Origin: Escherichia coli
GTDB taxonomy: Bacteria; Pseudomonadota; Gammaproteobacteria; Enterobacterales; Enterobacteriaceae
Assembly: GCF_051903065.1 (NCBI RefSeq)
Contig: NZ_CP178438.1
Direction: 5' to 3' (one strand)
Length of the DNA stretch: 64,000 bases
The position numbers and the translations under genes are program-made. Position 1 is the first letter of the stretch. Each line of letters starts with the position of its first letter. The notes beneath the pieces are model-generated. The model searched no databases. It was not told the origin of the DNA and worked only from the letters and a program-made list of their open reading frames with translations. Positions 1 through 64,000 of the stretch are shown here, piece by piece.

Positions 1-99
1 GGTAAGATTCTTATCCCAAAAGTGAAGGATAAGCTGCATTTGTCAGTGATGTCCGAAGTTAACCGTCAGGTTATGCGTCTGCAAACAGAGATGGCTTAA
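1..99 (+). CDS. ytfK: 3' end of small protein YtfK (5' part lies outside the window)
   Basis: Frame-1 translation [32 protein letters not shown] ending at TAA 97-99; position upstream of ytfL matches K-12 order; identity recalled from memory. Confidence 0.6.
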
Positions 100-160
100 C
101 CAAAGTGCTATGCAGTAAAAAGACGGCTCCTGATTCAGGAGCCGTTGATGTTTATGGGGG

Positions 161-1504
161 TTACGCGACGCTTTCTTCTTTATCTTTAGCGTCAGGCAGT
201 TTTGGCGAAAGGGCTGTGGCCTTGCTGTCGATCCGGGTCACCAGCAGCTGGTCGATGCGGTAGTTATCGATATCCACCACTTCAAATTTGTAGCCGGCGA
301 ATTTCACCGAATCGGTGCGTTTCGGGATCTTACGCAGCATAAACATCATAAAGCCGCCGATGGTTTCGTAGTTGCCCGACTGCGGGAACTCGTCAATATC
401 CAGCACGCGCATGACGTCGTCAATCGGAGTGCCGCCGTCAATCAGCCATGAGTTCTCATCACGGGCGACAATCTGCTCTTCCAGTCCCTGACCGACCAGA
501 TCGCCCATCAGCGTGGTCATCACGTCGTTGAGGGTGATGATCCCCACTACCAGCGCGTACTCGTTCATGATCACCGCGAAGTCTTCTCCTGCGGTTTTAA
601 AACTTTCCAACGCCTCTGAAAGGGTTAACGTATCCGGCACAATCAGCGTGTTGCGAATTTGTACGCCGCTGTTCAGTGCCAGGCTTTGGTTAGCCAGCAC
701 GCGGTTCAGCAGGTCTTTAGAATCGACATAGCCGATGATGTGGTCAATATCTTCATTACAGACGAGGAACTTAGAGTGCGGATGTTCCGCCACCTTATTT
801 TTCAGACTTTGCTCATCTTCGTGGAGATCAAACCAAATCACGTTTTCACGCGGTGTCATTGAAGACGGAACGGTACGGGATTCCAGCTCAAAGACGTTTT
901 CAATCAGCTCGTGTTCCTGTTTACGTAACACGCCCGCCAGCGCACCGGCTTCCACTACCGCGTAGATGTCATCAGAAGTGATGTCATCTTTACGTACCAT
1001 TGGCAGTTTGAAAATACGGAAGATCATGTTCGCCAGGCCGTTGAAGAACCACACCAGCGGGGTGCAAACGTACAGGCAGAAGCGCATCGGGTTGATGATA
1101 CGCAAAGCCACCGCTTCTGGCGCAATCATACCGATGCGTTTCGGGGTTAAATCCGCAAACAGGATAAACATGCCAGTCACTAACGAGAAAGAGAGAATAA
1201 AGCTCAGTTGCTCAGAGAGCTCTGCCGACATATAGCGGGAGAACAGGCTGTGAAAAGCTGGAGAAAATGCCGCATCACCGACGATACCGCCGAGAATCGC
1301 CACTGCGTTCAGACCGATTTGGACCACGGTAAAGAACATGCCGGGATTTTCCTGCATATTCAGAACGCGTTGGGCATTTATATTGCCTTCATCAGCCAGC
1401 AGTTTAAGTTTGATTTTGCGTGAGGCGGCAAGCGAGATCTCGGACATCGAGAAGAACGCACTTACAGCGATCAAGCAGAGTATGACTAAAATACTGTTTA
1501 ACAT
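161..1504 (-). CDS. ytfL: CNNM/CorC-type inner membrane protein with CBS domains (YtfL/PaeA)
   Basis: 447-aa ORF with N-terminal TM segments and CBS/CorC-like C-terminus; length and synteny with msrA match YtfL. Confidence 0.9.
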   Translation of the reverse strand: MLNSILVILCLIAVSAFFSMSEISLAASRKIKLKLLADEGNINAQRVLNMQENPGMFFTVVQIGLNAVAILGGIVGDAAFSPAFHSLFSRYMSAELSEQLSFILSFSLVTGMFILFADLTPKRIGMIAPEAVALRIINPMRFCLYVCTPLVWFFNGLANMIFRIFKLPMVRKDDITSDDIYAVVEAGALAGVLRKQEHELIENVFELESRTVPSSMTPRENVIWFDLHEDEQSLKNKVAEHPHSKFLVCNEDIDHIIGYVDSKDLLNRVLANQSLALNSGVQIRNTLIVPDTLTLSEALESFKTAGEDFAVIMNEYALVVGIITLNDVMTTLMGDLVGQGLEEQIVARDENSWLIDGGTPIDDVMRVLDIDEFPQSGNYETIGGFMMFMLRKIPKRTDSVKFAGYKFEVVDIDNYRIDQLLVTRIDSKATALSPKLPDAKDKEESVA

Positions 1505-1681
1505 ATCTTATCCGACCTTTCAGGCCAGATCCTCGGAAGGGGAAGTTGATTAATTTGTGTGAAATACACATTGAAAGCCGATTCGAAGAAAGTGAACCGG
1601 CATTTTCAGTGGCTAGTATAGCGTAAGGTACTGTAAAGTCGCCAGAGGGTTAAAATTCAGACTGCTGATAAATGCAATACT

Positions 1682-1782
1682 GCCTGATGCGCTATGCCGA
1701 TCAGGCCTACGCAGTCCTTGCAATATATTGAATTTGGACGATTTTGTAGGCCTGGTAAGGCGTTTACGCCGCATCCGGCATA
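1682..1782. repeat. REP/BIME palindromic elements
   Basis: gcctgatgcg...tcaggcctac and gtaggcctg...gccgcatccggca motifs typical of E. coli REP units. Confidence 0.6.
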
Positions 1783-1826
1783 AATAAAGCGCACTTTATC
1801 AACAATCTACATTTGTACCCGTAACG

Positions 1827-2465
1827 CTATGCTTCCGGTGGCAGACAGACGCCAATTCCGCCAATTCCACAGTAACCATACGGGTTTTTATGCAGATATT
1901 GCTGGTGGTCATCTTCGGCATAATAAAACGGTGTGGCGTTAGCGATTTCCGTGGTGATGCGACGATCGTCATCGGCGGCAAGCATCGCCGCCTGAAAACG
2001 TTCCAGACTGGCGCGAGCTGCGGCATCCTGTTCTGGGGTCAGCGGATAAATCGCTGAACGATACTGCGTGCCGTGGTCATTGCCCTGACGCATTCCTTGG
2101 GCGGGATCGTGATTCTCCCAAAATACCTGTAGCAACTGCTCATAGCTGATGACGGAAGGATCGTAAACAATGCGTACCGCTTCGGCATGACCCGTATCAC
2201 CGGAGCACACTTCCCGATAAGTCGGATTTGGCGTATAGCCGCCGGTATAGCCTGCGGCGGTGCTGTAAACGCCGGGTAACTGCCAGAACAGACGCTCCAC
2301 ACCCCAGAAACAACCCATCGCAAAAATGGCAATCTCCATTCCGTCAGGTACATTGGTCATTGAGTGACCGTTGACCGCATGCAGCGTGGCTACGGGCATC
2401 GGGGTGTTACGTCCAGGCAGGGCATCGGCGGGGGAAACCAGATGCTTTTTATCAAATAAACTCAT
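1827..2465 (-). CDS. msrA: peptide methionine sulfoxide reductase A
   Basis: ORF contains [10 protein letters not shown]...GCFWGVE active-site motif; 212-aa product when started at ATG 2465 (tool ORF extends upstream to 2531). Confidence 0.95.
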
Positions 2466-2628
2466 GGTGTCGCTCTCCCGAAAATCGGTCATTGGGGTTA
2501 AGGTTGTAACAAGAGGCGTATTTGCACACAATAACCGCCGTGAATAGGTCTAAAGTAAAACATAAGAAATATTTGGGGTTTAGTCTGCTTTTTAATCCAT
2601 ATTACTGGATTTTTGTTAAGCCGTTTAA

Positions 2629-8180
<5,552 letters not shown>

Positions 8181-8182
8181 CA

Positions 8183-8524
8183 ATGCGAATATTTGTCTAC
8201 GGCAGTTTACGCCACAAACAAGGCAACAGTCACTGGATGACCAATGCCCAGTTACTGGGCGATTTCAGTATCGATAACTACCAGTTGTATAGCCTGGGCC
8301 ACTATCCAGGCGCAGTTCCGGGGAACGGAACGGTACACGGTGAAGTTTATCGTATTGACAACGCCACGCTGGCCGAACTTGATGCCTTGCGCACCAGGGG
8401 CGGTGAATACGCGCGCCAGTTGATTCAGACGCCGTACGGGAGTGCATGGATGTACGTTTATCAACGACCCGTCGATGGATTAAAGCTAATTGAAAGCGGC
8501 GACTGGTTAGACAGGGATAAGTAA
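8183..8524 (+). CDS. ytfP: gamma-glutamylcyclotransferase family protein YtfP
   Basis: 113-aa ORF MRIFVYGSLR... (AIG2-like YGSL motif) immediately after tamB. Confidence 0.85.
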   Translation: MRIFVYGSLRHKQGNSHWMTNAQLLGDFSIDNYQLYSLGHYPGAVPGNGTVHGEVYRIDNATLAELDALRTRGGEYARQLIQTPYGSAWMYVYQRPVDGLKLIESGDWLDRDK

Positions 8525-8735
8525 CCCTATGCATACGCCACCTTCGGGTGGCGTTGTTTTTTGCGAGACGACTCGCATTCTGTTTTGTAATTCCCTCACC
8601 TTTTGCTTTTCTCTCCGAGCCGCTTTCCATATCTATTAACGCATAAAAAACTCTGCTGGCATTCACAAATGCGCAGGGGTAAAACGTTTCCTGTAGCACC
8701 GTGAGTTATACTTTGTATAACTTAAGGAGGTGCAG

Positions 8736-8987
8736 ATGCGTATTACCATAAAAAGATGGGGGAACAGTGCAGGTATGGTCATTCCCAATATCGTAATGAA
8801 AGAACTTAACTTACAGCCGGGGCAGAGCGTGGAAGCGCAGGTGAGCAACAACCAACTGATTCTGACACCCATCTCCAGGCGCTACTCGCTTGATGAACTG
8901 CTGGCACAGTGTGACATGAACGCCGCGGAACTTAGCGAGCAGGATGTCTGGGGTAAATCCACCCCTGCGGGTGACGAAATATGGTAA
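8736..8987 (+). CDS. chpS: ChpS antitoxin (MazE-like)
   Basis: MRITIKRWGNSAGMVIP AbrB/MazE-type fold; RBS aaggagg 5 nt upstream of ATG 8736; 7-nt overlap with chpB. Confidence 0.9.
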   Translation: MRITIKRWGNSAGMVIPNIVMKELNLQPGQSVEAQVSNNQLILTPISRRYSLDELLAQCDMNAAELSEQDVWGKSTPAGDEIW

Positions 8988-9331
8988 AGAAAAGTGAATT
9001 TGAACGGGGAGACATTGTGCTGGTTGGCTTTGATCCAGCAAGCAGCCATGAACAGCAAGGTGCTGGTCGACCTGCGCTTGTGCTCTCCGTTCAAGCCTTT
9101 AATCAACTGGGAATGACGCTGGTGGCCCCCATTACGCAGGGTGGAAATTTTGCCCGTTATGCCGGATTTAGCGTTCCTTTACATTGCGAAGAAGGCGATG
9201 TGCACGGCGTGGTGCTGGTTAATCAGGTGCGGATGATGGATCTACGCGCCCGGCTGGCAAAGCGTATTGGTCTGGCTGCGGATGAGGTGGTGGAAGAGGC
9301 GTTATTACGCTTGCAGGCGGTGGTGGAATAA
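8981..9331 (+). CDS. chpB: ChpB toxin (MazF-family endoribonuclease)
   Basis: 116-aa ORF, PemK/MazF-like, overlapping the upstream antitoxin gene. Confidence 0.9.
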   Translation: MVKKSEFERGDIVLVGFDPASSHEQQGAGRPALVLSVQAFNQLGMTLVAPITQGGNFARYAGFSVPLHCEEGDVHGVVLVNQVRMMDLRARLAKRIGLAADEVVEEALLRLQAVVE

Positions 9332-9410
9332 GGTGTGTTTATTTATCGCGGGCATAAAAAAACCCTTACTAACCGAAGCCCGGCGTTCAGGGTTATTGCG
9401 CTAGAAGAAC

Positions 9411-9941
9411 TTATTTATTCTTGGCGCGCTCGAAGGAGGCAACGATTTCAGCTTTAGCGGCTTCTGCGTTTTCCCAACCTTCAACTTTCACCCACTTGCC
9501 TTTTTCGAGGTCTTTGTAGTGCTCGAAGAAATGAGCGATCTGTGCTTTCAGCAGCTCTGGCAGATCGTTAACGTCTTTAATGTGATCGTATTCTTTGCTC
9601 AGCTTGGTGTGCGGAACAGCAATCAGTTTCGCATCTTCACCGGCTTCGTCGGTCATTTTCAGAACGCCAACCGGACGGCAACGGATCACAGAACCCGGCT
9701 GCAGCGGGTACGGAGTCGGGACCAGTACGTCAACCGGGTCACCGTCCAGAGACAGGGTGTGGTTGATGTAACCGTAGTTGCACGGATAGAACATCGCGGT
9801 GGACATGAAGCGGTCAACGAACAGTGCGCCGCTCTCTTTGTCGATTTCGTATTTGATCGGATCTGCGTTAGCCGGGATCTCAATAACCACGTAGATGTCT
9901 TCCGGCAGATCTTTACCCGCAGGGACGTTGAGTAAGCTCAT
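9411..9941 (-). CDS. ppa: inorganic pyrophosphatase
   Basis: 176-aa [27 protein letters not shown]... classic family I PPase. Confidence 0.95.
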
Positions 9942-10250
9942 GTCTGTTTCCTTTAAAAATATGTGGCAAACAAGTGCCGAGTATTATAGCCAACTCGCGC
10001 CGAATGTCTTCGCTTGTTTTCGTCTTCATTTTCCTTTTTCGCCAGTTTTAAGACGGTATGCAGAGCAGGAAAATCCATAACCGTAGCCGCATTTTTCATA
10101 GTGAGATGAAAGCGATTACAAACTTGTGATTAACGTTTTATTTACTTTTTTGAAGTGTGATGTAACGCAATCCGTTACATAACGAATTGTCTATAGTTTT
10201 TTCGCGAACATCTTTTCACCAATAATAATTACTCCGACGAGGACAACCCT

Positions 10251-11207
10251 ATGTGGAAACGCTTACTTGTAGTCTCTGCAGTCTCGGCAGCCATGTCGTC
10301 TATGGCGTTGGCCGCTCCATTAACCGTAGGATTTTCGCAGGTCGGATCGGAATCCGGCTGGCGCGCCGCAGAAACCAATGTGGCGAAAAGTGAGGCAGAA
10401 AAACGCGGAATTACGCTGAAAATTGCCGATGGTCAGCAAAAGCAGGAAAACCAGATTAAAGCGGTACGTTCCTTCGTTGCACAAGGGGTGGATGCGATCT
10501 TTATCGCTCCGGTGGTCGCGACAGGTTGGGAACCGGTATTAAAAGAGGCGAAAGATGCCGAAATCCCGGTCTTCTTGCTCGACCGTTCCATCGATGTGAA
10601 AGACAAATCTCTCTATATGACCACCGTTACTGCCGACAACATCCTCGAAGGTAAGTTGATCGGTGACTGGCTGGTAAAAGAAGTGAATGGCAAACCATGC
10701 AACGTGGTGGAGCTGCAGGGCACCGTTGGGGCCAGCGTCGCCATTGACCGTAAGAAAGGCTTTGCCGAAGCCATTAAGAATGCGCCAAATATCAAAATCA
10801 TCCGCTCGCAGTCAGGTGACTTCACCCGCAGTAAAGGCAAAGAAGTCATGGAGAGCTTTATCAAAGCGGAAAACAACGGCAAAAACATCTGCATGGTTTA
10901 CGCCCATAACGACGACATGGTGATTGGTGCAATTCAGGCAATTAAAGAAGCGGGCCTGAAACCGGGCAAAGATATCCTCACGGGTTCCATTGACGGTGTA
11001 CCGGACATCTACAAAGCGATGATGGATGGCGAAGCGAACGCCAGTGTTGAACTGACGCCGAACATGGCGGGACCCGCTTTTGACGCGCTGGAGAAATACA
11101 AAAAAGACGGCACCATGCCTGAAAAGCTGACGTTAACCAAATCCACCCTTTACCTGCCTGATACCGCAAAAGAAGAGTTAGAGAAGAAGAAAAATATGGG
11201 GTATTGA
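10251..11207 (+). CDS. ytfQ: periplasmic sugar-binding protein of ABC transporter (galactofuranose-binding YtfQ)
   Basis: 318-aa ORF with signal peptide and periplasmic binding protein fold; first gene of ytfQRT-yjfF cluster. Confidence 0.9.
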   Translation: MWKRLLVVSAVSAAMSSMALAAPLTVGFSQVGSESGWRAAETNVAKSEAEKRGITLKIADGQQKQENQIKAVRSFVAQGVDAIFIAPVVATGWEPVLKEAKDAEIPVFLLDRSIDVKDKSLYMTTVTADNILEGKLIGDWLVKEVNGKPCNVVELQGTVGASVAIDRKKGFAEAIKNAPNIKIIRSQSGDFTRSKGKEVMESFIKAENNGKNICMVYAHNDDMVIGAIQAIKEAGLKPGKDILTGSIDGVPDIYKAMMDGEANASVELTPNMAGPAFDALEKYKKDGTMPEKLTLTKSTLYLPDTAKEELEKKKNMGY

Positions 11208-11214
11208 GGGTTGC

Positions 11215-11335
11215 TATGCCTGATGCCGATTCGTAGGCCGGATAAGGCGCTCGCGCCGCATCCGGCGATGGTGCACTGAAGCCTGATGCGACGCTTACCG
11301 CGTCTTATCATGCCTACTGGGAGCACGCTTTACAC
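11215..11335. repeat. REP/BIME palindromic elements
   Basis: gtaggccggataaggcg...gccgcatccggc and gcctgatgcgacgc...gtcttatcatgcctac motifs. Confidence 0.6.
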
Positions 11336-11346
11336 CGGGGGAAACC

Positions 11347-12849
11347 ATGACGACCGACCAACACCAGGAGATCCTCCGCACCGAAGGATTAAGTAAATTT
11401 TTCCCCGGCGTCAAAGCGTTAGACAACGTTGATTTCAGCCTGCGCCGTGGCGAAATCATGGCGCTGCTCGGTGAAAACGGGGCGGGAAAATCAACGCTAA
11501 TCAAAGCATTAACTGGTGTATACCACGCCGATCGCGGCACCATCTGGCTGGAAGGCCAGGCTATCTCACCGAAAAATACCGCCCACGCGCAACAACTCGG
11601 CATTGGCACCGTCTATCAGGAAGTCAACCTGCTACCCAATATGTCGGTCGCTGATAATCTATTTATAGGCCGCGAACCCAAACGCTTCGGCCTTCTACGC
11701 CGCAAAGAGATGGAAAAGCGCGCCACCGAACTGATGGCATCTTACGGTTTCTCCCTCGACGTGCGCGAACCGCTCAACCGCTTTTCAGTCGCGATGCAGC
11801 AAATCGTCGCTATTTGCCGGGCTATCGATCTCTCTGCCAAAGTGCTGATCCTCGATGAACCCACCGCCAGTCTCGACACCCAGGAAGTGGAGTTACTGTT
11901 TGACCTGATGCGTCAGTTGCGCGATCGCGGCGTCAGCCTGATCTTTGTCACTCACTTTCTCGATCAGGTCTATCAGGTCAGCGATCGGATCACCGTCTTA
12001 CGCAACGGCAGTTTCGTAGGCTGTCGGGAAACGTGCGAGCTACCGCAGATCGAACTGGTAAAAATGATGCTGGGGCGCGAGCTGGATACCCACGCGCTAC
12101 AGCGTGCCGGGCGAACATTGTTGAGCGACAAACCCGTTGCCGCGTTCAAAAATTACGGCAAAAAAGGAACGATCGCACCGTTTGATCTCGAAGTACGCCC
12201 CGGCGAGATCGTCGGTCTGGCTGGCTTGCTGGGATCAGGACGTACCGAAACCGCCGAAGTGATCTTCGGTATCAAACCTGCTGACAGCGGCACTGCGTTG
12301 ATCAAAGGCAAACCGCAAACCCTGCGATCGCCACATCAGGCGTCGGTACTGGGCATCGGCTTCTGCCCGGAAGACAGGAAAACCGATGGCATCATCGCCG
12401 CCACCTCGGTACGGGAAAATATCATCCTCGCTCTCCAGGCCCAGCGCGGCTGGCTACGACCCATTTCCCGCAAAGAGCAGCAAGAGATTGCCGAACGCTT
12501 TATCCGCCAGCTTGGCATTCGCACACCTTCAACTGAACAACCGATTGAATTTCTCTCTGGCGGCAATCAGCAAAAAGTGTTGCTTTCACGTTGGCTACTG
12601 ACCCGACCGCAATTTCTGATCCTTGATGAGCCAACTCGCGGCATTGATGTTGGTGCCCACGCCGAGATCATCCGCCTGATTGAAACGCTATGCGCCGATG
12701 GTCTGGCGCTGCTGGTGATCTCCTCCGAACTGGAAGAACTGGTGGGCTATGCCGACCGGGTGATCATCATGCGCGATCGCAAACAGGTGGCGGAGATCCC
12801 GCTGGCAGAGCTTTCCGTTCCGGCGATCATGAATGCCATTGCGGCGTAA
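11347..12849 (+). CDS. ytfR: ABC transporter ATP-binding protein with duplicated ATPase domains
   Basis: 500-aa ORF with two Walker A motifs (GENGAGKST, GLLGSGRTE) and LSGG signature. Confidence 0.9.
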   Translation: MTTDQHQEILRTEGLSKFFPGVKALDNVDFSLRRGEIMALLGENGAGKSTLIKALTGVYHADRGTIWLEGQAISPKNTAHAQQLGIGTVYQEVNLLPNMSVADNLFIGREPKRFGLLRRKEMEKRATELMASYGFSLDVREPLNRFSVAMQQIVAICRAIDLSAKVLILDEPTASLDTQEVELLFDLMRQLRDRGVSLIFVTHFLDQVYQVSDRITVLRNGSFVGCRETCELPQIELVKMMLGRELDTHALQRAGRTLLSDKPVAAFKNYGKKGTIAPFDLEVRPGEIVGLAGLLGSGRTETAEVIFGIKPADSGTALIKGKPQTLRSPHQASVLGIGFCPEDRKTDGIIAATSVRENIILALQAQRGWLRPISRKEQQEIAERFIRQLGIRTPSTEQPIEFLSGGNQQKVLLSRWLLTRPQFLILDEPTRGIDVGAHAEIIRLIETLCADGLALLVISSELEELVGYADRVIIMRDRKQVAEIPLAELSVPAIMNAIAA

Positions 12850-12859
12850 GGAGAACAGT

Positions 12860-13885
12860 GTGATGCCTCAATCTCTCCCGGACACTACGCCGCCGAAAAG
12901 GCGCTTTCGCTGGCCAACGGGAATGCCGCAGCTGGCGGCACTGTTGCTGGTGCTGCTGGTCGATAGCCTGGTGGCCCCGCATTTCTGGCAGGTGGTGCTT
13001 CAGGATGGGCGTTTGTTCGGTAGCCCTATCGACATTCTTAATCGCGCCGCCCCCGTTGCGCTACTGGCGATTGGTATGACGCTGGTGATCGCAACAGGTG
13101 GGATTGATCTCTCCGTAGGGGCGGTGATGGCTATCGCCGGAGCCACAACGGCTGCGATGACGGTCGCGGGATTCAGCCTGCCGATTGTTTTGTTAAGCGC
13201 CCTGGGCACCGGCATCCTGGCGGGATTGTGGAACGGCATACTGGTAGCGATCCTCAAAATTCAGCCGTTTGTCGCCACTCTGATCCTGATGGTCGCCGGG
13301 CGCGGCGTGGCGCAACTGATCACCTCCGGACAGATCATCACGTTTAACTCGCCGGATCTCTCATGGTTCGGCAGTGGATCGCTGTTGTTCCTGCCAACGC
13401 CGGTCATTATCGCGGTGCTGACGCTTATCCTGTTCTGGCTGTTGACCCGCAAAACGGCGCTGGGGATGTTTATCGAAGCCGTTGGTATCAACATTCGGGC
13501 GGCAAAAAATGCCGGGGTAAACACGCGGATCATCGTCATGCTTACCTACGTGTTGAGCGGGCTGTGTGCGGCGATTGCGGGCATTATCGTGGCGGCGGAT
13601 ATTCGCGGTGCCGATGCCAACAACGCCGGATTATGGCTGGAGCTGGACGCCATTCTCGCGGTGGTGATTGGCGGTGGTTCGCTGATGGGCGGACGTTTTA
13701 ACCTACTGCTTTCGGTGGTGGGGGCGCTGATTATTCAGGGGATGAACACCGGAATTTTGCTTTCGGGCTTTCCGCCAGAGATGAACCAGGTGGTGAAAGC
13801 GGTAGTGGTGCTTTGCGTGCTGATTGTCCAGTCGCAACGCTTTATCAGTCTGATTAAAGGAGTGCGTAGCCGTGATAAAACGTAA
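12860..13885 (+). CDS. ytfT: ABC transporter permease
   Basis: Multi-TM ORF; start set at GTG 12860 to give 341 aa (ATG 12863 also possible; tool ORF starts at 12833). Confidence 0.85.
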   Translation: MMPQSLPDTTPPKRRFRWPTGMPQLAALLLVLLVDSLVAPHFWQVVLQDGRLFGSPIDILNRAAPVALLAIGMTLVIATGGIDLSVGAVMAIAGATTAAMTVAGFSLPIVLLSALGTGILAGLWNGILVAILKIQPFVATLILMVAGRGVAQLITSGQIITFNSPDLSWFGSGSLLFLPTPVIIAVLTLILFWLLTRKTALGMFIEAVGINIRAAKNAGVNTRIIVMLTYVLSGLCAAIAGIIVAADIRGADANNAGLWLELDAILAVVIGGGSLMGGRFNLLLSVVGALIIQGMNTGILLSGFPPEMNQVVKAVVVLCVLIVQSQRFISLIKGVRSRDKT

Positions 13886-14867
13886 TTTGCCACTGATGAT
13901 CACCATCGGCGTCTTTGTGCTGGGTTATCTCTACTGCCTGACCCAGTTTCCCGGTTTTGCTTCCACAAGAGTGATCTGCAATATCCTGACCGATAATGCC
14001 TTTCTTGGGATAATCGCCGTTGGCATGACCTTTGTGATCCTCTCCGGTGGGATCGATCTCTCTGTTGGTTCGGTGATCGCCTTTACCGGCGTGTTTCTGG
14101 CAAAAGTGATTGGCGATTTCGGTCTCTCGCCGCTGCTGGCGTTTCCGCTGGTGCTGGTGATGGGCTGTGCCTTCGGCGCATTTATGGGGCTTCTGATCGA
14201 CGCCCTGAAGATCCCGGCGTTTATCATTACCCTTGCGGGGATGTTCTTTTTGCGCGGTGTCAGCTATCTCATCTCAGAAGAGTCGATCCCGATAAACCAT
14301 CCCATTTATGACACGCTCTCAAGCCTTACGTGGAAAATTCCTGGCGGCGGTCGCTTAAGTGCGATGGGGCTGCTGATGCTGGTGGTGGTGGTTATCGGCA
14401 TATTCCTCGCGCATCGTACCCGCTTTGGTAATCAGGTGTACGCCATTGGCGGCAATGCGACGTCGGCAAACCTGATGGGGATTTCCACTCGCAGCACAAC
14501 TATTCGCATTTATATGCTCTCTACCGGACTGGCGACACTGGCGGGGATTGTCTTCTCGATTTATACCCAGGCCGGATACGCGCTGGCGGGCGTAGGTGTG
14601 GAACTGGACGCTATCGCCTCAGTGGTGATTGGCGGTACGCTTTTGAGCGGTGGCGTTGGAACGGTATTAGGGACGCTTTTTGGCGTGGCGATTCAGGGAC
14701 TGATTCAGACTTACATAAACTTTGATGGTACGCTGAGCTCATGGTGGACGAAAATCGCCATCGGTATTTTGTTGTTTATTTTTATAGCATTACAGCGTGG
14801 GTTAACGGTGCTGTGGGAGAATCGTCAGAGTTCGCCAGTGACAAGAGTCAACATTGCGCAGCAATAA
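13872..14867 (+). CDS. yjfF: ABC transporter permease
   Basis: 331-aa multi-TM ORF overlapping the ytfT stop. Confidence 0.9.
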   Translation: MIKRNLPLMITIGVFVLGYLYCLTQFPGFASTRVICNILTDNAFLGIIAVGMTFVILSGGIDLSVGSVIAFTGVFLAKVIGDFGLSPLLAFPLVLVMGCAFGAFMGLLIDALKIPAFIITLAGMFFLRGVSYLISEESIPINHPIYDTLSSLTWKIPGGGRLSAMGLLMLVVVVIGIFLAHRTRFGNQVYAIGGNATSANLMGISTRSTTIRIYMLSTGLATLAGIVFSIYTQAGYALAGVGVELDAIASVVIGGTLLSGGVGTVLGTLFGVAIQGLIQTYINFDGTLSSWWTKIAIGILLFIFIALQRGLTVLWENRQSSPVTRVNIAQQ

Positions 14868-14899
14868 AAACGCCTCTCCGTGTGGAGAGGCGCAGGAGA

Positions 14900-15898
14900 T
14901 TACGCGTCCGGGAACTCACGGATAAAGCGTTCGACATCTTCAACCATATGGTCGTTGCCGACAAAGAACGAACGGCGCTGGTGCAGGGTTTCCGGGATAA
15001 TATCCAGAATACGCTCTTTGCCATCGCTCGCTTTACCGCCCGCTTGTTCCGCCAGGAATGCCATCGGGTTGCACTCATACAGCAAACGCAGTTTGCCGTC
15101 CGGGTGGCTGGCGGTGCTTGGGTAGAGATAAATACCGCCTTTCAGTAGGTTACGGTGGAAATCCGCAACCAGTGAGCCGATATAACGTGAGGTATACGGG
15201 CGGTTGGTGGATTTATCTTCTTCCTGGCAGAATTTAATGTACTTCTTCACCCCGTTCGGAAACTTAATGTAGTTTCCTTCGTTGATGGAGTAGGTTTTGC
15301 CTTTCTCCGGGAAGCGCATCCGTTCCTGGCACAGGCAGAAAACGCCGAGCGAAGGATCGTAAGTAAAGGCGTGAACACCGCATCCGGTGGTGTAAACCAG
15401 CATGGTAGAGGAGCCGTATACCACGTAACCTGCCGCAACCTGTTTGTTACCAGGCTGGAGGAAATCTTCTTCCGTTACCGGCGTGCCAACAGGCGTAATG
15501 CGGCGGTAGATGGAGAAAATGGTACCGACAGAGACGTTAACATCGATGTTGGACGAGCCATCCAGTGGGTCCATCAGCACCACGTATTTTGCATGTTCAC
15601 AGCCTTCAAAGACAACAATCTCATCTTCTTCTTCAGAGGCAATGCCCGCAACGATATCGCGTGCTTTCAGTGCGGCTTTCAGTTTTTCATTAGCGAACAA
15701 GTCGAGTTTCTGTTGAACCTCGCCCTGCACGTTCTCAGCACCGCTGGCACCCAGGATATCAACCAGTCCTGCTTTGTTGATATCGCGATGGATAATCTTG
15801 GCGCCCAGTTTTATTGCCGACAGCAAAGCAGTGAGCTCACCGGTAGCATGAGAAAACTCGTGCTGCTTTTCGACAATAAATTCACCTAACGTTTTCAT
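14900..15898 (-). CDS. fbp: fructose-1,6-bisphosphatase class I
   Basis: [15 protein letters not shown]... 332 aa from ATG at 15898; tool ORF extends further upstream. Confidence 0.95.
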
Positions 15899-16073
15899 AA
15901 AACTTTCCCTGCAATGTTTATGGAGTAAAGCGACCGCAACAATCTTAACAAATAATCTCAATGTTGCGCTCAGGTGAATCGCGCCAGCAAATTGCGGATT
16001 ATCCTGAAATGCGTTTCTCACTTGCCCGACATATGCGTAAAATGAGCGGCAGATTAAAAAAGGATAGTGACGT

Positions 16074-17447
16074 ATGCGCATTCATATTTTAGGAATTTGT
16101 GGCACGTTTATGGGCGGTCTGGCGATGCTGGCGCGCCAGTTAGGCCATGAAGTAACGGGTTCGGACGCCAATGTGTATCCGCCGATGAGCACCTTACTTG
16201 AGAAGCAAGGCATTGAACTGATTCAGGGTTACGATGCCAGCCAGCTCGATCCGCAGCCGGATCTGGTGATTATTGGCAACGCCATGACCCGTGGAAATCC
16301 GTGTGTGGAAGCGGTACTGGAAAAAAACATCCCTTATATGTCAGGTCCACAGTGGCTGCACGATTTTGTGCTGCGCGACCGCTGGGTGCTGGCCGTTGCC
16401 GGTACACACGGCAAAACCACCACCGCGGGAATGGCGACCTGGATTCTGGAACAGTGTGGTTACAAACCGGGCTTTGTAATCGGCGGTGTGCCGGGGAACT
16501 TTGAGGTTTCGGCGCGTCTGGGCGAAAGCGACTTCTTTGTTATCGAAGCGGATGAGTACGACTGCGCCTTCTTCGACAAACGCTCTAAATTTGTCCATTA
16601 CTGCCCGCGTACGCTGATCCTCAACAACCTTGAGTTCGATCACGCCGATATCTTTGACGACCTGAAAGCGATCCAGAAACAGTTCCACCATCTGGTGCGT
16701 ATCGTTCCGGGGCAGGGGCGTATTATCTGGCCGGAAAACGACATCAACCTGAAACAGACCATGACAATGGGCTGCTGGAGCGAGCAGGAGCTGGTGGGCG
16801 AGCAGGGCCACTGGCAGGCGAAAAAGCTGACGACTGATGCTTCTCAATGGGAAGTCTTGCTGGACGGCGAAAAAGTGGGCGAAGTGAAATGGTCGCTGGT
16901 GGGCGAACATAATATGCACAATGGCCTGATGGCGATTGCGGCGGCGCGCCATGTTGGCGTGGCTCCGGCAGATGCCGCTAACGCGCTGGGTTCGTTTATT
17001 AACGCCCGTCGCCGTCTGGAGTTGCGCGGTGAAGCAAATGGCGTGACGGTGTATGACGATTTTGCCCATCACCCAACGGCAATTCTGGCAACGCTTGCGG
17101 CGCTGCGTGGCAAAGTTGGCGGTACGGCGCGCATTATTGCTGTGCTGGAACCGCGCTCGAATACCATGAAAATGGGGATCTGCAAAGACGATTTGGCACC
17201 TTCATTAGGTCGTGCCGATGAAGTCTTCCTGCTGCAACCGGCACATATTCCGTGGCAGGTGGCAGAAGTGGCAGAAGCCTGCGTTCAGCCTGCACACTGG
17301 AGTGGCGATGTGGATACGCTGGCAGATATGGTGGTGAAAACCGCTCAGCCTGGCGACCATATTCTGGTGATGAGCAACGGCGGTTTTGGTGGGATCCATC
17401 AGAAACTGCTGGATGGTCTGGCGAAGAAGGCGGAAGCTGCGCAGTAA
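16074..17447 (+). CDS. mpl: UDP-N-acetylmuramate:L-alanyl-gamma-D-glutamyl-meso-diaminopimelate ligase
   Basis: 457-aa Mur ligase family ORF with GTHGKTTT P-loop. Confidence 0.95.
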
Positions 17448-17454
17448 TTCGGCC

Positions 17455-17570
17455 TCAGCCTGAGATAGTGTGCGTAGGCCGGATAAGGCGTTCACGCCGC
17501 ATCCGGCATTTGAGCATAGTGCCTGATGCGACGCTTGATGCGTCTTATCAGGCCTACAGGTGCACCGCAT
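17455..17570. repeat. REP/BIME palindromic elements
   Basis: gtaggccggataaggcgttcacgccgcatccggca and gcctgatgcgacgcttgatgcgtcttatcaggcctac. Confidence 0.65.
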
Positions 17571-17602
17571 CCGGCAAACCATACTCACATCAACAACGAA
17601 AA

Positions 17603-18154
17603 TTACCCTTCATTCTCCGCCAGTTCGCGCAGATACTGGAAAATCTGGCGTGCGGATTTCGGCGGCTTATTCCCTTCTTTCTCTTTCTTCGCGTTGCGGA
17701 TCAGAGTACGCAGTTGCTGACGATCGGCATCGGGCCACAGATTTAATACCTCAGCGATGGCGTCATCACCTTGATCGATCAGACGATCGCGCAGGTTTTC
17801 CAGTTTATGGAACAGCACCACCTGCTGATTGTGACGGTTTTTCAGCTTATCCAGCGCCTGACGAATAGGCTCTACGTCGCGCTGGCGCAGCATCTTACCG
17901 ATGAGCTGCAACTGGCGGCGGCGACCTTCCATCTTAATACGCTGGGCGAGCTCAATAGCCGCGCGCAGATCCGCATCTAACGGGATCTTATCCAGCGCGT
18001 TTTTCCCCAGATCAACAATTTCCGCGCCAAGGCGTTTTAGCTCCTCGGCATCACGTTTAATTTCACTTTTACTGACCCAGATAATTTCATCGTCTTCGTC
18101 TTCGATGTCATCACCGGGAACGTCGTCGAGCCAGTCTTCGGGCTGCTTAGTCAT
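17603..18154 (-). CDS. yjgA: ribosome-associated DUF615 protein YjgA (DarP)
   Basis: 183-aa ORF with acidic N-terminus; synteny between mpl and pmbA. Confidence 0.9.
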
Positions 18155-18247
18155 CTCAGGCTCCTTAAAAAAAGAGGCTAATGTTACCAGTTAAGATGCG
18201 CACTGAAAAACGGTTCTCTGTTAGACTTCAGAGAAACTCTCTACATT

Positions 18248-19600
18248 ATGGCACTTGCAATGAAAGTAATCTCTCAAGTTGAAGCGCAGCGCAAGATTCT
18301 GGAAGAAGCAGTTTCCACTGCGCTGGAGTTGGCCTCAGGCAAATCGGACGGTGCGGAAGTTGCCGTCAGCAAGACCACCGGCATTAGCGTAAGCACGCGT
18401 TATGGTGAAGTGGAGAATGTTGAATTCAATAGCGATGGCGCGCTGGGGATCACTGTTTATCACCAGAACCGCAAAGGTAGCGCATCATCCACCGATTTAA
18501 GCCCGCAGGCCATTGCCCGTACTGTACAGGCGGCGCTGGATATTGCCCGTTATACCTCGCCAGATCCCTGTGCCGGCGTGGCAGACAAAGAGCTGCTGGC
18601 CTTTGACGCACCAGATCTCGACTTGTTCCACCCTGCGGAAGTTTCCCCGGATGAAGCCATTGAACTGGCGGCCCGCGCAGAACAGGCGGCATTGCAGGCG
18701 GACAAACGTATTACCAATACCGAAGGCGGCTGCTTTAACAGCCACTACGGTGTCAAAGTTTTTGGCAACAGCCACGGCATGTTGCAGGGTTACTGCTCAA
18801 CGCGTCATTCGCTCTCCAGCTGTGTAATTGCCGAAGAAAATGGCGATATGGAGCGTGATTACGCCTACACCATTGGTCGTGCGATGAGCGATCTGCAAAC
18901 GCCAGAGTGGGTTGGGGCCGACTGTGCTCGCCGTACTTTATCGCGCCTGTCACCGCGTAAACTCTCCACCATGAAAGCGCCGGTCATTTTTGCCAATGAA
19001 GTGGCAACCGGGCTTTTTGGGCATCTGGTGGGGGCGATAGCGGGTGGATCGGTTTACCGTAAATCTACCTTCCTGCTGGATTCGCTGGGTAAACAAATTC
19101 TGCCGGACTGGCTGACCATTGAAGAGCATCCGCATCTGCTGAAAGGGCTGGCGTCGACGCCATTCGACAGCGAAGGTGTGCGCACCGAGCGTCGCGATAT
19201 TATTAAAGATGGCATCCTGACTCAGTGGCTGCTGACCAGCTATTCGGCGCGAAAACTGGGGCTGAAAAGCACCGGACATGCGGGCGGTATTCACAACTGG
19301 CGGATTGCCGGACAAGGTCTAAGCTTCGAACAAATGCTCAAAGAGATGGGCACCGGGCTGGTGGTGACGGAGCTGATGGGCCAGGGCGTGAGTGCCATTA
19401 CCGGTGATTATTCCCGTGGTGCGGCGGGCTTCTGGGTAGAAAACGGCGAAATTCAGTATCCGGTTAGCGAAATCACCATCGCAGGTAATTTAAAAGATAT
19501 GTGGCGCAATATTGTCACCGTCGGTAACGATATTGAAACACGCAGTAATATACAGTGTGGTTCTGTGCTGTTGCCGGAGATGAAAATCGCCGGACAGTAA
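18248..19600 (+). CDS. pmbA: metalloprotease PmbA (TldE)
   Basis: 450-aa ORF, TldD/PmbA family. Confidence 0.95.
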
Positions 19601-19780
19601 AAAAACTGGCGCGACCTGCCGCGCTATAAACTAAAAAATTACACAAAATCATTCGCACTGCATCGAGACGGAAAGTGAATGAGGGCCGGGGAGCGTACTC
19701 GCAGTACGTGACCCGGTCGAATGAGCGTAGTCGTCGATGAGGCAGTGTGAAGGATGAAGTGTAAATAAAAAAGGAAGTGA

Positions 19781-20170
<390 letters not shown>

Positions 20171-20214
20171 TTCCTTATTTCCCTGTTGCCTGCACTCAGG
20201 TAACAGGGAACTTA

Positions 20215-20679
20215 TCATCGCAAATGATGCACCACCTGATTGCTGCTGCCGCGCCAGATCAGGGAAGGGTCTTTTAAATCCTGCACAAATTTGCCGTCGA
20301 CCAGCACGTTAATCAAATCAACAACCTGCATTTGCGCAGCGTTGAGTTCGTCGAGTTTATAGCCTGTCCACACCCAGATGTCTTTACCCGGACACTCGGC
20401 GCGGATGCGTTGTACCAGTTTCAGAATATCCGGCACGTTTTGCGGATGCAGCGGATCGCCGCCGGAGAGGGAAATACCCTGGCGTTTGATACGAGTGTCA
20501 TTCAGATCGTTAATGATCTGGTCTTCCATTGCTTTGGTAAATGGCTGACCGGAATTTACCCGCCATGTGCTTTTGTTATAGCAACCGGGGCATTCATGAA
20601 CACACCCGGAGACAAACAGGGTGCAGCGAGTGCCGGGGCCGTTGACGATGTCGACAGGATAGTACTGATGATAATTCAT
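20215..20679 (-). CDS. nrdG: anaerobic ribonucleotide reductase activating protein (radical SAM)
   Basis: 154-aa ORF with CxxxCxxC motif (CVHECPGCYN). Confidence 0.95.
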   Translation of the reverse strand: MNYHQYYPVDIVNGPGTRCTLFVSGCVHECPGCYNKSTWRVNSGQPFTKAMEDQIINDLNDTRIKRQGISLSGGDPLHPQNVPDILKLVQRIRAECPGKDIWVWTGYKLDELNAAQMQVVDLINVLVDGKFVQDLKDPSLIWRGSSNQVVHHLR

Positions 20680-20724
20680 TATTTCGCCTGGCTTATCAGT
20701 CCGCGTGTAGGCTGCATCTGGTAA

Positions 20725-20860
20725 TCAATGCCTGATGCGACGCTGTCGCGTCTTATCAGGCCTACAGCCGTTGCCAAATGTAGGCCGGATAAGGCGTTTA
20801 CGCTGCATCCGGCAATCAACGCGGGATGCGACGCTTTCACATCACATCCGGCATTTGCTT
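20725..20860. repeat. REP/BIME palindromic elements
   Basis: gcctgatgcgacgctgtcgcgtcttatcaggcctac and gtaggccggataaggcgtttacgctgcatccggca. Confidence 0.65.
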
Positions 20861-20868
20861 AGTGCAGA

Positions 20869-23007
20869 TCAACCTATCTGCCCATTTCCCAAATGTTTAA
20901 CGCGGCGCTTAACTTCTTCCTGCTTGCCGGCGTTAAACGGACGTGCATCCGGGCTACCTAAATATCCGCACACGCGGCGAGTTACCGACACACGGGAGGC
21001 GTCATGGTTACCACATTTCGGGCAAGTGAAGCCTTTGCTGGTGCATTCGAACTCACCGGTAAAGCCACACTCGTAGCACTCATCAATCGGTGTATTGGTG
21101 CCGTAATACGGTACATGCTGATAGCTGTAATCCCAGACATCTTCCAGCGCCTTCAGGTTGTGCTGAATGTTTGGATACTCGCCGTAGCAAATGAAACCAC
21201 CGTTCGCCAGCGGCGGGTAAGGCGCTTCAAAGTCGATCTTGTCGTACGGGTTCACCTTCTTCTCCACATCGAGGTGGAAACTGTTGGTGTAGTAACCTTT
21301 ATCGGTCACGCCCGGCACCACGCCAAACTCAGCAGTATCGAGACGGCAGAAGCGGTCGCACAGGTTTTCACTCGGCGTGCTGTAGAGACTGAAACCATAA
21401 CCCGTTTCTTCTTTCCACTGATCCACTGCCTGACGTAGACGTTCAACAATGGCGATACCTTTCGCGCGAAGCTGCTCGTTGTCGTAAACATGTTCGCCGC
21501 CGAACAGCGCGTTAATGGTTTCGTGGATGCCGATGTAACCCAGCGAAATAGACGCACGACCGTTTTTGAAGATTTCAGAAACATCATCGTCAGCATTGAG
21601 ACGCACGCCACAAGCACCTTCCATATAGAGGATCGGGGCCACGCGCGCTTTCACGCCTTCGAGACGAGCGATACGGGTCATCAGCGCCTTACGTGCCAGC
21701 ACCAGACGTTCATCCAGCAGCTTCCAGAAGGTGGCTTCATCGCCTTTTGCTTCCAGAGCAATACGCGGCAGGTTCAGGCTGATCACGCCGAGGTTGTTAC
21801 GACCATCGTGGATCTGCTCGCCGTTTTCATTTTCCCACACGCCGAGGAAGCTGCGGCAGCCCATCGGAGTTTTAAACGAACCGGTGACTTTCACTACCTG
21901 ATCGTAGTTCAGGATATCCGGATACATGCGCTTGCTTGCGCACTCCAGCGCCAGCTGTTTGATGTCGTAGTTCGGATCGCCTTTTTTATGGTTCAGGCCA
22001 TCGCGAATCGCAAACACCAGTTTCGGGAACACCGCAGTTTTACGGTTTTTACCGAGGCCTGCGATACGGTTACGCAGGATCGATTCCTGAATCAGGCGCG
22101 ATTCCCAGCTGGTGCCCAGGCCAAAACCAAAGGTTACAAACGGCGTCTGACCGTTGGCGGTGTGCAGGGTGTTTACTTCGTACTCCAGTGACTGGAAGGC
22201 ATCGTAGCACTCTTTGATGGTTCGAGAGTTAGCGTAGCCTTCGGCGTCCGGGATGTTCCACTCTTCTGCGGTCTTGCGATGTTTGTTGTAGCTGGCAGTG
22301 ACAAACGGTGCCAGCACTTCATCGATACGGTTAATGGTGGTGCCGCCATAAATATGGCTGGCAACCTGAGCAATAATCTGCGCAGTTACCGCGGTTGCCG
22401 TAGAGATCGACTTCGGCGGTTCAATCTCGGCGTTCCCCATTTTAAAGCCCTGGGTCAGCATGCCTTTCAGGTCGATCAACATGCAGTTGAACATCGGGAA
22501 GAACGGTGAGTAATCGAGATCGTGATAGTGAATATCGCCACGCTCATGTGCCTGCACCACGTCACGCGGCAGCAGGTGCTGACGTGCATAGTGTTTAGCC
22601 ACGATCCCGGCCAGCAGGTCGCGCTGGGTTGGAATCACCTTGCTGTCTTTGTTGGCGTTTTCGTTGAGTAACGAGGCGTTGGTCTGCTCGACCAGACCAC
22701 GGATCTCCTGATTCAGGCGACCGCGTTTTTCACGTTCAATGTCGCGATCGTGACGGTACTCGATGTAAGCACGAGCCAGTTGTTTGTATGGACCTGACAT
22801 CAGCTGGTTTTCAACTGCGGTCTGGATCTCATTGATATCCACCTGGTTGCGGCCCTGCATCTGCTCGCTGACAACCGCGGCAACAGTGGCGCAATAATCG
22901 GCATCATCGACTTCCGCTGCTTTAGCTGCACGCAGAATCGCTTCTTTGATGCGCTCTGATTTAAACGGCACTTTGCAGCCGTCTCGTTTCATCACATGCG
23001 GTGTCAT
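20869..23007 (-). CDS. nrdD: anaerobic ribonucleoside-triphosphate reductase
   Basis: 712-aa ORF with C-terminal glycyl radical motif region and Zn-ribbon cysteines. Confidence 0.95.
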   Translation of the reverse strand: MTPHVMKRDGCKVPFKSERIKEAILRAAKAAEVDDADYCATVAAVVSEQMQGRNQVDINEIQTAVENQLMSGPYKQLARAYIEYRHDRDIEREKRGRLNQEIRGLVEQTNASLLNENANKDSKVIPTQRDLLAGIVAKHYARQHLLPRDVVQAHERGDIHYHDLDYSPFFPMFNCMLIDLKGMLTQGFKMGNAEIEPPKSISTATAVTAQIIAQVASHIYGGTTINRIDEVLAPFVTASYNKHRKTAEEWNIPDAEGYANSRTIKECYDAFQSLEYEVNTLHTANGQTPFVTFGFGLGTSWESRLIQESILRNRIAGLGKNRKTAVFPKLVFAIRDGLNHKKGDPNYDIKQLALECASKRMYPDILNYDQVVKVTGSFKTPMGCRSFLGVWENENGEQIHDGRNNLGVISLNLPRIALEAKGDEATFWKLLDERLVLARKALMTRIARLEGVKARVAPILYMEGACGVRLNADDDVSEIFKNGRASISLGYIGIHETINALFGGEHVYDNEQLRAKGIAIVERLRQAVDQWKEETGYGFSLYSTPSENLCDRFCRLDTAEFGVVPGVTDKGYYTNSFHLDVEKKVNPYDKIDFEAPYPPLANGGFICYGEYPNIQHNLKALEDVWDYSYQHVPYYGTNTPIDECYECGFTGEFECTSKGFTCPKCGNHDASRVSVTRRVCGYLGSPDARPFNAGKQEEVKRRVKHLGNGQIG

Positions 23008-23242
23008 GATCGCTCCATATTTTTAAGAACAGGTTATCCACAGAAATTGGGAAAGACGTTTTCCGGTTTTTTCGTTTCGTTTTCCGGTGCTTTCCGCAAT
23101 CGCCATCCGCTTATCCACAACGCCGCACCTTTTTCGTGGGGAGCTGTAGTAGCAATTATAGTCGATTAATACAACATATTGGGTTAGGACGCATTTTAAA
23201 GTCTATATATAGTGCTTTGCATCAAGGATGTTTGAACTTTTT

Positions 23243-23256
23243 TTGATGTAGCTCAA
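23243..23256. promoter_or_regulatory. possible FNR-type half-palindrome (TTGAT-N4-CTCAA) in the nrdDG upstream region
   Basis: ttgatgtagctcaa seen about 235 bp upstream of nrdD start; nrdDG is known to be FNR activated; site assignment unverified. Confidence 0.3.
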
Positions 23257-23400
23257 AGTAAAAAGCAGAGCGTACGGATGACGGGCGCTACAGCGTTATG
23301 TAAATTTTTTAATGAATTTGCTGGTTGAAAAATCAACAAAAACAACATGCTGACAGACAAAACCCCGGAATGACCGGCATTACCGGGGCTTAGGGAAGAT

Positions 23401-25056
23401 TTACTTCTGTAACCACCAGACAGCCTCAAAAGGCCGTAAATTCATGGCACAGGGTTGTGGTGAGGCTTCTTCGTAGTTATGCATCACAAGCTGCCAGTTG
23501 CCGCGCATTTGCTCTGGCTGCCAGGGTTGGATCTCACGGCTAAGGTTGGCAATGACCAGCAAGGTTTGCCCCTTCCATTCACGGCGATAGCACCACAATA
23601 CAGGGCTGTTTGGCAGCAGATCCTGGTAATTGCCCCATGTCAGAACGGCTTCTTGCTTACGCAGTGCGATTAACTTTTGGTAGGTGTAAAACACCGAGGA
23701 ATCATCGGCCAGCGCGGCTTCTACGTTAATTTGTTGATAGTTATCGCTCAGGCCAATCCACGGTTCGCCAGCCGTAAACCCGGCATTATCGCCGTTGCTC
23801 CATTGCATGGGCGTGCGACTGTTGTCACGGGATTTACTGGCGAGGATTGCCAATAACGCGTCGGCATCACGCCCATCGTTGCGCAGCTCGGCAAACATAT
23901 TGAGGCTCTCTACGTCGCGATAGTCAGTAATGCGCGTGAAATGCGGGTTGGTCATGCCAATCTCTTCGCCCTGGTAGATATACGGCGTTCCCTGCATGCC
24001 ATGCAGCACCATCGCCAGCATTTTTGCCGCAGGCACGCGGTATTCACCTTCATCACCAAAGCGAGAAACAATGCGCGGCTGATCGTGGTTACACCAGAAC
24101 AAGGCATTCCATGCCACGTTGTGCATTCCTTGTTGCCAGTGGCGGAACAATGTTTTCAACGCCACAAAGTCAGGTTTAGCCAGCGTCCATTTTTCACCAC
24201 CGGGATAATCGACCTTCAGGTGATGAAAATTAAAGGTCATCGACAATTCACTGCCTGTCAGAGCCGCGTATCGCTGGCAATGCTCAAGGCTGGTGGAGGA
24301 CATTTCACCTACGGTCATTAACCCGCGTGGCGTAAACACATCGCGGTTCATCTCGTGCAAAAACTCGTGTGCTCGTGGCCCGTCGGTGTAGAAGCGACGC
24401 CCGTCGCCGTCCAGGTCTTCAGGGAAACGCGGGTCTTTGGAGATCAGATTCACCACATCCAGGCGCAACCCGTCGACCCCACGATCGGCCCAGAACTCAC
24501 AGACTTTTTTCAGCTCTGCGCGTACCGCTGGATTCTCCCAGTTGAGATCCGCCTGTTCTGGTGCAAAGAGATGCAAATAGTACTGTTCGCTTTCCGCATG
24601 CCAGCGCCACGCACTACCGCCAAATTTTGAACGCCAGTTGTTCGGTGGCGTTTCTGGTTCGCCATCGCGCCAGATATAAAACTGGCGGTAAGGGCTTTCT
24701 TTGTTCAGCGCCTCGCGAAACCAGGCATGTTGGGTAGAGGTATGGTTAAACACCATATCGAGAATGATACGAATCCCGCGAGATTTTGCCTGCGTCACCA
24801 GTTCGTCAAAATCGTCCAGCGTGCCGTAGGTGGGATCAATCGCCGTATAGTTCGCTACATCGTAACCGTTATCGACCTGCGGAGAGACATAAAAGGGGGT
24901 TAGCCAGATGGCATCAACGCCCAGTTTATGCAGATAGTCCAGGCGTTGGATAACGCCACGTAAATCGCCGGTGCCGCTACCCGTGGTGTCCTGAAAACTC
25001 TTTGGATAAATCTGGTAGATAACGCCGTTTTGCCACCAGTGGGGAAGATTAGTCAT
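23401..25056 (-). CDS. treC: trehalose-6-phosphate hydrolase
   Basis: MTNLPHWWQNGVIYQIYPKSF... GH13 family; 551 aa from ATG at 25056. Confidence 0.95.
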   Translation of the reverse strand: MTNLPHWWQNGVIYQIYPKSFQDTTGSGTGDLRGVIQRLDYLHKLGVDAIWLTPFYVSPQVDNGYDVANYTAIDPTYGTLDDFDELVTQAKSRGIRIILDMVFNHTSTQHAWFREALNKESPYRQFYIWRDGEPETPPNNWRSKFGGSAWRWHAESEQYYLHLFAPEQADLNWENPAVRAELKKVCEFWADRGVDGLRLDVVNLISKDPRFPEDLDGDGRRFYTDGPRAHEFLHEMNRDVFTPRGLMTVGEMSSTSLEHCQRYAALTGSELSMTFNFHHLKVDYPGGEKWTLAKPDFVALKTLFRHWQQGMHNVAWNALFWCNHDQPRIVSRFGDEGEYRVPAAKMLAMVLHGMQGTPYIYQGEEIGMTNPHFTRITDYRDVESLNMFAELRNDGRDADALLAILASKSRDNSRTPMQWSNGDNAGFTAGEPWIGLSDNYQQINVEAALADDSSVFYTYQKLIALRKQEAVLTWGNYQDLLPNSPVLWCYRREWKGQTLLVIANLSREIQPWQPEQMRGNWQLVMHNYEEASPQPCAMNLRPFEAVWWLQK

Positions 25057-25105
25057 TACGTTATTCCTGCAAATGCGAGGGGGCGCAATTGCGCCCCGAA
25101 GAAAA

Positions 25106-26527
25106 TTAAACAATGTCCAGCGTGCCCAGGCGGTATTTCCGCTGATAGATAAACGAGGTGAGTACAATCGGGATGATGATGGCGATAGCCATTGCCAGCG
25201 CAAACACCTGCCAGTAGCTCGGTTGAATCGAGAGAATTCCCGGCAGGCCGCCTACGCCGATGCCATTCGCCATAACGCCGTTCAGGCCACATAGCAATCC
25301 TGCCAGACCAGAACCAATCATCGCGCACAGCATCGGGAAGCGATATTTCAGGTTGATGCCGTACATTGCAGGCTCAGTGACCCCAAGCCAGGCGGAGATC
25401 GCCGCAGGCACGGAGATCTCGCGTTCATTGTGCTTGCGGCTGGAAATGATAATGCCTATCACGGCGGAGCCCTGAGCGATATTCGACAGCGCAATCAGCG
25501 GCCACACTGGCGTACCACCCATGCTTTGAATCATCTGCAAATCAATAGCAAGCGTGGTCTGGTGTACCCCGGTGATCACCAGCGGGGCGTACAGGAAGCC
25601 AAACAATGCCGCGCCAATCGGAGCAAAGCTGCCGGTCATCAGGTGACGTACCGCAAAGGCAACACCATCGCCAATCATGCGACCAAACGGACCAATCAGC
25701 GCATGGGCGAGGAACACCGCGAGGATCAGCGAACAGACGGGCACCACCACCAGATAGAGGTAATCTGGCACGATGCGTTTAAGGCGAGTTTCAATAACGC
25801 CCAGTGCCAGCCCGGCTAACAGTGCCGGGATCACCTGTGCCTGATAGCCCACTTTGGCGATGCTGAACATGCCAAAGTCCCATACTTCCGGCAGCTGCTG
25901 CCCGAGCAGATAAGCGTTCATCAGTTGGGGGGAAACCAGTGTCACGCCAAGCACGATACCAAGGATCGGCGTGCCGCCCATTTTTTTCACCGCTGACCAG
26001 CAAATCCCGACCGGCAGGTAGAAGAAGATCGCTTCACCGATCAACCACAGAAAATCGTAGATCGTTTGCAGGGAAGGGTACATTTGTGCCAGCGTTTGAC
26101 CGTTGCTCATGGGCAAATCGCCGATCACATTGCGAAAACCGAGGATCAAACCGCCGCTAATCAACGCGGGCAGCAACGGGAAGAAGATCTCTGCGAAATG
26201 AGAGATCAACTGCTCATGCCATTTCATATTCTGCCGGGCGGCTTTTTTTACCTGCTCTTTATCAACCTGCGCCTGTCCGGTTGACGCTATCAGTGCTTGA
26301 TAGTAATCACCCACGTTGGTGCCAATCACCACCTGAAATTGCCCGGCATTGGTGAAACAGCCTTTCACCATGGGGAGTTGCTCAATTTCTTTCGGTCTGG
26401 CATTGGCCGGTTGGTTGAGGACAAAGCGCAGGCGAGTAATACAGTGGCTCACCGTCGCAATATTGCCGCGCCCGCCGACCAGTTCAATCAACCGATCGAT
26501 ATCCGTTTGGTTTATTTTGCTCATCAT
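25106..26527 (-). CDS. treB: PTS trehalose-specific EIIBC component
   Basis: 473-aa ORF with N-terminal EIIB cysteine motif (CITRLR) and EIIC membrane domain. Confidence 0.95.
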   Translation of the reverse strand: MMSKINQTDIDRLIELVGGRGNIATVSHCITRLRFVLNQPANARPKEIEQLPMVKGCFTNAGQFQVVIGTNVGDYYQALIASTGQAQVDKEQVKKAARQNMKWHEQLISHFAEIFFPLLPALISGGLILGFRNVIGDLPMSNGQTLAQMYPSLQTIYDFLWLIGEAIFFYLPVGICWSAVKKMGGTPILGIVLGVTLVSPQLMNAYLLGQQLPEVWDFGMFSIAKVGYQAQVIPALLAGLALGVIETRLKRIVPDYLYLVVVPVCSLILAVFLAHALIGPFGRMIGDGVAFAVRHLMTGSFAPIGAALFGFLYAPLVITGVHQTTLAIDLQMIQSMGGTPVWPLIALSNIAQGSAVIGIIISSRKHNEREISVPAAISAWLGVTEPAMYGINLKYRFPMLCAMIGSGLAGLLCGLNGVMANGIGVGGLPGILSIQPSYWQVFALAMAIAIIIPIVLTSFIYQRKYRLGTLDIV

Positions 26528-26592
26528 AAAGCCCCATGGCAGATGACATTTTTGGTTGGCTGCAGAATATATTGCGCGGAAAAATTTAAAAA

Positions 26593-26606
26593 CGGGAACG
26601 TTCCCG
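26593..26606. promoter_or_regulatory. palindromic operator candidate (TreR site) in treB promoter region
   Basis: Perfect palindrome cgggaacgttcccg between treR and treB. Confidence 0.5.
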
Positions 26607-26645
26607 AAACGCAGCGAAGATCACAATTTATCGTTCAGGAAACGA

Positions 26646-27593
26646 TCAGGACAGGGTGGCGGGGATGATGATTTGTTGCGGTTCGCTGCGCCCGGTTACC
26701 TGTGCGATCAACTGGCAGGCCGCCTGGCGTCCAGCTTCGGCGTAACCGGGATCTACGGTGACGATCTCCGGATGGAGGAATTTCATTAACGGCGTATTAC
26801 CGACGCTCGCCAGTTGCAAGGTGTCGATGCGTTGCTCTTGCAGGTATTTACTTGCGCCAAGTGCCAGCGTGTCGGTTGCGCACAGTAAGGCGGTAGTTTC
26901 AGGCGTAATCACTTTTGCTACGTTCTCATAGCCTTGCTTCATAGCAAGGCCTGGCAGGGCGGCAACGGGATGCAGTTTATGCGCTTTGCAGAACGCCAGG
27001 TAGGCTTCGTGACGTCGCTTACCGGTTGTCACGTCACTGTGCGGCACGCCGAGATAACTGATATTACGATGCCCCTGGTCATACAGCCGTTGCATCAGGA
27101 TCTTGATTGCCCCTTCGTCGTCATAACAGACCGAAGCAAAGCCTTTTGCGTCACGCGCCAGCAGAACCAGCGATGACTGCCAGTGGGCTAACATTTCTTC
27201 TGTTATGCCAGTAAAACCGAACAGCACTACGCCGTCGATATTACGCCGTTTCAGCACCCCCAAATGTTCGGCAACTAATTGCGGGGAAAACTGACTTTCC
27301 ATCATGATTGGGTCGTAACCTTGTTCATAGAACGCTGGCAGCATGGTTTGAACGGCGAGATTTTCTGACAACGAATCCAGACGGGTAACAATGATGGCGA
27401 CCACTTTATCGCTTTGCCCACGCATAGCGCGCGCAGAACGGGAAGGGGAAAATCCATGCTGATTCATCACTGCTTCAACACGCTCGCGCGTGCGCTGGCT
27501 CACGCCGCTTTCGTTATTCAGCACCCGGGAAACCGTAGATTTCCCCACGCCGCTTAAGCGCGCGATGTCTTTGATGGTCAGCCGATTTTGCAT
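26646..27593 (-). CDS. treR: trehalose operon repressor (LacI family)
   Basis: 315-aa ORF with N-terminal HTH (IKDIARLSGVGKSTVSRVLN). Confidence 0.95.
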   Translation of the reverse strand: MQNRLTIKDIARLSGVGKSTVSRVLNNESGVSQRTRERVEAVMNQHGFSPSRSARAMRGQSDKVVAIIVTRLDSLSENLAVQTMLPAFYEQGYDPIMMESQFSPQLVAEHLGVLKRRNIDGVVLFGFTGITEEMLAHWQSSLVLLARDAKGFASVCYDDEGAIKILMQRLYDQGHRNISYLGVPHSDVTTGKRRHEAYLAFCKAHKLHPVAALPGLAMKQGYENVAKVITPETTALLCATDTLALGASKYLQEQRIDTLQLASVGNTPLMKFLHPEIVTVDPGYAEAGRQAACQLIAQVTGRSEPQQIIIPATLS

Positions 27594-27667
27594 CCTGTTG
27601 TCCTGTAACGTGTTGTTTAATTATTTGAGCCTAACTTTACCCGTGCATTCAGCAATGGGTAAAGTCT

Positions 27668-27684
27668 GGTTTATCGTTGGTTTA
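27668..27684 (+). promoter_or_regulatory. PhoP box direct repeat upstream of mgtA
   Basis: GGTTTA-tcgtt-GGTTTA direct repeat matches the PhoP box consensus. Confidence 0.6.
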
Positions 27685-27777
27685 GTTGCCAGCAGGTATT
27701 ATATCGCCATAGATGCTACGAATATTATTGGATTCTCCTTATTATTTGCGGCGCTTTTTTCACTTACCGGAGGTTAT

Positions 27778-27831
27778 ATGGAACCTGATCCCACGCCTCT
27801 CCCTCGACGGAGATTAAAACTTTTCCGGTAA
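27778..27831 (+). CDS. mgtL: proline-rich leader peptide MgtL of the mgtA Mg2+-sensing leader
   Basis: 17-codon [20 protein letters not shown] in the mgtA 5' leader. Confidence 0.8.
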
Positions 27832-27971
27832 GCCCGTCTTTTCACGGCGTTACCGGATGCGTAAGGCCGTGACGTTTTAACGTCCCTGCTCAGCTTTATT
27901 ACCTTCAGGTAAGGCTTCGCCACGCCTGAAGACATTTCTGTACTGTTTCAGACAGTGCGGAGGGACTCCTT

Positions 27972-30668
27972 ATGTTTAAAGAAATTTTTACCCGGCTCAT
28001 TCGCCATTTACCTTCCCGTCTGGTTCATCGCGATCCATTGCCTGGCGCGCAGCAGACAGTGAATACGGCGGTCCCGCCGTCCTTAAGTGCGCATTGCCTG
28101 AAAATGGCGGTGATGCCCGAAGAAGAATTATGGAAAACGTTCGACACCCATCCGGAAGGGTTAAATCAGGCGGAAGTGGAATCTGCCCGCGAACAACATG
28201 GTGAAAATAAATTACCCGCACAACAACCGTCGCCGTGGTGGGTACATTTATGGGTCTGCTATCGCAACCCCTTTAATATTTTACTCACCATTCTCGGCGC
28301 TATTTCTTACGCCACGGAAGATTTATTTGCTGCGGGCGTTATCGCGCTAATGGTCGCTATTTCTACGTTGCTGAACTTTATTCAGGAAGCACGTTCCACT
28401 AAAGCGGCAGATGCCCTGAAAGCGATGGTCAGCAATACTGCGACGGTGCTGCGCGTAATTAACGACAAAGGCGAAAATGGCTGGCTGGAGATCCCGATCG
28501 ACCAGCTGGTGCCCGGCGATATTATAAAACTGGCGGCGGGAGATATGATCCCGGCAGATTTACGTATCTTGCAGGCGCGGGATCTGTTCGTCGCTCAGGC
28601 GTCGTTAACCGGTGAGTCTCTGCCCGTAGAAAAAGCCGCTACCACTCGCCAGCCGGAGCACAGCAATCCGCTGGAGTGCGACACGCTGTGTTTTATGGGC
28701 ACCACCGTGGTGAGCGGCACGGCACAAGCAATGGTGATTGCTACAGGTGCCAATACCTGGTTTGGTCAACTGGCGGGGCGTGTTAGTGAGCAGGAAAGCG
28801 AGCCGAATGCCTTTCAGCAAGGGATCAGCCGCGTCAGTATGCTGCTGATTCGCTTTATGCTGGTGATGGCACCGGTGGTGCTGTTAATCAATGGCTACAC
28901 CAAAGGCGACTGGTGGGAAGCGGCGCTGTTTGCGCTTTCGGTCGCGGTAGGCCTAACGCCGGAAATGTTGCCGATGATTGTTACCTCGACGCTGGCGCGC
29001 GGCGCAGTAAAGCTGTCGAAACAGAAAGTGATCGTCAAACATCTGGATGCTATTCAGAACTTTGGCGCAATGGATATTCTGTGCACTGATAAAACCGGCA
29101 CCCTGACGCAGGATAAAATTGTGCTGGAGAATCATACCGATATCTCCGGTAAAACCAGCGAACGCGTGCTGCATAGCGCGTGGTTGAACAGTCATTATCA
29201 GACCGGACTTAAAAACCTGCTCGATACAGCGGTGCTCGAAGGTACGGATGAAGAGTCAGCGCGCTCGCTGGCCAGTCGTTGGCAAAAAATCGATGAGATT
29301 CCGTTTGATTTCGAGCGTCGCCGGATGTCGGTGGTAGTGGCAGAAAATACCGAGCACCATCAGCTGGTTTGCAAAGGCGCATTGCAGGAAATCCTCAATG
29401 TGTGTTCGCAGGTGCGTCACAATGGCGAGATTGTGCCGCTCGATGACATCATGCTGCGTAAGATTAAGCGGGTTACTGATACGCTGAATCGTCAGGGGCT
29501 GCGCGTGGTTGCGGTGGCGACGAAATACCTGCCAGCGCGTGAAGGAGATTACCAGCGGGCGGATGAATCCGACCTGATCCTTGAAGGATATATTGCTTTT
29601 CTTGATCCGCCAAAAGAGACAACCGCTCCGGCACTGAAGGCATTAAAAGCGAGTGGAATTACCGTAAAAATCCTTACTGGCGACAGTGAGTTAGTTGCAG
29701 CGAAAGTGTGCCATGAAGTGGGGCTGGACGCGGGAGAGGTGGTCATTGGTAGTGATATTGAAACGCTATCTGACGACGAACTGGCAAATCTTGCACAGCG
29801 CACCACGCTGTTTGCCCGCCTGACGCCGATGCATAAAGAACGCATTGTGACCTTACTGAAGCGCGAAGGGCATGTGGTTGGCTTTATGGGCGATGGTATT
29901 AATGATGCGCCCGCCTTACGCGCGGCGGATATCGGCATTTCTGTGGACGGCGCGGTAGATATTGCCCGTGAAGCGGCTGATATCATCCTGCTGGAAAAAA
30001 GCCTGATGGTGCTGGAAGAGGGGGTTATTGAGGGACGTCGCACTTTCGCCAACATGCTGAAATACATCAAAATGACGGCGAGTTCTAACTTCGGTAATGT
30101 GTTCAGCGTGCTGGTGGCGAGTGCTTTCTTGCCCTTCCTGCCGATGTTGCCGTTACACTTGCTTATTCAGAACCTGCTGTACGATGTGTCACAGGTGGCG
30201 ATCCCGTTTGATAATGTCGACGACGAGCAAATTCAAAAGCCGCAGCGTTGGAATCCGGCGGATCTGGGGCGCTTTATGATCTTCTTCGGACCGATCAGCT
30301 CGATCTTCGATATTCTGACGTTTTGCCTGATGTGGTGGGTATTCCATGCCAACACGCCGGAAACGCAAACGCTGTTCCAGTCGGGATGGTTTGTGGTGGG
30401 CTTACTGTCGCAAACGCTGATTGTGCATATGATCCGCACCCGCCGTGTGCCGTTTATTCAGAGCTGTGCATCGTGGCCGTTAATGATCATGACCGTGATC
30501 GTGATGATTGTCGGTATCGCATTGCCGTTTTCACCGCTGGCCAGTTATCTGCAGCTGCAGGCGCTGCCGTTAAGCTATTTCCCGTGGCTGGTTGCGATTC
30601 TGGCAGGGTATATGACATTAACCCAGTTGGTGAAAGGGTTCTATAGCCGTCGTTACGGCTGGCAATAA
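27972..30668 (+). CDS. mgtA: Mg2+-importing P-type ATPase
   Basis: 898-aa ORF with DKTGTLT phosphorylation motif and GDGINDAPAL. Confidence 0.95.
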   Translation: MFKEIFTRLIRHLPSRLVHRDPLPGAQQTVNTAVPPSLSAHCLKMAVMPEEELWKTFDTHPEGLNQAEVESAREQHGENKLPAQQPSPWWVHLWVCYRNPFNILLTILGAISYATEDLFAAGVIALMVAISTLLNFIQEARSTKAADALKAMVSNTATVLRVINDKGENGWLEIPIDQLVPGDIIKLAAGDMIPADLRILQARDLFVAQASLTGESLPVEKAATTRQPEHSNPLECDTLCFMGTTVVSGTAQAMVIATGANTWFGQLAGRVSEQESEPNAFQQGISRVSMLLIRFMLVMAPVVLLINGYTKGDWWEAALFALSVAVGLTPEMLPMIVTSTLARGAVKLSKQKVIVKHLDAIQNFGAMDILCTDKTGTLTQDKIVLENHTDISGKTSERVLHSAWLNSHYQTGLKNLLDTAVLEGTDEESARSLASRWQKIDEIPFDFERRRMSVVVAENTEHHQLVCKGALQEILNVCSQVRHNGEIVPLDDIMLRKIKRVTDTLNRQGLRVVAVATKYLPAREGDYQRADESDLILEGYIAFLDPPKETTAPALKALKASGITVKILTGDSELVAAKVCHEVGLDAGEVVIGSDIETLSDDELANLAQRTTLFARLTPMHKERIVTLLKREGHVVGFMGDGINDAPALRAADIGISVDGAVDIAREAADIILLEKSLMVLEEGVIEGRRTFANMLKYIKMTASSNFGNVFSVLVASAFLPFLPMLPLHLLIQNLLYDVSQVAIPFDNVDDEQIQKPQRWNPADLGRFMIFFGPISSIFDILTFCLMWWVFHANTPETQTLFQSGWFVVGLLSQTLIVHMIRTRRVPFIQSCASWPLMIMTVIVMIVGIALPFSPLASYLQLQALPLSYFPWLVAILAGYMTLTQLVKGFYSRRYGWQ

Positions 30669-30727
30669 AGAATCAACTGGGCATGGTGACCCGGATTCAG
30701 ATTGCAGACAAAGTGAGTTTTGTTCAT

Positions 30728-30816
30728 GCCGGATGCGGCGTAAATGCCTTATCCGGCCAACAAATTCAATAAATTGCAGGAATCACGTAGGCCTGATAAG
30801 CGTAGCGCATCAGGCG
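30728..30816. repeat. REP/BIME palindromic elements
   Basis: gccggatgcggcgtaaatgccttatccggcc and gtaggcctgataagcgtagcgcatcaggc. Confidence 0.6.
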
Positions 30817-30873
30817 ATTTTGCGTTTGTCATCAGACTTAATCCGAGCATGATAGCCCGGATTTCCATCAAGA

Positions 30874-31260
30874 TTAGCGACGAACAGCGATCGCTTCGAT
30901 CTCAATCTTCACGTCTTTCGGCAGACGGGCTACTTCAACGCAAGAACGTGCCGGGAAGGTGGCGTTGTGTTCGGTGAAGAAGGCTTCGTAAGTGGCGTTT
31001 ACGGTTGCGAAGTCGTTCAGATCTTTTACAAACACGGTAGTTTTAACGATGTCGCCCACTTTCAGGCCAGCGGCTTCGACGATCGCTTTTACGTTATCCA
31101 GCGACTGACGTGCCTGTGCAGCGACGTCTGCCGGTACTTCGCCCGTTTTCGGATTTACCGGGATCTGACCGGAGGTGATGATCATATTGCCCAGATCAAC
31201 GCCCTGTACGTAAGGACCGATAGCTGCCGGTGCATTTTCCGTCGCGATAGTTTTGCTCAT
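30874..31260 (-). CDS. ridA: 2-iminobutanoate/2-iminopropanoate deaminase RidA
   Basis: MSKTIATENAPAAIGPY... 128 aa from ATG at 31260. Confidence 0.95.
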   Translation of the reverse strand: MSKTIATENAPAAIGPYVQGVDLGNMIITSGQIPVNPKTGEVPADVAAQARQSLDNVKAIVEAAGLKVGDIVKTTVFVKDLNDFATVNATYEAFFTEHNATFPARSCVEVARLPKDVKIEIEAIAVRR

Positions 31261-31332
31261 GATTTCTCCTTTATTACAGCGGTAAAAAGTCTGGCTCATT
31301 ATAGGGAGCCAGACTTTTATTACCAACCGCAA

Positions 31333-31794
31333 TTAATTGGCCAGCACCACATTATGGGAAAACTCTTTTTCACAGTATTTGCATTTGAGCGCGATGTCAT
31401 TGGCGCGTTTTCGCACGGCAAAGCTGGAAGAAACCGGTTCGGCATGGCTGATACAGTTGCTGTTCGGGCAGACCAGCACATTGTCGATGCGCTCCGGCAG
31501 ACTTGGGCGCGATTTACCCACCACTTCATAGTTGTCGATACGGTTAACCGTGGCTTGCGGCGCATACAATGCCAGTTGATCTACCTGGTCTTCACTCAAA
31601 AAGGTATTTTCGATTTTGATCAGATCTTTGCGGCCCATCTCGCCAGAAGGCAGGTTCAGACCGATGGTGATGCGCTGATCCGTTTCGGTCAGCTTGAACA
31701 GACTCAACAGCTTAAAACCGATCTGGGCGGGGATATGGTCAATTACCGTGCCGCGTTTAATAGCTTCAACCTGCAATTTATTATCGTGTGTCAT
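31333..31794 (-). CDS. pyrI: aspartate carbamoyltransferase regulatory subunit
   Basis: 153-aa ORF with C-terminal Zn-binding cysteines (CPNSNC...CKYC). Confidence 0.95.
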
Positions 31795-31806
31795 CTCTAT
31801 TTCCCC

Positions 31807-32742
31807 TTACAGTACCAGATCGCGATTCAGAACCAGTGCCAGTAACGCCTGGCGAGCGAAAATCCCGTTGCCTGCCTGCTGGAAGTACCAGGCGTGTGGC
31901 GTTTTATCAACATCCGTCGCAATCTCATCAACACGCGGCAGCGGATGAAGTACTTTCATATTGGCTTTGGCGTTGTGGAGATCGCTGGCGCGAAGAACAA
32001 ACTGCGCTTTCACGTTGGCGTACTCGGACGGGTCCAGACGCTCTTTTTGCACGCGGGTCATGTACAGGATGTCAACTTCCGCCATCACTTCTTCAATAGA
32101 GCTGTGCAGACTCCATGCGATCCCTTTTTCATCAAGCATATCCAGAATGTATTGCGGCATTGCCAGCGCGTCCGGCGCGATGAAGTAAAAACGGTTGCCG
32201 TCGAACTTCGCTAACGCCTGAGTCAGGGAGTGAACGGTGCGGCCATATTTCAGGTCACCAACCATTGCGACGTGGAGATTGTCCAGACGCCCCTGGGTTT
32301 CCTGAATGGTGAATAAGTCCAGCAAGGTTTGCGTCGGATGTTGGTTGGAGCCATCACCGGCATTCAGTACCGGTACATTGCCGGAAAACTCGGTGGCCAG
32401 GCGCGCCGCACCTTCCTGCGGATGACGCATCACTATCGCATCGACGTAAGTGCTGATAACCGAAATGGTATCGGCCAGCGTTTCGCCCTTTTTACCCAGT
32501 GATGTATTGGCGCTGTCGGAGAAGCCCACCACGCTGGCACCCAGGCGGTGCATGGAAGTTTCGAAAGAGAGGCGGGTACGGGTAGAGGCTTCGAAGAAAC
32601 AGCTGGCAATGACTTTGTGCTTCAACAGCTCTGGTTGCGGGTTTGCTTTCAGTTTCGCCGCTGTCGCCAGCACCAGATTAAGGTCATCGCGACTAAGGTC
32701 GTTTATGGAAATGATATGTTTCTGATATAGCGGATTAGCCAT
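31807..32742 (-). CDS. pyrB: aspartate carbamoyltransferase catalytic subunit
   Basis: 311-aa ORF with STRTR carbamoyl-phosphate binding motif. Confidence 0.95.
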
Positions 32743-32745
32743 CTT

Positions 32746-32880
32746 TTATCTCCTGACGCCTGGGCAAAAAAAAGCCCCTCGATTGAGGGGCTGGGAATGG
32801 GTGATCAACGGGAAGAAAAACGGCAGGCCAGCGTCTTTTTTCAGACGCGGTAAGACAAAATGTCGAACACACTGAACCAT
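32746..32880 (-). CDS. pyrL: pyrBI operon leader peptide
   Basis: 44-codon ORF MVQCVRHFVLPRLKKDAGLPFFFPLITHSQPLNRGAFFCPGVRR ending just upstream of pyrB. Confidence 0.85.
   Translation of the reverse strand: MVQCVRHFVLPRLKKDAGLPFFFPLITHSQPLNRGAFFCPGVRR
32765..32791 (-). terminator. pyrBI attenuator (rho-independent terminator)
   Basis: GC hairpin gcccctc-gatt-gaggggc followed on the minus strand by a run of 8 U, overlapping the end of pyrL. Confidence 0.65.
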
Positions 32881-33160
32881 ACATCCTCCCGGCAAATTGT
32901 CCGGCATTATACTCATCGTCAGAAGCGGTGCAAGCATTTGATGCAATATTTTGTCAGCGCAAACGGTTTATTTGAATTATAAGTCAAAATATATGCATTT
33001 TTATTTACTGTGATTCTGGAGGGGAACTGTCGTTCGGTATCAATAATTGCAGACATTTCCTGCTTTTTTCTTTTTCACTTTCACGCAATCAGATATGCAT
33101 TTTATTCCATTCATCCGACTTATAGGGCGGAGTGTGAAAACGAACGGCTAACACTATTGC

Positions 33161-33556
33161 TTACAGCTCAGGGATGCGCGCTATCACTTTAATTTCAAAA
33201 TCAAAGCCTGCCAGCCATGTAACGCCCACCGCCGTCCAGGTTGGATAAGGTGGCGCGCTAAATATTTCATTTTTCACCGTCATGATGTCTTCAAATTGTT
33301 TTTCTGGATCGGTATGAAAGCTCGTAACATCAATGATATCGTCAAAAGTGCATCCCGCAGCTGCCAGGGTCGCATGCAAATTATCAAATGCCAGTCTGAC
33401 TTGTTGCTGAAAATCGGGTTCTGGTGTTCCGTCCTCTCGACTTCCTACTTGCCCGGAAACAAACAGCAAATCGCCGGAACGAATAGCCGCAGAATAACGA
33501 TGTTCTGCATACAGTGAATGTCGGCCAGCAGGGAAAACAGCGGTTCTTTCTACCAT
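33161..33556 (-). CDS. yjgH: RidA/YjgF-family protein YjgH
   Basis: 131-aa ORF with Rid family features. Confidence 0.9.
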   Translation of the reverse strand: MVERTAVFPAGRHSLYAEHRYSAAIRSGDLLFVSGQVGSREDGTPEPDFQQQVRLAFDNLHATLAAAGCTFDDIIDVTSFHTDPEKQFEDIMTVKNEIFSAPPYPTWTAVGVTWLAGFDFEIKVIARIPEL

Positions 33557-33686
33557 TTGGTTATCCTCAAGATTTACGACATGAACAGAAGATTTATATT
33601 TACCAGGAGCCGCTTTTAGCGGACGACGTGAGTAAACAAAACCCAGACATCATGGGAAATGGCTGGGCTTAATTGAGCGTAGTCGG

Positions 33687-34400
33687 TTATGCGCCAAACG
33701 CGCCATCAATGGTATGCATCGCGCCGGTAACAAAACTGGCTTCTGGCCCTGCTAACCATGCGACCATACCAGCGACCTCTTCCGGTTGCCCATGTCTTTT
33801 GATAGCCATAAAACTATGCAACATATCGCGCATTGGCCCGTTGGCGGGATTAGCGTCGGTATCAATTGGCCCTGGCTGGACGACGTTGATGGTGATCCCA
33901 CGCGGTCCAAAATCACGGGCCAGCCCGCGCGCCATGCCTTGTAGGGCAGATTTACTGGCGGCATAAGCAGCCATGCCTGCAACAGGCATACGATCGCCAT
34001 TCACGGAGCCGATGATTAAGATGCGCCCGCCTTCGGGCATCTGCCGGGCGGCTTCAACAGAGGCATGGTAAGGAGCATGAATATTGATTTTGAAAAGGCG
34101 ATCAATATCGTCGGCATTTAATTCCAGGGCATCGCCAAAGACGCCAATACCTGCATTTACCACCAGGATATCCAATGCGCCGCTCTTACGAACGACATCA
34201 ATGACAGCGTCTCTGTCAGCACTATCTGTGAATACTGCTGTCGCTCCAGTCTCTTGTGCCAGGTGTTCAGCGGCATCTTTCGACCCCGCATAGGTGAATC
34301 GTACATTGGCCCCATCGGTGACGAAACGACGTACGATAGCGGCACCGATACCACGACTGCCACCGAGGATGAGAACTGTCTTACCTGTAAAAGCGCCCAT
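33687..34400 (-). CDS. bdcA: short-chain dehydrogenase/reductase BdcA (YjgI)
   Basis: MGAFTGKTVLILGGSRGIGAAIV Rossmann motif; 237 aa from ATG 34400. Confidence 0.9.
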   Translation of the reverse strand: MGAFTGKTVLILGGSRGIGAAIVRRFVTDGANVRFTYAGSKDAAEHLAQETGATAVFTDSADRDAVIDVVRKSGALDILVVNAGIGVFGDALELNADDIDRLFKINIHAPYHASVEAARQMPEGGRILIIGSVNGDRMPVAGMAAYAASKSALQGMARGLARDFGPRGITINVVQPGPIDTDANPANGPMRDMLHSFMAIKRHGQPEEVAGMVAWLAGPEASFVTGAMHTIDGAFGA

Positions 34401-34470
34401 AAGGACTCCTTGATTTATTATGTAACATGCATTACAAAACTGTTTTAACTTTCTGTCAATAAGTTTTGTA

Positions 34471-35064
34471 ATGGTCACTAAAAAACAATCTCGCGTTCCA
34501 GGTCGTCCCAGACGTTTCGCTCCTGAGCAGGCAGTCTCTGCGGCAAAAGTGCTTTTTCACCAAAAAGGTTTCGATGCTGTCAGTGTTGCTGAAGTTACTG
34601 ATTATCTTGGTATTAACCCCCCGAGCCTCTACGCGGCTTTTGGCAATAAGGCTGGGTTATTTAGCCGTGTACTCAATGAATATGTCGGTACGGAAGCTAT
34701 TCCGCTTGCCGATATTCTTCGTGATGATCGTCCGGTAGGGGAGTGCCTGGCTGAGGTATTAAAAGAAGCGGCGCGCAGATATAGCCAAAACGGCGGCTGC
34801 GCTGGCTGTATGGTTCTTGAAGGCATTCATAGTCATGATCCACAAGCGCGTGATATTGCCGTTCAATATTATCACGCCGCAGAAACGGCCATTTATGACT
34901 ATATCGCCAGGCGGCATCCACAAAGCGCACAATGTGTGACTGATTTTATGAGTACCGTGATGTCAGGGCTTTCTGCGAAGGCACGAGAGGGGCACTCCCT
35001 CGAACAACTCTGTGCAACAGCTGCACTGGCGGGGGGAGCGATAAAAACTATTCTCAAGGAGTGA
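34471..35064 (+). CDS. bdcR: TetR-family transcriptional regulator BdcR (YjgJ)
   Basis: 197-aa ORF with N-terminal TetR HTH; divergent from bdcA. Confidence 0.85.
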   Translation: MVTKKQSRVPGRPRRFAPEQAVSAAKVLFHQKGFDAVSVAEVTDYLGINPPSLYAAFGNKAGLFSRVLNEYVGTEAIPLADILRDDRPVGECLAEVLKEAARRYSQNGGCAGCMVLEGIHSHDPQARDIAVQYYHAAETAIYDYIARRHPQSAQCVTDFMSTVMSGLSAKAREGHSLEQLCATAALAGGAIKTILKE

Positions 35065-35196
35065 TGCGGGCCTTGACCCGAAAGGCGGGAACGCGCCTGC
35101 CGATAAGTTGTGATAAGACAATAATTCACGCGTTAAGGCTAGCGGAATTGATCATCTTTTCGTATAACGATAGAAATGAAACGTTGTTTTAATTAA

Positions 35197-35661
<465 letters not shown>

Positions 35662-35826
35662 TGACTTTTCGCCGTAAATAACTCCAGGTTTACGGCGAGT
35701 TTGTGAAAAGAGCGTTTTTTGATATTTTTTTGTGAGTAAAATTTGTAATGCTTAGACGTTCTTATTAACTCAAGGAGTTCGTCATGAGCAAAATATCAGA
35801 TTTGAATTATTGGTAATGACTCCAAC

Positions 35827-36330
35827 TTATTGATAGTGTTTTATGTTCAGATAATGCCCGATGACTTTGTCATGCAGCTCCACCGATTTTGAGAACGACA
35901 GCGACTTCCGTCCCAGCCGTGCCAGGTGCTGCCTCAGATTCAGGTTATGCCGCTCAATTCGCTGCGTATATCGCTTGCTGATTACGTGCAGCTTTCCCTT
36001 CAGGCGGGATTCATACAGCGGCCAGCCATCCGTCATCCATATCACCACGTCAAAGGGTGACAGCAGGCTCATAAGACGCCCCAGCGTCGCCATAGTGCGT
36101 TCACCGAATACGTGCGCAACAACCGTCTTCCGGAGCCTGTCATACGCGTAAAACAGCCAGCGCTGGCGCGATTTAGCCCCGACATAGCCCCACTGTTCGT
36201 CCATTTCCGCGCAGACGATGACGTCACTGCCCGGCTGTATGCGCGAGGTTACCGACTGCGGCCTGAGTTTTTTAAGTGACGTAAAATCGTGTTGAGGCCA
36301 ACGCCCATAATGCGGGCTGTTGCCCGGCAT
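35827..36330 (-). CDS. insB: IS1 transposase InsB (expressed as InsAB' by frameshift)
   Basis: 167-aa [30 protein letters not shown]... Confidence 0.9.
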
Positions 36331-36524
36331 CCAACGCCATTCATGGCCATATCAATGATTTTCTGGTGCGTACCGGGTTGAGAAGCGGTGTAAGTGAACT
36401 GCAGTTGCCATGTTTTACGGCAGTGAGAGCAGAGATAGCGCTGATGTCCGGCGGTGCTTTTGCCGTTACGCACCACCCCGTCAGTAGCTGAACAGGAGGG
36501 ACAGCTGATAGAAACAGAAGCCAC
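36249..36524 (-). CDS. insA: IS1 protein InsA
   Basis: 91-aa [43 protein letters not shown] (Zn finger). Confidence 0.9.
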
Positions 36525-36646
36525 TGGAGCACCTCAAAAACACCATCATACACTAAATCAGTAAGTTGGCAGCATCACCCACTGCATAAATTAATGTGAT
36601 GCCGGGATGTTTTTTGTGTTTCCCGGCATCTTTATAGCGATATCAA

Positions 36647-37651
36647 TTATTTACTGAGCGTCGCGACCATCACCGCTTTGATGGTATGCATGCGGTTTTC
36701 CGCCTGATCAAATACAATGCTGGCGGCAGATTCGAAGACCTCATCAGTCACTTCCATTCCGCCATGTAGGCCAAACTCTTCCGCCATTTTCTTGCCAAGC
36801 GTCGTCTGGTCGTCATGAAAAGCGGGCAGGCAGTGGAGGAATTTGACCTCAGGGTTACCAGTCAACTGCATCATCTTGCTGTTCACCTGATAATCACGCA
36901 GCAATGCAATGCGTTCAGCCCATTTCTCTTTTGCTTCACCCATCGACACCCATACATCGGTATAGATAAAGTCAGCACCTTCAACTCCTTTGGCTACATC
37001 TTCCGTCAGCGTAATATCCCCGCCATTTTGCTGTGCCAGGGCGCGGCATTCCGTAACCAGCGCAGCTTCCGGCCAGCATGCCTGTGGCGCGACCAGACGC
37101 AAATCCAGACCGGTAAGCGCCGCAGCTTCGAGCATCGAATTGCCCATGTTGTTACGTGCGTCACCTGCATAGACCAGCGTCATTTCGTTGAATGCTTTAC
37201 CGGGTAAATGCTCCTGCATGGTGAGGAGATCCGCCAGCAACTGCGTGGGGTGAAACTCATTGGTCAGGCCGTTCCATACCGGCACGCCAGCGTATTCCGC
37301 CAGTGTTTCGACAATCTCCTGACCATAGCCGCGATACTGAATACCGTCATACATGCGACCCAGCACGCGGGCAGTGTCTTTAATCGACTCTTTATGACCA
37401 ATCTGACTGCCGCTTGGGCCGAGATAAGTAACGCGAGCACCCTGGTCATATGCGGCAACTTCGAAAGAGCATCGGGTACGGGTCGAGTCTTTTTCGAAGA
37501 TGAGCGCGATGTTTTTACCAGTGAGTTTGGCTTCTTCTTTGCCGCTTTTCTTATTGGCTTTCAGCTTCGCGGCTAACTGCAGCAGGCTGTTGAGTTCAGC
37601 TGGCGTGAAATCGAGTAATTTCAGGAAATGCTTATGATAAAACCCGGACAT
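36647..37651 (-). CDS. argI: ornithine carbamoyltransferase
   Basis: 334-aa ORF with STRTR and HCLP motifs. Confidence 0.95.
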
Positions 37652-37663
37652 AGATCCCTCCTG

Positions 37664-37703
37664 TGGCTAACGCCTCAATGAATTAAAATTCAATTTATAT
37701 GGA
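37664..37703. promoter_or_regulatory. tandem ARG boxes (ArgR operator) upstream of argI
   Basis: caatgaattaaaattcaat and tatggatgattattcatt match TnTGAATwwwwATTCAnT, separated by about 3 bp. Confidence 0.65.
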
Positions 37704-37812
37704 TGATTATTCATTTGCAAGTCTAAAGCATAAATCTTTGTCACAAAGGTGGAGGCAATGTCAGTGGTGTGTGACAATAAGAGTATCGGCAGGACATTAA
37801 GAGGAATGAGCC

Positions 37813-38229
37813 ATGGCAAACCCGGAACAACTGGAAGAACAGCGTGAAGAAACACGTTTGATTATTGAAGAATTACTGGAAGATGGCAGCGATCCGGACG
37901 CGCTGTACACCATCGAACACCATCTTTCCGCAGACGATCTGGAAACCCTGGAAAAAGCAGCAGTTGAAGCGTTTAAACTCGGTTACGAAGTGACCGATCC
38001 AGAAGAGCTGGAAGTTGAAGATGGTGATATCGTGATTTGCTGCGACATCCTCAGCGAGTGCGCGTTGAATGCCGATCTGATCGATGCCCAGGTTGAACAA
38101 CTGATGACGCTGGCGGAGAAATTTGATGTTGAGTACGACGGTTGGGGCACTTACTTTGAAGATCCCAACGGCGAAGACGGCGACGATGAAGATTTTGTCG
38201 ATGAAGACGATGACGGGGTTCGCCACTAA
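37813..38229 (+). CDS. rraB: RNase E inhibitor RraB
   Basis: 138-aa highly acidic ORF ([13 protein letters not shown]-terminus). Confidence 0.9.
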
Positions 38230-38274
38230 TTAATTGATTAAAATGCCCGATAGCACACACTAGCGGGCATTTTT

Positions 38275-38778
38275 TTAGAGTTCGCGCAACATCCGCACTT
38301 CACAATCAACATGGCCCGTGCAGCCAAGTGCATAGTCGATATGTTGAAAACCTAAATGTTCATACAAACCAATCGCTTCTTTCAAAAAAGCGGTCGTTTC
38401 CAGATAGCAGCGTTTGAAGCCCATTTCTCTTGCCTGCTCCATCGCCTTTAAGGCCAGTTTTTTTGCCAGCCCTTTGCCGCGAATAGCCGGAAGAAAATAC
38501 ATCTTTTGCAGTTCGCAAATGTCCGATTCACTACCTGCTAATGGCGCAATCCCACCGCCGCCGACCACTTCACCCTCGTACTCAACCACCCAATATGCAT
38601 GACCAGGCTGACTATACACTTGATACAGCTCGTCAAGATTCGGATCGGCGACGGTGTAGCCTTTATCAGCGGTAAGACCGTATTCGGCGGATACCTGACG
38701 AATGACGCGGGCGATAGCAGGATTATCCTGCAGCGTCAGGCGACGCATTACAGGTGATTGCGGCGCAATGTTATTCAT
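38275..38778 (-). CDS. yjgM: GNAT-family N-acetyltransferase
   Basis: 167-aa ORF with acetyl-CoA binding motif region ([10 protein letters not shown]). Confidence 0.85.
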
Positions 38779-38970
38779 AGTTTAACCCAATAAAAATAAA
38801 GTAATTATACATTTGTTTAATACCACTCTCTTCTTACGTGCGCAAGCGTCTTATAAAGCAATAAAGTTTTTGCCAGTCTATTACTGATAAGAGTATTGTA
38901 ACGTGGCAGAACATTTTACTGTCTGTATCTATAAATTATATCAATGGATTTTTTAATTCAGGGAATTTTT

Positions 38971-40167
38971 ATGGCTCAAGTTATTAATGAAATGGATGTT
39001 CCGTCCCATTCGTTTGTTTTTCATGGTACAGGTGAGAGATATTTTCTTATTTGTGTGGTGAATGTGTTGTTAACGATTATAACGCTAGGTATCTATTTAC
39101 CATGGGCATTAATGAAATGTAAGCGTTATCTCTATGCTAATATGGAAGTTAACGGACAACGATTTTCTTATGGGATTACCGGTGGGAATGTTTTTGTTAG
39201 TTGTCTTGTTTTTGTTTTTTTCTATTTCGCAATCTTAATGACAGTGTCAGCAGATATGCCGCTTATTGGCTGTGTTTTGACTTTGTCACTGTTGGTTTTG
39301 CTTATATTTATGGCAGCAAAAGGACTGCGTTATCAGGCCTTGATGACTAGTCTCAACGGCGTAAGATTTAGTTTTAATTGCTCTATGAAAGGGTTCTGGT
39401 GGGTAACCTTTTTCTTGCCGATTTTAATGGCCATTGGGATGGGGACTGTTTTCTTTATCTCGACAAAGATGCTACATGCCAATAGTTCAAGTAGTGTTAT
39501 TATATCTGTGGTTCTGATGGCAATAGTTGGTATTGTTTCCATTGGTATTTTTAATGGTACTTTATATAGCCTGGTAATGAGTTTTCTCTGGAGCAATACC
39601 AGTTTCGGTATACATCGTTTCAAGGTGAAATTAGATACTGCGTATTGTATAAAATATGCCATCCTCGCATTTTTAGCTTTATTACCTTTTCTCGCTGTTG
39701 CTGGTTATATTATCTTCGATCAAATATTAAATGCGTATGATAGTTCTGTGTATTCAAATGATGATATTGAGAATTTACAGCAATTTATGGCAATGCAACG
39801 TAAAATGATAATCGCGCAGTTAATCTATTATTTTGGGATTGCTGTTAGCACCAGTTATTTAACGGTGTCGTTGCGAAATCATTTTATGAGCAACTTGTCA
39901 CTGAATGATGGGCGTATTCGTTTTCGCTCAACTTTAACATACCACGGTATGCTTTATCGCATGTGTGCGTTGGTGGTGATATCCGGGATTACGGGCGGTC
40001 TGGCTTATCCACTGCTGAAAATATGGATGGTTGACTGGCAGGCAAAAAATACGTATTTGCTGGGCGATTTGGATGACCTTCCTTTAATCAATAAAGAAGA
40101 ACAACCAGATAAAGGCTTCTTAGCCAGTATTTCACGGGGAATTATGCCTTCTTTACCATTTCTGTAA
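38971..40167 (+). CDS. yjgN: DUF898 inner membrane protein YjgN
   Basis: AT-rich multi-TM ORF; 398 aa from ATG 38971. Confidence 0.85.
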   Translation: MAQVINEMDVPSHSFVFHGTGERYFLICVVNVLLTIITLGIYLPWALMKCKRYLYANMEVNGQRFSYGITGGNVFVSCLVFVFFYFAILMTVSADMPLIGCVLTLSLLVLLIFMAAKGLRYQALMTSLNGVRFSFNCSMKGFWWVTFFLPILMAIGMGTVFFISTKMLHANSSSSVIISVVLMAIVGIVSIGIFNGTLYSLVMSFLWSNTSFGIHRFKVKLDTAYCIKYAILAFLALLPFLAVAGYIIFDQILNAYDSSVYSNDDIENLQQFMAMQRKMIIAQLIYYFGIAVSTSYLTVSLRNHFMSNLSLNDGRIRFRSTLTYHGMLYRMCALVVISGITGGLAYPLLKIWMVDWQAKNTYLLGDLDDLPLINKEEQPDKGFLASISRGIMPSLPFL

Positions 40168-40172
40168 GAGAT

Positions 40173-40205
40173 AAAAAAGGCCGGAGCATGCTCCGGCCTT
40201 CGTTT
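40173..40205. terminator. bidirectional rho-independent terminator between yjgN and valS
   Basis: Perfect palindrome ggccggagcatgctccggcc flanked by A-run upstream and T-run downstream. Confidence 0.7.
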
Positions 40206-40222
40206 TCATCACTGTGTTTTGA

Positions 40223-43078
40223 TTACAGCGCGGCGATAACAGCCTGCTGTTCAATCAGCTTCGCTTTCGCTTCCGCATAGCCTTCAAGCTTCTCACGCTC
40301 TTTCGCGATGACCGCTTCCGGTGCGCGGGCGACAAAGCCTTCATTCGCCAGCTTGTTCTCGATACGGCTGATTTCGCCTTCGATCTTCGCCACTTCTTTC
40401 GCCAGACGCGCCAGCTCATCTTCTTTGTTGATGAGGCCAGCCATCGGGATCAGCAGTTCTGCGCCGTCGATGATCTTCGTAACGGAAACCGGACCTTTGT
40501 CATCGGCAGGCAGCACGGTGATGCTTTCCAGACGCGCCAGGGTTTGCAGGAAGCCACGGTTTTCATTTACGCGACGTTCTGCATCCGCGCTGCAACCACG
40601 CAGCAGCAGCTCCAGCGGTTTGCCCGGCGCGATATTCATTTCTGCACGGATGTTACGTACCGCAACGATCGCCTGTTTCAGCCACTCGGTGTCGGCCAGC
40701 GCCGCTTCATCAACCTGAGATGCATCATACTGCGGGAACGGCTGCAGCATGATGGTGTCGGCAGTGATACCGCAAAGTACTTTCACACGCTGCCAGATGG
40801 TTTCGGTGATGAACGGAATGATCGGATGCGCGAGGCGCAGCAGACCTTCCAGTACAGTCACCAGCGTATGGCGAGTACCACGCAGTTCGGCTTCGGTGCC
40901 ACCGTTCATTACCGGCTTAGTCAGCTCCAGATACCAGTCACAGAACTGGTTCCAGGTGAACTCATACAGAATGCCTGCAGCGATATCGAAGCGGAAGCTG
41001 TCCAGCGCTTCGCGGTACGCTTTGATGGTCTGGTTGAACTCTGCCAGAATCCAGCGGTCCGCCAGCGACAGCGTCATTTCACCACCGTTGAAGCCGCAAT
41101 CCTGACCTTCCGTGTTCATCAGCACAAAGCGGCTGGCGTTCCACAGCTTGTTACAGAAGTTACGGTAGCCTTCCAGACGCTTCATATCCCAGTTGATGTC
41201 ACGACCGGTAGACGCCAGTGCCGCCAGGGTGAAGCGCAGGGCATCGGTGCCGTGCGGCTCAATACCGTTCGGGAACTGCTTCTCGGTGCGCTTACGGATT
41301 TTGTCCGCCAGCTGCGGCTGCATCATATTGCCGGTACGTTTCTCCAGCAGTTCCGGCAGCGAAATACCGTCAACCATATCCAGCGGGTCAATAACGTTAC
41401 CCTTGGATTTGGACATCTTCTGACCTTCGTCATCACGAATCAGACCAGTCATGTAAACGGTGTGGAACGGCACCTGCGGTTTGCCATTTTCATCTTTGAT
41501 GAAGTGCATGGTCATCATGATCATGCGGGCAATCCAGAAGAAGATGATGTCGAAGCCGGATACCATCACGCTGGTTGGGTGGAACTGACGCAGGGCGTCG
41601 GTGTTTTCCGGCCAGCCAAGGGTAGAGAAGGTCCACAGCGCAGAAGAGAACCAGGTGTCGAGAACGTCTTCGTCCTGACGTAGAGCAACGTCGGCACCGA
41701 GGTTATTTTCTTTACGCACTTCATCTTCGTTGCGGCCAACATAAACGTTACCCGCTTCGTCGTACCATGCCGGGATACGGTGACCCCACCACAGCTGACG
41801 AGAGATACACCAGTCCTGAATATCGCGCATCCAGGAGAAGTACATGTTTTCGTACTGCTTCGGTACGAACTGAATGTCGCCGTTCTCAACCGCTTCAACC
41901 GCCGGTTTCGCCAGTACATCGGCACGCACGTACCACTGGTCGGTCAGCATTGGTTCGATAACTACGCCGCCACGGTCGCCGTAAGGAACGGTCAGGTCGT
42001 GCGGTTTAATTTCTTCCAGCAGGCCGAGTGCGTCAACCGCAGCAACGACCGCTTTACGTGCAGCAAAACGCTCGAGTTTCTGGAACTCTGCCGGGATTTC
42101 GCTGGAATAAACGTCAGATTCGTTACCTTTGGTATCGAACACCTGGGCGCTTTCACGGATATCGCCGTCAAAGGTCAGGATGTTGATCATCGGCAGCGCG
42201 TGACGTTTACCCACTTCATAGTCGTTAAAGTCGTGCGCCGGAGTGATTTTCACGCAGCCGGTGCCTTTTTCCATGTCGGCGTGTTCGTCGCCAACGATCG
42301 GAATACGACGGTTAACCAGCGGCAGAATGACATATTTGCCAATCAGATCTTTGTAACGCGGATCTTCCGGGTTAACGGCTACGCCAGTATCGCCCAGCAG
42401 GGTTTCCGGACGGGTAGTCGCGACCACCAGATAATCTTTACCGTCTGCGGTTTTCGCACCGTCAGCCAGCGGATAGCGGATGTGCCACATCGAACCTTTC
42501 GATTCGCGGTTTTCGACTTCCAGGTCAGAGATAGCGGTGCGCAGTTTCGGGTCCCAGTTTACCAGGCGTTTGCCACGGTAAATCAGGTCTTCTTTATATA
42601 GACGAACGAAAACTTCTTTCACCGCATTGGACAGGCCTTCGTCCATCGTGAAGCGTTCACGCTCCCAGTCGACGGAGTTGCCGAGACGGCGCATCTGACG
42701 GGTAATCGTGCCGCCGGATTCCGCTTTCCATTCCCAGATTTTGTCGATGAAAGCTTCGCGGCCGTAGTCGTGACGGGTTTTACCTTCTTCTGCGGCAATC
42801 TTGCGCTCAACGACCATCTGGGTAGCGATCCCGGCGTGGTCAGTACCGACCTGCCACAGGGTGTTTTTGCCCTGCATGCGCTGATAGCGGATCATGGTAT
42901 CCATGATGGTTTGCTGGAAGGCGTGACCCATATGCAAACTGCCGGTGACGTTCGGCGGCGGGATCATGATGCAGAAACTCTCCTGGCTTTCATCGCCATT
43001 AGGCTTAAAGTAGCCCTGCTTTTCCCAGTGCTCGTAAAGCGGCTGTTCGATATCTTGTGGGTTATATGTCTTTTCCAT
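40223..43078 (-). CDS. valS: valine--tRNA ligase
   Basis: 951-aa ORF with HMGH and KMSKS class I motifs. Confidence 0.97.
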
Positions 43079-43521
43079 TATTTCCAGGTTGCCGTATTCA
43101 GGTTGAAACCAGCCACGCGGTAGGCTTTATAGCGTTCGCGCGCCAGTTGTTTCAGAGAATCTTCATAAGGAACGAAGTCTACCACTTCTGTGAAAGCGGT
43201 GGCAAAATCTGCAAAGCTTGTTCGCAGACTAATCAATATATCGCGCGGGCTGCTGCTGCGTTTTTGCGGCCAGGCGATCTCCACCGGCGCACCGCCGCGC
43301 GGTCCTTCTCCCGCTAAATTATGCGGAACAAAGCTTTCTGCCGGACGCGCCCACAGGGCTTCATCCAGCCGGTAAGCCTGCTTTTCATCTTCACAGGCGA
43401 TGAGCACGCGCTTACCGCTGCGCCAACGTTCTGCGGCAATTTCACACACCAGTTGCTCAACGGCGCTTAAGCCATCGACGGTGGTGTCATTGTCCAGAAG
43501 GTAGAACGTCGCGTTTTTCAT
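43078..43521 (-). CDS. holC: DNA polymerase III chi subunit
   Basis: 147-aa [28 protein letters not shown]... Confidence 0.95.
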
Positions 43522-43544
43522 AAATGGGGCTTCTTGTGGTGGAT

Positions 43545-43870
<326 letters not shown>

Positions 43871-43876
43871 ACGCAA

Positions 43877-45391
<1,515 letters not shown>

Positions 45392-45654
45392 CTACGCTCC
45401 TGAATCTTAAAGACAACGGCGGTGGCTACAGATAGAATTGCAAGCTTTCGTAACTCATGTCCGCTGTTGCGATGACTTCGTGTTAATCTTAACGTTATTA
45501 CGGCATTGGCACGTCAGAACAAAATCTGAGAGGTGAATCCGTTGAGTATAATTATCTTAGCGACGATTTCGACGACTCAAGAGAATAAATGACGTTTAAG
45601 CCATGAAACAAGCTAAAATCCTGCAAAAGACGAGTTTTTACGGGCGTATTTAAA

Positions 45655-46755
45655 GTGATAATCATAAGATATCTGGTGCGGGAGACGCTCAAAAGCCAGC
45701 TGGCGATACTCTTCATCTTGCTTTTGATCTTCTTCTGTCAAAAGTTAGTGAGGATCCTCGGCGCAGCGGTTGACGGCGATATTCCGGCGAATCTGGTGCT
45801 CTCCCTTCTCGGGTTGGGCGTGCCGGAAATGGCGCAGCTTATCCTGCCATTAAGCCTGTTCCTCGGGCTGCTGATGACGCTGGGCAAACTGTATACCGAA
45901 AGTGAAATTACGGTAATGCATGCCTGCGGCCTGAGCAAAGCGGTTCTGGTGAAAGCGGCAATGATCCTTGCGGTATTCACGGCAATCGTCGCGGCGGTTA
46001 ACGTGATGTGGGCGGGACCGTGGTCATCGCGTCATCAGGATGAAGTGTTAGCAGAAGCGAAAGCGAACCCTGGCATGGCGGCGCTGGCGCAAGGGCAATT
46101 CCAGCAAGCGACTAATGGCAGCTCGGTGCTGTTCATCGAAAGCGTTGACGGCAGCGATTTCAAAGATGTGTTCCTCGCACAAATTCGACCAAAAGGTAAT
46201 GCACGTCCTTCTGTGGTGGTGGCCGATTCCGGACATTTAACCCAGCTGCGCGACGGCTCCCAGGTCGTCACTCTCAACCAGGGAACGCGCTTCGAAGGCA
46301 CTGCACTGTTACGTGATTTCCGCATTACGGATTTCCAGGATTATCAGGCGATCATTGGTCACCAGGCGGTGGCGCTCGACCCGAACGATACCGACCAGAT
46401 GGACATGCGCACATTGTGGAACACTGACACCGATCGTGCTCGCGCAGAACTGAACTGGCGTATCACGTTGGTATTCACCGTGTTTATGATGGCACTTATG
46501 GTCGTACCGCTGAGCGTGGTTAACCCACGTCAGGGACGCGTACTGTCGATGCTGCCAGCCATGCTGCTGTATCTACTTTTCTTCCTGATCCAGACCTCCC
46601 TGAAATCGAACGGCGGTAAAGGTAAGCTGGACCCGACGCTGTGGATGTGGACCGTTAACCTGATTTATCTGGCTTTGGCGATTGTTCTCAACCTTTGGGA
46701 CACCGTGCCGGTCCGCCGCCTGCGCGCCAGTTTTTCGCGTAAAGGAGCGGTGTGA
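45655..46755 (+). CDS. lptF: LPS export ABC transporter permease LptF
   Basis: 366-aa ORF, GTG start, YjgP/YjgQ family. Confidence 0.95.
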   Translation: MIIIRYLVRETLKSQLAILFILLLIFFCQKLVRILGAAVDGDIPANLVLSLLGLGVPEMAQLILPLSLFLGLLMTLGKLYTESEITVMHACGLSKAVLVKAAMILAVFTAIVAAVNVMWAGPWSSRHQDEVLAEAKANPGMAALAQGQFQQATNGSSVLFIESVDGSDFKDVFLAQIRPKGNARPSVVVADSGHLTQLRDGSQVVTLNQGTRFEGTALLRDFRITDFQDYQAIIGHQAVALDPNDTDQMDMRTLWNTDTDRARAELNWRITLVFTVFMMALMVVPLSVVNPRQGRVLSMLPAMLLYLLFFLIQTSLKSNGGKGKLDPTLWMWTVNLIYLALAIVLNLWDTVPVRRLRASFSRKGAV

Positions 46756-47837
46756 TGCAACCTTTTGGCGTACTTGACCGCTATATCGGTAAAACTATTT
46801 TCACCACCATCATGATGACGCTGTTCATGCTGGTGTCGCTGTCAGGCATTATCAAATTTGTCGATCAGTTGAAAAAAGCCGGGCAGGGGAGTTACGACGC
46901 GTTAGGCGCAGGAATGTATACCTTGCTGAGCGTGCCGAAAGATGTGCAAATATTCTTCCCGATGGCGGCTCTGCTTGGGGCGTTGCTTGGTCTTGGGATG
47001 CTGGCGCAGCGCAGCGAACTGGTGGTGATGCAGGCTTCTGGTTTCACCCGTATGCAGGTTGCGCTGTCGGTGATGAAAACCGCCATTCCGCTGGTCTTAC
47101 TGACGATGGCGATTGGTGAATGGGTCGCGCCGCAGGGCGAGCAGATGGCGCGTAACTACCGTGCGCAGGCGATGTACGGCGGCTCGTTGCTCTCTACCCA
47201 GCAAGGTTTATGGGCGAAAGATGGCAACAACTTCGTCTACATTGAGCGGGTTAAAGGTGACGAAGAGTTAGGTGGCATCAGTATTTATGCCTTTAACGAG
47301 AATCGTCGTCTGCAATCCGTACGCTATGCCGCTACTGCGAAGTTTGACCCGGAACATAAAGTCTGGCGTCTGTCGCAGGTTGATGAATCTGATCTGACCA
47401 ATCCGAAACAGATTACCGGTTCGCAGACGGTGAGCGGCACCTGGAAAACCAACCTCACGCCTGACAAACTGGGCGTGGTGGCGCTGGACCCGGATGCACT
47501 CTCTATCAGCGGTTTGCACAACTATGTGAAGTATCTGAAGTCGAGCGGTCAGGATGCCGGACGTTATCAGCTCAACATGTGGAGCAAAATCTTCCAGCCG
47601 CTATCTGTGGCGGTGATGATGCTGATGGCGCTGTCGTTCATCTTTGGCCCACTGCGTAGCGTACCGATGGGCGTGCGTGTGGTCACCGGTATTAGCTTCG
47701 GTTTTGTCTTCTACGTACTGGACCAGATCTTCGGTCCGCTGACGTTGGTTTATGGTATCCCGCCGATCATCGGCGCACTGTTGCCAAGCGCCAGCTTCTT
47801 CTTAATCAGCCTGTGGCTGTTAATGAGAAAATCGTAA
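46755..47837 (+). CDS. lptG: LPS export ABC transporter permease LptG
   Basis: 360 aa from ATG 46755 with RBS aaggag upstream; overlaps lptF stop. Confidence 0.95.
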   Translation: MQPFGVLDRYIGKTIFTTIMMTLFMLVSLSGIIKFVDQLKKAGQGSYDALGAGMYTLLSVPKDVQIFFPMAALLGALLGLGMLAQRSELVVMQASGFTRMQVALSVMKTAIPLVLLTMAIGEWVAPQGEQMARNYRAQAMYGGSLLSTQQGLWAKDGNNFVYIERVKGDEELGGISIYAFNENRRLQSVRYAATAKFDPEHKVWRLSQVDESDLTNPKQITGSQTVSGTWKTNLTPDKLGVVALDPDALSISGLHNYVKYLKSSGQDAGRYQLNMWSKIFQPLSVAVMMLMALSFIFGPLRSVPMGVRVVTGISFGFVFYVLDQIFGPLTLVYGIPPIIGALLPSASFFLISLWLLMRKS

Positions 47838-47851
47838 CCGAATGAACGAAT

Positions 47852-47880
47852 AAAGGGAGCGAAAGCTCCCTTTATTATTG
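47852..47880 (+). terminator. rho-independent terminator after lptFG
   Basis: Hairpin aaagggagc-gaaa-gctcccttt followed by a T-rich tract. Confidence 0.65.
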
Positions 47881-47997
47881 TTAGCAAAGTGTGCTTCGTT
47901 CATTCCTGAAAAATTATGAAAATCCAATATATTGCAGTGGTGTAGGCATGATAAGACGCGCCAGCGTCGCATCAGGCAAAGACAAATCGCACCTGGC

Positions 47998-49500
47998 TTA
48001 CCTTTTTCTCCCCCCCAGCAAACTCCCCAACATTCCACGCACAATCTGATTCGTCACCTGGCGGGCGGCGCTTTTGGCCATTGTTCGCACCACACCATCT
48101 TTCTTCCCGCCGCGTGGTCCGGTAGTGCCAAACAAAATATCCTTCAATCCACCAAGAATGCCGTCATCCACCGCCACCTCTTTCCCTTTCACGGCAGGAT
48201 TATTTTGCTGCTCGGTGCTTGCCTGTACGCCTTTTTGCAACATCTCATAGGCGGATTCCCGGTCCACGTCATCCTCGTACTTGCCATACACCGGAGAGTG
48301 ATTAATCAAGCCATTACGCTCATCTTCCGTCACCGGTCCCATCCGCGAACAAGGCGCAATCACCATCGCCCGTTCCACCACAGAAGGACTTCCTTTTGCA
48401 TCGAGAAACGAGATTAACGCCTCGCCGGTCCCCAGTTCCTGGATTGCCTTTTCGGTATCAAATGCAGGGTTGGGGCGCATGGTTTGCGCCGCAGCTTTTA
48501 CCGCTTTCTGATCTTTGGGCGTAAAAGCCCGCAAAGCGTGCTGAACGCGATTACCGAGCTGGCCGAGCACATTATCCGGAATATCAGACGGGTTTTGCGA
48601 AACGAACCAGACGCCCACGCCTTTTGAGCGAATAAGCCTTATCACCTGCTCAATCTTATCCAGCAGTACCTGCGGGGCATCGTTAAACAGCAGATGTGCT
48701 TCGTCGAAGAAAAACACCAGTTTTGGTTTCTCCAGATCGCCCGCTTCCGGCAATTGTTCATATAACTCTGAAAGCATCCACAGCAGGCTGGCGGCGTACA
48801 GTTTTGGCATCTGATAAAGCTTCTCGGCGCTGAGGATATTGATAACGCCTTTACCGTTGGCATCGGTGCGCATCCAGTCTTTGATATCCAGCATCGGCTC
48901 ACCAAAGAAGTGTGCTGCGCCTTGCTGTTCCAGCGACAACAGCCCGCGCTGGATGGCACCAACCGATGCGCTACTGATATTTCCGTACTGATTCTGGAAA
49001 GATTTGGCGTTATCGCCGATGTACTGGGTAATCGCCCGCAAATCTTTAAAGTCGAGCAGTAACAGCCCCTGATCGTCAGCAATGCGGAAGATGATATTCA
49101 GCACGCCAGATTGCACATCGTTGAGATTCAACAGCCGCGCCAGCAACAGCGGCCCCAGGTCTGAAACCGTCGCCCGCACCGGATGGCCTTTCTCGCCAAA
49201 GATATCCCACACCACCACCGGATTGGCATGCGGTTGCCAGTCATTGACGCCGATATTTTTAAGCCTTGCGAGCAGTTTTTCCGATGCCGTTCCTGCCTGC
49301 GCGATGCCGGTCAGATCGCCTTTCACATCGGCCATAAACACCGGAACACCGATTTCCGATAGAGACTCCGCCAGTTTTTGCAGCGTGACAGTTTTACCCG
49401 TCCCCGTTGCGCCAGTAATCAGCCCGTGACGGTTAGCCATTCCCGGCAGTAAAAATAGTTCTGTGTCCGGCGTGCGGGCAATTAACAGGGGTTCGCTCAT
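47998..49500 (-). CDS. yjgR: DUF853-family P-loop NTPase YjgR
   Basis: [10 protein letters not shown]...GATGTGKT Walker A; 500 aa from ATG 49500. Confidence 0.9.
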
Positions 49501-49629
49501 GAGATTTCCTCCAGTTTCCTGCCTGGAGTATAGGCAACGGCTGCGCACTCTTCACCGCTAAATTCAGCAGATTGCGAGACGCCTTCCAAAGAGATTTAAG
49601 TGCCGGGCGACAGGCACCCGGCAAAGGGA

Positions 49630-50649
49630 TCAGAAGTCGGCTTTCAGGACCACTCGGTAGCGCGCTTTACCATCGCGCACATGCTTGATGGCGTCGTTAA
49701 TTTTCGACATCGGGAACAGTTCGGTAGTCGGCGCAACCTTGCTGCGGGCGGCAAAGCGCATCAGCTTACGCAACTCATAAGGCGTGCCGGTAGCAGAACC
49801 AGAGACGCTGCGGTCGCCCGCAATTAACGTAAAGGCCGGAACAGACAGCGGCGTGAGGACCGCACCGACCGTATGGAAATTACCGCCATAGGTCAGCGCC
49901 TCAAAATAGGGCTGCCAGTCGAGGCTGACGTTGACGGTGTTGATAATGAGATCAAACTGCCCCGCCAGTGCTTTCAGTGCCTGTGGATCGCGGCTATTCA
50001 CCACTTTATCGGCACCCATCGCCAGCACTTCCTGCTCTTTCGCCGGATTAGAACTAAAGGCCGTCACCTCGCATCCCATTGCGTGCAGAAGTTTTATAGC
50101 GATATGCCCCAGCCCGCCAATACCAATTACCCCAACGCGGCTGGTAGCAGTGATATGGTGCATCAACAGTGGTTTAAAGACCGTGATACCGCCGCACAAC
50201 AGCGGCCCGGCGGACTCGATATCAATATTTTCTGGCAGTGGAATCACCCATTGCCAGTCCGCACGCAACTTCTCGGCAAAGCCACCGCGATTCATAATCG
50301 TCGGCACCGCACCTTGCTCGCAGTTGATCTGATTACCGCTAATACAGGCGTCGCAGTGACCACAGCTACGCGCCGTCCAGCCAATCCCGACACGCTGACC
50401 GACCTGCAAACCTTTATCCTGCGCGGCGCTCCCGAGTGCCACCACGCGACCAATCACCTCATGCCCGGCAACCAGCGGATATTGTGAAAATCCCCATTCG
50501 TTATCGATCATCGACAGATCGGAATGGCAGATCCCGCAGTAATCCACCTGCACTTCAACATCTTGTGGCTTCAGTTCACCGGGATCGTACTCATAAACTT
50601 CCAGTTCGCCGCCTGCTTCTTTTGCGGCATAGCTTTTTATCATCGACAT
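49630..50649 (-). CDS. ahr: NADPH-dependent aldehyde reductase Ahr (Zn-dependent alcohol dehydrogenase family)
   Basis: [10 protein letters not shown]...GHEVIG...GIGGLGH motifs; 339 aa from ATG 50649. Confidence 0.9.
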
Positions 50650-50844
50650 TTTTTGGTCCTTCTCTGGTGTTGTCTGGGAAGTGTAGAGCATGGCAGGGCG
50701 GGGTGCCTGGAGTGTGACAAAGGTTACACATCGCTGTATGCAATGCTGAAAATTTCAGCACTTAGCAAAGTGGGTGCAAGCTGGCGCTTGCATGGTGGCG
50801 TGCGACAGGTATAATCCACAACGTTTTCCGCATACCTCTTCAGT

Positions 50845-50929
50845 GCCGAAGTGGCGAAATCGGTAGACGCAGTTGATTCAAAATCAACCGTAGAAATACG
50901 TGCCGGTTCGAGTCCGGCCTTCGGCACCA
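50845..50929 (+). tRNA. leuX: tRNA-Leu (anticodon CAA)
   Basis: 85-nt sequence gccgaagtggcgaaatcggtagacgcagttgattCAAaatcaacc...ggttcgagtccggccttcggcacca with D-arm, long variable arm, T-arm and CCA end. Confidence 0.95.
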
Positions 50930-50942
50930 AAAGTATGTAAAT

Positions 50943-50967
50943 AGACCTCAACTGAGGTCTTTTTTTA
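50943..50967 (+). terminator. rho-independent terminator of leuX
   Basis: Hairpin agacctc-aact-gaggtct followed by T7. Confidence 0.75.
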
Positions 50968-51042
50968 TGCCTGAAATCCAGTGTTTATCTACCTTTCCCG
51001 CTATATTAACTCTCTCAAGGTCAACCGATATCAACGTACATC

Positions 51043-51060
51043 TACCAACATATGTTGGTA
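51043..51060. promoter_or_regulatory. perfect 18-bp palindrome upstream of integrase gene
   Basis: taccaacatatgttggta, with a further half-site ttgtaccaacag about 40 bp downstream; possible integrase or repressor binding site. Confidence 0.3.
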
Positions 51061-51115
51061 CAGATGATGGTATTTCCGGTTCGATAATGCTTGTACCAAC
51101 AGGGAGGGAATACGC

Positions 51116-52381
51116 ATGGCATTAACAGATATCAAAGTCAGAGCAGCCAAGCCAACGGATAAGCAATATAAGCTGACTGATGGTGGCGGTATGCATCTGC
51201 TTGTCCATCCAAATGGTTCTAAGTACTGGCGTTTGCAGTACCGTTATGAGGGAAAGCAAAAAATGCTGGCACTTGGGGTTTATCCTGAAATCACACTAGC
51301 GGATGCCAGAGTACGTCGTGACGAGGCGCGTAAGCTGCTTGCGAATGGCGTCGATCCGGGAGACAAAAAGAAAAATGATAAGGTTGAACAGAGTAAAGCA
51401 CGAACCTTTAAAGAAGTCGCGATTGAGTGGCATGGCACCAATAAAAAGTGGTCTGAAGATCACGCCCATCGTGTGCTAAAAAGTCTGGAAGATAATCTTT
51501 TTGCAGCGCTTGGTGAACGTAATATCGCTGAGTTAAAAACTCGAGATTTATTAGCACCCATTAAGGCCGTAGAAATGTCTGGACGTCTTGAAGTGGCCGC
51601 TCGTCTTCAGCAGCGCACTACAGCCATCATGCGCTATGCAGTGCAAAGTGGGTTAATTGATTATAACCCGGCACAAGAGATGGCTGGGGCGGTTGCTTCC
51701 TGTAATCGACAACATCGTCCCGCGCTTGAATTAAAGCGCATCCCTGAGTTGCTTACAAAAATAGATAGCTATACTGGTAGGCCGCTAACCCGATGGGCGA
51801 CAGAACTCTCTTTGCTGATCTTTATTCGGTCCAGTGAGCTGCGTTTTGCTCGTTGGTCAGAGATCGATTTCGAAGCGTCTATATGGACTATCCCACCGGA
51901 GCGGGAGCCTATTCCTGGAGTGAAACATTCCCATAGAGGCTCAAAAATGCGTACAACGCATCTAGTGCCTCTTTCAACGCAAGCTCTTGCAATTTTAAAG
52001 CAGATAAAACAGTTTTGTGGGGCCCATGACTTGATATTTATTGGTGATCACGATTCGCACAAACCCATGAGTGAGAATACGGTAAATAGTGCGTTACGGG
52101 TCATGGGGTATGATACAAAAGTAGAGGTTTGTGGTCATGGCTTTCGAACAATGGCCTGTAGTTCATTGGTCGAATCAGGTTTGTGGTCTCGTGATGCTGT
52201 TGAACGTCAGATGAGCCACATGGAGCGAAATTCAGTGAGGGCCGCGTATATCCATAAAGCAGAGCATCTGGAAGAACGCCGCTTGATGCTACAATGGTGG
52301 GCCGATTTTCTGGATGCAAACAGAGAAAAATTTATCAGTCCATTTGAATATGCAAAGATTAATAATCCATTAAAACAGTAA
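51116..52381 (+). CDS. P4-type tyrosine integrase (IntB-like) marking a leuX-integrated island
   Basis: 421-aa ORF immediately 3' of a tRNA gene, N-terminal MALTDIKVRAAKP...KYWRL typical of P4 integrases, C-terminal catalytic region with conserved HxxR and Tyr; RBS agggaggg. Confidence 0.9.
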   Translation: MALTDIKVRAAKPTDKQYKLTDGGGMHLLVHPNGSKYWRLQYRYEGKQKMLALGVYPEITLADARVRRDEARKLLANGVDPGDKKKNDKVEQSKARTFKEVAIEWHGTNKKWSEDHAHRVLKSLEDNLFAALGERNIAELKTRDLLAPIKAVEMSGRLEVAARLQQRTTAIMRYAVQSGLIDYNPAQEMAGAVASCNRQHRPALELKRIPELLTKIDSYTGRPLTRWATELSLLIFIRSSELRFARWSEIDFEASIWTIPPEREPIPGVKHSHRGSKMRTTHLVPLSTQALAILKQIKQFCGAHDLIFIGDHDSHKPMSENTVNSALRVMGYDTKVEVCGHGFRTMACSSLVESGLWSRDAVERQMSHMERNSVRAAYIHKAEHLEERRLMLQWWADFLDANREKFISPFEYAKINNPLKQ

Positions 52382-52704
52382 TCATCCCGGGCAAATGCCC
52401 GGGAACTTACTCCATGAATATTTTCTTTGTTAAAAAGGCAAAACGATATTAACTGATGTATTAAATGTTTACCGGATTGCTCCCTGCAGGTGGATTATCA
52501 GAATCCGCAGTTATTCGTTATTTATATATATTCAATAAAAAGAAACATCATAAAAAATCCCGCACCCACAGGGTGATGCGGGATAACTGACGTAAGGAAT
52601 GTTACCGGGATTTGGTGGTCCCTTGTGCTGATATGAATACAGGTTCTATTCTATACAGAATCCTTTTCAGTACAAGAGACTGTATTACAGTTTGCCATAT
52701 ATGA

Positions 52705-54204
52705 TTACCTGTGGTCCGGAAGAATAAGTGGCTGCGGTTTCAGACTGTCTGCCGGCACATTTTTCTCTCCGTTAAAAACCATAACGGGTTCATTATCTTC
52801 GTCTGTCAGCGGATTGAATGGCGGTATATTTTCGGTACGAATACCGGTCAGCCACTGAAAAATGCCTGCGAAATTACGGGCACTGATTTTCCTGCTGACG
52901 GACTGATGAGACGTGATGTCACTGGCGGTAATAATCAGGGGAACGCTGTAGCCCCCCTGCACATGACCATCATGATGAACAGGATTAGCACTGTCGCTGA
53001 CCGACAGCCCATGGTCAGAAAAGTAAAGCATTGCAAAGTGACGGGAATGCCGGCGAAGGATACCATCAAGCTGACCGAGAAAGTTATCCAGTTTACTGAT
53101 GCTGGCGAGGTAACAGGCAATCTTTCGGGGATACTGCTCCAGGTAATAATTCGGCCAGGAGTTAAGTCGGTCACACGGATTCGGATGAGAGCCAATCATG
53201 TGCAGGAAAATCACCTTCGGCGAGGATTTATCCGCCAGCGCACGTTCTGTTTCCTGTAACAACAACATGTCATCCGTTTTACGGGAAGCGAAGCTGCCTT
53301 TCTTGAGGAAAACGGTATGCTCCGCATCAGAAGCAATAACAGAGATGCGTGTGTCATGCTCTCCCAGTTTTCCCTGATTGGATATCCACCATGTGCTGTA
53401 TCCTGCTTTTGCTGCCAGCGCCACCACGTTGTTGCCGGAGTCAGGGTTCTGCTCATAGTCATAAATCAGTGTCCGGCTCAGGGAAGGTACGGTACTGGCT
53501 GCTGTCGATGTATAGCCGTCAATAAATAAACCGGGAGCAGTATTCAGCCACGGCGTGGTTGGCACGGGATAGCCATATACCGACATATAATCCCTGCGCA
53601 CACTCTCACCAGTAACGATAACAATCGTGTCATACAACGGCACACCCGGCAGGATTTTCCAGTTATCAGCCCCGTGCTGACTCAGTTGTTTATAACGCTG
53701 CATTTCACGCAATGTGTCAGTTGTCCCCACAACAGTTCCTTTAACCATCCGCAACGGCCAGCTGTTTACAGAGCATAATACGAATAGCAGCAGTGCCAGC
53801 CAGTTACGGTGACCGCGGTGGTGTGTCCGCCAGAAAATCACCATGAATACCAGAATCGCGGCACTGACCAGAAAATGATAAACAGGAATCATCCCGGTAA
53901 ACTCTGCAGCCTCATCAGCCGTGGTCTGCAGCAACGCGACAATAAAACTGTTGTTGATTTTACCGTACGTCATACCCGCAGGCGCATACAGTGCACAACA
54001 GAACAGAAATAACAGCGCTGTAATGGATGTGAGGGTATTTCTGTGTGCAAGGAGAAGAAGGAGAAACAGAAGCAGCACATTTCCTGTGGCATTCTTCTCA
54101 GTGTATCCGCATGCAATTGTGGTTATTGCAGAAACAACAAAAAAGAATAAAAACAATAAAATCCGGGGTGTGTTTCCCGGACAAAACAGTTTTCTGATAT
54201 TCAT
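52705..54204 (-). CDS. sulfatase-family inner membrane protein, phosphoethanolamine transferase-like (EptA/OpgE family; yjgX-like)
   Basis: 499-aa ORF with N-terminal TM helices and C-terminal sulfatase-type domain (HMIGSH...SDHG). Confidence 0.75.
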   Translation of the reverse strand: MNIRKLFCPGNTPRILLFLFFFVVSAITTIACGYTEKNATGNVLLLFLLLLLAHRNTLTSITALLFLFCCALYAPAGMTYGKINNSFIVALLQTTADEAAEFTGMIPVYHFLVSAAILVFMVIFWRTHHRGHRNWLALLLFVLCSVNSWPLRMVKGTVVGTTDTLREMQRYKQLSQHGADNWKILPGVPLYDTIVIVTGESVRRDYMSVYGYPVPTTPWLNTAPGLFIDGYTSTAASTVPSLSRTLIYDYEQNPDSGNNVVALAAKAGYSTWWISNQGKLGEHDTRISVIASDAEHTVFLKKGSFASRKTDDMLLLQETERALADKSSPKVIFLHMIGSHPNPCDRLNSWPNYYLEQYPRKIACYLASISKLDNFLGQLDGILRRHSRHFAMLYFSDHGLSVSDSANPVHHDGHVQGGYSVPLIITASDITSHQSVSRKISARNFAGIFQWLTGIRTENIPPFNPLTDEDNEPVMVFNGEKNVPADSLKPQPLILPDHR

Positions 54205-54363
54205 CGGAGTATATCGACAACATTATGATGAAGAGAACAGGATAATAAAAATCAGAAATTATCTGTAAAACAGATAACAGACAACCCTGCAGTATAATTA
54301 CTGCAGGGTGTTTCCTTTTAATTACAGAAGATAAGTAATTATTATCTTTCAGGAGCAGTTTCG

Positions 54364-55104
54364 TCAGAAGTTATAAGTCACACCAAGCATGATGTCATGA
54401 CTTTTAACATCAACCTCTGATTTATATTTATCGCCCCACTCATCCTTGTAACTCACACTGCTGTCACCTGCATCAATATAGCGATAGCTGAGGTCAAGAG
54501 CGATATCCGGGGTTACGTCATAACGGACACCAGCCCCAAGGCTCCATGCAAAGTTGTCAGCAGAGTCTGAGTGTGACAACGACTCACGCCCACTGTACCC
54601 GTACCCATAATCCCAGGTACTGATACCAGTTGTTTTCTGATGAATTCTGGCGTAACCAATCCCTGCGGATACCCATGGTGTGAATGCACTGTCGTTCCGG
54701 AAGTCATAGTACGTATTCAGCATCAGAGTGTTGACTGACACTTCATTCTTCAGGTCATCACGCCAGTAACCACCTGACCAGCTGTCTTTATCTACGTTAT
54801 ACTTCGAATCAGCTTTTCCACGCGCGTAAAACTCCAGTTCTGTACGAACCGGAATACTGAACTGCGGATAAAAATCATAACCGGCCGCAATACCGCCACT
54901 GAATACCGTATCATGGTCATCGCCGCCTTTATACTTTGACGTTTCTTCCTCATCTCCTGACAGGAAACGCTGGTCTGAAAGTGACACCACAGAGGCACCG
55001 GCTTTACCGGTCAGATAAAAACCGCTTTTACCTTCCTCAGCACCTGCATTTGCTGCAAATACACAGGCTGCGGCCACCACTGAAACAGCAAAAACCTTTT
55101 TCAT
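54364..55104 (-). CDS. outer membrane beta-barrel protein (OmpA-like transmembrane domain family)
   Basis: 246-aa ORF with signal peptide MKKVFAVSVVAAACVFAANAGA, alternating aromatic/hydrophobic beta-strand pattern and C-terminal ...GVTYNF. Confidence 0.7.
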   Translation of the reverse strand: MKKVFAVSVVAAACVFAANAGAEEGKSGFYLTGKAGASVVSLSDQRFLSGDEEETSKYKGGDDHDTVFSGGIAAGYDFYPQFSIPVRTELEFYARGKADSKYNVDKDSWSGGYWRDDLKNEVSVNTLMLNTYYDFRNDSAFTPWVSAGIGYARIHQKTTGISTWDYGYGYSGRESLSHSDSADNFAWSLGAGVRYDVTPDIALDLSYRYIDAGDSSVSYKDEWGDKYKSEVDVKSHDIMLGVTYNF

Positions 55105-55455
55105 TTCAATTATCTCCGTTATTGCTCCGTTGCTGCAAGCAGTACTCAGTGCATTTTAAAACCCGCCATGCGATAGTCTCAATTGAATAAAATCGATCTA
55201 ATCGATAGATGATATCGATCGTCATTAACCAGAAATTTTTATCGTATTCAGTCAGCACAGATACAACAAATGCATGCCATGCAGACAGTCATACCCGGCA
55301 ACAACAGCAGATGGTTGCTGAGCAAGCAGGGAGTGAGGCTGAATCCCGGGGAAGAAAAAACCTGTAAAATTTGTTTATTCTGCCAGGAGATAAAAGTGAC
55401 GTGTGTTCATGTAACACACCAGGGACGAAAGATGCATGGACTGACAGTTTGGGGG

Positions 55456-56512
55456 GGCTTTGTTGAATAAATCGAACTTTTGCTGAGTTGAAGGATCAGA
55501 TCACGCATCCTCCCGACAACACAGACCATTCCGTGGCAAAGCAAAAGTTCAGAATCACCAACTGGTCCACCTACAACAAAGCTCTCATCAACCGTGGCTC
55601 CCTCACTTTCTGGCTGGATGATGAAGCGATTCAGGCCTGGTATGAGTCGGCAACGCCTTCATCACGAGGAAGGCCCCAGCGCTATTCTGATCTCGCCATC
55701 ACCACCGTTCTGGTGATTAAACGCGTATTCCGGCTGACCCTGCGGGCTGCGCAGGGTTTTATTGATTCCATTTTTGCCCTGATGAACGTTCCGTTGCGCT
55801 GCCCGGATTACACCAGTGTCAGTAAGCGGGCAAAGTCGGTTAATGTCAGTTTCAAAACGTCCACCCGGGGTGAAATCGCACACCTGGTGATTGATTCCAC
55901 CGGGCTGAAGGTCTTTGGTGAAGGCGAATGGAAAGTCAGAAAGCACGGCAAAGAGCGCCGTCGTATCTGGCGAAAGTTGCATCTTGCTGTTGACAGCAAC
56001 ACACATGAAGTTGTCTGTGCAGACCTGTCGCTGAATAACGTCACGGACTCAGAAGCCTTCCCGGGCCTTATCCGGCAGACTCACAGAAAAATCAGGGCAG
56101 CCGCGGCAGACGGGGCTTACGATACCCGGCTCTGTCACGATGAACTGCGCCGCAAAAAAATCAGCGCGCTTATTCCTCCCCGAAAAGGAGCAGGTTACTG
56201 GCCCGGTGAGTACGCAGACCGCAACCGTGCCGTTGCTAATCAGCGGCTGAGCGGAAGCAATGCACGGTGGAAATGGACAACGGAATATAACCGTCGCTCG
56301 ATAGCGGAAACGGCAATGTACAGAATGAAGCAGTTGTTGGGAGATTCACTGACGCTGCGTGACTACGATGGTCAGGTAGCGGAAGCTATGGCCATGGTGC
56401 GTGCGTTGAACAGGATGACAAAGGCTGGGATGCCAGAAAGCGTGCGTATTGCCTGAAAATCCAGCCAGCTACAGGGTCGTTCGCACGAAATCTTATTTAT
56501 TCAACAAAGCCC
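55456..56512 (+). mobile_element. IS903-group insertion sequence (IS5 family), about 1057 bp
   Basis: Left end ggctttgttgaataaatcgaacttttgctgagttgaaggatcag and inverted right end ...tcttatttattcaacaaagcc; single transposase ORF; no flanking 9-bp direct repeat. Confidence 0.85.
55533..56456 (+). CDS. IS903-type transposase (DDE)
   Basis: ORF VAKQKFRITNWSTYNKALINRGSLTFWLDDEAIQAWYE...; start placed at in-frame GTG to give 307 aa (tool ORF begins at TTG 55488). Confidence 0.85.
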   Translation: MAKQKFRITNWSTYNKALINRGSLTFWLDDEAIQAWYESATPSSRGRPQRYSDLAITTVLVIKRVFRLTLRAAQGFIDSIFALMNVPLRCPDYTSVSKRAKSVNVSFKTSTRGEIAHLVIDSTGLKVFGEGEWKVRKHGKERRRIWRKLHLAVDSNTHEVVCADLSLNNVTDSEAFPGLIRQTHRKIRAAAADGAYDTRLCHDELRRKKISALIPPRKGAGYWPGEYADRNRAVANQRLSGSNARWKWTTEYNRRSIAETAMYRMKQLLGDSLTLRDYDGQVAEAMAMVRALNRMTKAGMPESVRIA

Positions 56513-57624
56513 ATACCCCTCTGAAAATCAGTCATCAACTCACCAACACATCTTCTGAAATCTGTATTAAACTTATTGCTTAAATAGATGATATAACACA
56601 TCTTCCATTGCACGGAATCAGCGAAAACTGTCATTCTGGCAATCTTAACAAGATCATTTATCGGTTAATTTTATCAGTAAACAATGGAATATCACACTGA
56701 TAAAATGAACATTCAGGGTAAGATGATAAAATTCACATAAAAAATGCTGAAGATTATTTATTTCATGCAGATAAACGATAAAATACAAGAGAGTATATTT
56801 TTCAGTGTAAGAGTCAATCGTTCATCTCCACTGACGATCACGGTCAGCACATAAACAAAGTGAGTCCTCCTGCTTAGTCATTGCGTATCAGAAACTAAAA
56901 AACAAAAGATTCTGTAAACAACGTGACATTTTTTATGACATTTCCCGAATACAGATATATCAACAAACAGTAGTCAGCGTTGAATTAATAAGTTTTACAG
57001 GGCTATACGTATCTTATAAAACCACTCAACGACCATCATCACCTGACTATTTAGCGGGAGTATCATCTGTATAAATTCCTAAATAATAACACCTGTTATT
57101 AAAATAAGAATGCTGTCAGCAGTAAATTATTAACATAACACCTGTCCACTCTATCTGTTCTTCTAACTCAACCGGCATCGAAAATATTGCCTGATTAGTG
57201 CATCATAGCCTTCTTTTTTCTTTCCCGACCATCAAAACAAATACAACATTTACAACCACACAATAAAACAAAACTAAAACAAAACTAAAACATAAGATTA
57301 ACAACACCAATCAACAGGAAAACACTGAATATTGAGGTGCCCTGTAACCTGGAGAGCGCATACGGCGCATGTGATCAACACAGCCCATTCTTTTCTGTCA
57401 TCCCCCAAATGCAGAACAAACAAGCATAACCTAATGAATATAAAATAAAATATTATTTTTCACCATCATAAAAACATCAATGTATCTTTATATAAAAACA
57501 CTGATAACATGACATAAACATTTAAAAACATAAACAAATCACAACAAAAACATTTGATAATCACTTAGTGACAAAATAAAATTGAGACGATTTTGTTATA
57601 AGAGAGGCGCCATGGAGTGAGATA

Positions 57625-58644
57625 ATGAATAACGAACAGATGCTTATCAAATGCAAAGATCCCCGTAAATGTCGGTTTTATGCTGAATATCTGAATCACA
57701 AATACCCCAATGAATTCCCTCAGTTTGCGCCTGACAACCCACAAAACTGTATCAGAAATGTTAATGCGTTTTTAAAAGAAAAGTATTGTAATACTTCAAA
57801 CAATTCTTTTGGTGTTTTTGGTTCGACTGCAGAAGAAGCTCTCAGCAAAGAAATTAATGAACTTGAAATTATTGCAGGGCAGGCAATACTGCCTGAAGAG
57901 AGTTTTCTCTGGTTGAAAACTGACGAACTTGCGACTTTCTTTACCTGGACTACTATTTATCTGTCGAAGGAAGACCATACAAATTTCCCGGAAATAAACC
58001 ATAATTCATCAGGGATAAAAAACGGAATTGAAGTCAGAAAAAGACGAACAGTTACCGATGAAACGTTAAATACTTACAAAAAAAGTAACCTTCCGGATAA
58101 TCCATCATCCCATAACGAACGAATAAAAGTAATCATTTTATATTTTGATTCCTGTCATTCTTTAATTAATAAAAATGCAAAAAGCATATACCTCGAGGAA
58201 CTCAGGCAGACGTGGCTTAAAAATAAAAGCGCTTGTCAAAAGTTTAAGTGGCTCCTTCCTGACGATGATGAAATGTGTCAGTGGTTCTGGACAAGACTGA
58301 AACAAAAACAGGATGAAACACATCCGGTACATAACCCGGTGACCCGGTGGTTCATACCATCTTCAACGAAAGAATATTATCTTGCCTCTCTCGTCGCCTT
58401 TGCTTTATGGAAAGAGGCACCTGATACCATTGAACTGTTCAGAACACGCATAAATCATGCCTGGCATCAAAAAAAACAAAAAGACAAATATCGGAATGAT
58501 GGTAAAAAGGCTATTAATATACATATAAGAAGCAATGCGAAAGAAATGCTTGATGAACTCAGAACTGTTTACGGTCTGAGAACAGGAGAGTTTTTTGAAA
58601 TGCTGATTACAGAAAAATATCTTGAACACAAGCGAAGGAAGTAA
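57625..58644 (+). CDS. hypothetical protein, AT-rich orphan ORF
   Basis: 339-aa ORF with RBS ggagtgag upstream; lysine/asparagine-rich, several Cys/His; no family recognised from sequence alone. Confidence 0.5.
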   Translation: MNNEQMLIKCKDPRKCRFYAEYLNHKYPNEFPQFAPDNPQNCIRNVNAFLKEKYCNTSNNSFGVFGSTAEEALSKEINELEIIAGQAILPEESFLWLKTDELATFFTWTTIYLSKEDHTNFPEINHNSSGIKNGIEVRKRRTVTDETLNTYKKSNLPDNPSSHNERIKVIILYFDSCHSLINKNAKSIYLEELRQTWLKNKSACQKFKWLLPDDDEMCQWFWTRLKQKQDETHPVHNPVTRWFIPSSTKEYYLASLVAFALWKEAPDTIELFRTRINHAWHQKKQKDKYRNDGKKAINIHIRSNAKEMLDELRTVYGLRTGEFFEMLITEKYLEHKRRK

Positions 58645-58695
58645 TTCATTACCTGTTACATTCTAAATAATCTCAGACAGATATTATCTCCGTGA

Positions 58696-58731
58696 ATCCC
58701 CCGCCACCTTTCCGGTGCGCGGGGTTTTGTC
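58696..58731 (+). terminator. putative rho-independent terminator downstream of the 339-aa ORF
   Basis: GC-rich inverted repeat ccccgc...gcgggg followed by ttttgtctttttt. Confidence 0.45.
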
Positions 58732-58753
58732 TTTTTTCACCGGGAATACATGT

Positions 58754-59581
58754 ATGAATCCGTCTGATGCCATTGAGGCAATTGAAAAACCGCTCTCCTC
58801 CCTGCCTTACTCACTTTCCCGTCACATCCTGGAACATCTGCGCAAACTCACCAGCCACGAACCCGTGATTGGCATTATGGGGAAAAGCGGGGCCGGTAAA
58901 TCCTCACTCTGTAATGCACTGTTTCAGGGGGAGGTCACCCCGGTCAGTGATGTTCACGCCGGCACCCGGGAAGTGCAGCGCTTCCGTCTGAGTGGCCATG
59001 GTCACAGCATGGTTATCACTGACCTGCCCGGGGTGGGCGAGAGCCGTGACAGGGATGCAGAGTATGAAGCCCTGTACCGTAACATTCTGCCTGAACTTGA
59101 CCTGGTACTGTGGCTGATTAAAGCCGATGACCGTGCCTTGTCTGTGGATGAGTATTTCTGGCGACACATTCTGCACCGGGGACATCAGCAGGTGCTGTTT
59201 GTGGTGACGCAGGCCGATAAAACGGAGCCCTGCCATGAATGGGATATGGCCGGTATTCAGCCTTCTCCCGCACAGGCACAGAACATTCGCGAAAAAACGG
59301 AGGCGGTATTCCGTCTGTTCCGGCCCGTACATCCGGTTGTGGCCGTATCGGCTCGCACCGGCTGGGAACTGGATACGCTGGTCAGTGCGCTCATGACAGC
59401 GCTTCCCGACCATGCCGCCAGTCCCCTGATGACCCGCCTGCAGGACGAGCTGCGCACGGAATCTGTCCGCGCTCAGGCCCGTGAACAGTTTACCGGTGCG
59501 GTGGACCGGATATTTGACACGGCGGAGAGCGTCTGTATTGCCTCTGTTGCCCGCGCGGTATGGAACTGGATTTTCTTCTGA
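58754..59581 (+). CDS. YfjP/YeeP/YkfA-family small GTPase (prophage-like island backbone GTPase)
   Basis: P-loop GIMGKSGAGKSSLCNALF, G3 DLPGVGE, G4-like TQADK, C-terminal ...ARAVWNWIFF resembling K-12 YfjP/YkfA from memory; start at ATG 58754 (tool ORF starts at GTG 58715). Confidence 0.8.
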   Translation: MNPSDAIEAIEKPLSSLPYSLSRHILEHLRKLTSHEPVIGIMGKSGAGKSSLCNALFQGEVTPVSDVHAGTREVQRFRLSGHGHSMVITDLPGVGESRDRDAEYEALYRNILPELDLVLWLIKADDRALSVDEYFWRHILHRGHQQVLFVVTQADKTEPCHEWDMAGIQPSPAQAQNIREKTEAVFRLFRPVHPVVAVSARTGWELDTLVSALMTALPDHAASPLMTRLQDELRTESVRAQAREQFTGAVDRIFDTAESVCIASVARAVWNWIFF

Positions 59582-59701
59582 ACCCGGTGGTGATGCACCA
59601 GACTCTTGTTACAGATTTTTAACTCCATGAAAACACAATGCAAACGCAGCCATACCCGGGTTGTCCCCTTGTGTTGTGTTTTCCAGATTAATAGAATGCA
59701 T

Positions 59702-59720
59702 CGATCGTTATAAACGATCG
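59702..59720. promoter_or_regulatory. perfect inverted repeat (cgatcgtt-ata-aacgatcg) about 60 bp upstream of the dynamin-like gene
   Basis: 8-bp arms with 3-bp spacer in the 200-bp gap between the two GTPase genes; candidate operator. Confidence 0.3.
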
Positions 59721-59780
59721 TTTGTGGTAAATGACCTCCTCCGTGGTTGTCATGAAAATGCGTCTCAGGAAGGTTAAATA

Positions 59781-62165
59781 ATGCACGAAAAGAACATCGC
59801 CCTGCTTTGTGATGAAGCCGACCGACTTTTGCAACTGAACATTAATCTGCTCCGGCAAATGGTTGATGAACCGGATGTGTTATCTGACAGTAAGAACGAA
59901 AACAGACTGCTTTTCGATAAACAGAAAGCACTGAAAAGAATTGAGGAGCTGGAGGGCGAACAAATCAAAACCGCCCGCAGGGAGATGGTGCTGGCTGTTG
60001 TCGGCACGATGAAAGCAGGTAAATCAACTACCATCAACGCCATTGTGGGGCAGGAAATTCTGCCTAACCGTAACCGCCCCATGACCTCTGTACCGACGCT
60101 CATCCGCCACGTTCCCGGAAAAACTGAGCCGGTCCTCCATCTGGAACATATTCAGCCCGTCCGCAATTTATTAAGCACACTGCAACAAAAACTCGACACC
60201 CCGGCAGGACAGCAAGTCGCACAGACCCTGCAGCAAACCGGGGATACCTGCGAACTGCTGGATATTCTGGCAAATGATGGCTGGCTCAAAAATGAATACC
60301 ACGGGGAGGAGGAAATCTTTACCGGACTGGCATCGTTAAACGATCTGGTTCGCCTTGCTGCGGCAATGGGGAGTGAGTTTCCTTTTGATGAATACGCAGA
60401 AGTGCAGAAACTGCCGGTGATCGACGTGGAATTCAGCCATCTGGTGGGGATGGATGCATGCCAGGGAACACTCACACTGCTGGATACCCCCGGCCCTAAT
60501 GAGGCCGGACAACCGCAGATGGAAGTGATGATGCGGGATCAACTGCAGAAAGCCTCTGCGGTGCTGGCGGTGATGGATTACACCCAGATGAACTCAAAAG
60601 CGGATGAAGACGTCCGTAAAGAGCTTAATGCCATTGCTGACGTATCAGCCGGCCGCCTGTTTGTGCTGGTCAATAAATTTGATGAGAAAGACCGCAATGG
60701 CGATGGGGCAGATGCCGTACGCCAGAAAGTTCCGGCAATGCTGAACAGTGATGTGCTGCCCGCCTCCCGCGTTTATCCAGGCTCATCACGTCAGGCGTAC
60801 CTGGCTAACCGTGCGCTTCATGAGTTACGGAAAAACGGAACCCTTCCTGTTGATGAAGCCTGGGTCGATGATTTTGTCAGGGAAGCCTTCGGTCGCATGA
60901 AAAAAGAATACGTCTGTAAAGACAGTGAAATGGCAACCGAAGGGGCGACAGACCTGTGGGAAGGTTCACTTATCGATCAACTGATAACGGAAGTCATACA
61001 GAGCTCCCATTCCAGAGCGGCGGCACTGGCGGTTGATTCTGCCGCCGCAAAACTGATGCAGAATGCGGAAAATGTCAGCGAATATCTGTCATTACGCCAT
61101 CAGGGGCTACAGCAAAGCATTCAGTCACTGCAGGCGCATATCTCCAGCCTGCTGGCGGATATCCGGGAAATCGCGGACTGTCAGGAGCAGGTGACCGCAG
61201 ATGTCAGAATGGCTATGGAGGAGATCGATACTAAAACCCGGGAATTACTGACGGGGGTCTGCACCTCACTGGAAGAGGAGCTGAATGACTATTTCAGAAG
61301 CGGTAAACGCAAAGAACAGCAAATGCTGGAGGAAGAAAATTCAGCGCAGCCCCGGGAGAGAAACGCATTCGCTTTCTTTCACGATATTTTCGGAACCGGA
61401 AATCAGCATGACAGGATGCGGGACTTTGATCCGGACAGCCCCGAAATAAAATTCAGTGATCGCAGGGAAGCCCTTGAACTGATGACGCAAATCGAATCGA
61501 CCGTGACCAGCCTGCACCGTGAGGCTGAAGCACAGTTCCGTCCTGAACTGGAAAAAATCGTCAGGGGTATTGAAACAGGTTTTCGTGGTACGGCCCTGTA
61601 CGCCACAGAAAATATTGCCGGACGCATCAATGCCCGTCTGGAGGATGAAGGTTTCACTGTAAAAATCAGTTTTCCGGCAGTCAGCCAGTTACAGACCCGG
61701 CTCGCAGTAAAAACAAATCTGAGCGCGCTTATGGAGGAAAGAACGGAGACCGTCACTCGTCGCTGTCGACAGGATGGTGTCTGGGGTACGCTTTGTCGAT
61801 GGGCAAACACCAGTGACTGGGGCTGGAAAGAGTACAGTGTGGATGTGAGCCGCAGCGTGATCAATATCAACAAGGTCAGAGAGGAAGTGATGTCACTGAC
61901 CCGGGCATATTTCGGGGAGCTGCAGGCATCCATTGAGCAGGATATTAACCAGCCCGTCCGCCAGGAAATCGATGCCTTTTTCTGCGCATTCAGGGAGAAA
62001 GTTGAACAACTGCGTAACACGCTGATTCAGAGCTCTGAAGATCGTAAACGCGATCAGCAGGCGCAGGAACGGCTTACCGGGCGACTTCAGGCATTAAATG
62101 AAAGGGTTCCTGAGCTCATTACTGACAGTAAGGCGCTGAGGGAAGAGCTGGAGACAATGCTGTGA
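59781..62165 (+). CDS. bacterial dynamin-like large GTPase
   Basis: 794-aa ORF; G1 VVGTMKAGKSTTINAIVG (res 73-90), G3 LLDTPGPNE, G4 VLVNKFDEKD, followed by about 500 aa of helical/coiled-coil stalk-like sequence; RBS caggaagg 7 nt upstream. Confidence 0.8.
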   Translation: MHEKNIALLCDEADRLLQLNINLLRQMVDEPDVLSDSKNENRLLFDKQKALKRIEELEGEQIKTARREMVLAVVGTMKAGKSTTINAIVGQEILPNRNRPMTSVPTLIRHVPGKTEPVLHLEHIQPVRNLLSTLQQKLDTPAGQQVAQTLQQTGDTCELLDILANDGWLKNEYHGEEEIFTGLASLNDLVRLAAAMGSEFPFDEYAEVQKLPVIDVEFSHLVGMDACQGTLTLLDTPGPNEAGQPQMEVMMRDQLQKASAVLAVMDYTQMNSKADEDVRKELNAIADVSAGRLFVLVNKFDEKDRNGDGADAVRQKVPAMLNSDVLPASRVYPGSSRQAYLANRALHELRKNGTLPVDEAWVDDFVREAFGRMKKEYVCKDSEMATEGATDLWEGSLIDQLITEVIQSSHSRAAALAVDSAAAKLMQNAENVSEYLSLRHQGLQQSIQSLQAHISSLLADIREIADCQEQVTADVRMAMEEIDTKTRELLTGVCTSLEEELNDYFRSGKRKEQQMLEEENSAQPRERNAFAFFHDIFGTGNQHDRMRDFDPDSPEIKFSDRREALELMTQIESTVTSLHREAEAQFRPELEKIVRGIETGFRGTALYATENIAGRINARLEDEGFTVKISFPAVSQLQTRLAVKTNLSALMEERTETVTRRCRQDGVWGTLCRWANTSDWGWKEYSVDVSRSVININKVREEVMSLTRAYFGELQASIEQDINQPVRQEIDAFFCAFREKVEQLRNTLIQSSEDRKRDQQAQERLTGRLQALNERVPELITDSKALREELETML

Positions 62166-63067
62166 CTTCACCATTTATTCAACAAATTGCTGATAACCGG
62201 GTATGTCAGGTACTCACCTGTCTTCCTGAAAAATTTGTGGTTGATTTCGCAAACGGAATCGATGTTGCACAGGAGCATATCCGCACGGCCGGAGAGCGCA
62301 CGTTCTTCCGGCGTTTAAAAGAGGGGATGACCGGCGAAGGCGCTGCACGGCAGAATGCCATCAATGCTTCGCTTGCACAGGGCGTTGAGGCGTCCCTGCG
62401 CTGGCTGACGGAGCTGACAACGTCACTTGCCACCACAAACTACGCGATTACCCGGGTAAACGACAGGGTCAGTTCACTGGTCAGTGATACTGCCAGGCTG
62501 GCGCATTATTCGGCTGACACGCGGGAGCAGTTACTCACCCTGGCCGATCAGGTTCACCAGAAACTGAATCATCTTGAAGAAAAACTCCACCGTGTTGACC
62601 AGGTTCAGCGGGCGCAGTTACATCTTGAGCAGATATTCTCATGGTGGAGCGCCGGGCGATATGCGTCATTTTCCCCTGCCGGACGTTGTTATGTGGCACT
62701 TGAAGAGCTTCGCTGGGGCGCGTTTGGTGATGTGATACGCCAGGGCGAAACAGGCCAGGTTAACCAGCTACTGGATATTCTCAGACATAAAGCATTAACG
62801 CAGATGGCACAGGAGAGTGGCGGTAGTGCAACCGTGCGTCTGAACACTCTGGACTGGCTTGGTGGTCAGGGCCGGGAGCAGGCAGATAACGAGTGGCATG
62901 ACGCGATTAACTGGCTGGGGGACTGGTGCAGTGAAGAGCAGCATCCGGTGATCTGGTCAACCACGCAGGCTGCAGAACACTTACCGGTTCGCATGCCTCG
63001 CCTCTGCTCTGCAGAACGCCTCTCTGAAAGTATGGTCGATGAAATATTTCAGAAGGGGGCAGCATGA
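62162..63067 (+). CDS. hypothetical protein of unknown function, translationally coupled to flanking genes
   Basis: 301-aa ORF whose GTG start overlaps the upstream stop (GTGA) and whose stop overlaps the downstream ATG (ATGA); predicted helical middle region. Confidence 0.55.
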   Translation: MTSPFIQQIADNRVCQVLTCLPEKFVVDFANGIDVAQEHIRTAGERTFFRRLKEGMTGEGAARQNAINASLAQGVEASLRWLTELTTSLATTNYAITRVNDRVSSLVSDTARLAHYSADTREQLLTLADQVHQKLNHLEEKLHRVDQVQRAQLHLEQIFSWWSAGRYASFSPAGRCYVALEELRWGAFGDVIRQGETGQVNQLLDILRHKALTQMAQESGGSATVRLNTLDWLGGQGREQADNEWHDAINWLGDWCSEEQHPVIWSTTQAAEHLPVRMPRLCSAERLSESMVDEIFQKGAA

Positions 63068-64000
63068 GTACAGAAATGAAAACGGGGCTGGTGCTGTCCG
63101 GCGGCGGGGCGGTGGGCGCTTATCAGGCAGGTGTGGTTAAGGCACTGGCAGAGTGTGGCACACAGATCAGCATGGTTTCAGGGGCCAGCATTGGCGCATT
63201 CAATGGTGCCATTATCGCGGCCTCTCCCGATCTGTCAGAAGCAGCCGCACGCCTGGAGGCGCTCTGGAAGCATCTGGGGAATAATCAGGTGCTGTCGGTA
63301 AACCGATCGGTTTACTTTTCATTGCTGAAAAAAATGGTTCAGGCCATGAACCTCTGCCAGATCCCCGGACGTGCAGGAGCACTGCTTACGACACTTCTTC
63401 GCCATATATCGATAATCAACGGCTTCGACAATCCGATGGCTCAGCCGCTGTTGTCAGATGAGCCTCTGACAGCGCTGTTGGATCATTATCTTGATACTGA
63501 TGCTCTGGCAGACGGGCTACCGCTGTATGTGTCGCTGTACCCCACAGAAGGGGGCATGCAGGATATTATTGACTGCATTCGTGCTGAACTGGGTGCCGGA
63601 ACCACGAAAAACGCCGTTTTTCAGCATATCCAGAGCCTGCCCCGCGGACAGCAGAAAGAGGCTCTGCTTGCGTCAGCCGCGCTGCCCCTGCTGTTCCGTC
63701 CCCGTGAGGTTCAGGGGACAATGTTCGGTGATGGTGGTATGGGAGGATGGCGAAATATGCAGGGAAATACCCCTGTGACGCCTCTGGTCGATGCCGGATG
63801 CAATATGGTGATTGTGACGCATCTGAGTGACGGTTCTTTATGGGATCGCCAGGCTTTTCCGGACACCACAATCCTTGAGATCCGTCCCCGGAAAAGGCTG
63901 AAATATGCAGGTGATGGTGGCAACAGCGGCGGTCTGCTCAGTTTCACGTTGGCACATACCGACGCCTGGCGTCAGCAGGGCTATGAAGACACGATGCTGA
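63064..64000 (+). CDS. patatin-like phospholipase (3' end beyond window)
   Basis: Oxyanion-hole GGGAVGAY, catalytic Ser in GASIG (GxSxG) and catalytic Asp in FGDGGM (DGG) in the correct order and spacing; ORF is open to the window end. Confidence 0.8.
   Translation, partial: MSTEMKTGLVLSGGGAVGAYQAGVVKALAECGTQISMVSGASIGAFNGAIIAASPDLSEAAARLEALWKHLGNNQVLSVNRSVYFSLLKKMVQAMNLCQIPGRAGALLTTLLRHISIINGFDNPMAQPLLSDEPLTALLDHYLDTDALADGLPLYVSLYPTEGGMQDIIDCIRAELGAGTTKNAVFQHIQSLPRGQQKEALLASAALPLLFRPREVQGTMFGDGGMGGWRNMQGNTPVTPLVDAGCNMVIVTHLSDGSLWDRQAFPDTTILEIRPRKRLKYAGDGGNSGGLLSFTLAHTDAWRQQGYEDTML

Follow-up and report, generated by a model that had tools for sequence, protein, structure and literature searches.

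According to the account of Lucchini et al., 2006, that is cited in PMC12922286, AT-rich intergenic and promoter regions in the genomic islands of Salmonella and E. coli are subject to xenogeneic silencing by H-NS and Hha. Autoregulated promoters of the CopG/RepB type (PF10723) have a palindromic operator to which a ribbon-helix-helix repressor binds. Rho utilisation (rut) regions are C-rich, G-poor and unstructured stretches of untranslated RNA, about 80 nt or more in length. A further non-coding region, the IS102 (IsrC) sRNA region (RF00124), belongs to the same island family as the locus considered here and lies between yeeP-type GTPase and Ag43 genes.

Here we compare with these systems a gene-free gap in a 64-kb stretch of E. 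coli DNA (hereafter the window), which ends at a gene for a 339-aa protein (57625–58644, + strand). Like xenogeneically silenced regions, the gap is AT-rich (about 33% G+C, where the rest of the window is near 50%) and lies in a tRNA-linked island upstream of an operon; as in H-NS/Hha-silenced islands, hha is carried nearby in related islands. Binding of H-NS to the gap is plausible, and its composition would fit. The gap shows no notable enrichment of the H-NS high-affinity motif (TCGATAAATT-like, at most 2 mismatches), with four sites corresponding to 3.6 per kb versus 1.25 per kb window-wide and with higher values in other 1.1 kb windows, and its A-tracts are not helically phased, no 10–11 bp AA/TT periodicity or A-tract phasing being found in the gap. 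The likeness to CopG/RepB-type promoters consists in a short perfect palindrome within or next to the predicted core promoter, and in a C-terminus of the 339-aa product that is predicted to follow the beta-strand, helix, helix pattern of such regulators; the protein differs from the classical regulators in being about 300 aa longer and in having a Pfam match that stays below threshold. With rut regions the gap shares a C/G ratio of 3–13 over 100-nt windows, an almost structureless predicted RNA and freedom from ORFs, but its A content (~50%) exceeds its C content (20–29%). The IS102 (IsrC) feature is present in the Edwardsiella locus. Unlike the gap, it lies downstream of the GTPase gene rather than upstream of the 339-aa gene, and a search of positions 55000–59500 of the window against Rfam gave no match at E ≤ 1.

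The left border of the gap is formed by an IS903-like insertion sequence of the IS5 family (55456–56511, + strand), which carries DDE_Tnp_1_5 and DDE_Tnp_1 domains, has GGCTTTGTTGAATAAATCG and its complement as terminal repeats, and stops at 56511 with the inverted repeat ...TTATTCAACAAAGCC. In a near-identical genome, PGAP labels this element an IS5 family transposase. Because its flanks (AGTTTGGGG versus CATACCCCT) lack a 9-bp target duplication, the element is placed at a rearrangement junction; in other genomes its place is taken by an IS1 remnant that lies some 60 nt more to the left. The right border is the 339-aa ORF, which begins at 57625. Within 56457–57624 (1168 nt) there is no start-to-stop ORF of at least 60 aa, which agrees with the preliminary description, where none had been seen between the right end of IS903 and the 339-aa ORF. 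This is the largest ORF-free gap of the window, the runner-up measuring 423 nt. The longest ORF inside it is 44 aa, whereas the longest ORF in dinucleotide shuffles averages 67 aa; 63% of the shuffles contain an ORF of at least 60 aa, and in 3% the longest ORF is 44 aa or less, so composition does not quite account for the scarcity of ORFs in the gap. Stop codons are in slight excess. The earlier characterization of the DNA as AT-rich with A-tracts also holds: at 32.8% G+C (67% A+T) the stretch 56512–57624 is lower than any other 1.1 kb window in the 64 kb, and its A/T runs of at least 4 are about three times denser than the window average (30.6 versus 10.7 per kb), the + strand having 26 A-runs and 8 T-runs of this length. 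The AT-rich block extends past the ORF start, and the 339-aa gene itself is only 33–40% G+C. The gene-free stretch is real, yet it is an ordinary intergenic region of a genomic island.

The full 1.05–1.1 kb stretch is carried, at 85–100% identity, by 245 of the 5426 complete E. coli genomes, where it is always chromosomal, essentially single-copy and without annotation in any carrier. Among the strains that have it are O104:H4 C227-11, HUE1, NCTC9699 and GDSC2BY4G; the plasmid and phage collections that we searched for gap DNA gave no match. Directly 3' of the stretch, every genome inspected has the same 339-aa gene followed by a YeeP-like GTPase gene, after which E. coli carriers usually have Ag43. 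On its left side the stretch typically has hha, a YagM-like gene, alpA, a 190-aa gene and the remnant of an old IS1, and in most E. coli islands the alpA and 190-aa genes are oriented like the 339-aa gene. The version in the window sits in a leuX island, with the left neighbours replaced by the IS903-like element and with the GTPase gene followed by dynamin-family, RdcB-family and patatin-like genes rather than Ag43. A literature search found nothing specific on the region or on the island module, and a look for ChIP or expression data from a carrier strain likewise came back empty.

We propose that the gap is intergenic, non-coding DNA of a leuX-associated island, made up of a proximal promoter/operator and a distal spacer that has no sequence-specific function, and we regard this explanation as probable. 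Alignment of 13 alleles spanning the identity range gives a nucleotide diversity of 0.084 for 56513–57470 (95% bootstrap 0.074–0.094), which compares with 0.086 (0.066–0.107) at the 4-fold degenerate sites of the two flanking genes. Diversity drops to 0.039 in 57471–57624 and to 0.028 in 57540–57624, and positions 57599–57640 are nearly invariant among alleles. The non-coding part has sustained 13 indel events (1, 1, 1, 2, 3, 3, 4, 8, 11, 11, 12, 26 and 49 nt), most of them not multiples of three; the two flanking coding sequences have one indel only, in an allele annotated as a pseudogene. Natural insertions point in the same direction. In strain ZH142 an IS1 is inserted near 56700, in strain XYEH3934 an IS3 removes everything left of about 57155 and leaves 470 nt, and in another natural isolate an IS3 lies at the left edge of the gap; in all three the downstream gene is intact. 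Between genera, the last ~170 nt are the only alignable part, and the distal part has no similarity. The distal AT-rich spacer, ~950 nt of non-coding DNA at 56512–57470 (no strand assigned), thus evolves neutrally and withstands both indels and the insertion of IS elements, and only the last ~150 nt are constrained. Taken together, the neutral drift, the large indels and the natural truncations indicate that any role of the distal part has no sequence requirement. In the mechanism that we propose, this part would simply drift, gaining slippage duplications, deletions and IS insertions.

Neutral evolution would also be expected of a dead gene, and decayed genes were among the contents that the preliminary description had offered for such a region. 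A protein-coding gene reduced to a remnant by frameshifts and stop codons has some appeal, given that ~1.1 kb is gene-sized and that the island is full of IS elements and pseudogenes. We nevertheless consider it very unlikely. Six-frame translations of the gap have no Pfam match at E ≤ 1, and the six-frame concatenate has no match at E ≤ 10 among 5.8 billion predicted proteins. A tblastn search with the proteins encoded on either side of the corresponding gap in other lineages finds nothing in the gap, and no related intact version at 65% or more DNA identity is present in E. coli genomes, plasmids or phages. The related elements of other genera are also gene-free at the same position.

The gap might instead encode a small RNA or a small protein or toxin, such as the product of a hydrophobic 35-aa minus-strand ORF at 57203–57310. 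Several ORFs of 25–44 aa are intact in 10–11 of the 12 other alleles, and the fold of 56593–56712 is modestly stable. The intactness of these ORFs says little, however, because the alleles are ~94% identical, and diversity over the small ORFs equals the neutral rate. Those of 20–44 aa mostly start with TTG or GTG, lack a Shine-Dalgarno sequence and lie in neutrally evolving DNA, and the protein searches described above are as empty for them as for a decayed gene. As for a small RNA, the equivalent gaps of five other lineages are, like the gap itself, without an Rfam match, no intrinsic terminator is predicted within 56400–57624, and fold z-scores on both strands are mostly −2 to +1, with none below −3.1. 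The lone stable stem is formed by three copies of TGATAAAAT, one of them inverted, which make up a 15-nt imperfect inverted repeat (56664–56738, no strand assigned). Its fold is only mildly stable (z-scores of −2.6 and −3.1 on the two strands), and a T-to-C change at 56672, within the stem, is carried by 5 of the 13 alleles with no compensating change; this cluster is probably a product of chance in AT-rich DNA. We judge a small gene of either kind to be highly improbable. With diversity at the neutral level, frame-breaking indels, empty searches, no intact gene in related islands and neither a terminator nor a stable fold, nothing in our data speaks for a decayed gene, and nothing for a small RNA or small protein; these earlier suggestions are not supported.

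The short tandem repeat that had been noticed in the gap is present at 57264–57292 (+ strand), with TAAAACAAAAC as its 11-nt unit (Tandem Repeats Finder: period 11, 2.6 copies, 100% match). Representative alleles show two copy states only: the extra unit is found in the window and in L001-type alleles, and the other 11 representatives have 1.6 copies. Genome GDSC2BY4G has the same island arrangement and a gap that is 11 nt shorter. The restriction of the extra unit to the window and L001-type alleles, together with its absence from GDSC2BY4G, indicates a recent slippage duplication. The repeat is polymorphic in copy number among strains and is in this sense a variable-number tandem repeat. A conserved repeat array is ruled out, what is present being a one-unit duplication in a single allele group. 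The hydrophobic 35-aa minus-strand ORF is a reverse-complement by-product of this A/C-rich repeat and is intact in 1 of the 12 other alleles.

The proximal ~150 nt have a different character. We propose that 57471–57624 holds the promoter and operator of the 339-aa gene/GTPase operon, a prediction from sequence that is supported by constraint confined to this part, by a palindrome shared across genera and by promoter-like hexamers; the earlier suggestion that the gap could hold the promoter of the downstream gene finds its support here. The palindrome, AATCACT-T-AGTGA in the window (57559–57571, no strand assigned; TCACTTAGTGA within 57540–57610), is a candidate operator or activator site. Written as AATCACT-N-AGTGA, it shows no variation, or almost none, across six lineages, of which four are E. 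coli, Edwardsiella, Rahnella and Yersinia and the other two are metagenomic. An exact match to ATCACTNAGTGA occurs once per locus in 21 of 22 loci, in some of them as the same palindrome on both strands, and L022 has one mismatch; the expectation by chance for the palindrome with up to one mismatch is 0.7 matches in 64 kb. In loci of 8–17 kb the palindrome is positioned 51–66 nt upstream of the start codon. A second conserved element, the box ATAAAAACA (57468–57476, + strand), is found about 85 nt upstream of the palindrome. Its columns A86–A89, C91 and A92 are invariant in the six-lineage alignment, and in Yersinia the box belongs to a direct repeat spaced by 44 nt.

Two candidate promoters can be placed with respect to the palindrome. 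The first, P1, is a predicted sigma-70 promoter (57554–57582, + strand) with TTGATA, a 17-nt spacer and TAAAAT, for 10 of 12 consensus matches. P1 encloses the palindrome but is specific to E. coli and is not conserved in other lineages; promoter-like sites in general are no more frequent in the gap than in shuffled sequence. The second candidate, P2, is suggested by the lineage sequences: in all six, a −10-like hexamer (TATAAG, TATAAT, TAAGAT, TAAAAT, TACGAT or TTCAAT) follows 25–26 nt after the palindrome, the window having TATAAG at 57597–57602 (+ strand). Relative to this conserved hexamer the palindrome is centred at about −43, a placement that would also suit an activator, and it lies at or just upstream of the −35 position. 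A Shine-Dalgarno sequence, GGAG (57614–57617, + strand), precedes the ATG by 7 nt.

The palindrome is most likely bound by a dimeric regulator, and a plausible binder would be the 339-aa protein itself, whose C-terminus is a candidate ribbon-helix-helix domain; binding by this domain would make the operon, in which the 339-aa gene is followed by the GTPase gene, autoregulated. More distant members of the protein family have a different but related palindrome, ACTAC-NNN-GTAGT, within ~100 nt upstream of the start codon, perfect in L025 and L027 and looser in L026 and L028. As with CopG/RepB-type operators, the palindrome varies in step with the protein lineage, a pattern that would fit co-evolution of an operator with its binding protein.

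The preliminary description had treated the downstream gene as an orphan, which it is not: a profile search for its family returns 491 cluster representatives at E ≤ 0.001. RefSeq names the protein either 'transcriptional regulator' or 'hypothetical protein', and homologs in Edwardsiella, Rahnella, Yersinia and two metagenomic lineages are 48–59% identical to it. A profile scan of genome contigs for the family gave one E. coli-like contig only, and gene contexts were taken from the contigs that encode its homologs. The C-terminal 62 aa match PF10723 (RepB-RCR_reg) at E=0.0056 with 17 bits, where the cutoff is 21 bits, and the same profile positions are matched in three lineages; NCBIfam RepA matches the protein at E=0.021. 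In precomputed tables, its homologs are assigned PF10723. The full-length protein has no Pfam match at E ≤ 0.01, PDB sequence searches returned nothing meaningful, and the AlphaFold model has a pLDDT of 49, too low to use. We treat the protein as ribbon-helix-helix-like on the strength of its sequence pattern, and not as a member of PF10723. Because the PF10723 match is below threshold and the structure model is poor, autoregulation through the palindrome is something that we infer. The same holds for the identity of the binding protein, for the choice of promoter and for any part played by H-NS or Rho, whereas the position of the gap, its base composition, its pattern of conservation, its lack of homologs and the conservation of its motifs are shown directly.

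The gap could in principle serve another purpose, as a cis-acting replication or transfer origin of the excised island on which the inovirus Gp2-like YagK/YfjJ protein encoded nearby would act. This idea is modelled on the intergenic region beside gene II of filamentous phages. Outside E. coli a divergent YagK/YfjJ plus AlpA module usually forms a border of the gap; seven non-E. coli lineages have the gap between the family gene and this module, and in 4 of the 7 the Gp2-like gene is the immediate neighbour. We consider an origin extremely improbable all the same. No origin-like hairpins or iterons are found in the gap and nothing in them is common to lineages, the interior of the gap having neither conserved sequence nor hairpins between lineages, and the E. 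coli region is without strong inverted repeats or significant folding. Moreover, the Gp2-like gene of E. coli islands is several kb away, beyond hha, yagM, alpA and the IS1 remnant, and in the window it is absent.

Under our preferred explanation, a promoter/operator with a spacer, any distal role would be exerted through bulk properties, and two of these deserve attention. The first is base composition. The sense strand has an A/C-rich tract depleted of G at 57201–57310 (+ strand; 2–4 G per 100 nt, C/G up to 13) and a second G-depleted tract at 57431–57560 (+ strand; 3–6 G per 100 nt), and these two tracts hold 21 of the 25 most skewed 100-nt windows of the 64 kb. In 100-nt windows, C/G is 3.2–13 at 57163–57312 and 2.5–4.5 at 57413–57562. 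The predicted + strand RNA of 57193–57312 is essentially unstructured (MFE −1.1 kcal/mol), that of 57431–57560 has an MFE of −4.6 to −5.4 kcal/mol per 120 nt, and values for both tracts together span −1 to −7. The gap thus contains at least 80 nt of untranslated sequence with C in excess of G and little predicted structure, as is used to define rut sites. The second property is length: the gaps upstream of family members in nine lineages measure 516, 565, 828, 1090, 1128, ~1170, 1377, 1557 and 1683 nt (median ~1.1 kb). G depletion and gap length fit a bulk-property role, as an H-NS platform or in Rho loading, without proving one. The distal spacer may offer an AT-rich surface for H-NS-type silencing, and sense transcription through it would give an untranslated, unstructured and G-poor RNA onto which Rho could load.

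A stronger form of this idea is that the distal part is a selected architectural element, a long, G-poor, untranslated leader or insulator in which H-NS would nucleate and Rho would terminate sense transcription, whether incoming or spurious, so that the operon stays silent until induction. This proposal is compatible with our best explanation, but it gives the spacer a real function. The long gaps of nine lineages and the window's most extreme C>G skew, on the strand from which an unstructured RNA is predicted, are what such an element would lead one to expect, and a similar, weaker G depletion is seen in the gaps of Rahnella, Yersinia, L021 and L022. Because the upstream alpA and 190-aa genes of most E. 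coli islands are co-oriented with the gene that follows the gap, read-through into the gap is possible there. Together with the slight excess of stop codons, the G depletion and the long gaps could reflect selection that a comparison of diversity does not see. Against this stand the neutral-rate evolution of the spacer with its indels of up to 49 nt, the natural truncation to 470 nt that keeps the downstream gene intact, and the gaps of Edwardsiella, L025 and L028, which show no G depletion. Strand-biased mutation rather than selection could also cause the depletion. Finally, islands of this type contain another AT-rich gap, of ~1 kb, without G depletion, so that gaps of such length may just be a common feature of these islands. 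On balance, we think a selected architectural element unlikely.

The idea can be extended from this locus to the family. The AT-rich gap (~0.5–1.7 kb), although not conserved in sequence, would then be a selected silencing or insulation platform of a widespread family of integrative islands, a generalization that we advance as a distinctly doubtful one. The islands concerned have YagK/YfjJ plus AlpA on one side and, on the other, the ~320-aa palindrome-associated regulator plus the GTPase, and the sense strand of the gap is G-depleted in most lineages. If this reading were true, H-NS nucleation and Rho loading would hold the cargo operon, whether Ag43 or the dynamin/RdcB/patatin module, off until a signal arrives.

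These analyses indicate that the largest unannotated gap in the window is free of hidden genes, whether intact or decayed, and of small RNAs, and that its tandem repeat is a trivial result of slippage; since no hidden gene was found, annotation pipelines are right to leave the gap empty. What is gained is modest: a candidate operator and promoter (57554–57602) for an uncharacterised and widespread family of ~320-aa regulators, which heads a GTPase-Ag43 operon or, as in the window, a GTPase-dynamin-RdcB-patatin operon in leuX, pheV and similar islands. The palindrome AATCACT-N-AGTGA offers a concrete handle for studying the induction of these adhesin or putative defence modules.

The left border of the AT-rich gap is formed by an IS903-like element (window 55456-56511), whose left flank, AGTTTGGGG, and right flank, CATACCCCT, were compared and do not carry the 9-bp target-site duplication. 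On the left-hand side of the position equivalent to window 56512, other genomes have an IS1 remnant together with alpA, yagM and hha. The genes on this side in the window instead encode an integrase, a phosphoethanolamine transferase and a beta-barrel outer membrane protein of 246 aa. Because no duplication is present and the left-hand genes differ from those of other genomes, the IS903-like element marks a rearrangement or deletion junction.

Within the gap, a perfect 11-nt direct repeat, ATAACACCTGT, is found at window 57086-57096 and 57135-57145, a spacing of 49 nt. Three E. coli alleles of this region (L009-L011) have lost exactly 49 nt at this repeat pair, a deletion whose length and position fit either slippage or recombination involving the two copies.

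At the right border, the Shine-Dalgarno GGAG of the 339-aa gene lies inside a two-codon mini-ORF, ATG GAG TGA (window 57612-57620). This mini-ORF shows almost no variation across the E. coli alleles and may be trivial. The 339-aa gene is a pseudogene by frameshift in ETEC O6:H16 M9682-C1 and through an internal stop codon in O150:H6 FEX669 (pseudogene alleles at L005 4598-5616 and L011 4556-5575), so some strains can do without it.

The genes that follow the GTPase gene in the window encode a dynamin-family protein (794 aa) and an RdcB-family protein (58757-63067 and beyond), and PGAP annotation of a near-identical genome adds a patatin-like phospholipase gene to this set. These genes occupy the place usually held by Ag43, and the C-terminus of the GTPase departs from that of Ag43-linked alleles starting at about 59541. 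Homologous dynamin-RdcB-phospholipase operons are reported to be strongly up-regulated when E. coli MP1 is lysogenic for Kapi1, and it has been proposed that they act in phage defence (PMC12922286, 2026). Replacement of Ag43 also accounts for the lack in the window of the IS102 RNA (Rfam RF00124), known as the small RNA locus of yeeP-flu-type intergenic regions, which in the Edwardsiella island sits between the GTPase and autotransporter genes (L014 8116-8359; 49.1 bits, gathering score 46).

In related islands, the genes on the left of the AlpA and YfjJ module include defence-type cargo: a Gabija-like pair of OLD-like TOPRIM ATPase and UvrD helicase genes in Edwardsiella (L014 1-2908), an OLD-like ATPase gene in Rahnella (L016 1-1743) and the BREX gene brxL in E. 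coli C 237-04 (L002 1-2053). The last of these islands also contains a second gene-free AT-rich gap of about 1 kb and 37% G+C, located between hha and the YagM-like gene (L002 4549-5549), from which G depletion is absent. Long AT-rich intergenic regions appear to be typical of these islands in general.

Follow-up and report, generated by a model that had tools for sequence, protein, structure and literature searches.

A Gammaproteobacterial Island Protein Family With a C-Terminal Ribbon-Helix-Helix Domain, Probably an Autoregulated Repressor, Encoded in the leuX Island of Escherichia coli

Introduction

What is the role of an AT-rich gene encoding 339 aa that is located in an Escherichia coli island between an insertion sequence and the gene of a YfjP/YeeP-like GTPase? 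The question is raised by a stretch of 64,000 nucleotides from contig NZ_CP178438.1, the whole of which is called the window in the following. An earlier note had described the gene as an orphan with its own terminator and as recently acquired cargo, which could code for a regulator, an abortive-infection protein or an accessory component of the dynamin-patatin module further downstream. Islands with P4-type integrase, AlpA, Gp2-like, DUF932, antirestriction, RadC and CbtA genes are among the commonest mobile elements of Enterobacterales, and the majority of E. coli have CP4-57-like islands, which also occur throughout Gammaproteobacteria. Adhesins, defence systems and toxin-antitoxin pairs are encoded there, and little is known about gene switching in such islands beyond AlpA. 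In the literature on YfjP/YeeP, on Gp2/AlpA islands and on DUF932/RadC, no study of the protein family described here was found.

Results

The gene (57625-58644, plus strand) starts with ATG and is preceded at a distance of 7 nt by the Shine-Dalgarno sequence GGAG (57614-57617, plus strand; direct sequence reading), and its product is identical to RefSeq WP_023145611.1, a 'hypothetical protein'. With a GC content of 0.368, the ORF lies below both the GTPase gene (0.576) and the window as a whole (0.511). The protein contains 10% Lys and 8.3% Asn (18% in sum), 7 Cys, 11 His and 9 Trp residues and terminates with KYLEHKRRK, in line with the earlier description of an AT-rich, Lys/Asn-rich reading frame with a good ribosome binding site. 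An open frame of 1020 nt in DNA of 37% GC would be very unlikely to have arisen by chance. Moreover, orthologues with 48-59% identity and many invariant Trp/Cys/Arg positions are encoded in Edwardsiella, Rahnella and Yersinia. Hence, the gene is real and conserved, and the possibility of a spurious ORF can be dismissed.

A tRNA-Leu(CAA) gene at 50845-50929 is followed by an integrase gene, which identifies this region of the window as leuX island. The left part of the island comprises the integrase gene (51116-52381) as well as genes for a phosphoethanolamine transferase (52705-54204, minus strand) and an outer-membrane protein (54364-55104, minus strand). As stated in the earlier note, the 339-aa gene lies between IS903 and the YfjP-like GTPase gene, with an IS5-family (IS903-type) transposase ORF on its left (55488-56456) and the gene of the YfjP/YeeP-like GTPase, a frequent downstream neighbor of the family gene, on its right (58754-59581, plus strand). 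The 1.1 kb between IS and gene (56457-57624) are non-coding, AT-rich (GC 0.33) and A-rich, and contain an 11-nt tandem unit ACAAAACTAAA at 57268-57295. From position 56510 on, this spacer shows 99% identity in other E. coli; at distances of more than about 200 nt from the gene, conservation is lost in other genera, where the orthologous spacers are also long (0.56-1.5 kb). The window segment 50000-64000 matches the complete genome GDSC2BY4G at 99.8%, the gene there likewise corresponding to WP_023145611.1, and of 5426 complete E. coli genomes, 244 contain a 1361-bp segment with the 339-aa gene.

In 32 of about 48 loci, AlpA and/or inovirus-Gp2-like genes are oriented divergently to the family gene, an arrangement seen in Enterobacterales, Vibrionaceae, Shewanella, Pseudoalteromonas, Psychromonas and others. 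Close orthologues from Edwardsiella, Rahnella, Yersinia and a metagenome contig share one gene order, in which minus-strand Gp2-like (YagK_YfjJ) and AlpA genes are followed by a 0.56-1.5-kb spacer, the family gene and the YfjP-like GTPase gene, then by variable genes and finally by DUF932, antirestriction, RadC, DUF987, CbeA and CbtA genes. At 25-37% identity, family genes are still paired divergently with AlpA and/or Gp2-like genes, even without the GTPase gene, and often abut a P4-type integrase gene. A convergent integrase gene was seen in several loci of the family. For a scan of one genome per species, KAWxQKKxRD was converted to a degenerate DNA pattern that by its construction cannot capture the subfamily of the window (HAWHQKKQKD); it resulted in 39 loci, 36 with a family member. 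According to local HMM annotation, a divergent AlpA/Gp2-like gene is present in 23 of these 36 loci and a GTPase gene directly downstream in 14, with DUF932 taking this position in other surveyed loci; in all close orthologues, the GTPase gene is the downstream one. Overlapping or directly adjoining family and GTPase genes are found in other subfamilies. The sole plasmid occurrences of the gene were on Klebsiella megaplasmids, again within this island backbone. The 339-aa gene is thus a backbone gene of CP4-57-like islands and not cargo. From the earlier notion of recently acquired cargo, the horizontal origin persists due to the location in the leuX island, while the cargo status has to be abandoned for a gene that is syntenic in the islands of many genera. 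The alpA and Gp2-like genes, companions of the family elsewhere, are missing from the window's island and have presumably been displaced by IS activity, as an IS1 remnant is found in the same place in the E. coli loci L001 and L002.

Downstream of the GTPase gene, positions 59781-63067 encode a dynamin-family (794 aa) and an RdcB-family protein (301 aa), with the gene of a patatin-like phospholipase lying beyond the window end; the coordinates of these genes in locus L061 are 23771-28124. PADLOC assigned only weak LeoBC/LeoA-type matches, for GTPase and dynamin. Near its 3' end, the GTPase gene of the window lacks 45 nt (15 codons) relative to the L001/L002 copy (275 versus 290 aa), the alignment skipping from L001 position 17160 to 17204 at window position 59559. 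Homology to other E. coli copies stops at the GTPase gene, the dynamin module thus being swapped with Ag43 in other strains. The same gene precedes Ag43, in other E. coli, or WYL/DUF932 operons, in both cases without dynamin, and dynamin-RdcB-patatin genes elsewhere have a different upstream gene or none. As gene and module each occur without the other, the previously considered function as accessory component of the module is contradicted. The 'different' upstream gene encodes a 383-aa 'hypothetical protein' (4860-6011 of locus L009, E. coli STEC409) and is located in front of another GTPase-dynamin-RdcB-patatin cluster. This protein, with an insertion that separates the last helical module from the C-terminal domain described below, turned out to be a divergent family member (hhalign 98.5%) in which the motif of helical repeat 3 is present as well. 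Hence, the slot before the GTPase gene is usually filled by the family, and in E. coli several deeply diverged paralogous subfamilies occupy the same slot.

The gene is not an orphan, as an exhaustive HMMER search among 50%-identity clusters revealed 305 relatives at E ≤ 1e-3 and 114 at E ≤ 1e-10, nearly all of about 290-335 aa and distributed across Gammaproteobacteria. With a word-indexed search, only 8 clusters from E. coli, Edwardsiella (58% identity), Rahnella and Yersinia (both about 50%) were retrieved. For many of the relatives, the alignment begins only at about residue 145. A Foldseek search of AFDB50 yielded 126 matches at E ≤ 1e-3, almost all 'uncharacterized', from Enterobacterales, Vibrionaceae, Oceanospirillales, Alteromonadales and others. 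The protein did not match any family of the PADLOC and PHROGs libraries, and tblastn against 50,697 phage genome records was negative. K-12 YfjH, encoded in the CP4-57 slot between intA and alpA, was considered as a family member and rejected (hhalign probability 0.4%, BLASTP E 0.12). Shortened or frameshifted variants of the gene form the clusters P0002 (300 aa) and P0003 (216 aa), with 174 sequences each, so that the gene is decaying in some E. coli lineages.

Structure prediction by AlphaFold with 7 close homologues was unusable (pLDDT 49.6), and an alignment of 134 sequences was used instead, resulting in a model with a pLDDT of 91.2 and a pTM of 0.86. In this model, an all-helical N-terminal region with an internal duplication is followed by a C-terminal ribbon-helix-helix (RHH) domain. 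The duplication is evident from profile-profile alignment of helical repeat 2 (aa 69-115; 57829-57969, plus strand; F-x-W-L ... x-W-x-x-x-Y) with helical repeat 3 (aa 183-231; 58171-58317, plus strand; F-K-W-L ... C-Q-W-F-W), giving a probability of 96.6-97.7% and E values of 5e-10 to 2e-12. Common to both is the motif F-x-W-L...(R/Q)-(A)-C-x-W-x-W-x-Y. A further copy may be present at residues 8-25, where the profile alignment is weak. Neither Pfam, NCBIfam, PHROG, PADLOC nor PDB contained a match to the N-terminal 290 residues, fold searches with this region did not return informative structural relatives, and enzymatic or membrane features were found in the 339-aa protein neither with Pfam nor in the model.

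The RHH domain (aa 293-338; 58501-58638, plus strand) consists of a strand, KKAINIHIR, and two helices, i.e., the C-terminal approximately 45 residues adopt the strand-helix-helix fold of the RHH superfamily, and the protein ends 5-10 residues past the second helix. When comparing the family profile with PDB entries, SvtR (2kel) was found at E 0.0039 and CopG at E 0.65. PF10723 is matched in 7 of the 134 members at E ≤ 1e-3 and in 43 at E ≤ 0.1, and PF01402 in 9 of them at E ≤ 0.1; the window protein alone has a weak PF10723 match (11.8 bits, E 0.24). Accordingly, the earlier statement that no family is recognizable still applies to the N-terminal 290 residues and is superseded for the C-terminal 45.

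For the 339-aa gene, a sigma-70 promoter is predicted at 57554-57582 (plus strand), with TTGATA (57554-57559) and TAAAAT (57577-57582) separated by a 17-nt spacer. With 10 of 12 consensus matches, this is the best site of a consensus scan over 56400-59000, although the number of consensus-like sites in the region does not exceed shuffle expectation; in the orthologue alignment, -35 and -10 elements show no obvious conservation in other genera. Within the promoter spacer, 54-64 nt before the ATG, lies the palindrome TCACT-T-AGTGA (TCACTTAGTGA; 57561-57571, without strand assignment), a candidate operator. It is part of the sole long invariant block upstream of five orthologues, AATCACT(T/G)AGTGA, in 400 nt of aligned and otherwise poorly conserved sequence; 12 of the 13 columns of this block are invariant, which was reached by none of 20000 column shuffles. 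TCACTTAGTGA is unique in the 64-kb window (0 mismatches), and each orthologous locus has one copy. The distance between dyad and start codon is 54-84 nt in orthologues, compared to 0.56-1.5 kb between the gene and the Gp2-like gene. An inverted repeat (57551-57563 / 57641-57653) was dropped as it is not conserved in orthologues.

TCACTTAGTGA is an instance of a family-wide dyad, YAC-N3-GTR, which 33 of 38 family genes have within the preceding 110 nt, where 0.07 would be expected from the background; the rule was defined post hoc from these same sequences, and in the whole window the pattern occurs at chance frequency. In other subfamilies, the dyads, e.g., TACGTAGTG, TACTTAGTA and TACGCAGTA, are located at -20 to -100, and YAC-N3-GTR dyads cluster at the family-gene end of the divergent intergenic region. 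Perfect 6+6 palindromes are not clearly enriched upstream of family genes, about 0.6 being expected per 250 nt of AT-rich DNA by our own estimate; informative here are only the orthologue footprint and the specific dyad, not generic palindromes. The recognition strand KKAINT(Y/H)IRK pairs with the half-site TCACT/AGTGA. Two otherwise unalignable groups with the strand VLNTYISK both have CTACG(T) repeats, with 5 copies per 120 nt versus 0.15 expected.

Downstream of the 339-aa gene, a GC-rich hairpin with T-run is present at 58699-58737 (plus strand; stem 58699-58708/58714-58724, loop 58709-58713, T-run 58725-58737), the sequence after the hairpin (58699-58724) being TTTTGTCTTTTTT. Folding of 58680-58745 gave a dG of -25.5 kcal/mol and a z score of -3.6, with none of 200 shuffles as good, and hairpin and T-run were also detected by a terminator scan. 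By alignment, a promoter of the GTPase gene is predicted just upstream (58661-58687, plus strand), with TTCTAA (58661-58666), a 15-nt spacer and TATTAT (58682-58687). This promoter includes the box TCAGAyAGATATyA (58673-58686, plus strand), which is invariant in 8 leaders from 5 genera and aligns with the RpoD promoter sites of K-12 yfjP and ykfA, for which constitutive promoters TTGAAA-15-TATCAT have been described upstream (PMC3946193). The leader of YfjP/YeeP/YkfA-like GTPase genes thus consists of promoter box, hairpin and T-run, with the start codon about 16 nt later. The hairpin fold persists despite differing stem sequences in Edwardsiella, Rahnella, Yersinia, locus L060 and K-12 yfjP; for Rahnella, Yersinia and L060, there is also an outer stem between sequence ahead of the hairpin and the GTPase Shine-Dalgarno sequence. 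The approximately 100 bp at 58659-58760 recur, irrespective of the upstream gene, at about 9100 sites distributed over 4190 of the 5426 E. coli genomes. Rfam did not contain anything relevant to 54000-64000. Judged by its sequence, the hairpin is a putative terminator of the 339-aa gene and at the same time a promoter-proximal terminator in the GTPase leader. The earlier claim that the gene has its own terminator is thus correct in part, the hairpin being a component of the leader of YfjP-like GTPase genes. An attenuator or an RNA of about 45 nt is suggested by the position of the terminator only ~5 nt after the predicted GTPase transcription start. With the hairpin as terminator, the 339-aa gene of the window subfamily would represent a self-contained unit of promoter-operator, coding sequence and terminator.

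Discussion

Of the three functions proposed in the earlier note, it is the regulator that agrees with the C-terminal DNA-binding domain of RHH type and with the dyad conserved in the promoter of the gene itself. We consider it reasonably probable that the 339-aa protein is a repressor of RHH type that belongs to the island control region and regulates its own gene. The C-terminal RHH domain would dimerize, and its two-stranded sheet would enter the major groove of the TCACT-T-AGTGA dyad; as the dyad is flanked by the predicted -35 and -10 elements of this very gene, the protein would repress its own transcription. The N-terminal 290 residues, with two clear and perhaps three Trp-rich helical modules, may function in oligomerization or signal sensing and modulate binding. 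In islands with P4-type integrase, AlpA, Gp2-like, DUF932, antirestriction and RadC genes, the family gene is located at the control region, where the alpA/Gp2-like genes are divergent from it and the GTPase/DUF932/antirestriction genes follow behind it. While the analysis shows conservation of the gene, RHH fold, internal duplication, synteny and the conserved dyad with its position, we infer that this protein, and not another, binds the dyad, that binding represses and that the N-terminal region has any such role. As only one dyad was found per locus, control of alpA, of the Gp2-like gene or of the GTPase promoter by this protein is not indicated.

Similarity to known RHH (MetJ/Arc/CopG) repressors, such as CopG of pMV158, SvtR of SIRV1 and the antitoxins TacA, ParD and FitA, is apparent from the profile matches to SvtR and CopG and, with regard to autoregulated representatives, from a short palindrome in the gene's own promoter. 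However, RHH repressors mostly have 45-100 aa or an N-terminal RHH domain, whereas in the 339-aa protein the domain follows 290 residues of helical repeats. Likeness to CopB/RepB-RCR_reg (PF10723; PRK13702, 'replication regulatory protein RepA') is weak and covers the RHH residues 292-334, the NCBIfam model PRK13702 scoring 14.8 bits versus a cut-off of 87 and aligning at model positions 39-81 only. CopB is a plasmid copy-number repressor of about 85 aa; in contrast, the protein studied here is four times larger and encoded by a chromosomal island. Across E. coli, it is annotated as 'hypothetical protein', 'transcriptional regulator' or 'replication regulatory protein RepB'. The latter two RefSeq names are due to the weak RHH similarity to the CopB family, and 'RepB' is not justified considering the far-below-threshold scores, the size and the chromosomal island location.

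A further protein to be compared is MatP, the Ter macrodomain protein, which binds the 13-bp palindrome matS. As in MatP, a helical bundle directly precedes the RHH domain and the candidate target is a palindrome of 11-13 bp, and MatP 11-131 can be aligned with the profile of the C-terminal half at 17-18 bits and an E value of 0.02-0.03, with no major gaps. Membership in the MatP family is not supported, hhalign probability (18%) and Foldseek E value (7.9) being below significance; a search for diverse MatP sequences yielded only E. coli proteins of about 99% identity. True MatP proteins carry both PF06303 (N-terminal) and PF17414 (C-terminal), neither of which is matched by the window protein or any of the 134 members. 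Unlike MatP, the 339-aa protein lacks a C-terminal coiled coil for tetramerization, has two extra helical modules and is island-encoded with one site at its own promoter, compared to the many chromosomal sites of MatP. In terms of function only, the SaPI master repressor Stl is an analogue as a large regulator at the divergent control region of a chromosomal island, beside excision and replication genes. Stl has a helix-turn-helix domain, and so homology to the 339-aa protein can be excluded; in contrast to Stl, control of the leftward genes or an inducer is not apparent here.

The RHH domain could also be that of an architectural or origin-binding protein, whose dyad would belong to a site of island replication, transfer or DNA organization and which would serve the Gp2-like rolling-circle initiator or resemble MatP, ParG or TraY in its action, with DNA bridging or partner recruitment by the large helical region. 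This would fit the divergent Gp2-like (REP_ORF2-G2P/YagK_YfjJ) gene found across a long AT-rich spacer in many loci, the similar target length of MatP and the appearance of RHH accessory proteins such as TraM among the fold matches. We nevertheless deem it unlikely, since the dyad keeps its distance to the start codon of the 339-aa gene and not to the Gp2-like gene, it lies within a promoter-like site and is single in each locus instead of forming an array, neither a ParA-type partner nor a relaxase was found in the loci examined, the resemblance to MatP is not significant, and degenerate islands such as that of this window have retained the gene after loss of the Gp2-like gene. The most improbable proposal is a defence or abortive-infection effector or accessory subunit of the dynamin-RdcB-patatin module, already disfavored by the separate occurrence of gene and module as well as by the lack of PADLOC and PHROG matches and of enzymatic or membrane features; it has in its favor that the gene adjoins GTPase, dynamin and patatin genes in the window and that many defence systems reside in islands of the same class.

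Regarding the repeat region, a sensor-repressor analogous in function to Stl is conceivable, whose RHH domain keeps the island quiescent until an incoming phage or plasmid protein binds the repeats, leading to derepression, expression of the antirestriction/GTPase operon and excision. The gene's place at the divergent control region beside alpA and often the integrase gene is compatible with such a switch, as is the large, faster evolving non-DNA-binding part, reflected in the many relatives aligning only from about residue 145. Moreover, related Pseudomonas islands with integrase, AlpA, Gp2-like and RadC genes belong to a class mobilized by a jumbo phage (PMC12595487), a study in which the 339-aa family protein is not mentioned. 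On the other hand, a second operator was not found at the alpA/Gp2-like end, in the window subfamily a terminator lies behind the gene and the GTPase gene is equipped with a separate promoter, and for the N-terminal fold neither informative relatives nor a known ligand or partner can be named, so that we assign this proposal the same low probability as the architectural one. Slightly less probable again is its extension, according to which the family would consist of MatP-related RHH proteins and be the master switch of CP4-57-like islands, its triplicated Trp-rich region sensing an incoming phage or plasmid factor, so that repression is released and antirestriction/GTPase expression, and possibly excision, is coupled to invasion.

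An autoregulated repressor, the reading preferred here, is not surprising as a kind of protein, since autoregulated RHH repressors are commonplace. While such autoregulators are already known, this one represents a large family with a new repeat-built helical domain and a fixed place in a very common island class. For CP4-57-like islands, a candidate island regulator, an 11-bp candidate operator and the YAC-N3-GTR dyad rule are thereby provided, and the misleading database names 'RepB' and 'hypothetical' are corrected, which is useful for annotation and for work on island regulation.

Follow-up and report, generated by a model that had tools for sequence, protein, structure and literature searches.

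We consider it quite probable that the small YeeP-type GTPase encoded directly upstream of a dynamin-like GTPase is a backbone gene of its genomic island, which neighbours the dynamin operon through the island architecture and is not its dedicated partner, and that in such islands the cargo of the slot is under an agn43-type switch, of which this stretch has a damaged copy. The stretch of 64,000 nucleotides analysed here (the window) carries the following features:

50845..50929, + strand: leuX, tRNA-Leu(CAA), attachment site of the island (ARAGORN)
51116-52381: tyrosine recombinase gene, 3' of leuX
57625..58644, + strand: 339-aa hypothetical protein in a low-GC stretch (ORF)
58754..59581, + strand: YeeP-type small GTPase of 275 aa, island backbone gene (K-12 identity, MMR_HSR1, G1/G3/G4 motifs)
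59582..59780, + strand: homologue of the agn43/flu-type Dam/OxyR phase-variation region, with an 18-bp deletion (spacer alignment, shuffle z, motif scores)
59781..62165, + strand: dynamin-like GTPase of 794 aa, island paralogue of RdcA/CrfC (YjdA) (Dynamin_N, NCBIfam CrfC, K-12 RdcA alignment)
62162..63067, + strand: RdcB/YjcZ-family protein of 301 aa (K-12 RdcB similarity, PGAP name, PF13990)
63064..64000, + strand: patatin-like phospholipase, 356 aa when complete, cut by the window end (sequence motifs)

The small GTPase and the dynamin operon

The two GTPases described side by side in an earlier sequence-only reading are present as stated (58754-59581 and 59781-62165), and so is the membership of the smaller one in the YeeP/YfjP/YkfA family. 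The window has a 100% identical counterpart in E. coli GDSC2BY4G (NZ_CP136025.1), where the genes are annotated as GTPase family protein, dynamin family protein, RdcB family protein and patatin-like phospholipase. The small gene starts at the ATG at 58754, which is favoured by PGAP and by the N-termini of YfjP and YkfA; an alternative GTG at 58715 would give 288 aa. Its product is 98% identical to the K-12 yeeP remnant, 97-99% to the 290-aa YeeP proteins, and 52% and 51% to YfjP and YkfA, to which it can be aligned end to end. This full-length similarity and the backbone position place it among these island GTPases. Near its C-terminus the window allele lacks 45 nt (15 aa) in frame between two SVAR repeats; the deletion junction is at about 59543-59554. 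The protein matches Pfam MMR_HSR1 (1.2e-14) and has the motifs G1 GKSGAGKS-43, G3 DLPG-90 and G4 TQAD-152 in order, with Q replacing K in G4 as in YfjP (SQSD) and a Budvicia homologue (NQAD); the best solved relatives are Der, Era and TrmE. Judged by its sequence, it is an Era/Der-type (TRAFAC) protein in which the G domain is complete and is followed by a helical tail at the C-terminus, and GTP binding and hydrolysis are predicted from the G1/G3/G4 motifs. It has no hydrophobic anchor (top 19-residue hydropathy 1.16). Its AlphaFold2 model, built on a 6-sequence alignment, is poor, with a mean pLDDT of 62.7 and values below 50 in the C-terminal 57 residues.

The 794-aa protein belongs to the dynamin superfamily, with a Dynamin_N G domain (residues 71-299, 8e-18) followed by a long helical region. 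Its G1, G3 and G4 motifs are GTMKAGKS-75, DTPG-235 and NKFD-298, and its best solved match is Nostoc BDLP, in the P-loop region only. Membrane binding is putative from family membership; RdcA was reported as soluble (PMC6510439). The protein aligns with K-12 RdcA over the whole length at 34% identity. Against the NCBIfam CrfC model it scores 570 bits (E 6.7e-171), half of the equivalog cut-off of 1146 bits, and hence by sequence comparison it is a paralogue of RdcA/CrfC. We rejected the assignment as the RdcA/CrfC (YjdA) orthologue on this score, the low identity, the island location and the position outside the yjdM-rdcAB-proP context.

Downstream, the RdcB-like protein is 30% identical to K-12 RdcB (E 2e-38), with PF13990 YjcZ found on its distant homologues, and the patatin translation shows GGGxxG, GASIG (GxSxG) and DGG motifs and weak matches to RssA and a CBASS lipase. 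The complete patatin gene is found in locus L001 (16465-17535). The genes are tightly packed, i.e. the dynamin stop overlaps the RdcB-like start and the RdcB-like stop overlaps the patatin start by 4 nt each, as against a 199-bp gap between yeeP and the dynamin gene.

RdcA (YjdA/CrfC) and RdcB (YjcZ) form a dynamin-like GTPase system that activates the diguanylate cyclase DgcE (PMC6510439). We propose that the three island genes would make a self-contained functional unit, i.e. a paralogue of the chromosomal RdcA-RdcB pair plus a lipase effector. By analogy to the action of RdcA/RdcB on DgcE, the large GTPase and the RdcB-like protein may read the GTP state, dock onto the patatin lipase and control it, which could lead to a membrane-directed stress or anti-phage response. 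In place of DgcE, the target is probably the lipase or the membrane, because the operon is island-borne and coupled to a patatin lipase. PADLOC returned weak matches only for the locus, so it is not a catalogued defence system, and the PHROGs search was uninformative. An operon of the same kind, by its description, reportedly showed the strongest up-regulation of all gene clusters in Kapi1 lysogens (MP1) and was proposed as a putative phage defence (PMC12922286). Judging from the gene order in locus L022, this five-gene cluster probably consists of the dynamin, RdcB-like and patatin genes and two hypothetical genes. The paper mentions neither a GTPase neighbour nor a GATC/OxyR region.

The spacer behind yeeP

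An agn43-type Dam/OxyR region between the two genes had been missed by the sequence-only reading. Its elements in the window are as follows:

59669-59674: -35 element, TTGTGT
59692-59697: -10 element, TAGAAT
59703-59706 and 59716-59719: GATC sites
59704-59718: single remaining OxyR half-site, ATCGTTATAAACGAT
59781: ribosome-binding site and ATG of the dynamin gene

Aligned with agn43-type spacers and scored against shuffles, the window allele reaches z = 7-9 and the typical allele 8-13, a range equal to that of the agn43 alleles among themselves. In K-12 the annotated 5' end of isrC/flu is 6 nt downstream of the -10 element, and the GATC offsets are +11/+29/+42 in the typical dynamin spacer vs +11/+30/+43 in agn43. 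Three GATC sites are present in the typical alleles, e.g. those of UPEC 536, E. albertii and L022, and their OxyR tetramer motif scores 16/20, as against 14/20 in K-12 flu and at most 15/20 elsewhere in the window. The window allele has two GATC sites and a motif of 12/20, which is the background level. Its 18-bp deletion, found in three of 5,426 complete E. coli genomes (the set behind all the genome counts given here), removed one GATC and one OxyR half-site. The window region is thus related to the agn43 switch by homology and by a promoter directly upstream of a GATC cluster, and it lacks the three GATC sites within one OxyR tetramer site. The agn43-type promoter escaped the sigma-70 scan, since no more than the TTG of its -35 matches, and an Rfam scan of 58600-60000 (E <= 1) returned nothing, not even the K-12 IsrC region. 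A terminator-like hairpin 3' of yeeP folds no better than shuffles (z = 0.2), and no strong terminator was found there. The hairpin hence does not support transcriptional independence of yeeP and the dynamin operon, and read-through co-transcription is possible.

The essential elements of agn43 were reportedly defined by Wallecha et al. in 2002. Our model takes its mechanism from agn43 (PMC3764049, PMC4872104, PMC2909390). In yeeP-type islands a promoter directly after yeeP would be overlapped by an OxyR site holding three Dam (GATC) targets, and the cargo of the slot, i.e. Ag43/Cah, the dynamin operon or both in series, would be placed under this switch. In the typical islands the operon would then switch heritably, OFF when OxyR occupies unmethylated GATCs and ON when the GATCs are Dam-methylated. 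Both the OxyR site and what the deletion does to it are predicted by motif analysis: in the window the operon is expected to escape from OxyR repression and to be expressed uniformly.

We speculate further, and more tentatively, that yeeP is followed by a slot that acts as a portable, phase-variable Dam/OxyR site, which drives the dynamin operon and not an adhesin in 1,975 of the 5,426 genomes (~1/3). It is quite possible that this gives expression in heritable subpopulations (bet-hedging) of a GTP-sensing, lipase-armed, possibly anti-phage or membrane-stress module, that the Kapi1 "induction" reflects a clonal phase difference and that the window is a rare locked variant. Clones differ very strongly in the expression of the homologous MP1 operon, which hints at heritable ON/OFF states, and a clonal ON/OFF difference could be an alternative explanation for the Kapi1 result (PMC12922286). 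The single-colony pitfall of phase state has been described for agn43 (PMC3764049). In the literature searched, dynamin genes were not linked with Dam/OxyR phase variation. If the operon does vary in phase, transcriptome comparisons of single-colony derivatives could produce spurious "regulation" of its genes, phenotypic tests would need control of the ON/OFF state, and the yeeP slot would be an example of one switch reused for unrelated cargo. In most of the genomes that carry it (1,975 of 2,492) the operon sits behind a close relative of the best-understood E. coli epigenetic switch.

Distribution of yeeP and of the operon

The sequence-only reading had placed the small GTPase at a fixed position in CP4-type islands, with variable cargo in the downstream slot. 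The K-12 prophage contexts agree with the former, and the slot was observed to hold Ag43/Cah, the dynamin operon or both. The sister islands have the order GTPase-(cargo)-DUF932-antirestriction-RadC-YeeU/CbtA, and in K-12 the DUF932 genes directly follow yfjP and ykfA; the distal backbone of the window's own island is broken up by IS elements. The 339-aa gene, whose product has no family match in PADLOC, NCBIfam or PHROGs, also precedes yeeP in loci L004 and L023, and in most other islands the homology to the window begins only at about 58660. This same backbone carries Ag43 only in L023, Ag43 and the operon in L004, and the operon only in the window, while L022 has the operon only, behind another upstream gene.

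The yeeP-type genes occupy 9,720 places in 4,538 of the 5,426 genomes, and the dynamin gene 3,253 places in 2,492 (46%), so at least two thirds of the yeeP copies have no dynamin operon alongside. The junction of yeeP, spacer and Ag43/Cah was found in at least 3,422 genomes, the direct junction with the dynamin gene in 1,975, and Ag43/Cah immediately upstream of the dynamin operon in 635. We read two islands of the last kind, and in both Ag43/Cah stands between yeeP and the operon. Irrespective of the cargo, the yeeP alleles share 96-98% identity, and the sampled allele nearest to that of the window (97.8%) is in the Ag43-only island L023. The UPEC 536-type islands have an intact operon beside a yeeP lacking residues about 64-209, and internally deleted yeeP genes were seen at 5/13 direct junctions in one sample and 4/13 in another (about a third). 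We set aside the "mutations" in crfC, rssA and yeeP of PMC7696260, which look like mis-mapping between paralogous island copies.

Among the species-representative genomes one related locus was found, that of E. albertii, so the close relatives are confined to Escherichia. The homologous-protein search gave near-identical E. coli and Shigella proteins only, and the diversity came from a 50%-cluster search. The distant triplets (36-41% identity; Burkholderia, metagenomes) retain dynamin-YjcZ-patatin, and no YeeP homologue is found beside those of L010, L013 and Burkholderia vietnamiensis (L014-16). YeeP homologues without the operon are carried by ColE1-type plasmids of 5.9 kb and by a CP4-57-like island of pNDM-CIT. 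Budvicia aquatica has a 38%-identical operon on an island and a 46%-identical YeeP-like GTPase 4.3 kb upstream.

Whether the small GTPase is backbone or partner was the question left by the sequence-only reading, and it largely comes out as backbone only, with most yeeP copies beside Ag43/Cah or other genes. A functional partnership, e.g. a heterotypic G-domain pair or a co-regulator, seems unlikely to us. It would agree with the constant linkage of the two genes in Escherichia, their shared island in Budvicia, the lack of a strong terminator between them, the weak PADLOC matches of the small protein to the G-domain part of LeoBC (3e-08) and to LeoA (4e-04), and the fact that paired bacterial dynamins are common (PMC4159319), many of them being encoded side by side. 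However, most yeeP copies lack the operon, their alleles are not sorted by cargo, the operon stays intact beside deleted yeeP genes, Ag43/Cah separates the genes in both islands read, and the GTPase is absent from the distant operons and from the surroundings of the paralogous K-12 rdcAB locus, which functions with no such gene close by (PMC6510439). The small protein is Era/Der-like and not dynamin-like, and where a distant operon has a second GTPase (L013), it is a second full-length dynamin. Because every operon seen within Escherichia occupies the yeeP slot, either directly or after Ag43/Cah, the E. coli data alone cannot separate linkage from function. YeeP could also be supplied in trans, since further yeeP copies exist in those sampled genomes whose adjacent copy is deleted (2-4 matching places per record).

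An arrangement in which the small protein gives its G domain, or part of it, to the large one as in LeoC/LeoB is hardly credible; the gene order, with the small GTPase 5' of the large dynamin-like protein, and weak LeoBC matches of both proteins are what speaks for it. LeoC has only the P-loop and switch 1, i.e. the N-terminal part of the G domain, and a membrane anchor, and LeoB supplies switch 2 (PMC4159319), whereas each window protein has its own G1, G3 and G4 motifs, single-chain RdcA can be aligned with the 794-aa protein from end to end, a hydrophobic anchor is missing, and the similarity between the two window proteins is limited to the surroundings of the P-loop (E 7e-04). We also give little credence, slightly less than to the partnership, to an expression platform in which the GTPase gene and the Dam/OxyR switch travel as one unit and YeeP modulates switching or acts on envelope-active cargo (Ag43 or dynamin/patatin). 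The switch does lie at a fixed distance from the yeeP stop in the examined Ag43-, Cah- and dynamin-type islands, and 80 bp beyond the YeeP-like gene of Budvicia begins a GATC cluster that has the 13-nt pair spacing as well. But agn43 phase variation is described as set by Dam and OxyR (PMC3764049, PMC4872104), the strain of these studies, K-12, has only a yeeP pseudogene, there is no switch behind yfjP and ykfA, and truncated yeeP genes coexist with intact switches. We hence prefer the backbone reading. As the small GTPase is island backbone on this reading, the three genes of the dynamin-like operon are best studied as a unit of their own, leaving the small GTPase aside. The operon occurs in 46% of the complete E. 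coli genomes and was put forward recently as a phage-defence candidate.

Comparison with known systems

The YeeP, YfjP and YkfA proteins of K-12 CP4-44, CP4-57 and CP4-6 are putative GTP-binding proteins in a backbone position upstream of Ag43 or DUF932 genes, and the window GTPase shares this position in the backbone. The window yeeP is intact except for the 15 residues near the C-terminus, while K-12 yeeP is a pseudogene, and the slot 3' of it holds the dynamin operon in the window and flu in K-12.

LeoA/LeoBC of ETEC H10407 ("Eleos"/"Dynamins" in PADLOC) and the window both have dynamin-superfamily GTPases on an island, with more than one GTPase gene in a row. The LeoABC/Eleos type is defined by one G domain spread over a short anchored and a long protein, beside a second full dynamin (PMC4159319). 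The window differs in its unsplit G domain, in having no membrane anchor and in its RdcB-like and patatin partners, and the match of its dynamin to PADLOC LeoBC is weak (3.6e-05). We rejected a split dynamin of this type, as both proteins have complete G domains and a hydrophobic anchor is absent; the analogy to Leo drawn in the sequence-only reading is not supported, since LeoC and LeoB divide one G domain and the small protein here is Era/Der-like.

The rdcAB pair and the island operon are alike in having two genes with overlapping stop and start codons, and the G1 lysine and the G2 threonine context are conserved between RdcA and the 794-aa protein. The operon differs in its island location and in its coupling to a patatin lipase, which is absent from rdcAB.

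The agn43 spacer and the typical dynamin spacer both directly follow yeeP, share their -35/-10 elements and have three GATC sites spanned by an OxyR tetramer motif. From the first GATC to the second the distance is 18 bp in the dynamin spacer vs 19 bp in agn43, and the 5' UTR is about 77 nt in the dynamin operon vs about 220 nt in agn43. The agn43 switch drives an autotransporter, whereas the dynamin spacer would drive a cytoplasmic GTPase/lipase operon.

Gene order and the two GTPases

The two GTPase genes lie in an island at leuX with the following arrangement (window positions).

50845-50929, tRNA-Leu(CAA), leuX
51116-52381, P4-type integrase gene, after leuX
between the integrase gene and IS5, minus strand, phosphoethanolamine transferase and outer membrane protein genes
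between these minus-strand genes and the 339-aa gene, IS5 element
57625-58644, 339-aa hypothetical gene
58754-59581, 275-aa GTPase gene (small GTPase)
59582-59780, spacer of 199 bp between the 275-aa GTPase and dynamin-like genes
59781-62165, 794-aa dynamin-like gene (large GTPase)
62162-63067, RdcB-family gene, 301 aa
from 63064 past the window end, patatin-like phospholipase gene (356 aa in E. coli GDSC2BY4G)

The dynamin-like, RdcB-family and patatin genes show successive 4-nt overlaps, and E. coli GDSC2BY4G is 100% identical to the window across the region in our genome comparison. The sequence-only reading had placed two GTPase genes side by side; since both are present at these coordinates and in that order, the observation is correct as written.

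The stretch of the 339-aa gene (57000-58700) has a GC content of 35-42% versus ~52% in its surroundings, is found upstream of yeeP in some islands only, and in one record bears the annotation 'transcriptional regulator'. Just past the window end (17671-19313 of the GDSC2BY4G locus), the next gene after the patatin gene encodes a 227-aa hypothetical protein, and a second hypothetical gene (136 aa), whose intact form matches phrog_8968, is interrupted by IS1. In the intact islands of UPEC 536 and L022, another annotated island, these two genes complete a same-strand five-gene cluster ahead of DUF932.

The small GTPase is of the YeeP/YfjP/YkfA type, as had been suggested. In our alignments it is 98% identical to the K-12 yeeP remnant and 97-99% identical to YeeP-type proteins of 290 aa from other strains, and its identity to YfjP and YkfA is 52% and 51%, respectively. 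It matches Pfam MMR_HSR1 (1.2e-14), its closest solved relatives are Der/EngA, Era and TrmE, with which NCBIfam agrees, and its motifs are G1 GKSGAGKS, G3 DLPG and a G4-like TQAD. Between two repeats of the gene that encode SVAR (~59543-59554), 45 nt have been deleted in frame, so that the conserved C-terminal helical tail is 15 residues shorter and the protein has 275 instead of 290 aa; the gene is 873 nt long in most other genomes.

The large GTPase matches Pfam Dynamin_N (8e-18) and has its own G1, G3 and G4 motifs, and the similarity between the two GTPases is confined to the P-loop neighbourhood. In the Leo proteins of ETEC, which had been offered as an analogy, LeoC (206 aa) combines a membrane anchor with the P-loop and switch 1, and switch 2 comes from LeoB (PMC4159319). 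In contrast, the GTPases of the window are neither split nor anchored, each having its own G motifs, and we rejected their identity as a Leo-type split dynamin.

Island backbone or functional partner

The slot behind the YeeP-type GTPase does hold variable cargo, i.e. Ag43, Ag43/Cah plus the operon, or the operon alone across the islands read. Among the 5,426 complete E. coli genomes surveyed, the yeeP-type gene occurs in 4,538 (9,720 places) and the dynamin gene in 2,492 (3,253 places); from these place counts, at most one third of the yeeP copies can have the dynamin operon anywhere behind them. The junction of the yeeP 3' end, spacer and Ag43/Cah 5' end was found in 3,422 genomes versus 1,975 for the yeeP 3' end, spacer and dynamin 5' end, hence an autotransporter is the commonest follower of yeeP; the Ag43/Cah 3' end joined to the dynamin 5' end was found in 635 genomes. 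The annotated islands show one backbone in three cargo states. L023 has the order 339-aa gene, yeeP, Ag43, DUF932 without the operon; L004 has Ag43 plus the operon on that backbone, and L002 has Cah instead; in the window and L022 the operon directly follows yeeP. DUF932 genes are also directly downstream of K-12 yfjP and ykfA.

A functional partnership of the two GTPases, the other option raised from the sequence, is not supported, as the yeeP alleles ignore the cargo and the operon is intact beside a deleted yeeP. The alleles are 96-98% identical to each other whatever the cargo, and the one nearest to that of the window, among those compared, comes from an Ag43-only island. Islands of the UPEC 536 type have an intact operon beside a yeeP lacking residues ~64-209 (the switch regions and G3-G5); this internally deleted yeeP accounted for 5 of the 13 direct junctions in one sample and 4 of 13 in another. 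A trans-acting or accessory role of YeeP for the operon is nevertheless possible, since in Escherichia the operon was seen solely in the yeeP slot and never outside it, the sampled genomes with a deleted adjacent yeeP carry further yeeP copies, and no strong terminator was found after yeeP.

The loci outside E. coli bear on the same question. Among the species-representative genomes searched, E. albertii is the sole holder of close relatives of the dynamin gene, and the order dynamin-YjcZ-patatin is conserved in representatives with 36-41% identity. The operon neighbours are a toxin-antitoxin pair and a WYL regulator in the distant locus L010, a second full-length dynamin in the metagenome contig L013, and an AraC-type regulator in Burkholderia vietnamiensis; no YeeP homologue was found by tblastn in these distant loci. 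Budvicia aquatica is the exception, with a YeeP-like gene (46% identity) 4.3 kb upstream of the operon in a CP4-like island. YeeP homologues without any dynamin occur on ColE1-type plasmids of 5.9 kb and on pNDM-CIT, in the latter case in a CP4-57-like island with a CBASS system upstream and a DUF932 gene downstream. It follows from the E. coli distribution and the non-Escherichia loci together that the conserved unit is the three-gene operon and the small GTPase is island backbone.

Several of these loci have features of their own. The yeeP of UPEC 536 (9096-9530 of its locus) and similar genomes has an in-frame internal deletion of ~146 codons that spares the N-terminus, P-loop and C-terminal tail, and its product is annotated as hypothetical; internally deleted yeeP is common in the B2-type strains sampled. 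Near 2957211 of NZ_OZ546963.1 the match to the dynamin gene is limited to its final 62 nt and overlies GTPase and RdcB-family annotations, and the dynamin gene appears to be deleted there. In the metagenome contig L013 (3416-10210) a tandem pair of full-length dynamin genes precedes the YjcZ and patatin genes, and the second GTPase of this operon is a dynamin rather than a small GTPase. pTW14425_5.9k and similar mobilizable ColE1-type plasmids of 4.8-5.9 kb encode YeeP-family GTPases (32-43% identity) adjoining 144-aa hypothetical and EcsC-family proteins, the dynamin gene being absent. The CP4-57-like island of the Citrobacter freundii IncHI1 plasmid pNDM-CIT has a four-gene CBASS-like cluster (nucleotidyltransferase, ThiF/E1, JAB, SAVED) upstream of the YfjP-type GTPase, whereas K-12 has abpAB and rnlAB at this position, and therefore the slot upstream of this GTPase looks like a defence-gene hotspot.

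An agn43-type regulatory region in the spacer

The point of interest is a switch located between the two genes and absent from the sequence-only reading. The spacer aligns with the DNA following yeeP in K-12 and in Ag43/Cah islands, which identifies it as a form of the agn43/flu regulatory region. Judged against shuffled sequences, the window allele resembles agn43-type spacers at z = 7-9 and the typical allele at z = 8-13, and the range for dynamin-type spacers is that of agn43-type spacers among themselves. The conserved elements are the -35 TTG, TTAATAGAAT, which contains the -10 TAGAAT (59692-59697), and the GATC cluster. In K-12 the TAGAAT hexamer ends 6 nt ahead of the annotated 5' end of isrC, within the flu leader. 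In typical dynamin-type spacers, namely those of UPEC 536 (9531-9747 of its locus), L022 and E. albertii, three GATCs lie at +11/+29/+42 from the -10, compared with +11/+30/+43 in agn43-type spacers.

The spacers were compared with the OxyR tetramer motif ATAGnTnnnAnCTAT-N7-ATAGnTnnnAnCTAT, which has 20 specified positions and is reportedly due to Toledano et al. 1994. Typical dynamin-type spacers score 16/20, whereas the experimentally characterised K-12 flu site scores 14/20, and the maximum elsewhere in the 64-kb window is 15/20. The half-site ATAGnTnnnAnCTAT is quoted in PMC2909390. At agn43, OxyR represses when bound to unmethylated GATCs and Dam methylation of those sites excludes OxyR, giving heritable OFF and ON states, with a dam mutant locked OFF and an oxyR mutant locked ON (PMC3764049, PMC4872104, PMC2909390). 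From the spacer sequences we infer that the dynamin operon would phase-vary in most islands. In islands of the Ag43/Cah-dynamin type, the 110 bp that separate cah from the dynamin gene contain no GATC or obvious terminator, and the operon may be read through cah from the one switch.

The window itself carries a shortened copy of the switch, with 18 bp lost between the first and second GATC sites. Two GATCs (59703, 59716) and one predicted OxyR half-site (59704-59718) are retained, the motif score is 12/20, i.e. background level, and the exact deletion junction is present in only 3 of the 5,426 genomes. We predict that OxyR repression would be lost in the window and that the operon would be expressed uniformly.

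Similar sites were observed elsewhere. The top OxyR tetramer match of the whole window, 15/20 and palindromic, is at 55183-55219, contains two GATCs (55195, 55217) at a distance of 22 bp, and precedes the minus-strand gene for a 246-aa outer membrane protein (54364-55104) by 80-115 bp; as a sequence match, it may be a second Dam/OxyR-type switch of the island. The Budvicia aquatica locus, with a GATC background density of ~2 per kb, has GATC pairs at the 13-nt spacing typical of OxyR/Dam half-sites at 3812-3860 and 7361-7410; one site begins 80 bp past the YeeP-like gene, and the other, consisting of two such pairs, precedes the dynamin-YjcZ-patatin operon by ~600 bp.

Operon expression and the RdcA/RdcB likeness

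A 2026 report describes the operon (dynamin family, RdcB family, phospholipase) on two islands of E. coli MP1, where it is the strongest up-regulated cluster in Kapi1 lysogens under all conditions and is proposed as a putative defence system; yeeP and the GATC/OxyR region go unmentioned (PMC12922286). This result would be explained if the single-colony ancestors of the compared strains had differed in phase, a pitfall of expression studies documented for agn43 (PMC3764049). No paper combining a dynamin with Dam/OxyR phase variation was found in the literature searched.

The operon products resemble the RdcA/RdcB pair. K-12 RdcA/CrfC is 34% identical to the large GTPase end to end, the NCBIfam CrfC model matches its whole length at 570 bits, half of the equivalog cut-off (1146 bits), and the product of the following gene is 30% identical to RdcB. 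The lipase motifs GGGxxG, GxSxG and DG of the patatin are intact. RdcA requires GTP hydrolysis, and nucleotide-free RdcA together with RdcB docks onto DgcE, leading to DgcE activation (PMC6510439). By analogy, the translationally coupled patatin lipase is probably under the control of the island paralogues of RdcA and RdcB, which would act on it as RdcA and RdcB do on DgcE.

Follow-up and report, generated by a model that had tools for sequence, protein, structure and literature searches.

Comparison with the agn43 phase variation region suggests that the palindrome CGATCGTT-ATA-AACGATCG, located at positions 59702-59720 of the window (the whole 64,000-nucleotide stretch of Escherichia coli DNA analyzed here), is probably half-site C of an agn43-type Dam/OxyR switch, and that the allele carried by this strain is a natural loss-of-switch variant, probably derepressed. 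On sequence grounds, the locus was classified as an agn43-type Dam/OxyR switch with a new cargo, and the window as a natural deletion allele of this switch in which the full OxyR site is no longer found. The regulation predicted for the locus, by analogy with agn43, is heritable ON/OFF phase variation, rather than ordinary repression or activation.

Sequence context of the palindrome

The palindrome is composed of two perfect 8-bp arms separated by a 3-bp spacer, and the arms are not extendable because the t at 59701 faces another t at 59721. As the original prediction had described, the repeat is exact and lies about 60 bp ahead of the dynamin ATG at 59781 (60 bp beyond the palindrome end), within an intergenic gap reported as 200 bp and measured here, from the GTPase stop at 59581 to the ATG, as 199 bp. 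The exact pattern occurs once in the window (0.00 in 100 dinucleotide-preserving shuffles). A search for perfect 8-bp inverted repeats with spacers of 0-6 bp yielded 35 matches at some 23 places, against 2-6 in mononucleotide shuffles. The palindrome alone constitutes weak evidence, because such repeats are not rare as a class in the window, and its evidential weight comes from homology and conservation. Each arm contains one GATC, the Dam methylation site, a feature that the original prediction had overlooked. The first spans 59703-59706 and the second 59716-59719, starting 13 bp further on, the same spacing observed in the GATC-II/GATC-III pair of agn43 and in the GATC pairs of gtr half-sites (PMC2909390).

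The gene order around the palindrome was derived from Pfam and from the RefSeq annotation of the 100%-identical genome GDSC2BY4G. Ahead of the gap it comprises a tRNA-Leu, an integrase, genes for a phosphoethanolamine transferase and an outer-membrane protein on the minus strand, an IS5, a hypothetical gene and a YeeP-type GTPase gene. The latter, encoding a YeeP/YkfA-type small GTPase, corresponds to a 288-aa ORF on the plus strand (58715-59581; RefSeq start at ~58754), the 3' end of which is homologous to K-12 yeeP. The gap is followed by genes for a dynamin family protein, an RdcB/YjcZ-family protein and a patatin-like phospholipase, and by a hypothetical gene. The dynamin family gene (59781-62165, plus strand, 794 aa) is the first of the operon, is preceded by a Shine-Dalgarno sequence (AGGAAGG, 59767-59773, plus strand) 7 nt before its ATG, and encodes a product with 34% identity to K-12 RdcA (YjdA/CrfC). 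The start of the YjcZ/RdcB-family gene (62162-63067, plus strand, 301 aa, 30% identity to K-12 RdcB) overlaps the dynamin stop, and that of the patatin-like phospholipase gene (63064-64000, plus strand, identified from the annotation of the identical locus) overlaps in turn the preceding stop. The dynamin and RdcB-like ORFs are complete in the window, and the patatin-like gene runs off its end. The element hence occupies the setting typical of agn43-type switches, directly 3' of a yeeP-family GTPase gene in an integrase-bearing island at a tRNA-Leu.

The intergenic gap had been considered otherwise unremarkable, a description at odds with the presence in it of a -10 hexamer and a start-site region homologous to those of the agn43 promoter. 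The predicted -10 hexamer (TAGAAT, 59692-59697, plus strand) is part of the sequence TAATAGAAT, which is identical in K-12 agn43, in the Citrobacter loci described below and in eight of the nine full-length dynamin-type alleles sampled, the exception being CE2050 (TAATAGTAT). A candidate -35 element (TTGTGT, 59669-59674, plus strand), inferred from sequence, lies at a 17-bp spacer from TAGAAT. The agn43 -35 hexamer, TTGTCC, is also present at 59661-59666, but 25 bp rather than 17 bp from TAGAAT. A generic sigma-70 promoter scan detected no promoter in the region, as may be expected from an inferred -35 that is weak (3/6 match only), and the promoter is hence predicted by homology only. The annotated start of K-12 isrC is the G of GATC-I, 6 nt past TAGAAT, and the spacing in the window is equal. 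This homology places the predicted start at G59703, and therefore the palindrome at -1 to +18. The element thus lies at promoter distance, as had been proposed, but at about the predicted start site and not upstream of the promoter. An Rfam scan of 59000-60200 at E<=10 returned noise only and no IsrC-like match, which was to be expected because the homology to agn43 does not extend past GATC-III.

Homology to the agn43 switch

Comparison of the gap with the K-12 yeeP-isrC-flu (agn43) region outlined two conserved blocks separated by unalignable sequence, one at the 3' end of the GTPase gene and the other consisting of a short core. In the core, the window sequence AATAGAATgcATCGATCGTTataaaCGATCG aligns with K-12 AATAGAATaaaa…ATCGATCGTTtatatCGATCG, with the K-12 bases corresponding to the -10 hexamer and to GATC-II/GATC-III. 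Both sequences share TAATAGAAT, ATCGATCGTT and CGATCG, as well as the 13-bp spacing of the GATC pair.

In agn43 (flu, in CP4-44), OxyR represses from a single site and methylation abrogates its binding; mutation of oxyR locks the switch ON, and mutation of dam locks it OFF (PMC2909390, PMC3764049). The agn43 locus resembles the one analyzed here in being located 3' of a yeeP-family GTPase gene, in its -10 region (TAATAGAAT) and in having the predicted start at the G of the first GATC. The full-length dynamin-type alleles described below further share with it the presence of three GATCs, a 13-bp GATC-II/GATC-III spacing and two half-sites scoring 8/10 against the OxyR consensus, one over the -10 and one over the GATC pair, with a core identity of 78%. 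The two loci differ in cargo, which is an autotransporter adhesin in agn43 and a cytoplasmic dynamin-like GTPase, an RdcB-like protein and a patatin-like phospholipase in the dynamin type, and in the length of the 5' UTR (a predicted 78 nt at the locus analyzed here and ~220 nt, comprising IsrC, in agn43). Upstream of the -10 and downstream of GATC-III, the two loci are unrelated in sequence. GATC-I and GATC-II are 18 bp apart in full-length dynamin-type alleles and 19 bp apart in agn43, and the offset between half-sites is therefore 31 bp instead of 32 bp. Unlike agn43, the full-length dynamin-type alleles also present an extra canonical 22-bp half-site pair scoring 16/20. Relative to the three-GATC switch of the agn43 type, the window allele lacks 18 bp and one GATC.

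A scan with the switch-core pattern, using one genome per species, returned four matches, three of them relevant. In Escherichia albertii, an intact switch core precedes the same dynamin operon. In Citrobacter braakii and Citrobacter amalonaticus, a YeeP-like GTPase gene is followed by TAGAAT and three GATCs, and then by a different cargo. In C. braakii (locus L006, 4551-5160) this cargo consists of two small proteins with signal peptides (154 and 157 aa) and of genes encoding DUF932 and RadC proteins; the C. amalonaticus locus (L008, 900-1337) is short and ends inside the first homologous secreted protein. The small secreted proteins of Citrobacter could be assigned to no Pfam family, and their sequences matched neither IrmA nor any other PDB chain. 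The fourth match, in an Omnitrophota MAG, was rejected as due to chance, since it lacks TAGAAT and has an unrelated genomic context.

Identity in the 51-bp core ranges from 78 to 88% among dynamin-type, agn43-type and Citrobacter-type loci, and drops to 12-30% in the 60 bp upstream and 37-41% in the 60 bp downstream. This conserved core embedded between unalignable flanks provides the strongest computational argument for selection on the element in all three contexts.

Distribution of the full-length allele

Most E. coli matches to the region are longer than the window sequence. The MLI104K2 allele, for instance, reads TAGAATgcatcGATCgttactatcatatcGATCgctataaacGATCg and contains three GATCs that are collinear with the three GATCs of agn43. 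An 81-bp query taken from this allele matched 1,984 of the 5,426 complete E. coli genomes (~37%), including ST131, Nissle 1917, O104:H4 and APEC O18, and in 1,980 the match reached >=80% coverage. The three-GATC version precedes the dynamin-like/RdcB-like/patatin-like operon in both E. coli and E. albertii, and the conservation upstream of homologous operons that had been put forward as a check on the palindrome was hence borne out, with the element present in about 1,985 E. coli genomes and in E. albertii. A query with the K-12 agn43 core matched 2,180 genomes, indicating that the two types of switch are about equally widespread.

All GATCs are invariant in 12 sampled dynamin-type alleles, in which adjacent bases vary. 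Within this set, GATC invariance is a weak test because diversity is low (96% mean column identity), and it is the cross-family comparison that carries weight. The palindrome is perfect in most of the full-length alleles sampled, and a minority presents CGATCGCT in one arm.

Several genomes present variations on this arrangement. In many strains, among them SK1144 (L009, 2930-3364), LS4 (L011) and the ST131 strain MB1159 (L017), the operon and an intact switch have as neighbours a TonB-dependent receptor gene and a GTPase remnant truncated to 145 aa, a setting that resembles the yoeA-yeeP region of K-12 CP4-44, as if the dynamin operon occupied the position of flu. In MLI104K2 (L004, 3456-6940) the switch is intact, but the annotation marks frameshifts in both the GTPase and the dynamin gene. 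Copies of the dynamin-type switch number ~2,200 in all, and some genomes have two or three. Resequencing of ATCC 25922 has reported 122, 75 and 10 'mutations' in crfC, rssA (patatin) and yeeP, respectively (PMC7696260, Table 3). These counts were rejected as evidence on regulation, since they most likely reflect the mis-mapping of reads among paralogous copies of the island operon.

Predicted OxyR half-sites and the 18-bp deletion

OxyR attaches to DNA as a dimer of dimers (PMC2909390, PMC4856963). Candidate sites were scored against the consensus for an OxyR dimer half-site, ATAGnTnnnAnCTAT, with individual half-sites graded out of 10 and pairs out of 20. For a half-site bearing a GATC in both arms 8/10 is the ceiling, because a perfect consensus destroys the GATC, and the functional half-sites of opvAB score 7-10/10 (PMC4856963). 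Every member of the family was found to contain two half-sites: half-site A over the -10 (ATAGAATnnAnCGAT, 8/10) and half-site C at the position of the palindrome (8/10). In the window, the OxyR-like half-site A (ATAGAATGCATCGAT, 8/10) spans 59691-59705, overlapping the -10 hexamer, and its position relative to the -10 is constant in agn43, in Citrobacter and in all dynamin-type alleles. The 15-bp half-site C (ATCGTTATAAACGAT, 59704-59718, 8/10) is contained in the palindrome, which is homologous to the GATC-II/GATC-III half-site of agn43. We are highly confident, from these alignments, that the palindrome represents an OxyR/Dam half-site homologous to that of agn43.

The original prediction had interpreted the palindrome as the operator of a dimeric regulator. 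The notion of a protein-binding operator element is retained as a prediction in the present analysis, but the element appears to be one of two OxyR half-sites rather than a stand-alone operator. The generic form of that interpretation, in which another dimeric regulator binds here and the resemblance to OxyR/Dam sites is incidental, is highly improbable: the perfect dyad with a 3-bp spacer does have the typical shape of a dimeric helix-turn-helix operator, yet the homology of the element with the OxyR/Dam site of agn43, which was defined by experiment, is base for base and keeps the register relative to the -10, the element matches all eight GATC-compatible positions of the OxyR consensus, and no regulator gene is encoded adjacent to it.

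Intact and deleted alleles differ in the geometry of the two half-sites. In agn43 and in the two Citrobacter loci, half-sites A and C are offset by 32 bp and the best pair scores 16/20. This offset has been called canonical for reduced OxyR (PMC4856963); for agn43, the scores are 14/20 (22 bp) and 16/20 (32 bp). Full-length dynamin alleles present an A-C offset of 31 bp as well as an alternative B+C pair at the classical 22 bp, each scoring 16/20. Their departure from the 32 bp of agn43 counts against the proposed switch. In the deletion alleles, including the window, the A-C offset is 13 bp, the half-sites overlap by 2 bp, and pairs offset by 21-23 or 31-33 bp score at most 13/20. By these scores, a full tetramer site for OxyR, at an offset of ~22 or ~32 bp, is predicted in the full-length alleles and absent in the window allele. 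The predicted OxyR site over the promoter and start contains two GATCs in the window and three in the full-length alleles and agn43. Across the 64-kb window the background of OxyR scores is typically 4-6/20, with 14-15/20 attained at just two further positions. The remaining GATC clusters of the window are all contained in ORFs and score <=11/20 for OxyR.

The basis for this difference is an 18-bp deletion. Full-length alleles contain two copies of an 11-bp direct repeat, ATCGATCGTTA, located 18 bp apart, and the window contains a single copy (59700-59710) and exactly 18 bp less, with alignments placing the deletion junction inside the repeat. The loss removes one GATC and shortens half-site spacing from 31 to 13 bp. 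A 41-bp junction query identified the deletion allele in only five of the ~1,985 genomes with the locus. In GDSC2BY4G, NCTC9699 and 50EVA it is identical to the window allele, and the remaining carriers are ETEC6335 and AF39. The deletion is present in three versions on different SNP backgrounds, each of which is nearest to a different full-length allele, indicating that it probably arose more than once, though it is still rare. This distribution suggests a recurrent deletion that does not spread. The CGATCGCT arm of MLI104K2 raised the idea that the palindrome itself was created by the deletion, which was rejected because 547 genomes match exactly a 31-bp stretch bearing the palindrome within full-length alleles. 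In AF39 (L010, ~3480-3545), the 18-bp deletion is accompanied by a change in the -10 from TAGAAT to TAGAGT. Together with the frameshifts of MLI104K2, this change hints that expression of the operon may be costly, although the two cases are anecdotal.

Proposed mechanism and alternative explanations

The ancestral switch would comprise, in this order, the -10 hexamer TAGAAT, a start at the G of GATC-I and three GATCs within two OxyR half-sites. In the OFF state, following the agn43 analogy, an OxyR tetramer bound to the unmethylated -10/+1 region would repress the operon and shield the GATCs from Dam. In the ON state, Dam would methylate the GATCs first, excluding OxyR and allowing transcription of the operon. 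Both states would be inherited, with switching at low frequency. In the window, deletion between the ATCGATCGTTA repeats would have removed one GATC and the half-site arm located between them, leaving half-sites A and C in a 13-bp arrangement, overlapping by 2 bp, that fits neither of the known OxyR geometries. Given this collapse in half-site spacing, binding of the tetramer is expected to be abolished or much weakened, and the operon to be constitutive or biased towards ON. It is known that opvAB becomes locked through small changes in its OxyR sites (PMC4856963), and that this switch is tuned by natural variants of its promoter (PMC12902445). What the sequence comparisons establish is the anatomy of the locus, its homology and conservation, the allele frequencies and the consensus scores; from these we infer OxyR binding, its sensitivity to methylation, the start of transcription, the existence of phase variation and the direction in which the deletion acts. 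The proposal that the palindrome implies a regulated rather than constitutive operon would hence apply to the species, and is probably reversed in this strain, where the 18-bp deletion broke the two-half-site geometry.

We lean slightly towards derepression of the allele in this strain. Derepression is a prediction because both 8/10 half-sites and two GATCs survive, and a dimer at +1 or a distorted tetramer might still repress. The window allele could accordingly be a working switch, in which the palindromic half-site and two GATCs, perhaps with half-site A, suffice for function and the deletion only retunes switching rates. The surviving half-sites and GATCs lie over the -10/+1 region, where bound protein would block RNA polymerase, OxyR dimers may be able to bind half-sites independently (PMC4856963), and those operon genes that the window allows to be assessed are intact. 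The 13-bp offset with its 2-bp overlap, however, corresponds to neither geometry (22 or 32 bp), the best pair reaches 13/20 as compared to 16/20 in intact alleles, and OxyR has been described as a tetramer on DNA (PMC4856963). The allele is also very rare (5 of ~1,985 genomes), as would be expected if it were not functionally equivalent. A switch that still operates in this strain is thus considered unlikely.

An improbable alternative is that the palindrome acts as RNA, either as the intrinsic terminator of the GTPase gene or as a stabilizing hairpin at the 5' end of the dynamin mRNA. A terminator scan flagged the 8-bp stem, with four G-C pairs and a 3-nt loop, followed by TTTGTGGT; the predicted hairpin has a free energy of -10.5 kcal/mol (z = -2.0), and with a start at 59703 it would be placed at the very 5' end of the mRNA. 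Any DNA palindrome, however, also folds as RNA, and the element lies 120 nt past the GTPase stop codon. Its U-tract is poor (UUUGUGGU), and no such tract follows the homologous element of agn43 (CGATCGATAAGC) or of Citrobacter (CGATCGATATCT). Furthermore, the pairing partners differ between members, being GATC-II/GATC-III in agn43 and GATC-I/GATC-II in C. braakii, which argues that it is a DNA motif, and not one particular RNA helix, that has been conserved.

Relation to other OxyR/Dam systems and to core rdcA-rdcB

Like the dynamin-type locus, the gtr operons of Salmonella (P22/LT2) and opvAB contain OxyR half-sites with GATCs, and in gtr pairs of GATCs are located 13 bp apart inside one half-site, as they are in the palindrome; functional half-sites in these systems score 7-10/10, and alterations in them lock switching (PMC2909390, PMC4856963, PMC12902445). 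These systems use three or four half-sites upstream of the promoter, with alternative OxyR pairs and OxyR acting as activator or repressor. The dynamin-type locus instead presents, like agn43, a single site over the -10/+1 region and a predicted repressor-only mode of action, and it shares no sequence homology with gtr and opvAB beyond the OxyR/GATC motif.

The core rdcA-rdcB genes of K-12 (yjdA-yjcZ) encode a GTPase partner system of the diguanylate cyclase DgcE (PMC6510439). Their architecture is the same as that of the island genes, with a dynamin-like GTPase gene overlapping a YjcZ-family gene, and the encoded proteins are 34% and 30% identical to their island counterparts, sequence similarities by which we identify the island dynamin and RdcB-like proteins as distant paralogs of RdcA and RdcB. 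Unlike the island operon, the core pair lacks both a patatin gene and linkage to yeeP, and the 240 bp upstream of K-12 rdcA contain neither a GATC cluster nor a palindrome. PADLOC analysis of the operon proteins detected no known defence system, returning only weak partial matches to LeoBC (3.6e-05 and 2.9e-08, in the GTPase domain) and to a CBASS-type phospholipase (2.9e-05, over ~65 residues).

Implications

To our knowledge, Dam/OxyR phase variation in E. coli has essentially been confined to one locus, agn43 with the co-transcribed yeeR-irmA, and we know of no well-studied OxyR/Dam switch that controls anything other than surface structures. In the full-text literature, including methylome and OxyR/Dam studies and with subscription journals partly covered, the operon described here is not linked to Dam, OxyR or phase variation. 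As the closest precedent, irmA is repressed by OxyR only through its co-transcription with agn43 (PMC4807369).

A broader hypothesis, on which our assessment is evenly balanced, is that the agn43 switch constitutes a portable epigenetic cassette of 50 bp, which in CP4-type islands moves together with yeeP-family GTPase genes and controls different cargos. Under this hypothesis, the cassette would confer bistable, heritable expression on the dynamin/RdcB-like/patatin module in ~37% of complete E. coli genomes, and recurrent 18-bp slippage deletions between its own direct repeats would lock it, as in the window. The module, putatively involved in membrane remodelling from the cytoplasm, may feed into c-di-GMP/biofilm control or phage defence. 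Should the predicted switch operate in front of it, the operon would represent a second widespread epigenetically bistable locus in E. coli, present in ~2,000 of 5,426 complete genomes (among them ST131, Nissle 1917, O104:H4 and APEC). Population-averaged expression and mutant phenotypes of the operon would then depend on the colony picked, as has been shown for agn43 (PMC3764049). The switch would also provide a handle on the function of island-borne RdcA/RdcB paralogs, for which the window allele is predicted to be a ready-made natural 'switch-dead' control.

Additional candidate switches

Searches with the K-12 agn43 query also returned weaker, partial matches in EHEC genomes (H112-H115; O157:H7, O103 and others), covering 62-63% of the query at 84-86% identity. 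These may correspond to a further diverged type of switch located before other cargo.

The best matches to the 37-bp OxyR consensus in the window are not at the palindrome but at 55183-55228 (15/20 and 14/20). This ATCGAT-rich region contains GATCs at ~55195 and ~55217, and lies 80-125 bp upstream of the minus-strand outer-membrane protein gene (start at 55104), which is followed by the phosphoethanolamine transferase gene. An IS5-family element at about 55420-56620 (transposase ORF 55488-56456) separates the upstream region of the outer-membrane protein gene from the rest of the island. Island content beyond this element varies by strain, as some genomes share only the first 192 bp of that upstream region and the SLK172 locus has no annotated IS at this position. 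The 55183-55228 region was identified in 104 E. coli genomes, and in SLK172 the GATCs are 13 bp apart rather than 22. Its sequence suggests that it may be a second Dam/OxyR-type switch, directed at envelope-modifying genes.

Follow-up and report, generated by a model that had tools for sequence, protein, structure and literature searches.

A mobile operon encoding a dynamin-like GTPase, a YjcZ/RdcB-family protein and a patatin-like phospholipase in Escherichia coli and other proteobacteria

Results

Three genes encoding a dynamin-like GTPase (gene 1), a YjcZ/RdcB-family protein (gene 2) and a patatin-like phospholipase (gene 3) constitute a self-contained, horizontally mobile module. Of 5426 complete E. 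coli genomes, 2440 (∼45%) carry it, O157:H7 and Nissle 1917 among them, and a genome often has more than one copy. The window analyzed here is a 64,000-nucleotide stretch of E. coli DNA in which this trio lies on an island (Table 1). All three genes have the same orientation, with a 4-nt overlap at both junctions; the overlap letters, GTGA at 62162-62165 and ATGA at 63064-63067, were read from the DNA, and a Shine-Dalgarno-like stretch (GGAG or GGGGG) stands ahead of each. The RefSeq annotation of identical DNA contains these three CDS, in agreement with the original prediction of a single translationally coupled operon.

Table 1. Positions of the operon and of neighboring island features in the window
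Feature	Coordinates	Strand	Extent	Basis
leuX tRNA-Leu(CAA) and adjoining tyrosine integrase, island boundary	50845..52381	+		ARAGORN, ORF list, RefSeq
YeeP/YkfA-type small GTPase, island backbone, outside conserved module	58715..59581	+		RefSeq 'GTPase family protein'
Leader between YeeP/YkfA-type GTPase and gene 1	59582..59780	+		Sequence reading
Gene 1, dynamin-like GTPase	59781..62165	+	794 aa	ORF and Pfam
Gene 2, YjcZ/RdcB family	62162..63067	+	301 aa, GTG start	ORF and Pfam
Gene 3, patatin-like phospholipase	63064..64000, cut by window end	+	312 codons open in window

The operon had also been expected to continue past the window end, possibly with further genes. Extension of the DNA beyond 64000 showed that the patatin gene does run on, to a stop at window-equivalent position 64134 (356 aa in full; L002 17465-18535, also in L001), and that no conserved downstream partner follows. 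Since this stop lies 134 nt beyond the window and a terminator-like hairpin comes next, at about 64154-64170, the operon consists of exactly three genes. Candidates for a fourth, downstream genes for 227-aa and 136-aa proteins, were rejected, as their products carry signal peptides and they accompany the trio in Escherichia only. The upstream yeeP-like GTPase gene belongs to the island backbone and was likewise excluded: a homologue adjoins the trio at the single Escherichia locus (L004) and is missing from the other 28 trio loci, and in O157:H7 the two are separated by cah. None of the three trio proteins contains a transmembrane segment or signal peptide.

The leader carries the ribosome-binding site of gene 1 (AGGAAGG) and, as found in a hairpin scan, a perfect palindrome, CGATCGTTATAAACGATCG, at 59702-59720 (L002 14103-14121). 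A promoter scan upstream of gene 1 found no sigma-70 consensus and identified no FliA promoter. The sole match in an Rfam scan of 50000-64000 was the tRNA, so the leader contains no known sRNA or riboswitch. The predicted setting, an island integrated at leuX near an integrase and IS elements, was borne out: the tRNA occupies 50845-50929 (ARAGORN) and the integrase 51116-52381, and an IS5 transposase lies at 55488-56456. A PDC-S26-like gene is present on the same island.

Gene 1 encodes an 89.7-kDa protein that by its sequence is a soluble dynamin-superfamily GTPase, as predicted, and a paralogue of RdcA (YjdA/CrfC). It matches Pfam Dynamin_N (8e-18, residues 71-299) and has the large G domain (about 68-400) with G1-G4 motifs that defines the superfamily, preceded by N-terminal helices and attached to a long helical stalk with a tip loop (about 655-690). 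The motifs GTMKAGKS, T102, DTPG and NKFD are invariant among homologues. The more specific assignment to the LeoA/DynA class did not hold. When Eleos (LeoA plus LeoBC) was considered as a candidate, LeoA gave no significant match and gene 1 matched LeoBC alone (3.6e-5, with no qualifying stretch); the partial match to DynA was weak (4e-7 over 43 aa). Eleos and DynA resemble the trio in placing a dynamin-superfamily GTPase with a suspected role in phage defense on mobile or accessory DNA, but they comprise two GTPases or a fused pair, without a YjcZ partner or lipase, whereas the trio has a single GTPase.

The nearest folds to gene 1 are those of membrane-remodeling dynamin-like proteins (SynDLP, mitofusins, IniA, Campylobacter DLP1/2). 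Its tip loop is basic, Trp-rich and conserved, and is predicted to contact membrane; the motif RRRxxGxWGxxCxWFxTxDWGWExY is shared by trio dynamins, whereas core RdcA lacks the basic cluster. The tip is also the patch of highest variability among E. coli gene 1 alleles. B. subtilis DynA and mycobacterial IniA tether or fuse damaged membrane. The trio might similarly serve membrane maintenance, with the dynamin-like protein tethering or fusing damaged inner membrane, thereby protecting rather than killing the cell, and the patatin either releasing lysolipids and fatty acids locally, to facilitate membrane curvature, or clearing damaged lipids; the benefit would be protection when the envelope is stressed, for instance by phage or colicin pores. 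The folds, the tip loop and the conserved catalytic residues fit such a role, as do loci that sit amid housekeeping or transport genes with no defense neighbors. We nevertheless think it unlikely. Gene 1 has no hydrophobic paddle or transmembrane segment, and its nearest characterized relative, RdcA, is a soluble signaling protein and not a remodeler; the patchy, multi-copy distribution on mobile elements and the WYL regulators described below also suit accessory stress or defense cargo better than housekeeping. SynDLP, BDLP, IniA and DLP1/2 share only 12-20% identity with gene 1, which differs from them in lacking the paddle and in having YjcZ and patatin partners.

Gene 2, for which no domain had been recognized, is a clear member of the YjcZ/RdcB family: Pfam PF13990 (YjcZ) aligns over its full length (E 1.8e-70; residues 26-296 cover positions 1-272 of the 272-position model). 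The protein is all-helical, and a PDB sequence search with it gave no significant match. Its presumed role is that of a binding partner of the dynamin-like protein, acting as adaptor or regulator.

Gene 3 is a predicted cytoplasmic patatin phospholipase with a Ser42/Asp223 dyad. In addition to the Pfam Patatin match (PF01734, 4.9e-25), it has the GGGxxG oxyanion loop, GxSxG nucleophile and DGG aspartate from which activity is predicted, and the full catalytic signature noted originally is invariant, as SGGGxxGAY, GxS42xG and D223GG, in 30 of 30 patatin sequences. The solved structure nearest in sequence is PlpD (5e-12). Gene 3 shares its patatin fold signature, comprising a Ser-Asp dyad and a glycine-rich oxyanion loop, with CapV of CBASS, PlpD, VipD and ExoU; unlike the toxins PlpD, VipD and ExoU, it is predicted to be non-secreted. 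CBASS itself was rejected as an identity for the trio. The lipase model scored 20.1 bits where its cutoff demands 200, the PADLOC CBASS effector matches of gene 3 (2e-5 to 9e-3) cover only the N-terminal ∼65 aa, and there is no cyclase among the conserved neighbors. The trio likewise lacks a nucleotide-sensing domain, and regulation would come from protein partners rather than from a cyclic nucleotide.

Genes 1 and 2 have full-length homologues in RdcA and RdcB (YjdA/CrfC and YjcZ) of E. coli K-12, which activate the diguanylate cyclase DgcE. RdcA binds RdcB, and the nucleotide state of RdcA gates binding to the membrane target (PMC6510439). Gene order and the 4-nt overlap are the same in both systems, and K82 and T103 of RdcA are conserved as K81 and T102 of the trio GTPase. 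Identity is 34% for gene 1, falling to 19% over its C-terminal half, and 30% for gene 2. Against the NCBIfam equivalog for RdcA (NF007368), gene 1 aligned end to end and scored 570 bits, below the cutoff of 1146, which indicates a paralogue and not an orthologue. The two systems also differ in the third gene: a patatin is present at 29 of 29 trio-type loci and at none of 50 RdcAB loci. RdcAB-type pairs are chromosomal and were recovered from Enterobacteriaceae only; the trio, by contrast, is mobile and widely distributed. It was rejected as an RdcA/RdcB system, a two-gene operon of the flagellar regulon that acts on the MASE1 protein DgcE, given its patatin gene, the lack of a conserved cyclase nearby and the absence of an identified FliA or sigma-70 promoter.

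The homology and shared overlap could nonetheless mean, as the RefSeq name of the gene 2 family would imply, that the island paralogues act in c-di-GMP signaling. They would then modulate either DgcE, which is present in the E. coli hosts (PMC6510439), or a different MASE1 cyclase, and the patatin activity would be secondary. The modest identity and the missed equivalog cutoff make this very improbable, as does the identity of the invariant partner, a patatin and not a cyclase: no conserved cyclase gene occurs near the 29 loci or in annotated contexts, and the trio extends to Pseudomonas, Chromatiaceae and Betaproteobacteria, beyond the family that yielded all RdcAB-type pairs.

In phylogenetic trees, RdcAB falls within the trio family, on its Enterobacterales branch. 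All 200 of 200 bootstrap replicates joined RdcA to the trio dynamin of Budvicia, and 177 of 200 joined RdcB to the YjcZ of an enteric island (both unrooted trees). Because RdcAB lacks the patatin and is nested in the trio family, it seems to descend from the trio by loss of the lipase, which makes the trio the apparent parent form of the E. coli pair; as no outgroup could be aligned, this direction is drawn from unrooted splits and taxonomic distribution.

Conservation of the three genes across genomes, a check originally proposed, was confirmed. All 29 non-RdcAB YjcZ loci in GTDB species genomes, from Gamma- and Betaproteobacteria, carry the trio in the same order, and these three genes alone are conserved across them. 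Apparent overlaps of 4 or 1 nt, counted from longest-ORF starts, occur at 23 of 28 dynamin-YjcZ and 14 of 29 YjcZ-patatin junctions. Among the matches listed, three of the most distant YjcZ relatives are flanked by Dynamin_N and Patatin genes; one variant locus has YjcZ and patatin without the dynamin. All catalytic residues of the GTPase and the lipase are invariant across aligned homologues, and E. coli copies are under purifying selection (dN/dS 0.11-0.29 in 8 of 9 comparisons).

The trio resides on E. coli integrative islands at leuX, tRNA-Ser and the CP4-44 site, on a Pseudomonas element together with an integrase, and on IncF and conjugative plasmids in records from Klebsiella, Enterobacter and E. 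coli. Its proteins were not found in searches of PHROGs and phage genomes. Some islands carry it in their backbones beside CbtA/CbeA toxin-antitoxin genes, and plasmid copies occur near ccdAB. Together with the toxicity of the related patatins ExoU, VipD and PlpD, this might suggest an addiction or competition module, in which a patatin toxin restrained by the other two proteins stabilizes islands and plasmids or acts as an effector against other cells. Such a function seems quite improbable: the patatin has no secretion signal or linked secretion system, and a GTPase of this size would be an unusual antitoxin. In several strains, moreover, the dynamin gene is broken by IS100 while the patatin annotation is still intact, which argues against simple antitoxin dependence.

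The trio does associate with defense genes, but only patchily. In strain 50EVA, type I R-M and DUF262 genes lie upstream of it; BrxC, type I R-M and PDC-S24 adjoin it in Pantoea, Pseudomonas putida and HdN1; Uma2 and Fic occur with it in an ileS-lspA islet; and a WYL-type regulator is immediately upstream in 6 loci. In a second sample, 20 neighboring ORFs of 10 other loci, there was no defense match except one polymerase-like ORF. The first sample being promising and the second negative, we claim only a patchy association and reject strong general enrichment in defense islands. A defense role is accordingly offered as a hypothesis, defense genes neighboring some loci but not most of those sampled.

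That the combination was undescribed proved partly correct. No catalogued system matches it in PADLOC or the literature, and no PADLOC-DB v2.0.0 model fits the trio components. In E. coli MP1, however, the operon has already been flagged as a "putative dynamin defence system" that is strongly up-regulated in lysogens (2026 paper, PMC12922286).

Discussion

Almost every second complete E. coli genome carries the module, which also occurs on plasmids and in many other proteobacteria. To our knowledge, no functional screen of E. coli isolates with T4, T7 or lambda has picked out this very common operon. As to contacts between its proteins, its trigger, lipase action on the cell's own membrane and a role in defense, we infer the following by analogy with RdcA/RdcB. 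The GTPase and its YjcZ partner would form a nucleotide-state switch, as RdcA and RdcB do for DgcE, whose output would be the patatin lipase. The lipase would be kept inactive in unstressed cells. A trigger such as phage infection, membrane perturbation or a drop in GTP would cause the dynamin-like protein to assemble on the inner membrane, with the basic, Trp-rich tip making the contact; it would then deliver or activate the lipase, and cleavage of phospholipids would stop growth or kill the cell in an abortive-infection-like manner. The analogy is loose, because the active form of RdcA is nucleotide-free, and we give this reading, a stress- or phage-triggered module in which a GTPase/adaptor switch licenses a membrane-degrading lipase, somewhat less than an even chance.

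A broader proposal, which we hold more doubtfully still, is that the trio represents a new mobile class of stress or immunity systems, in which the GTPase and YjcZ protein read GTP, membrane or phage cues and license the lipase to act against the membrane of its own cell, and that RdcAB is a domesticated, lipase-less descendant re-targeted to the MASE1 domain of DgcE. If the GTPase pair does gate the lipase, a dynamin-type nucleotide switch would be a new sensor logic for membrane-targeting suicide or stress systems, and the enigmatic YjcZ/RdcB family would gain a biochemical role. The evolutionary link between the trio and RdcAB would explain the origin of the RdcA/RdcB input to DgcE, the master diguanylate cyclase. 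In RefSeq, the family of gene 2 is called 'diguanylate cyclase regulator RdcB family'; for patatin-linked members, "diguanylate cyclase regulator" is probably misleading.

Organization and extent of the operon

The three genes at the end of the window are co-oriented on the + strand, as read from the ORF list and the raw sequence. The overlaps claimed in the original prediction, GTGA at 62162-62165 and ATGA at 63064-63067, were found at exactly those positions, and a purine-rich Shine-Dalgarno-like stretch precedes the start at each. E. coli strain GDSC2BY4G is near-identical to the window (100% over 59600-64000, 99.9% over 50800-59700), and RefSeq annotates its three coding sequences, in order, as "dynamin family protein", "diguanylate cyclase regulator RdcB family protein" and "patatin-like phospholipase family protein". 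Where the DNA is identical, the patatin gene runs on to window-equivalent position 64134, 134 nt past the window, and about 20 nt further on comes a GC-rich hairpin with a T-run behind it.

Positions of the trio and neighbouring island features in the window
Feature	Position	Strand	Remarks
leuX tRNA-Leu(CAA)	50845-50929		
Tyrosine integrase	51116-52381		after leuX
Phosphoethanolamine transferase	52705-54204	minus	leuX island, near integrase
Outer-membrane protein gene	54364-55104	minus	immediately inside leuX island
IS5 transposase	55488-56456		
339-aa ORF	57625-58644		between IS5 and YeeP-like GTPase; AT-rich, ~35-42% GC
Gene 1 (dynamin-like GTPase)	59781-62165	+	794 aa, ATG start
Gene 2 (YjcZ/RdcB family)	62162-63067	+	301 aa, GTG start
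Gene 3 (patatin)	63064 onward	+	312 codons, open to last window base

The operon had been expected to continue past the window and perhaps to hold more genes; it continues to the end of the patatin gene, but no further member genes were found. The genes that follow encode proteins of 227 aa and 136 aa, both with signal peptides. These genes and the upstream YeeP-type GTPase gene accompany the trio only in Escherichia, and in O157:H7 the cah autotransporter gene intervenes between the YeeP-like gene and the trio, so the module has exactly three genes. The 136-aa exported protein (positions 17370-17780 of L001, another E. coli island) matches phage family phrog_8968 (E 2e-37), whose function is unassigned; in the window's own strain its gene is cut by IS1.

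Some 60 nt ahead of the gene 1 start is a perfect 8+3+8 palindrome (CGATCGTT-ATA-AACGATCG, 59702-59720); an imperfect second hairpin (AACACAA...TTGTGTT, with a T-run) lies further upstream, within 59625-59680. This palindrome/hairpin leader, for which no match to an Rfam family was found, could serve as an operator for the trio genes or terminate transcription of the YeeP-like gene.

Identity of the three proteins

As predicted from its motifs, gene 1 encodes a member of the dynamin superfamily (Pfam Dynamin_N, 8e-18). It aligned end-to-end with the NCBIfam CrfC (YjdA/RdcA) model (E 6.7e-171), at a score of 570 bits that is well below the equivalog cutoff of 1146 bits. BLASTP gave 34% identity to K-12 RdcA over 743 residues, divided unevenly between the G-domain half (50%) and the C-terminal half (19%). 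Gene 3 encodes a 356-aa patatin (Pfam, 4.9e-25) in which the catalytic Ser42 and Asp223 are present; among solved structures its closest match by sequence is PlpD (5e-12), with VipD and ExoU next. No transmembrane segment or signal peptide was detected in any of the three proteins.

Conservation of the trio across proteobacteria

Scanning one genome per GTDB species with the YjcZ alignment yielded 79 loci, which tblastn with the window proteins split cleanly into 29 trio-type and 50 RdcAB-type loci. The three-gene arrangement is conserved well outside E. coli: trio-type loci occur in Pantoea, Erwinia, Budvicia, nine Pseudomonas genomes, Thiodictyon, Allochromatium, Macromonas, Aquaspirillum, Comamonadaceae, Paenacidovorax, Gallionella, Pontibacterium, Marinospirillum, Yanghanlia, HdN1 and several MAGs. 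Each of the 29 has a full-length patatin homologue (41-95% identity) directly downstream on the same strand, and a dynamin-like gene lies upstream wherever the contig extends that far. RdcAB-type loci are from Enterobacteriaceae, encode clear RdcA/RdcB orthologues, and have a patatin in 0 of 50 cases. Overlaps of 4 or 1 nt mark most junctions between trio genes, and all-against-all clustering of flanking ORFs revealed no fourth conserved gene. GTPase residues Lys81 (G1) and Thr102 (G2) and the G3 DTPG and G4 NKFD motifs are invariant in every sequence that covers them, as are the patatin glycine loop, Ser42 and Asp223 in 30/30 sequences. In Methylomonas koyamae (L085 9617-9916) and a metagenome contig (L086 1774-2073), an extra 99-aa ORF with no Pfam match sits between the dynamin-like and YjcZ genes.

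With 468 clusters at E ≤ 1e-3 from a profile search against 1.84 billion representative proteins, YjcZ proteins form a small family. Among the matches listed, three of the most divergent are still flanked by Dynamin_N and Patatin genes. A dynamin-less two-gene variant, located downstream of parE and parC (homologous locus L091, 6001-8630), encodes a 532-aa DUF3944-YjcZ fusion followed by an overlapping patatin gene. Judged by these distant members and the dynamin-less variant, the link between YjcZ and patatin is the tightest, with the RdcAB clade as the exception.

Relationship to RdcA/RdcB and a possible mechanism

K-12 rdcA and rdcB share the 4-nt overlap of the trio and have proP next to them downstream. 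In unrooted neighbour-joining trees, RdcA grouped with the Budvicia trio dynamin in 200/200 bootstraps; RdcA, Budvicia and enteric island dynamins were split from non-enteric trio dynamins in 167/200, and RdcB grouped with the enteric island YjcZ proteins in 177/200. The trio ranges over two proteobacterial classes, and Enterobacteriaceae alone yielded RdcAB-type pairs. Taken with the unrooted trees, this taxonomic range is parsimoniously read as descent of RdcAB from a trio by loss of the lipase.

RdcA dimerises, binds RdcB and docks on DgcE at the latter's membrane-embedded MASE1 domain; T103D, a GTPase-dead, GTP-locked form, no longer docks there, K82A stays active, and Pfiffer et al. proposed that the system reads cellular GTP (PMC6510439). 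By analogy, the trio GTPase and its YjcZ partner would form a nucleotide-state switch, and the output of this switch would be the co-translated patatin lipase. YjcZ is predicted, on this model, to form a bridge from the GTPase to the lipase. A c-di-GMP role for the trio itself appears highly improbable. Trio-type GTPases carry a conserved basic/aromatic tip motif (RRRxxGxWGxxCxWFxTxDWGWExY), of which the basic cluster and first Trp have been lost in core RdcA. This is the pattern expected were the trio-type GTPase to bind anionic phospholipid directly. The cytoplasmic patatin, freed onto the inner membrane by the putative switch, would then cause death or growth arrest; CapV in CBASS is a precedent for a patatin with such effects at that membrane. 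We infer this mechanism in its entirety. The alternative, in which the trio protects the cell by membrane repair, is unlikely.

Mobile carriage and a possible role in defence

The leuX island has the context originally described, the tRNA gene being followed by an integrase and an IS5 transposase. Its transferase and outer-membrane protein genes are mobile cargo for modifying lipid A or LPS, with a possible bearing on polymyxin susceptibility. The 339-aa ORF, a hypothetical protein in RefSeq, had no match in Pfam, NCBIfam, PADLOC or PHROGs. Megablast at ≥80% coverage places the trio in 2440 of 5426 complete E. coli genomes, with as many as five locations in a single genome. Integration is at leuX in the window, at a tRNA-Ser gene adjoining ghrA in O157:H7 and at the CP4-44 position in Nissle 1917, and in strain 50EVA the trio adjoins paoD; in E. 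coli it always fills a CP4-type island's variable slot, with the DUF932, antirestriction, RadC-like and CbtA/CbeA genes of the backbone lying downstream. IncF and conjugative plasmids, with records from Klebsiella, Enterobacter and E. coli, carry a variant at 63% identity, and phage genomes yielded no trio.

Several loci have defence genes as neighbours. In strain 50EVA a type I R-M system and two DUF262 genes lie just upstream; beside the trio are BrxC (1385 bits) in Pantoea eucrina, a type I R-M methylase and specificity subunit in Pseudomonas putida, and a PDC-S24 protein in HdN1. WYL-domain regulators are directly upstream in six loci. About 2 kb past the window end, the same island encodes a PDDEXK-like protein (PADLOC PDC-S26, E 7e-34; 20618-21841 of L002, which extends the window), the gene being flanked by IS1 copies. 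In Allochromatium (L084 7551-14065), the trio, a Uma2 endonuclease, a small HVO_A0114-family gene and Fic form an islet between the normally adjacent ileS and lspA. Together with mobile-element carriage, such neighbours point towards a defence or stress cargo; that the trio is an addiction module is very doubtful. Association with defence genes is patchy: 20 more flanking ORFs, taken from ten further loci as a second sample, yielded no defence match except one polymerase-like protein. PADLOC v2 has no model matching the trio. Because these two negative results count against defence, we hold an abortive-infection-like role to be possible, at somewhat less than an even chance.

The statement that no described system combines these proteins is true only in that none has been characterised, since annotation of the genes already exists and the combination has drawn comment once (PMC12922286), in a paper that reported strong up-regulation in Kapi1 lysogens, referred to the operon as a putative dynamin defence system and gave ~30% identity to RdcAB. 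Full-text literature searches found no paper joining dynamin-like proteins, patatin and phage defence. To our knowledge, four points are new relative to the literature searched: the trio's standing as the general and widespread form of the YjcZ family, its three-gene limit, the apparent origin of RdcAB as a lipase-less derivative, and the systematic difference in the GTPase tip loop between the two types. The trio is akin to dynamin-like accessory systems and patatin effector modules, and its abundance, conservation and amenability to direct testing make it of note.

Allelic variation in E. coli

E. coli trio alleles are under purifying selection (dN/dS 0.11-0.29 in 8 of 9 comparisons). Among the window, O157:H7 and Nissle 1917, GTPase variation is concentrated in a few short patches, at residues ~655-690 (window ~61740-61850), 371-395 and 460-495, the Trp-rich tip loop prominent among them; recombination or diversifying selection could account for this patchiness. 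Far less variation is seen in the YjcZ gene, whose dS is 0.02-0.04 versus 0.14-0.24 for the GTPase. In several strains (megablast matches H5, H9-H12, H18 and H19) the dynamin-like gene is split by IS100, an IS21-family element, and the RdcB-like and patatin genes are still annotated as intact.
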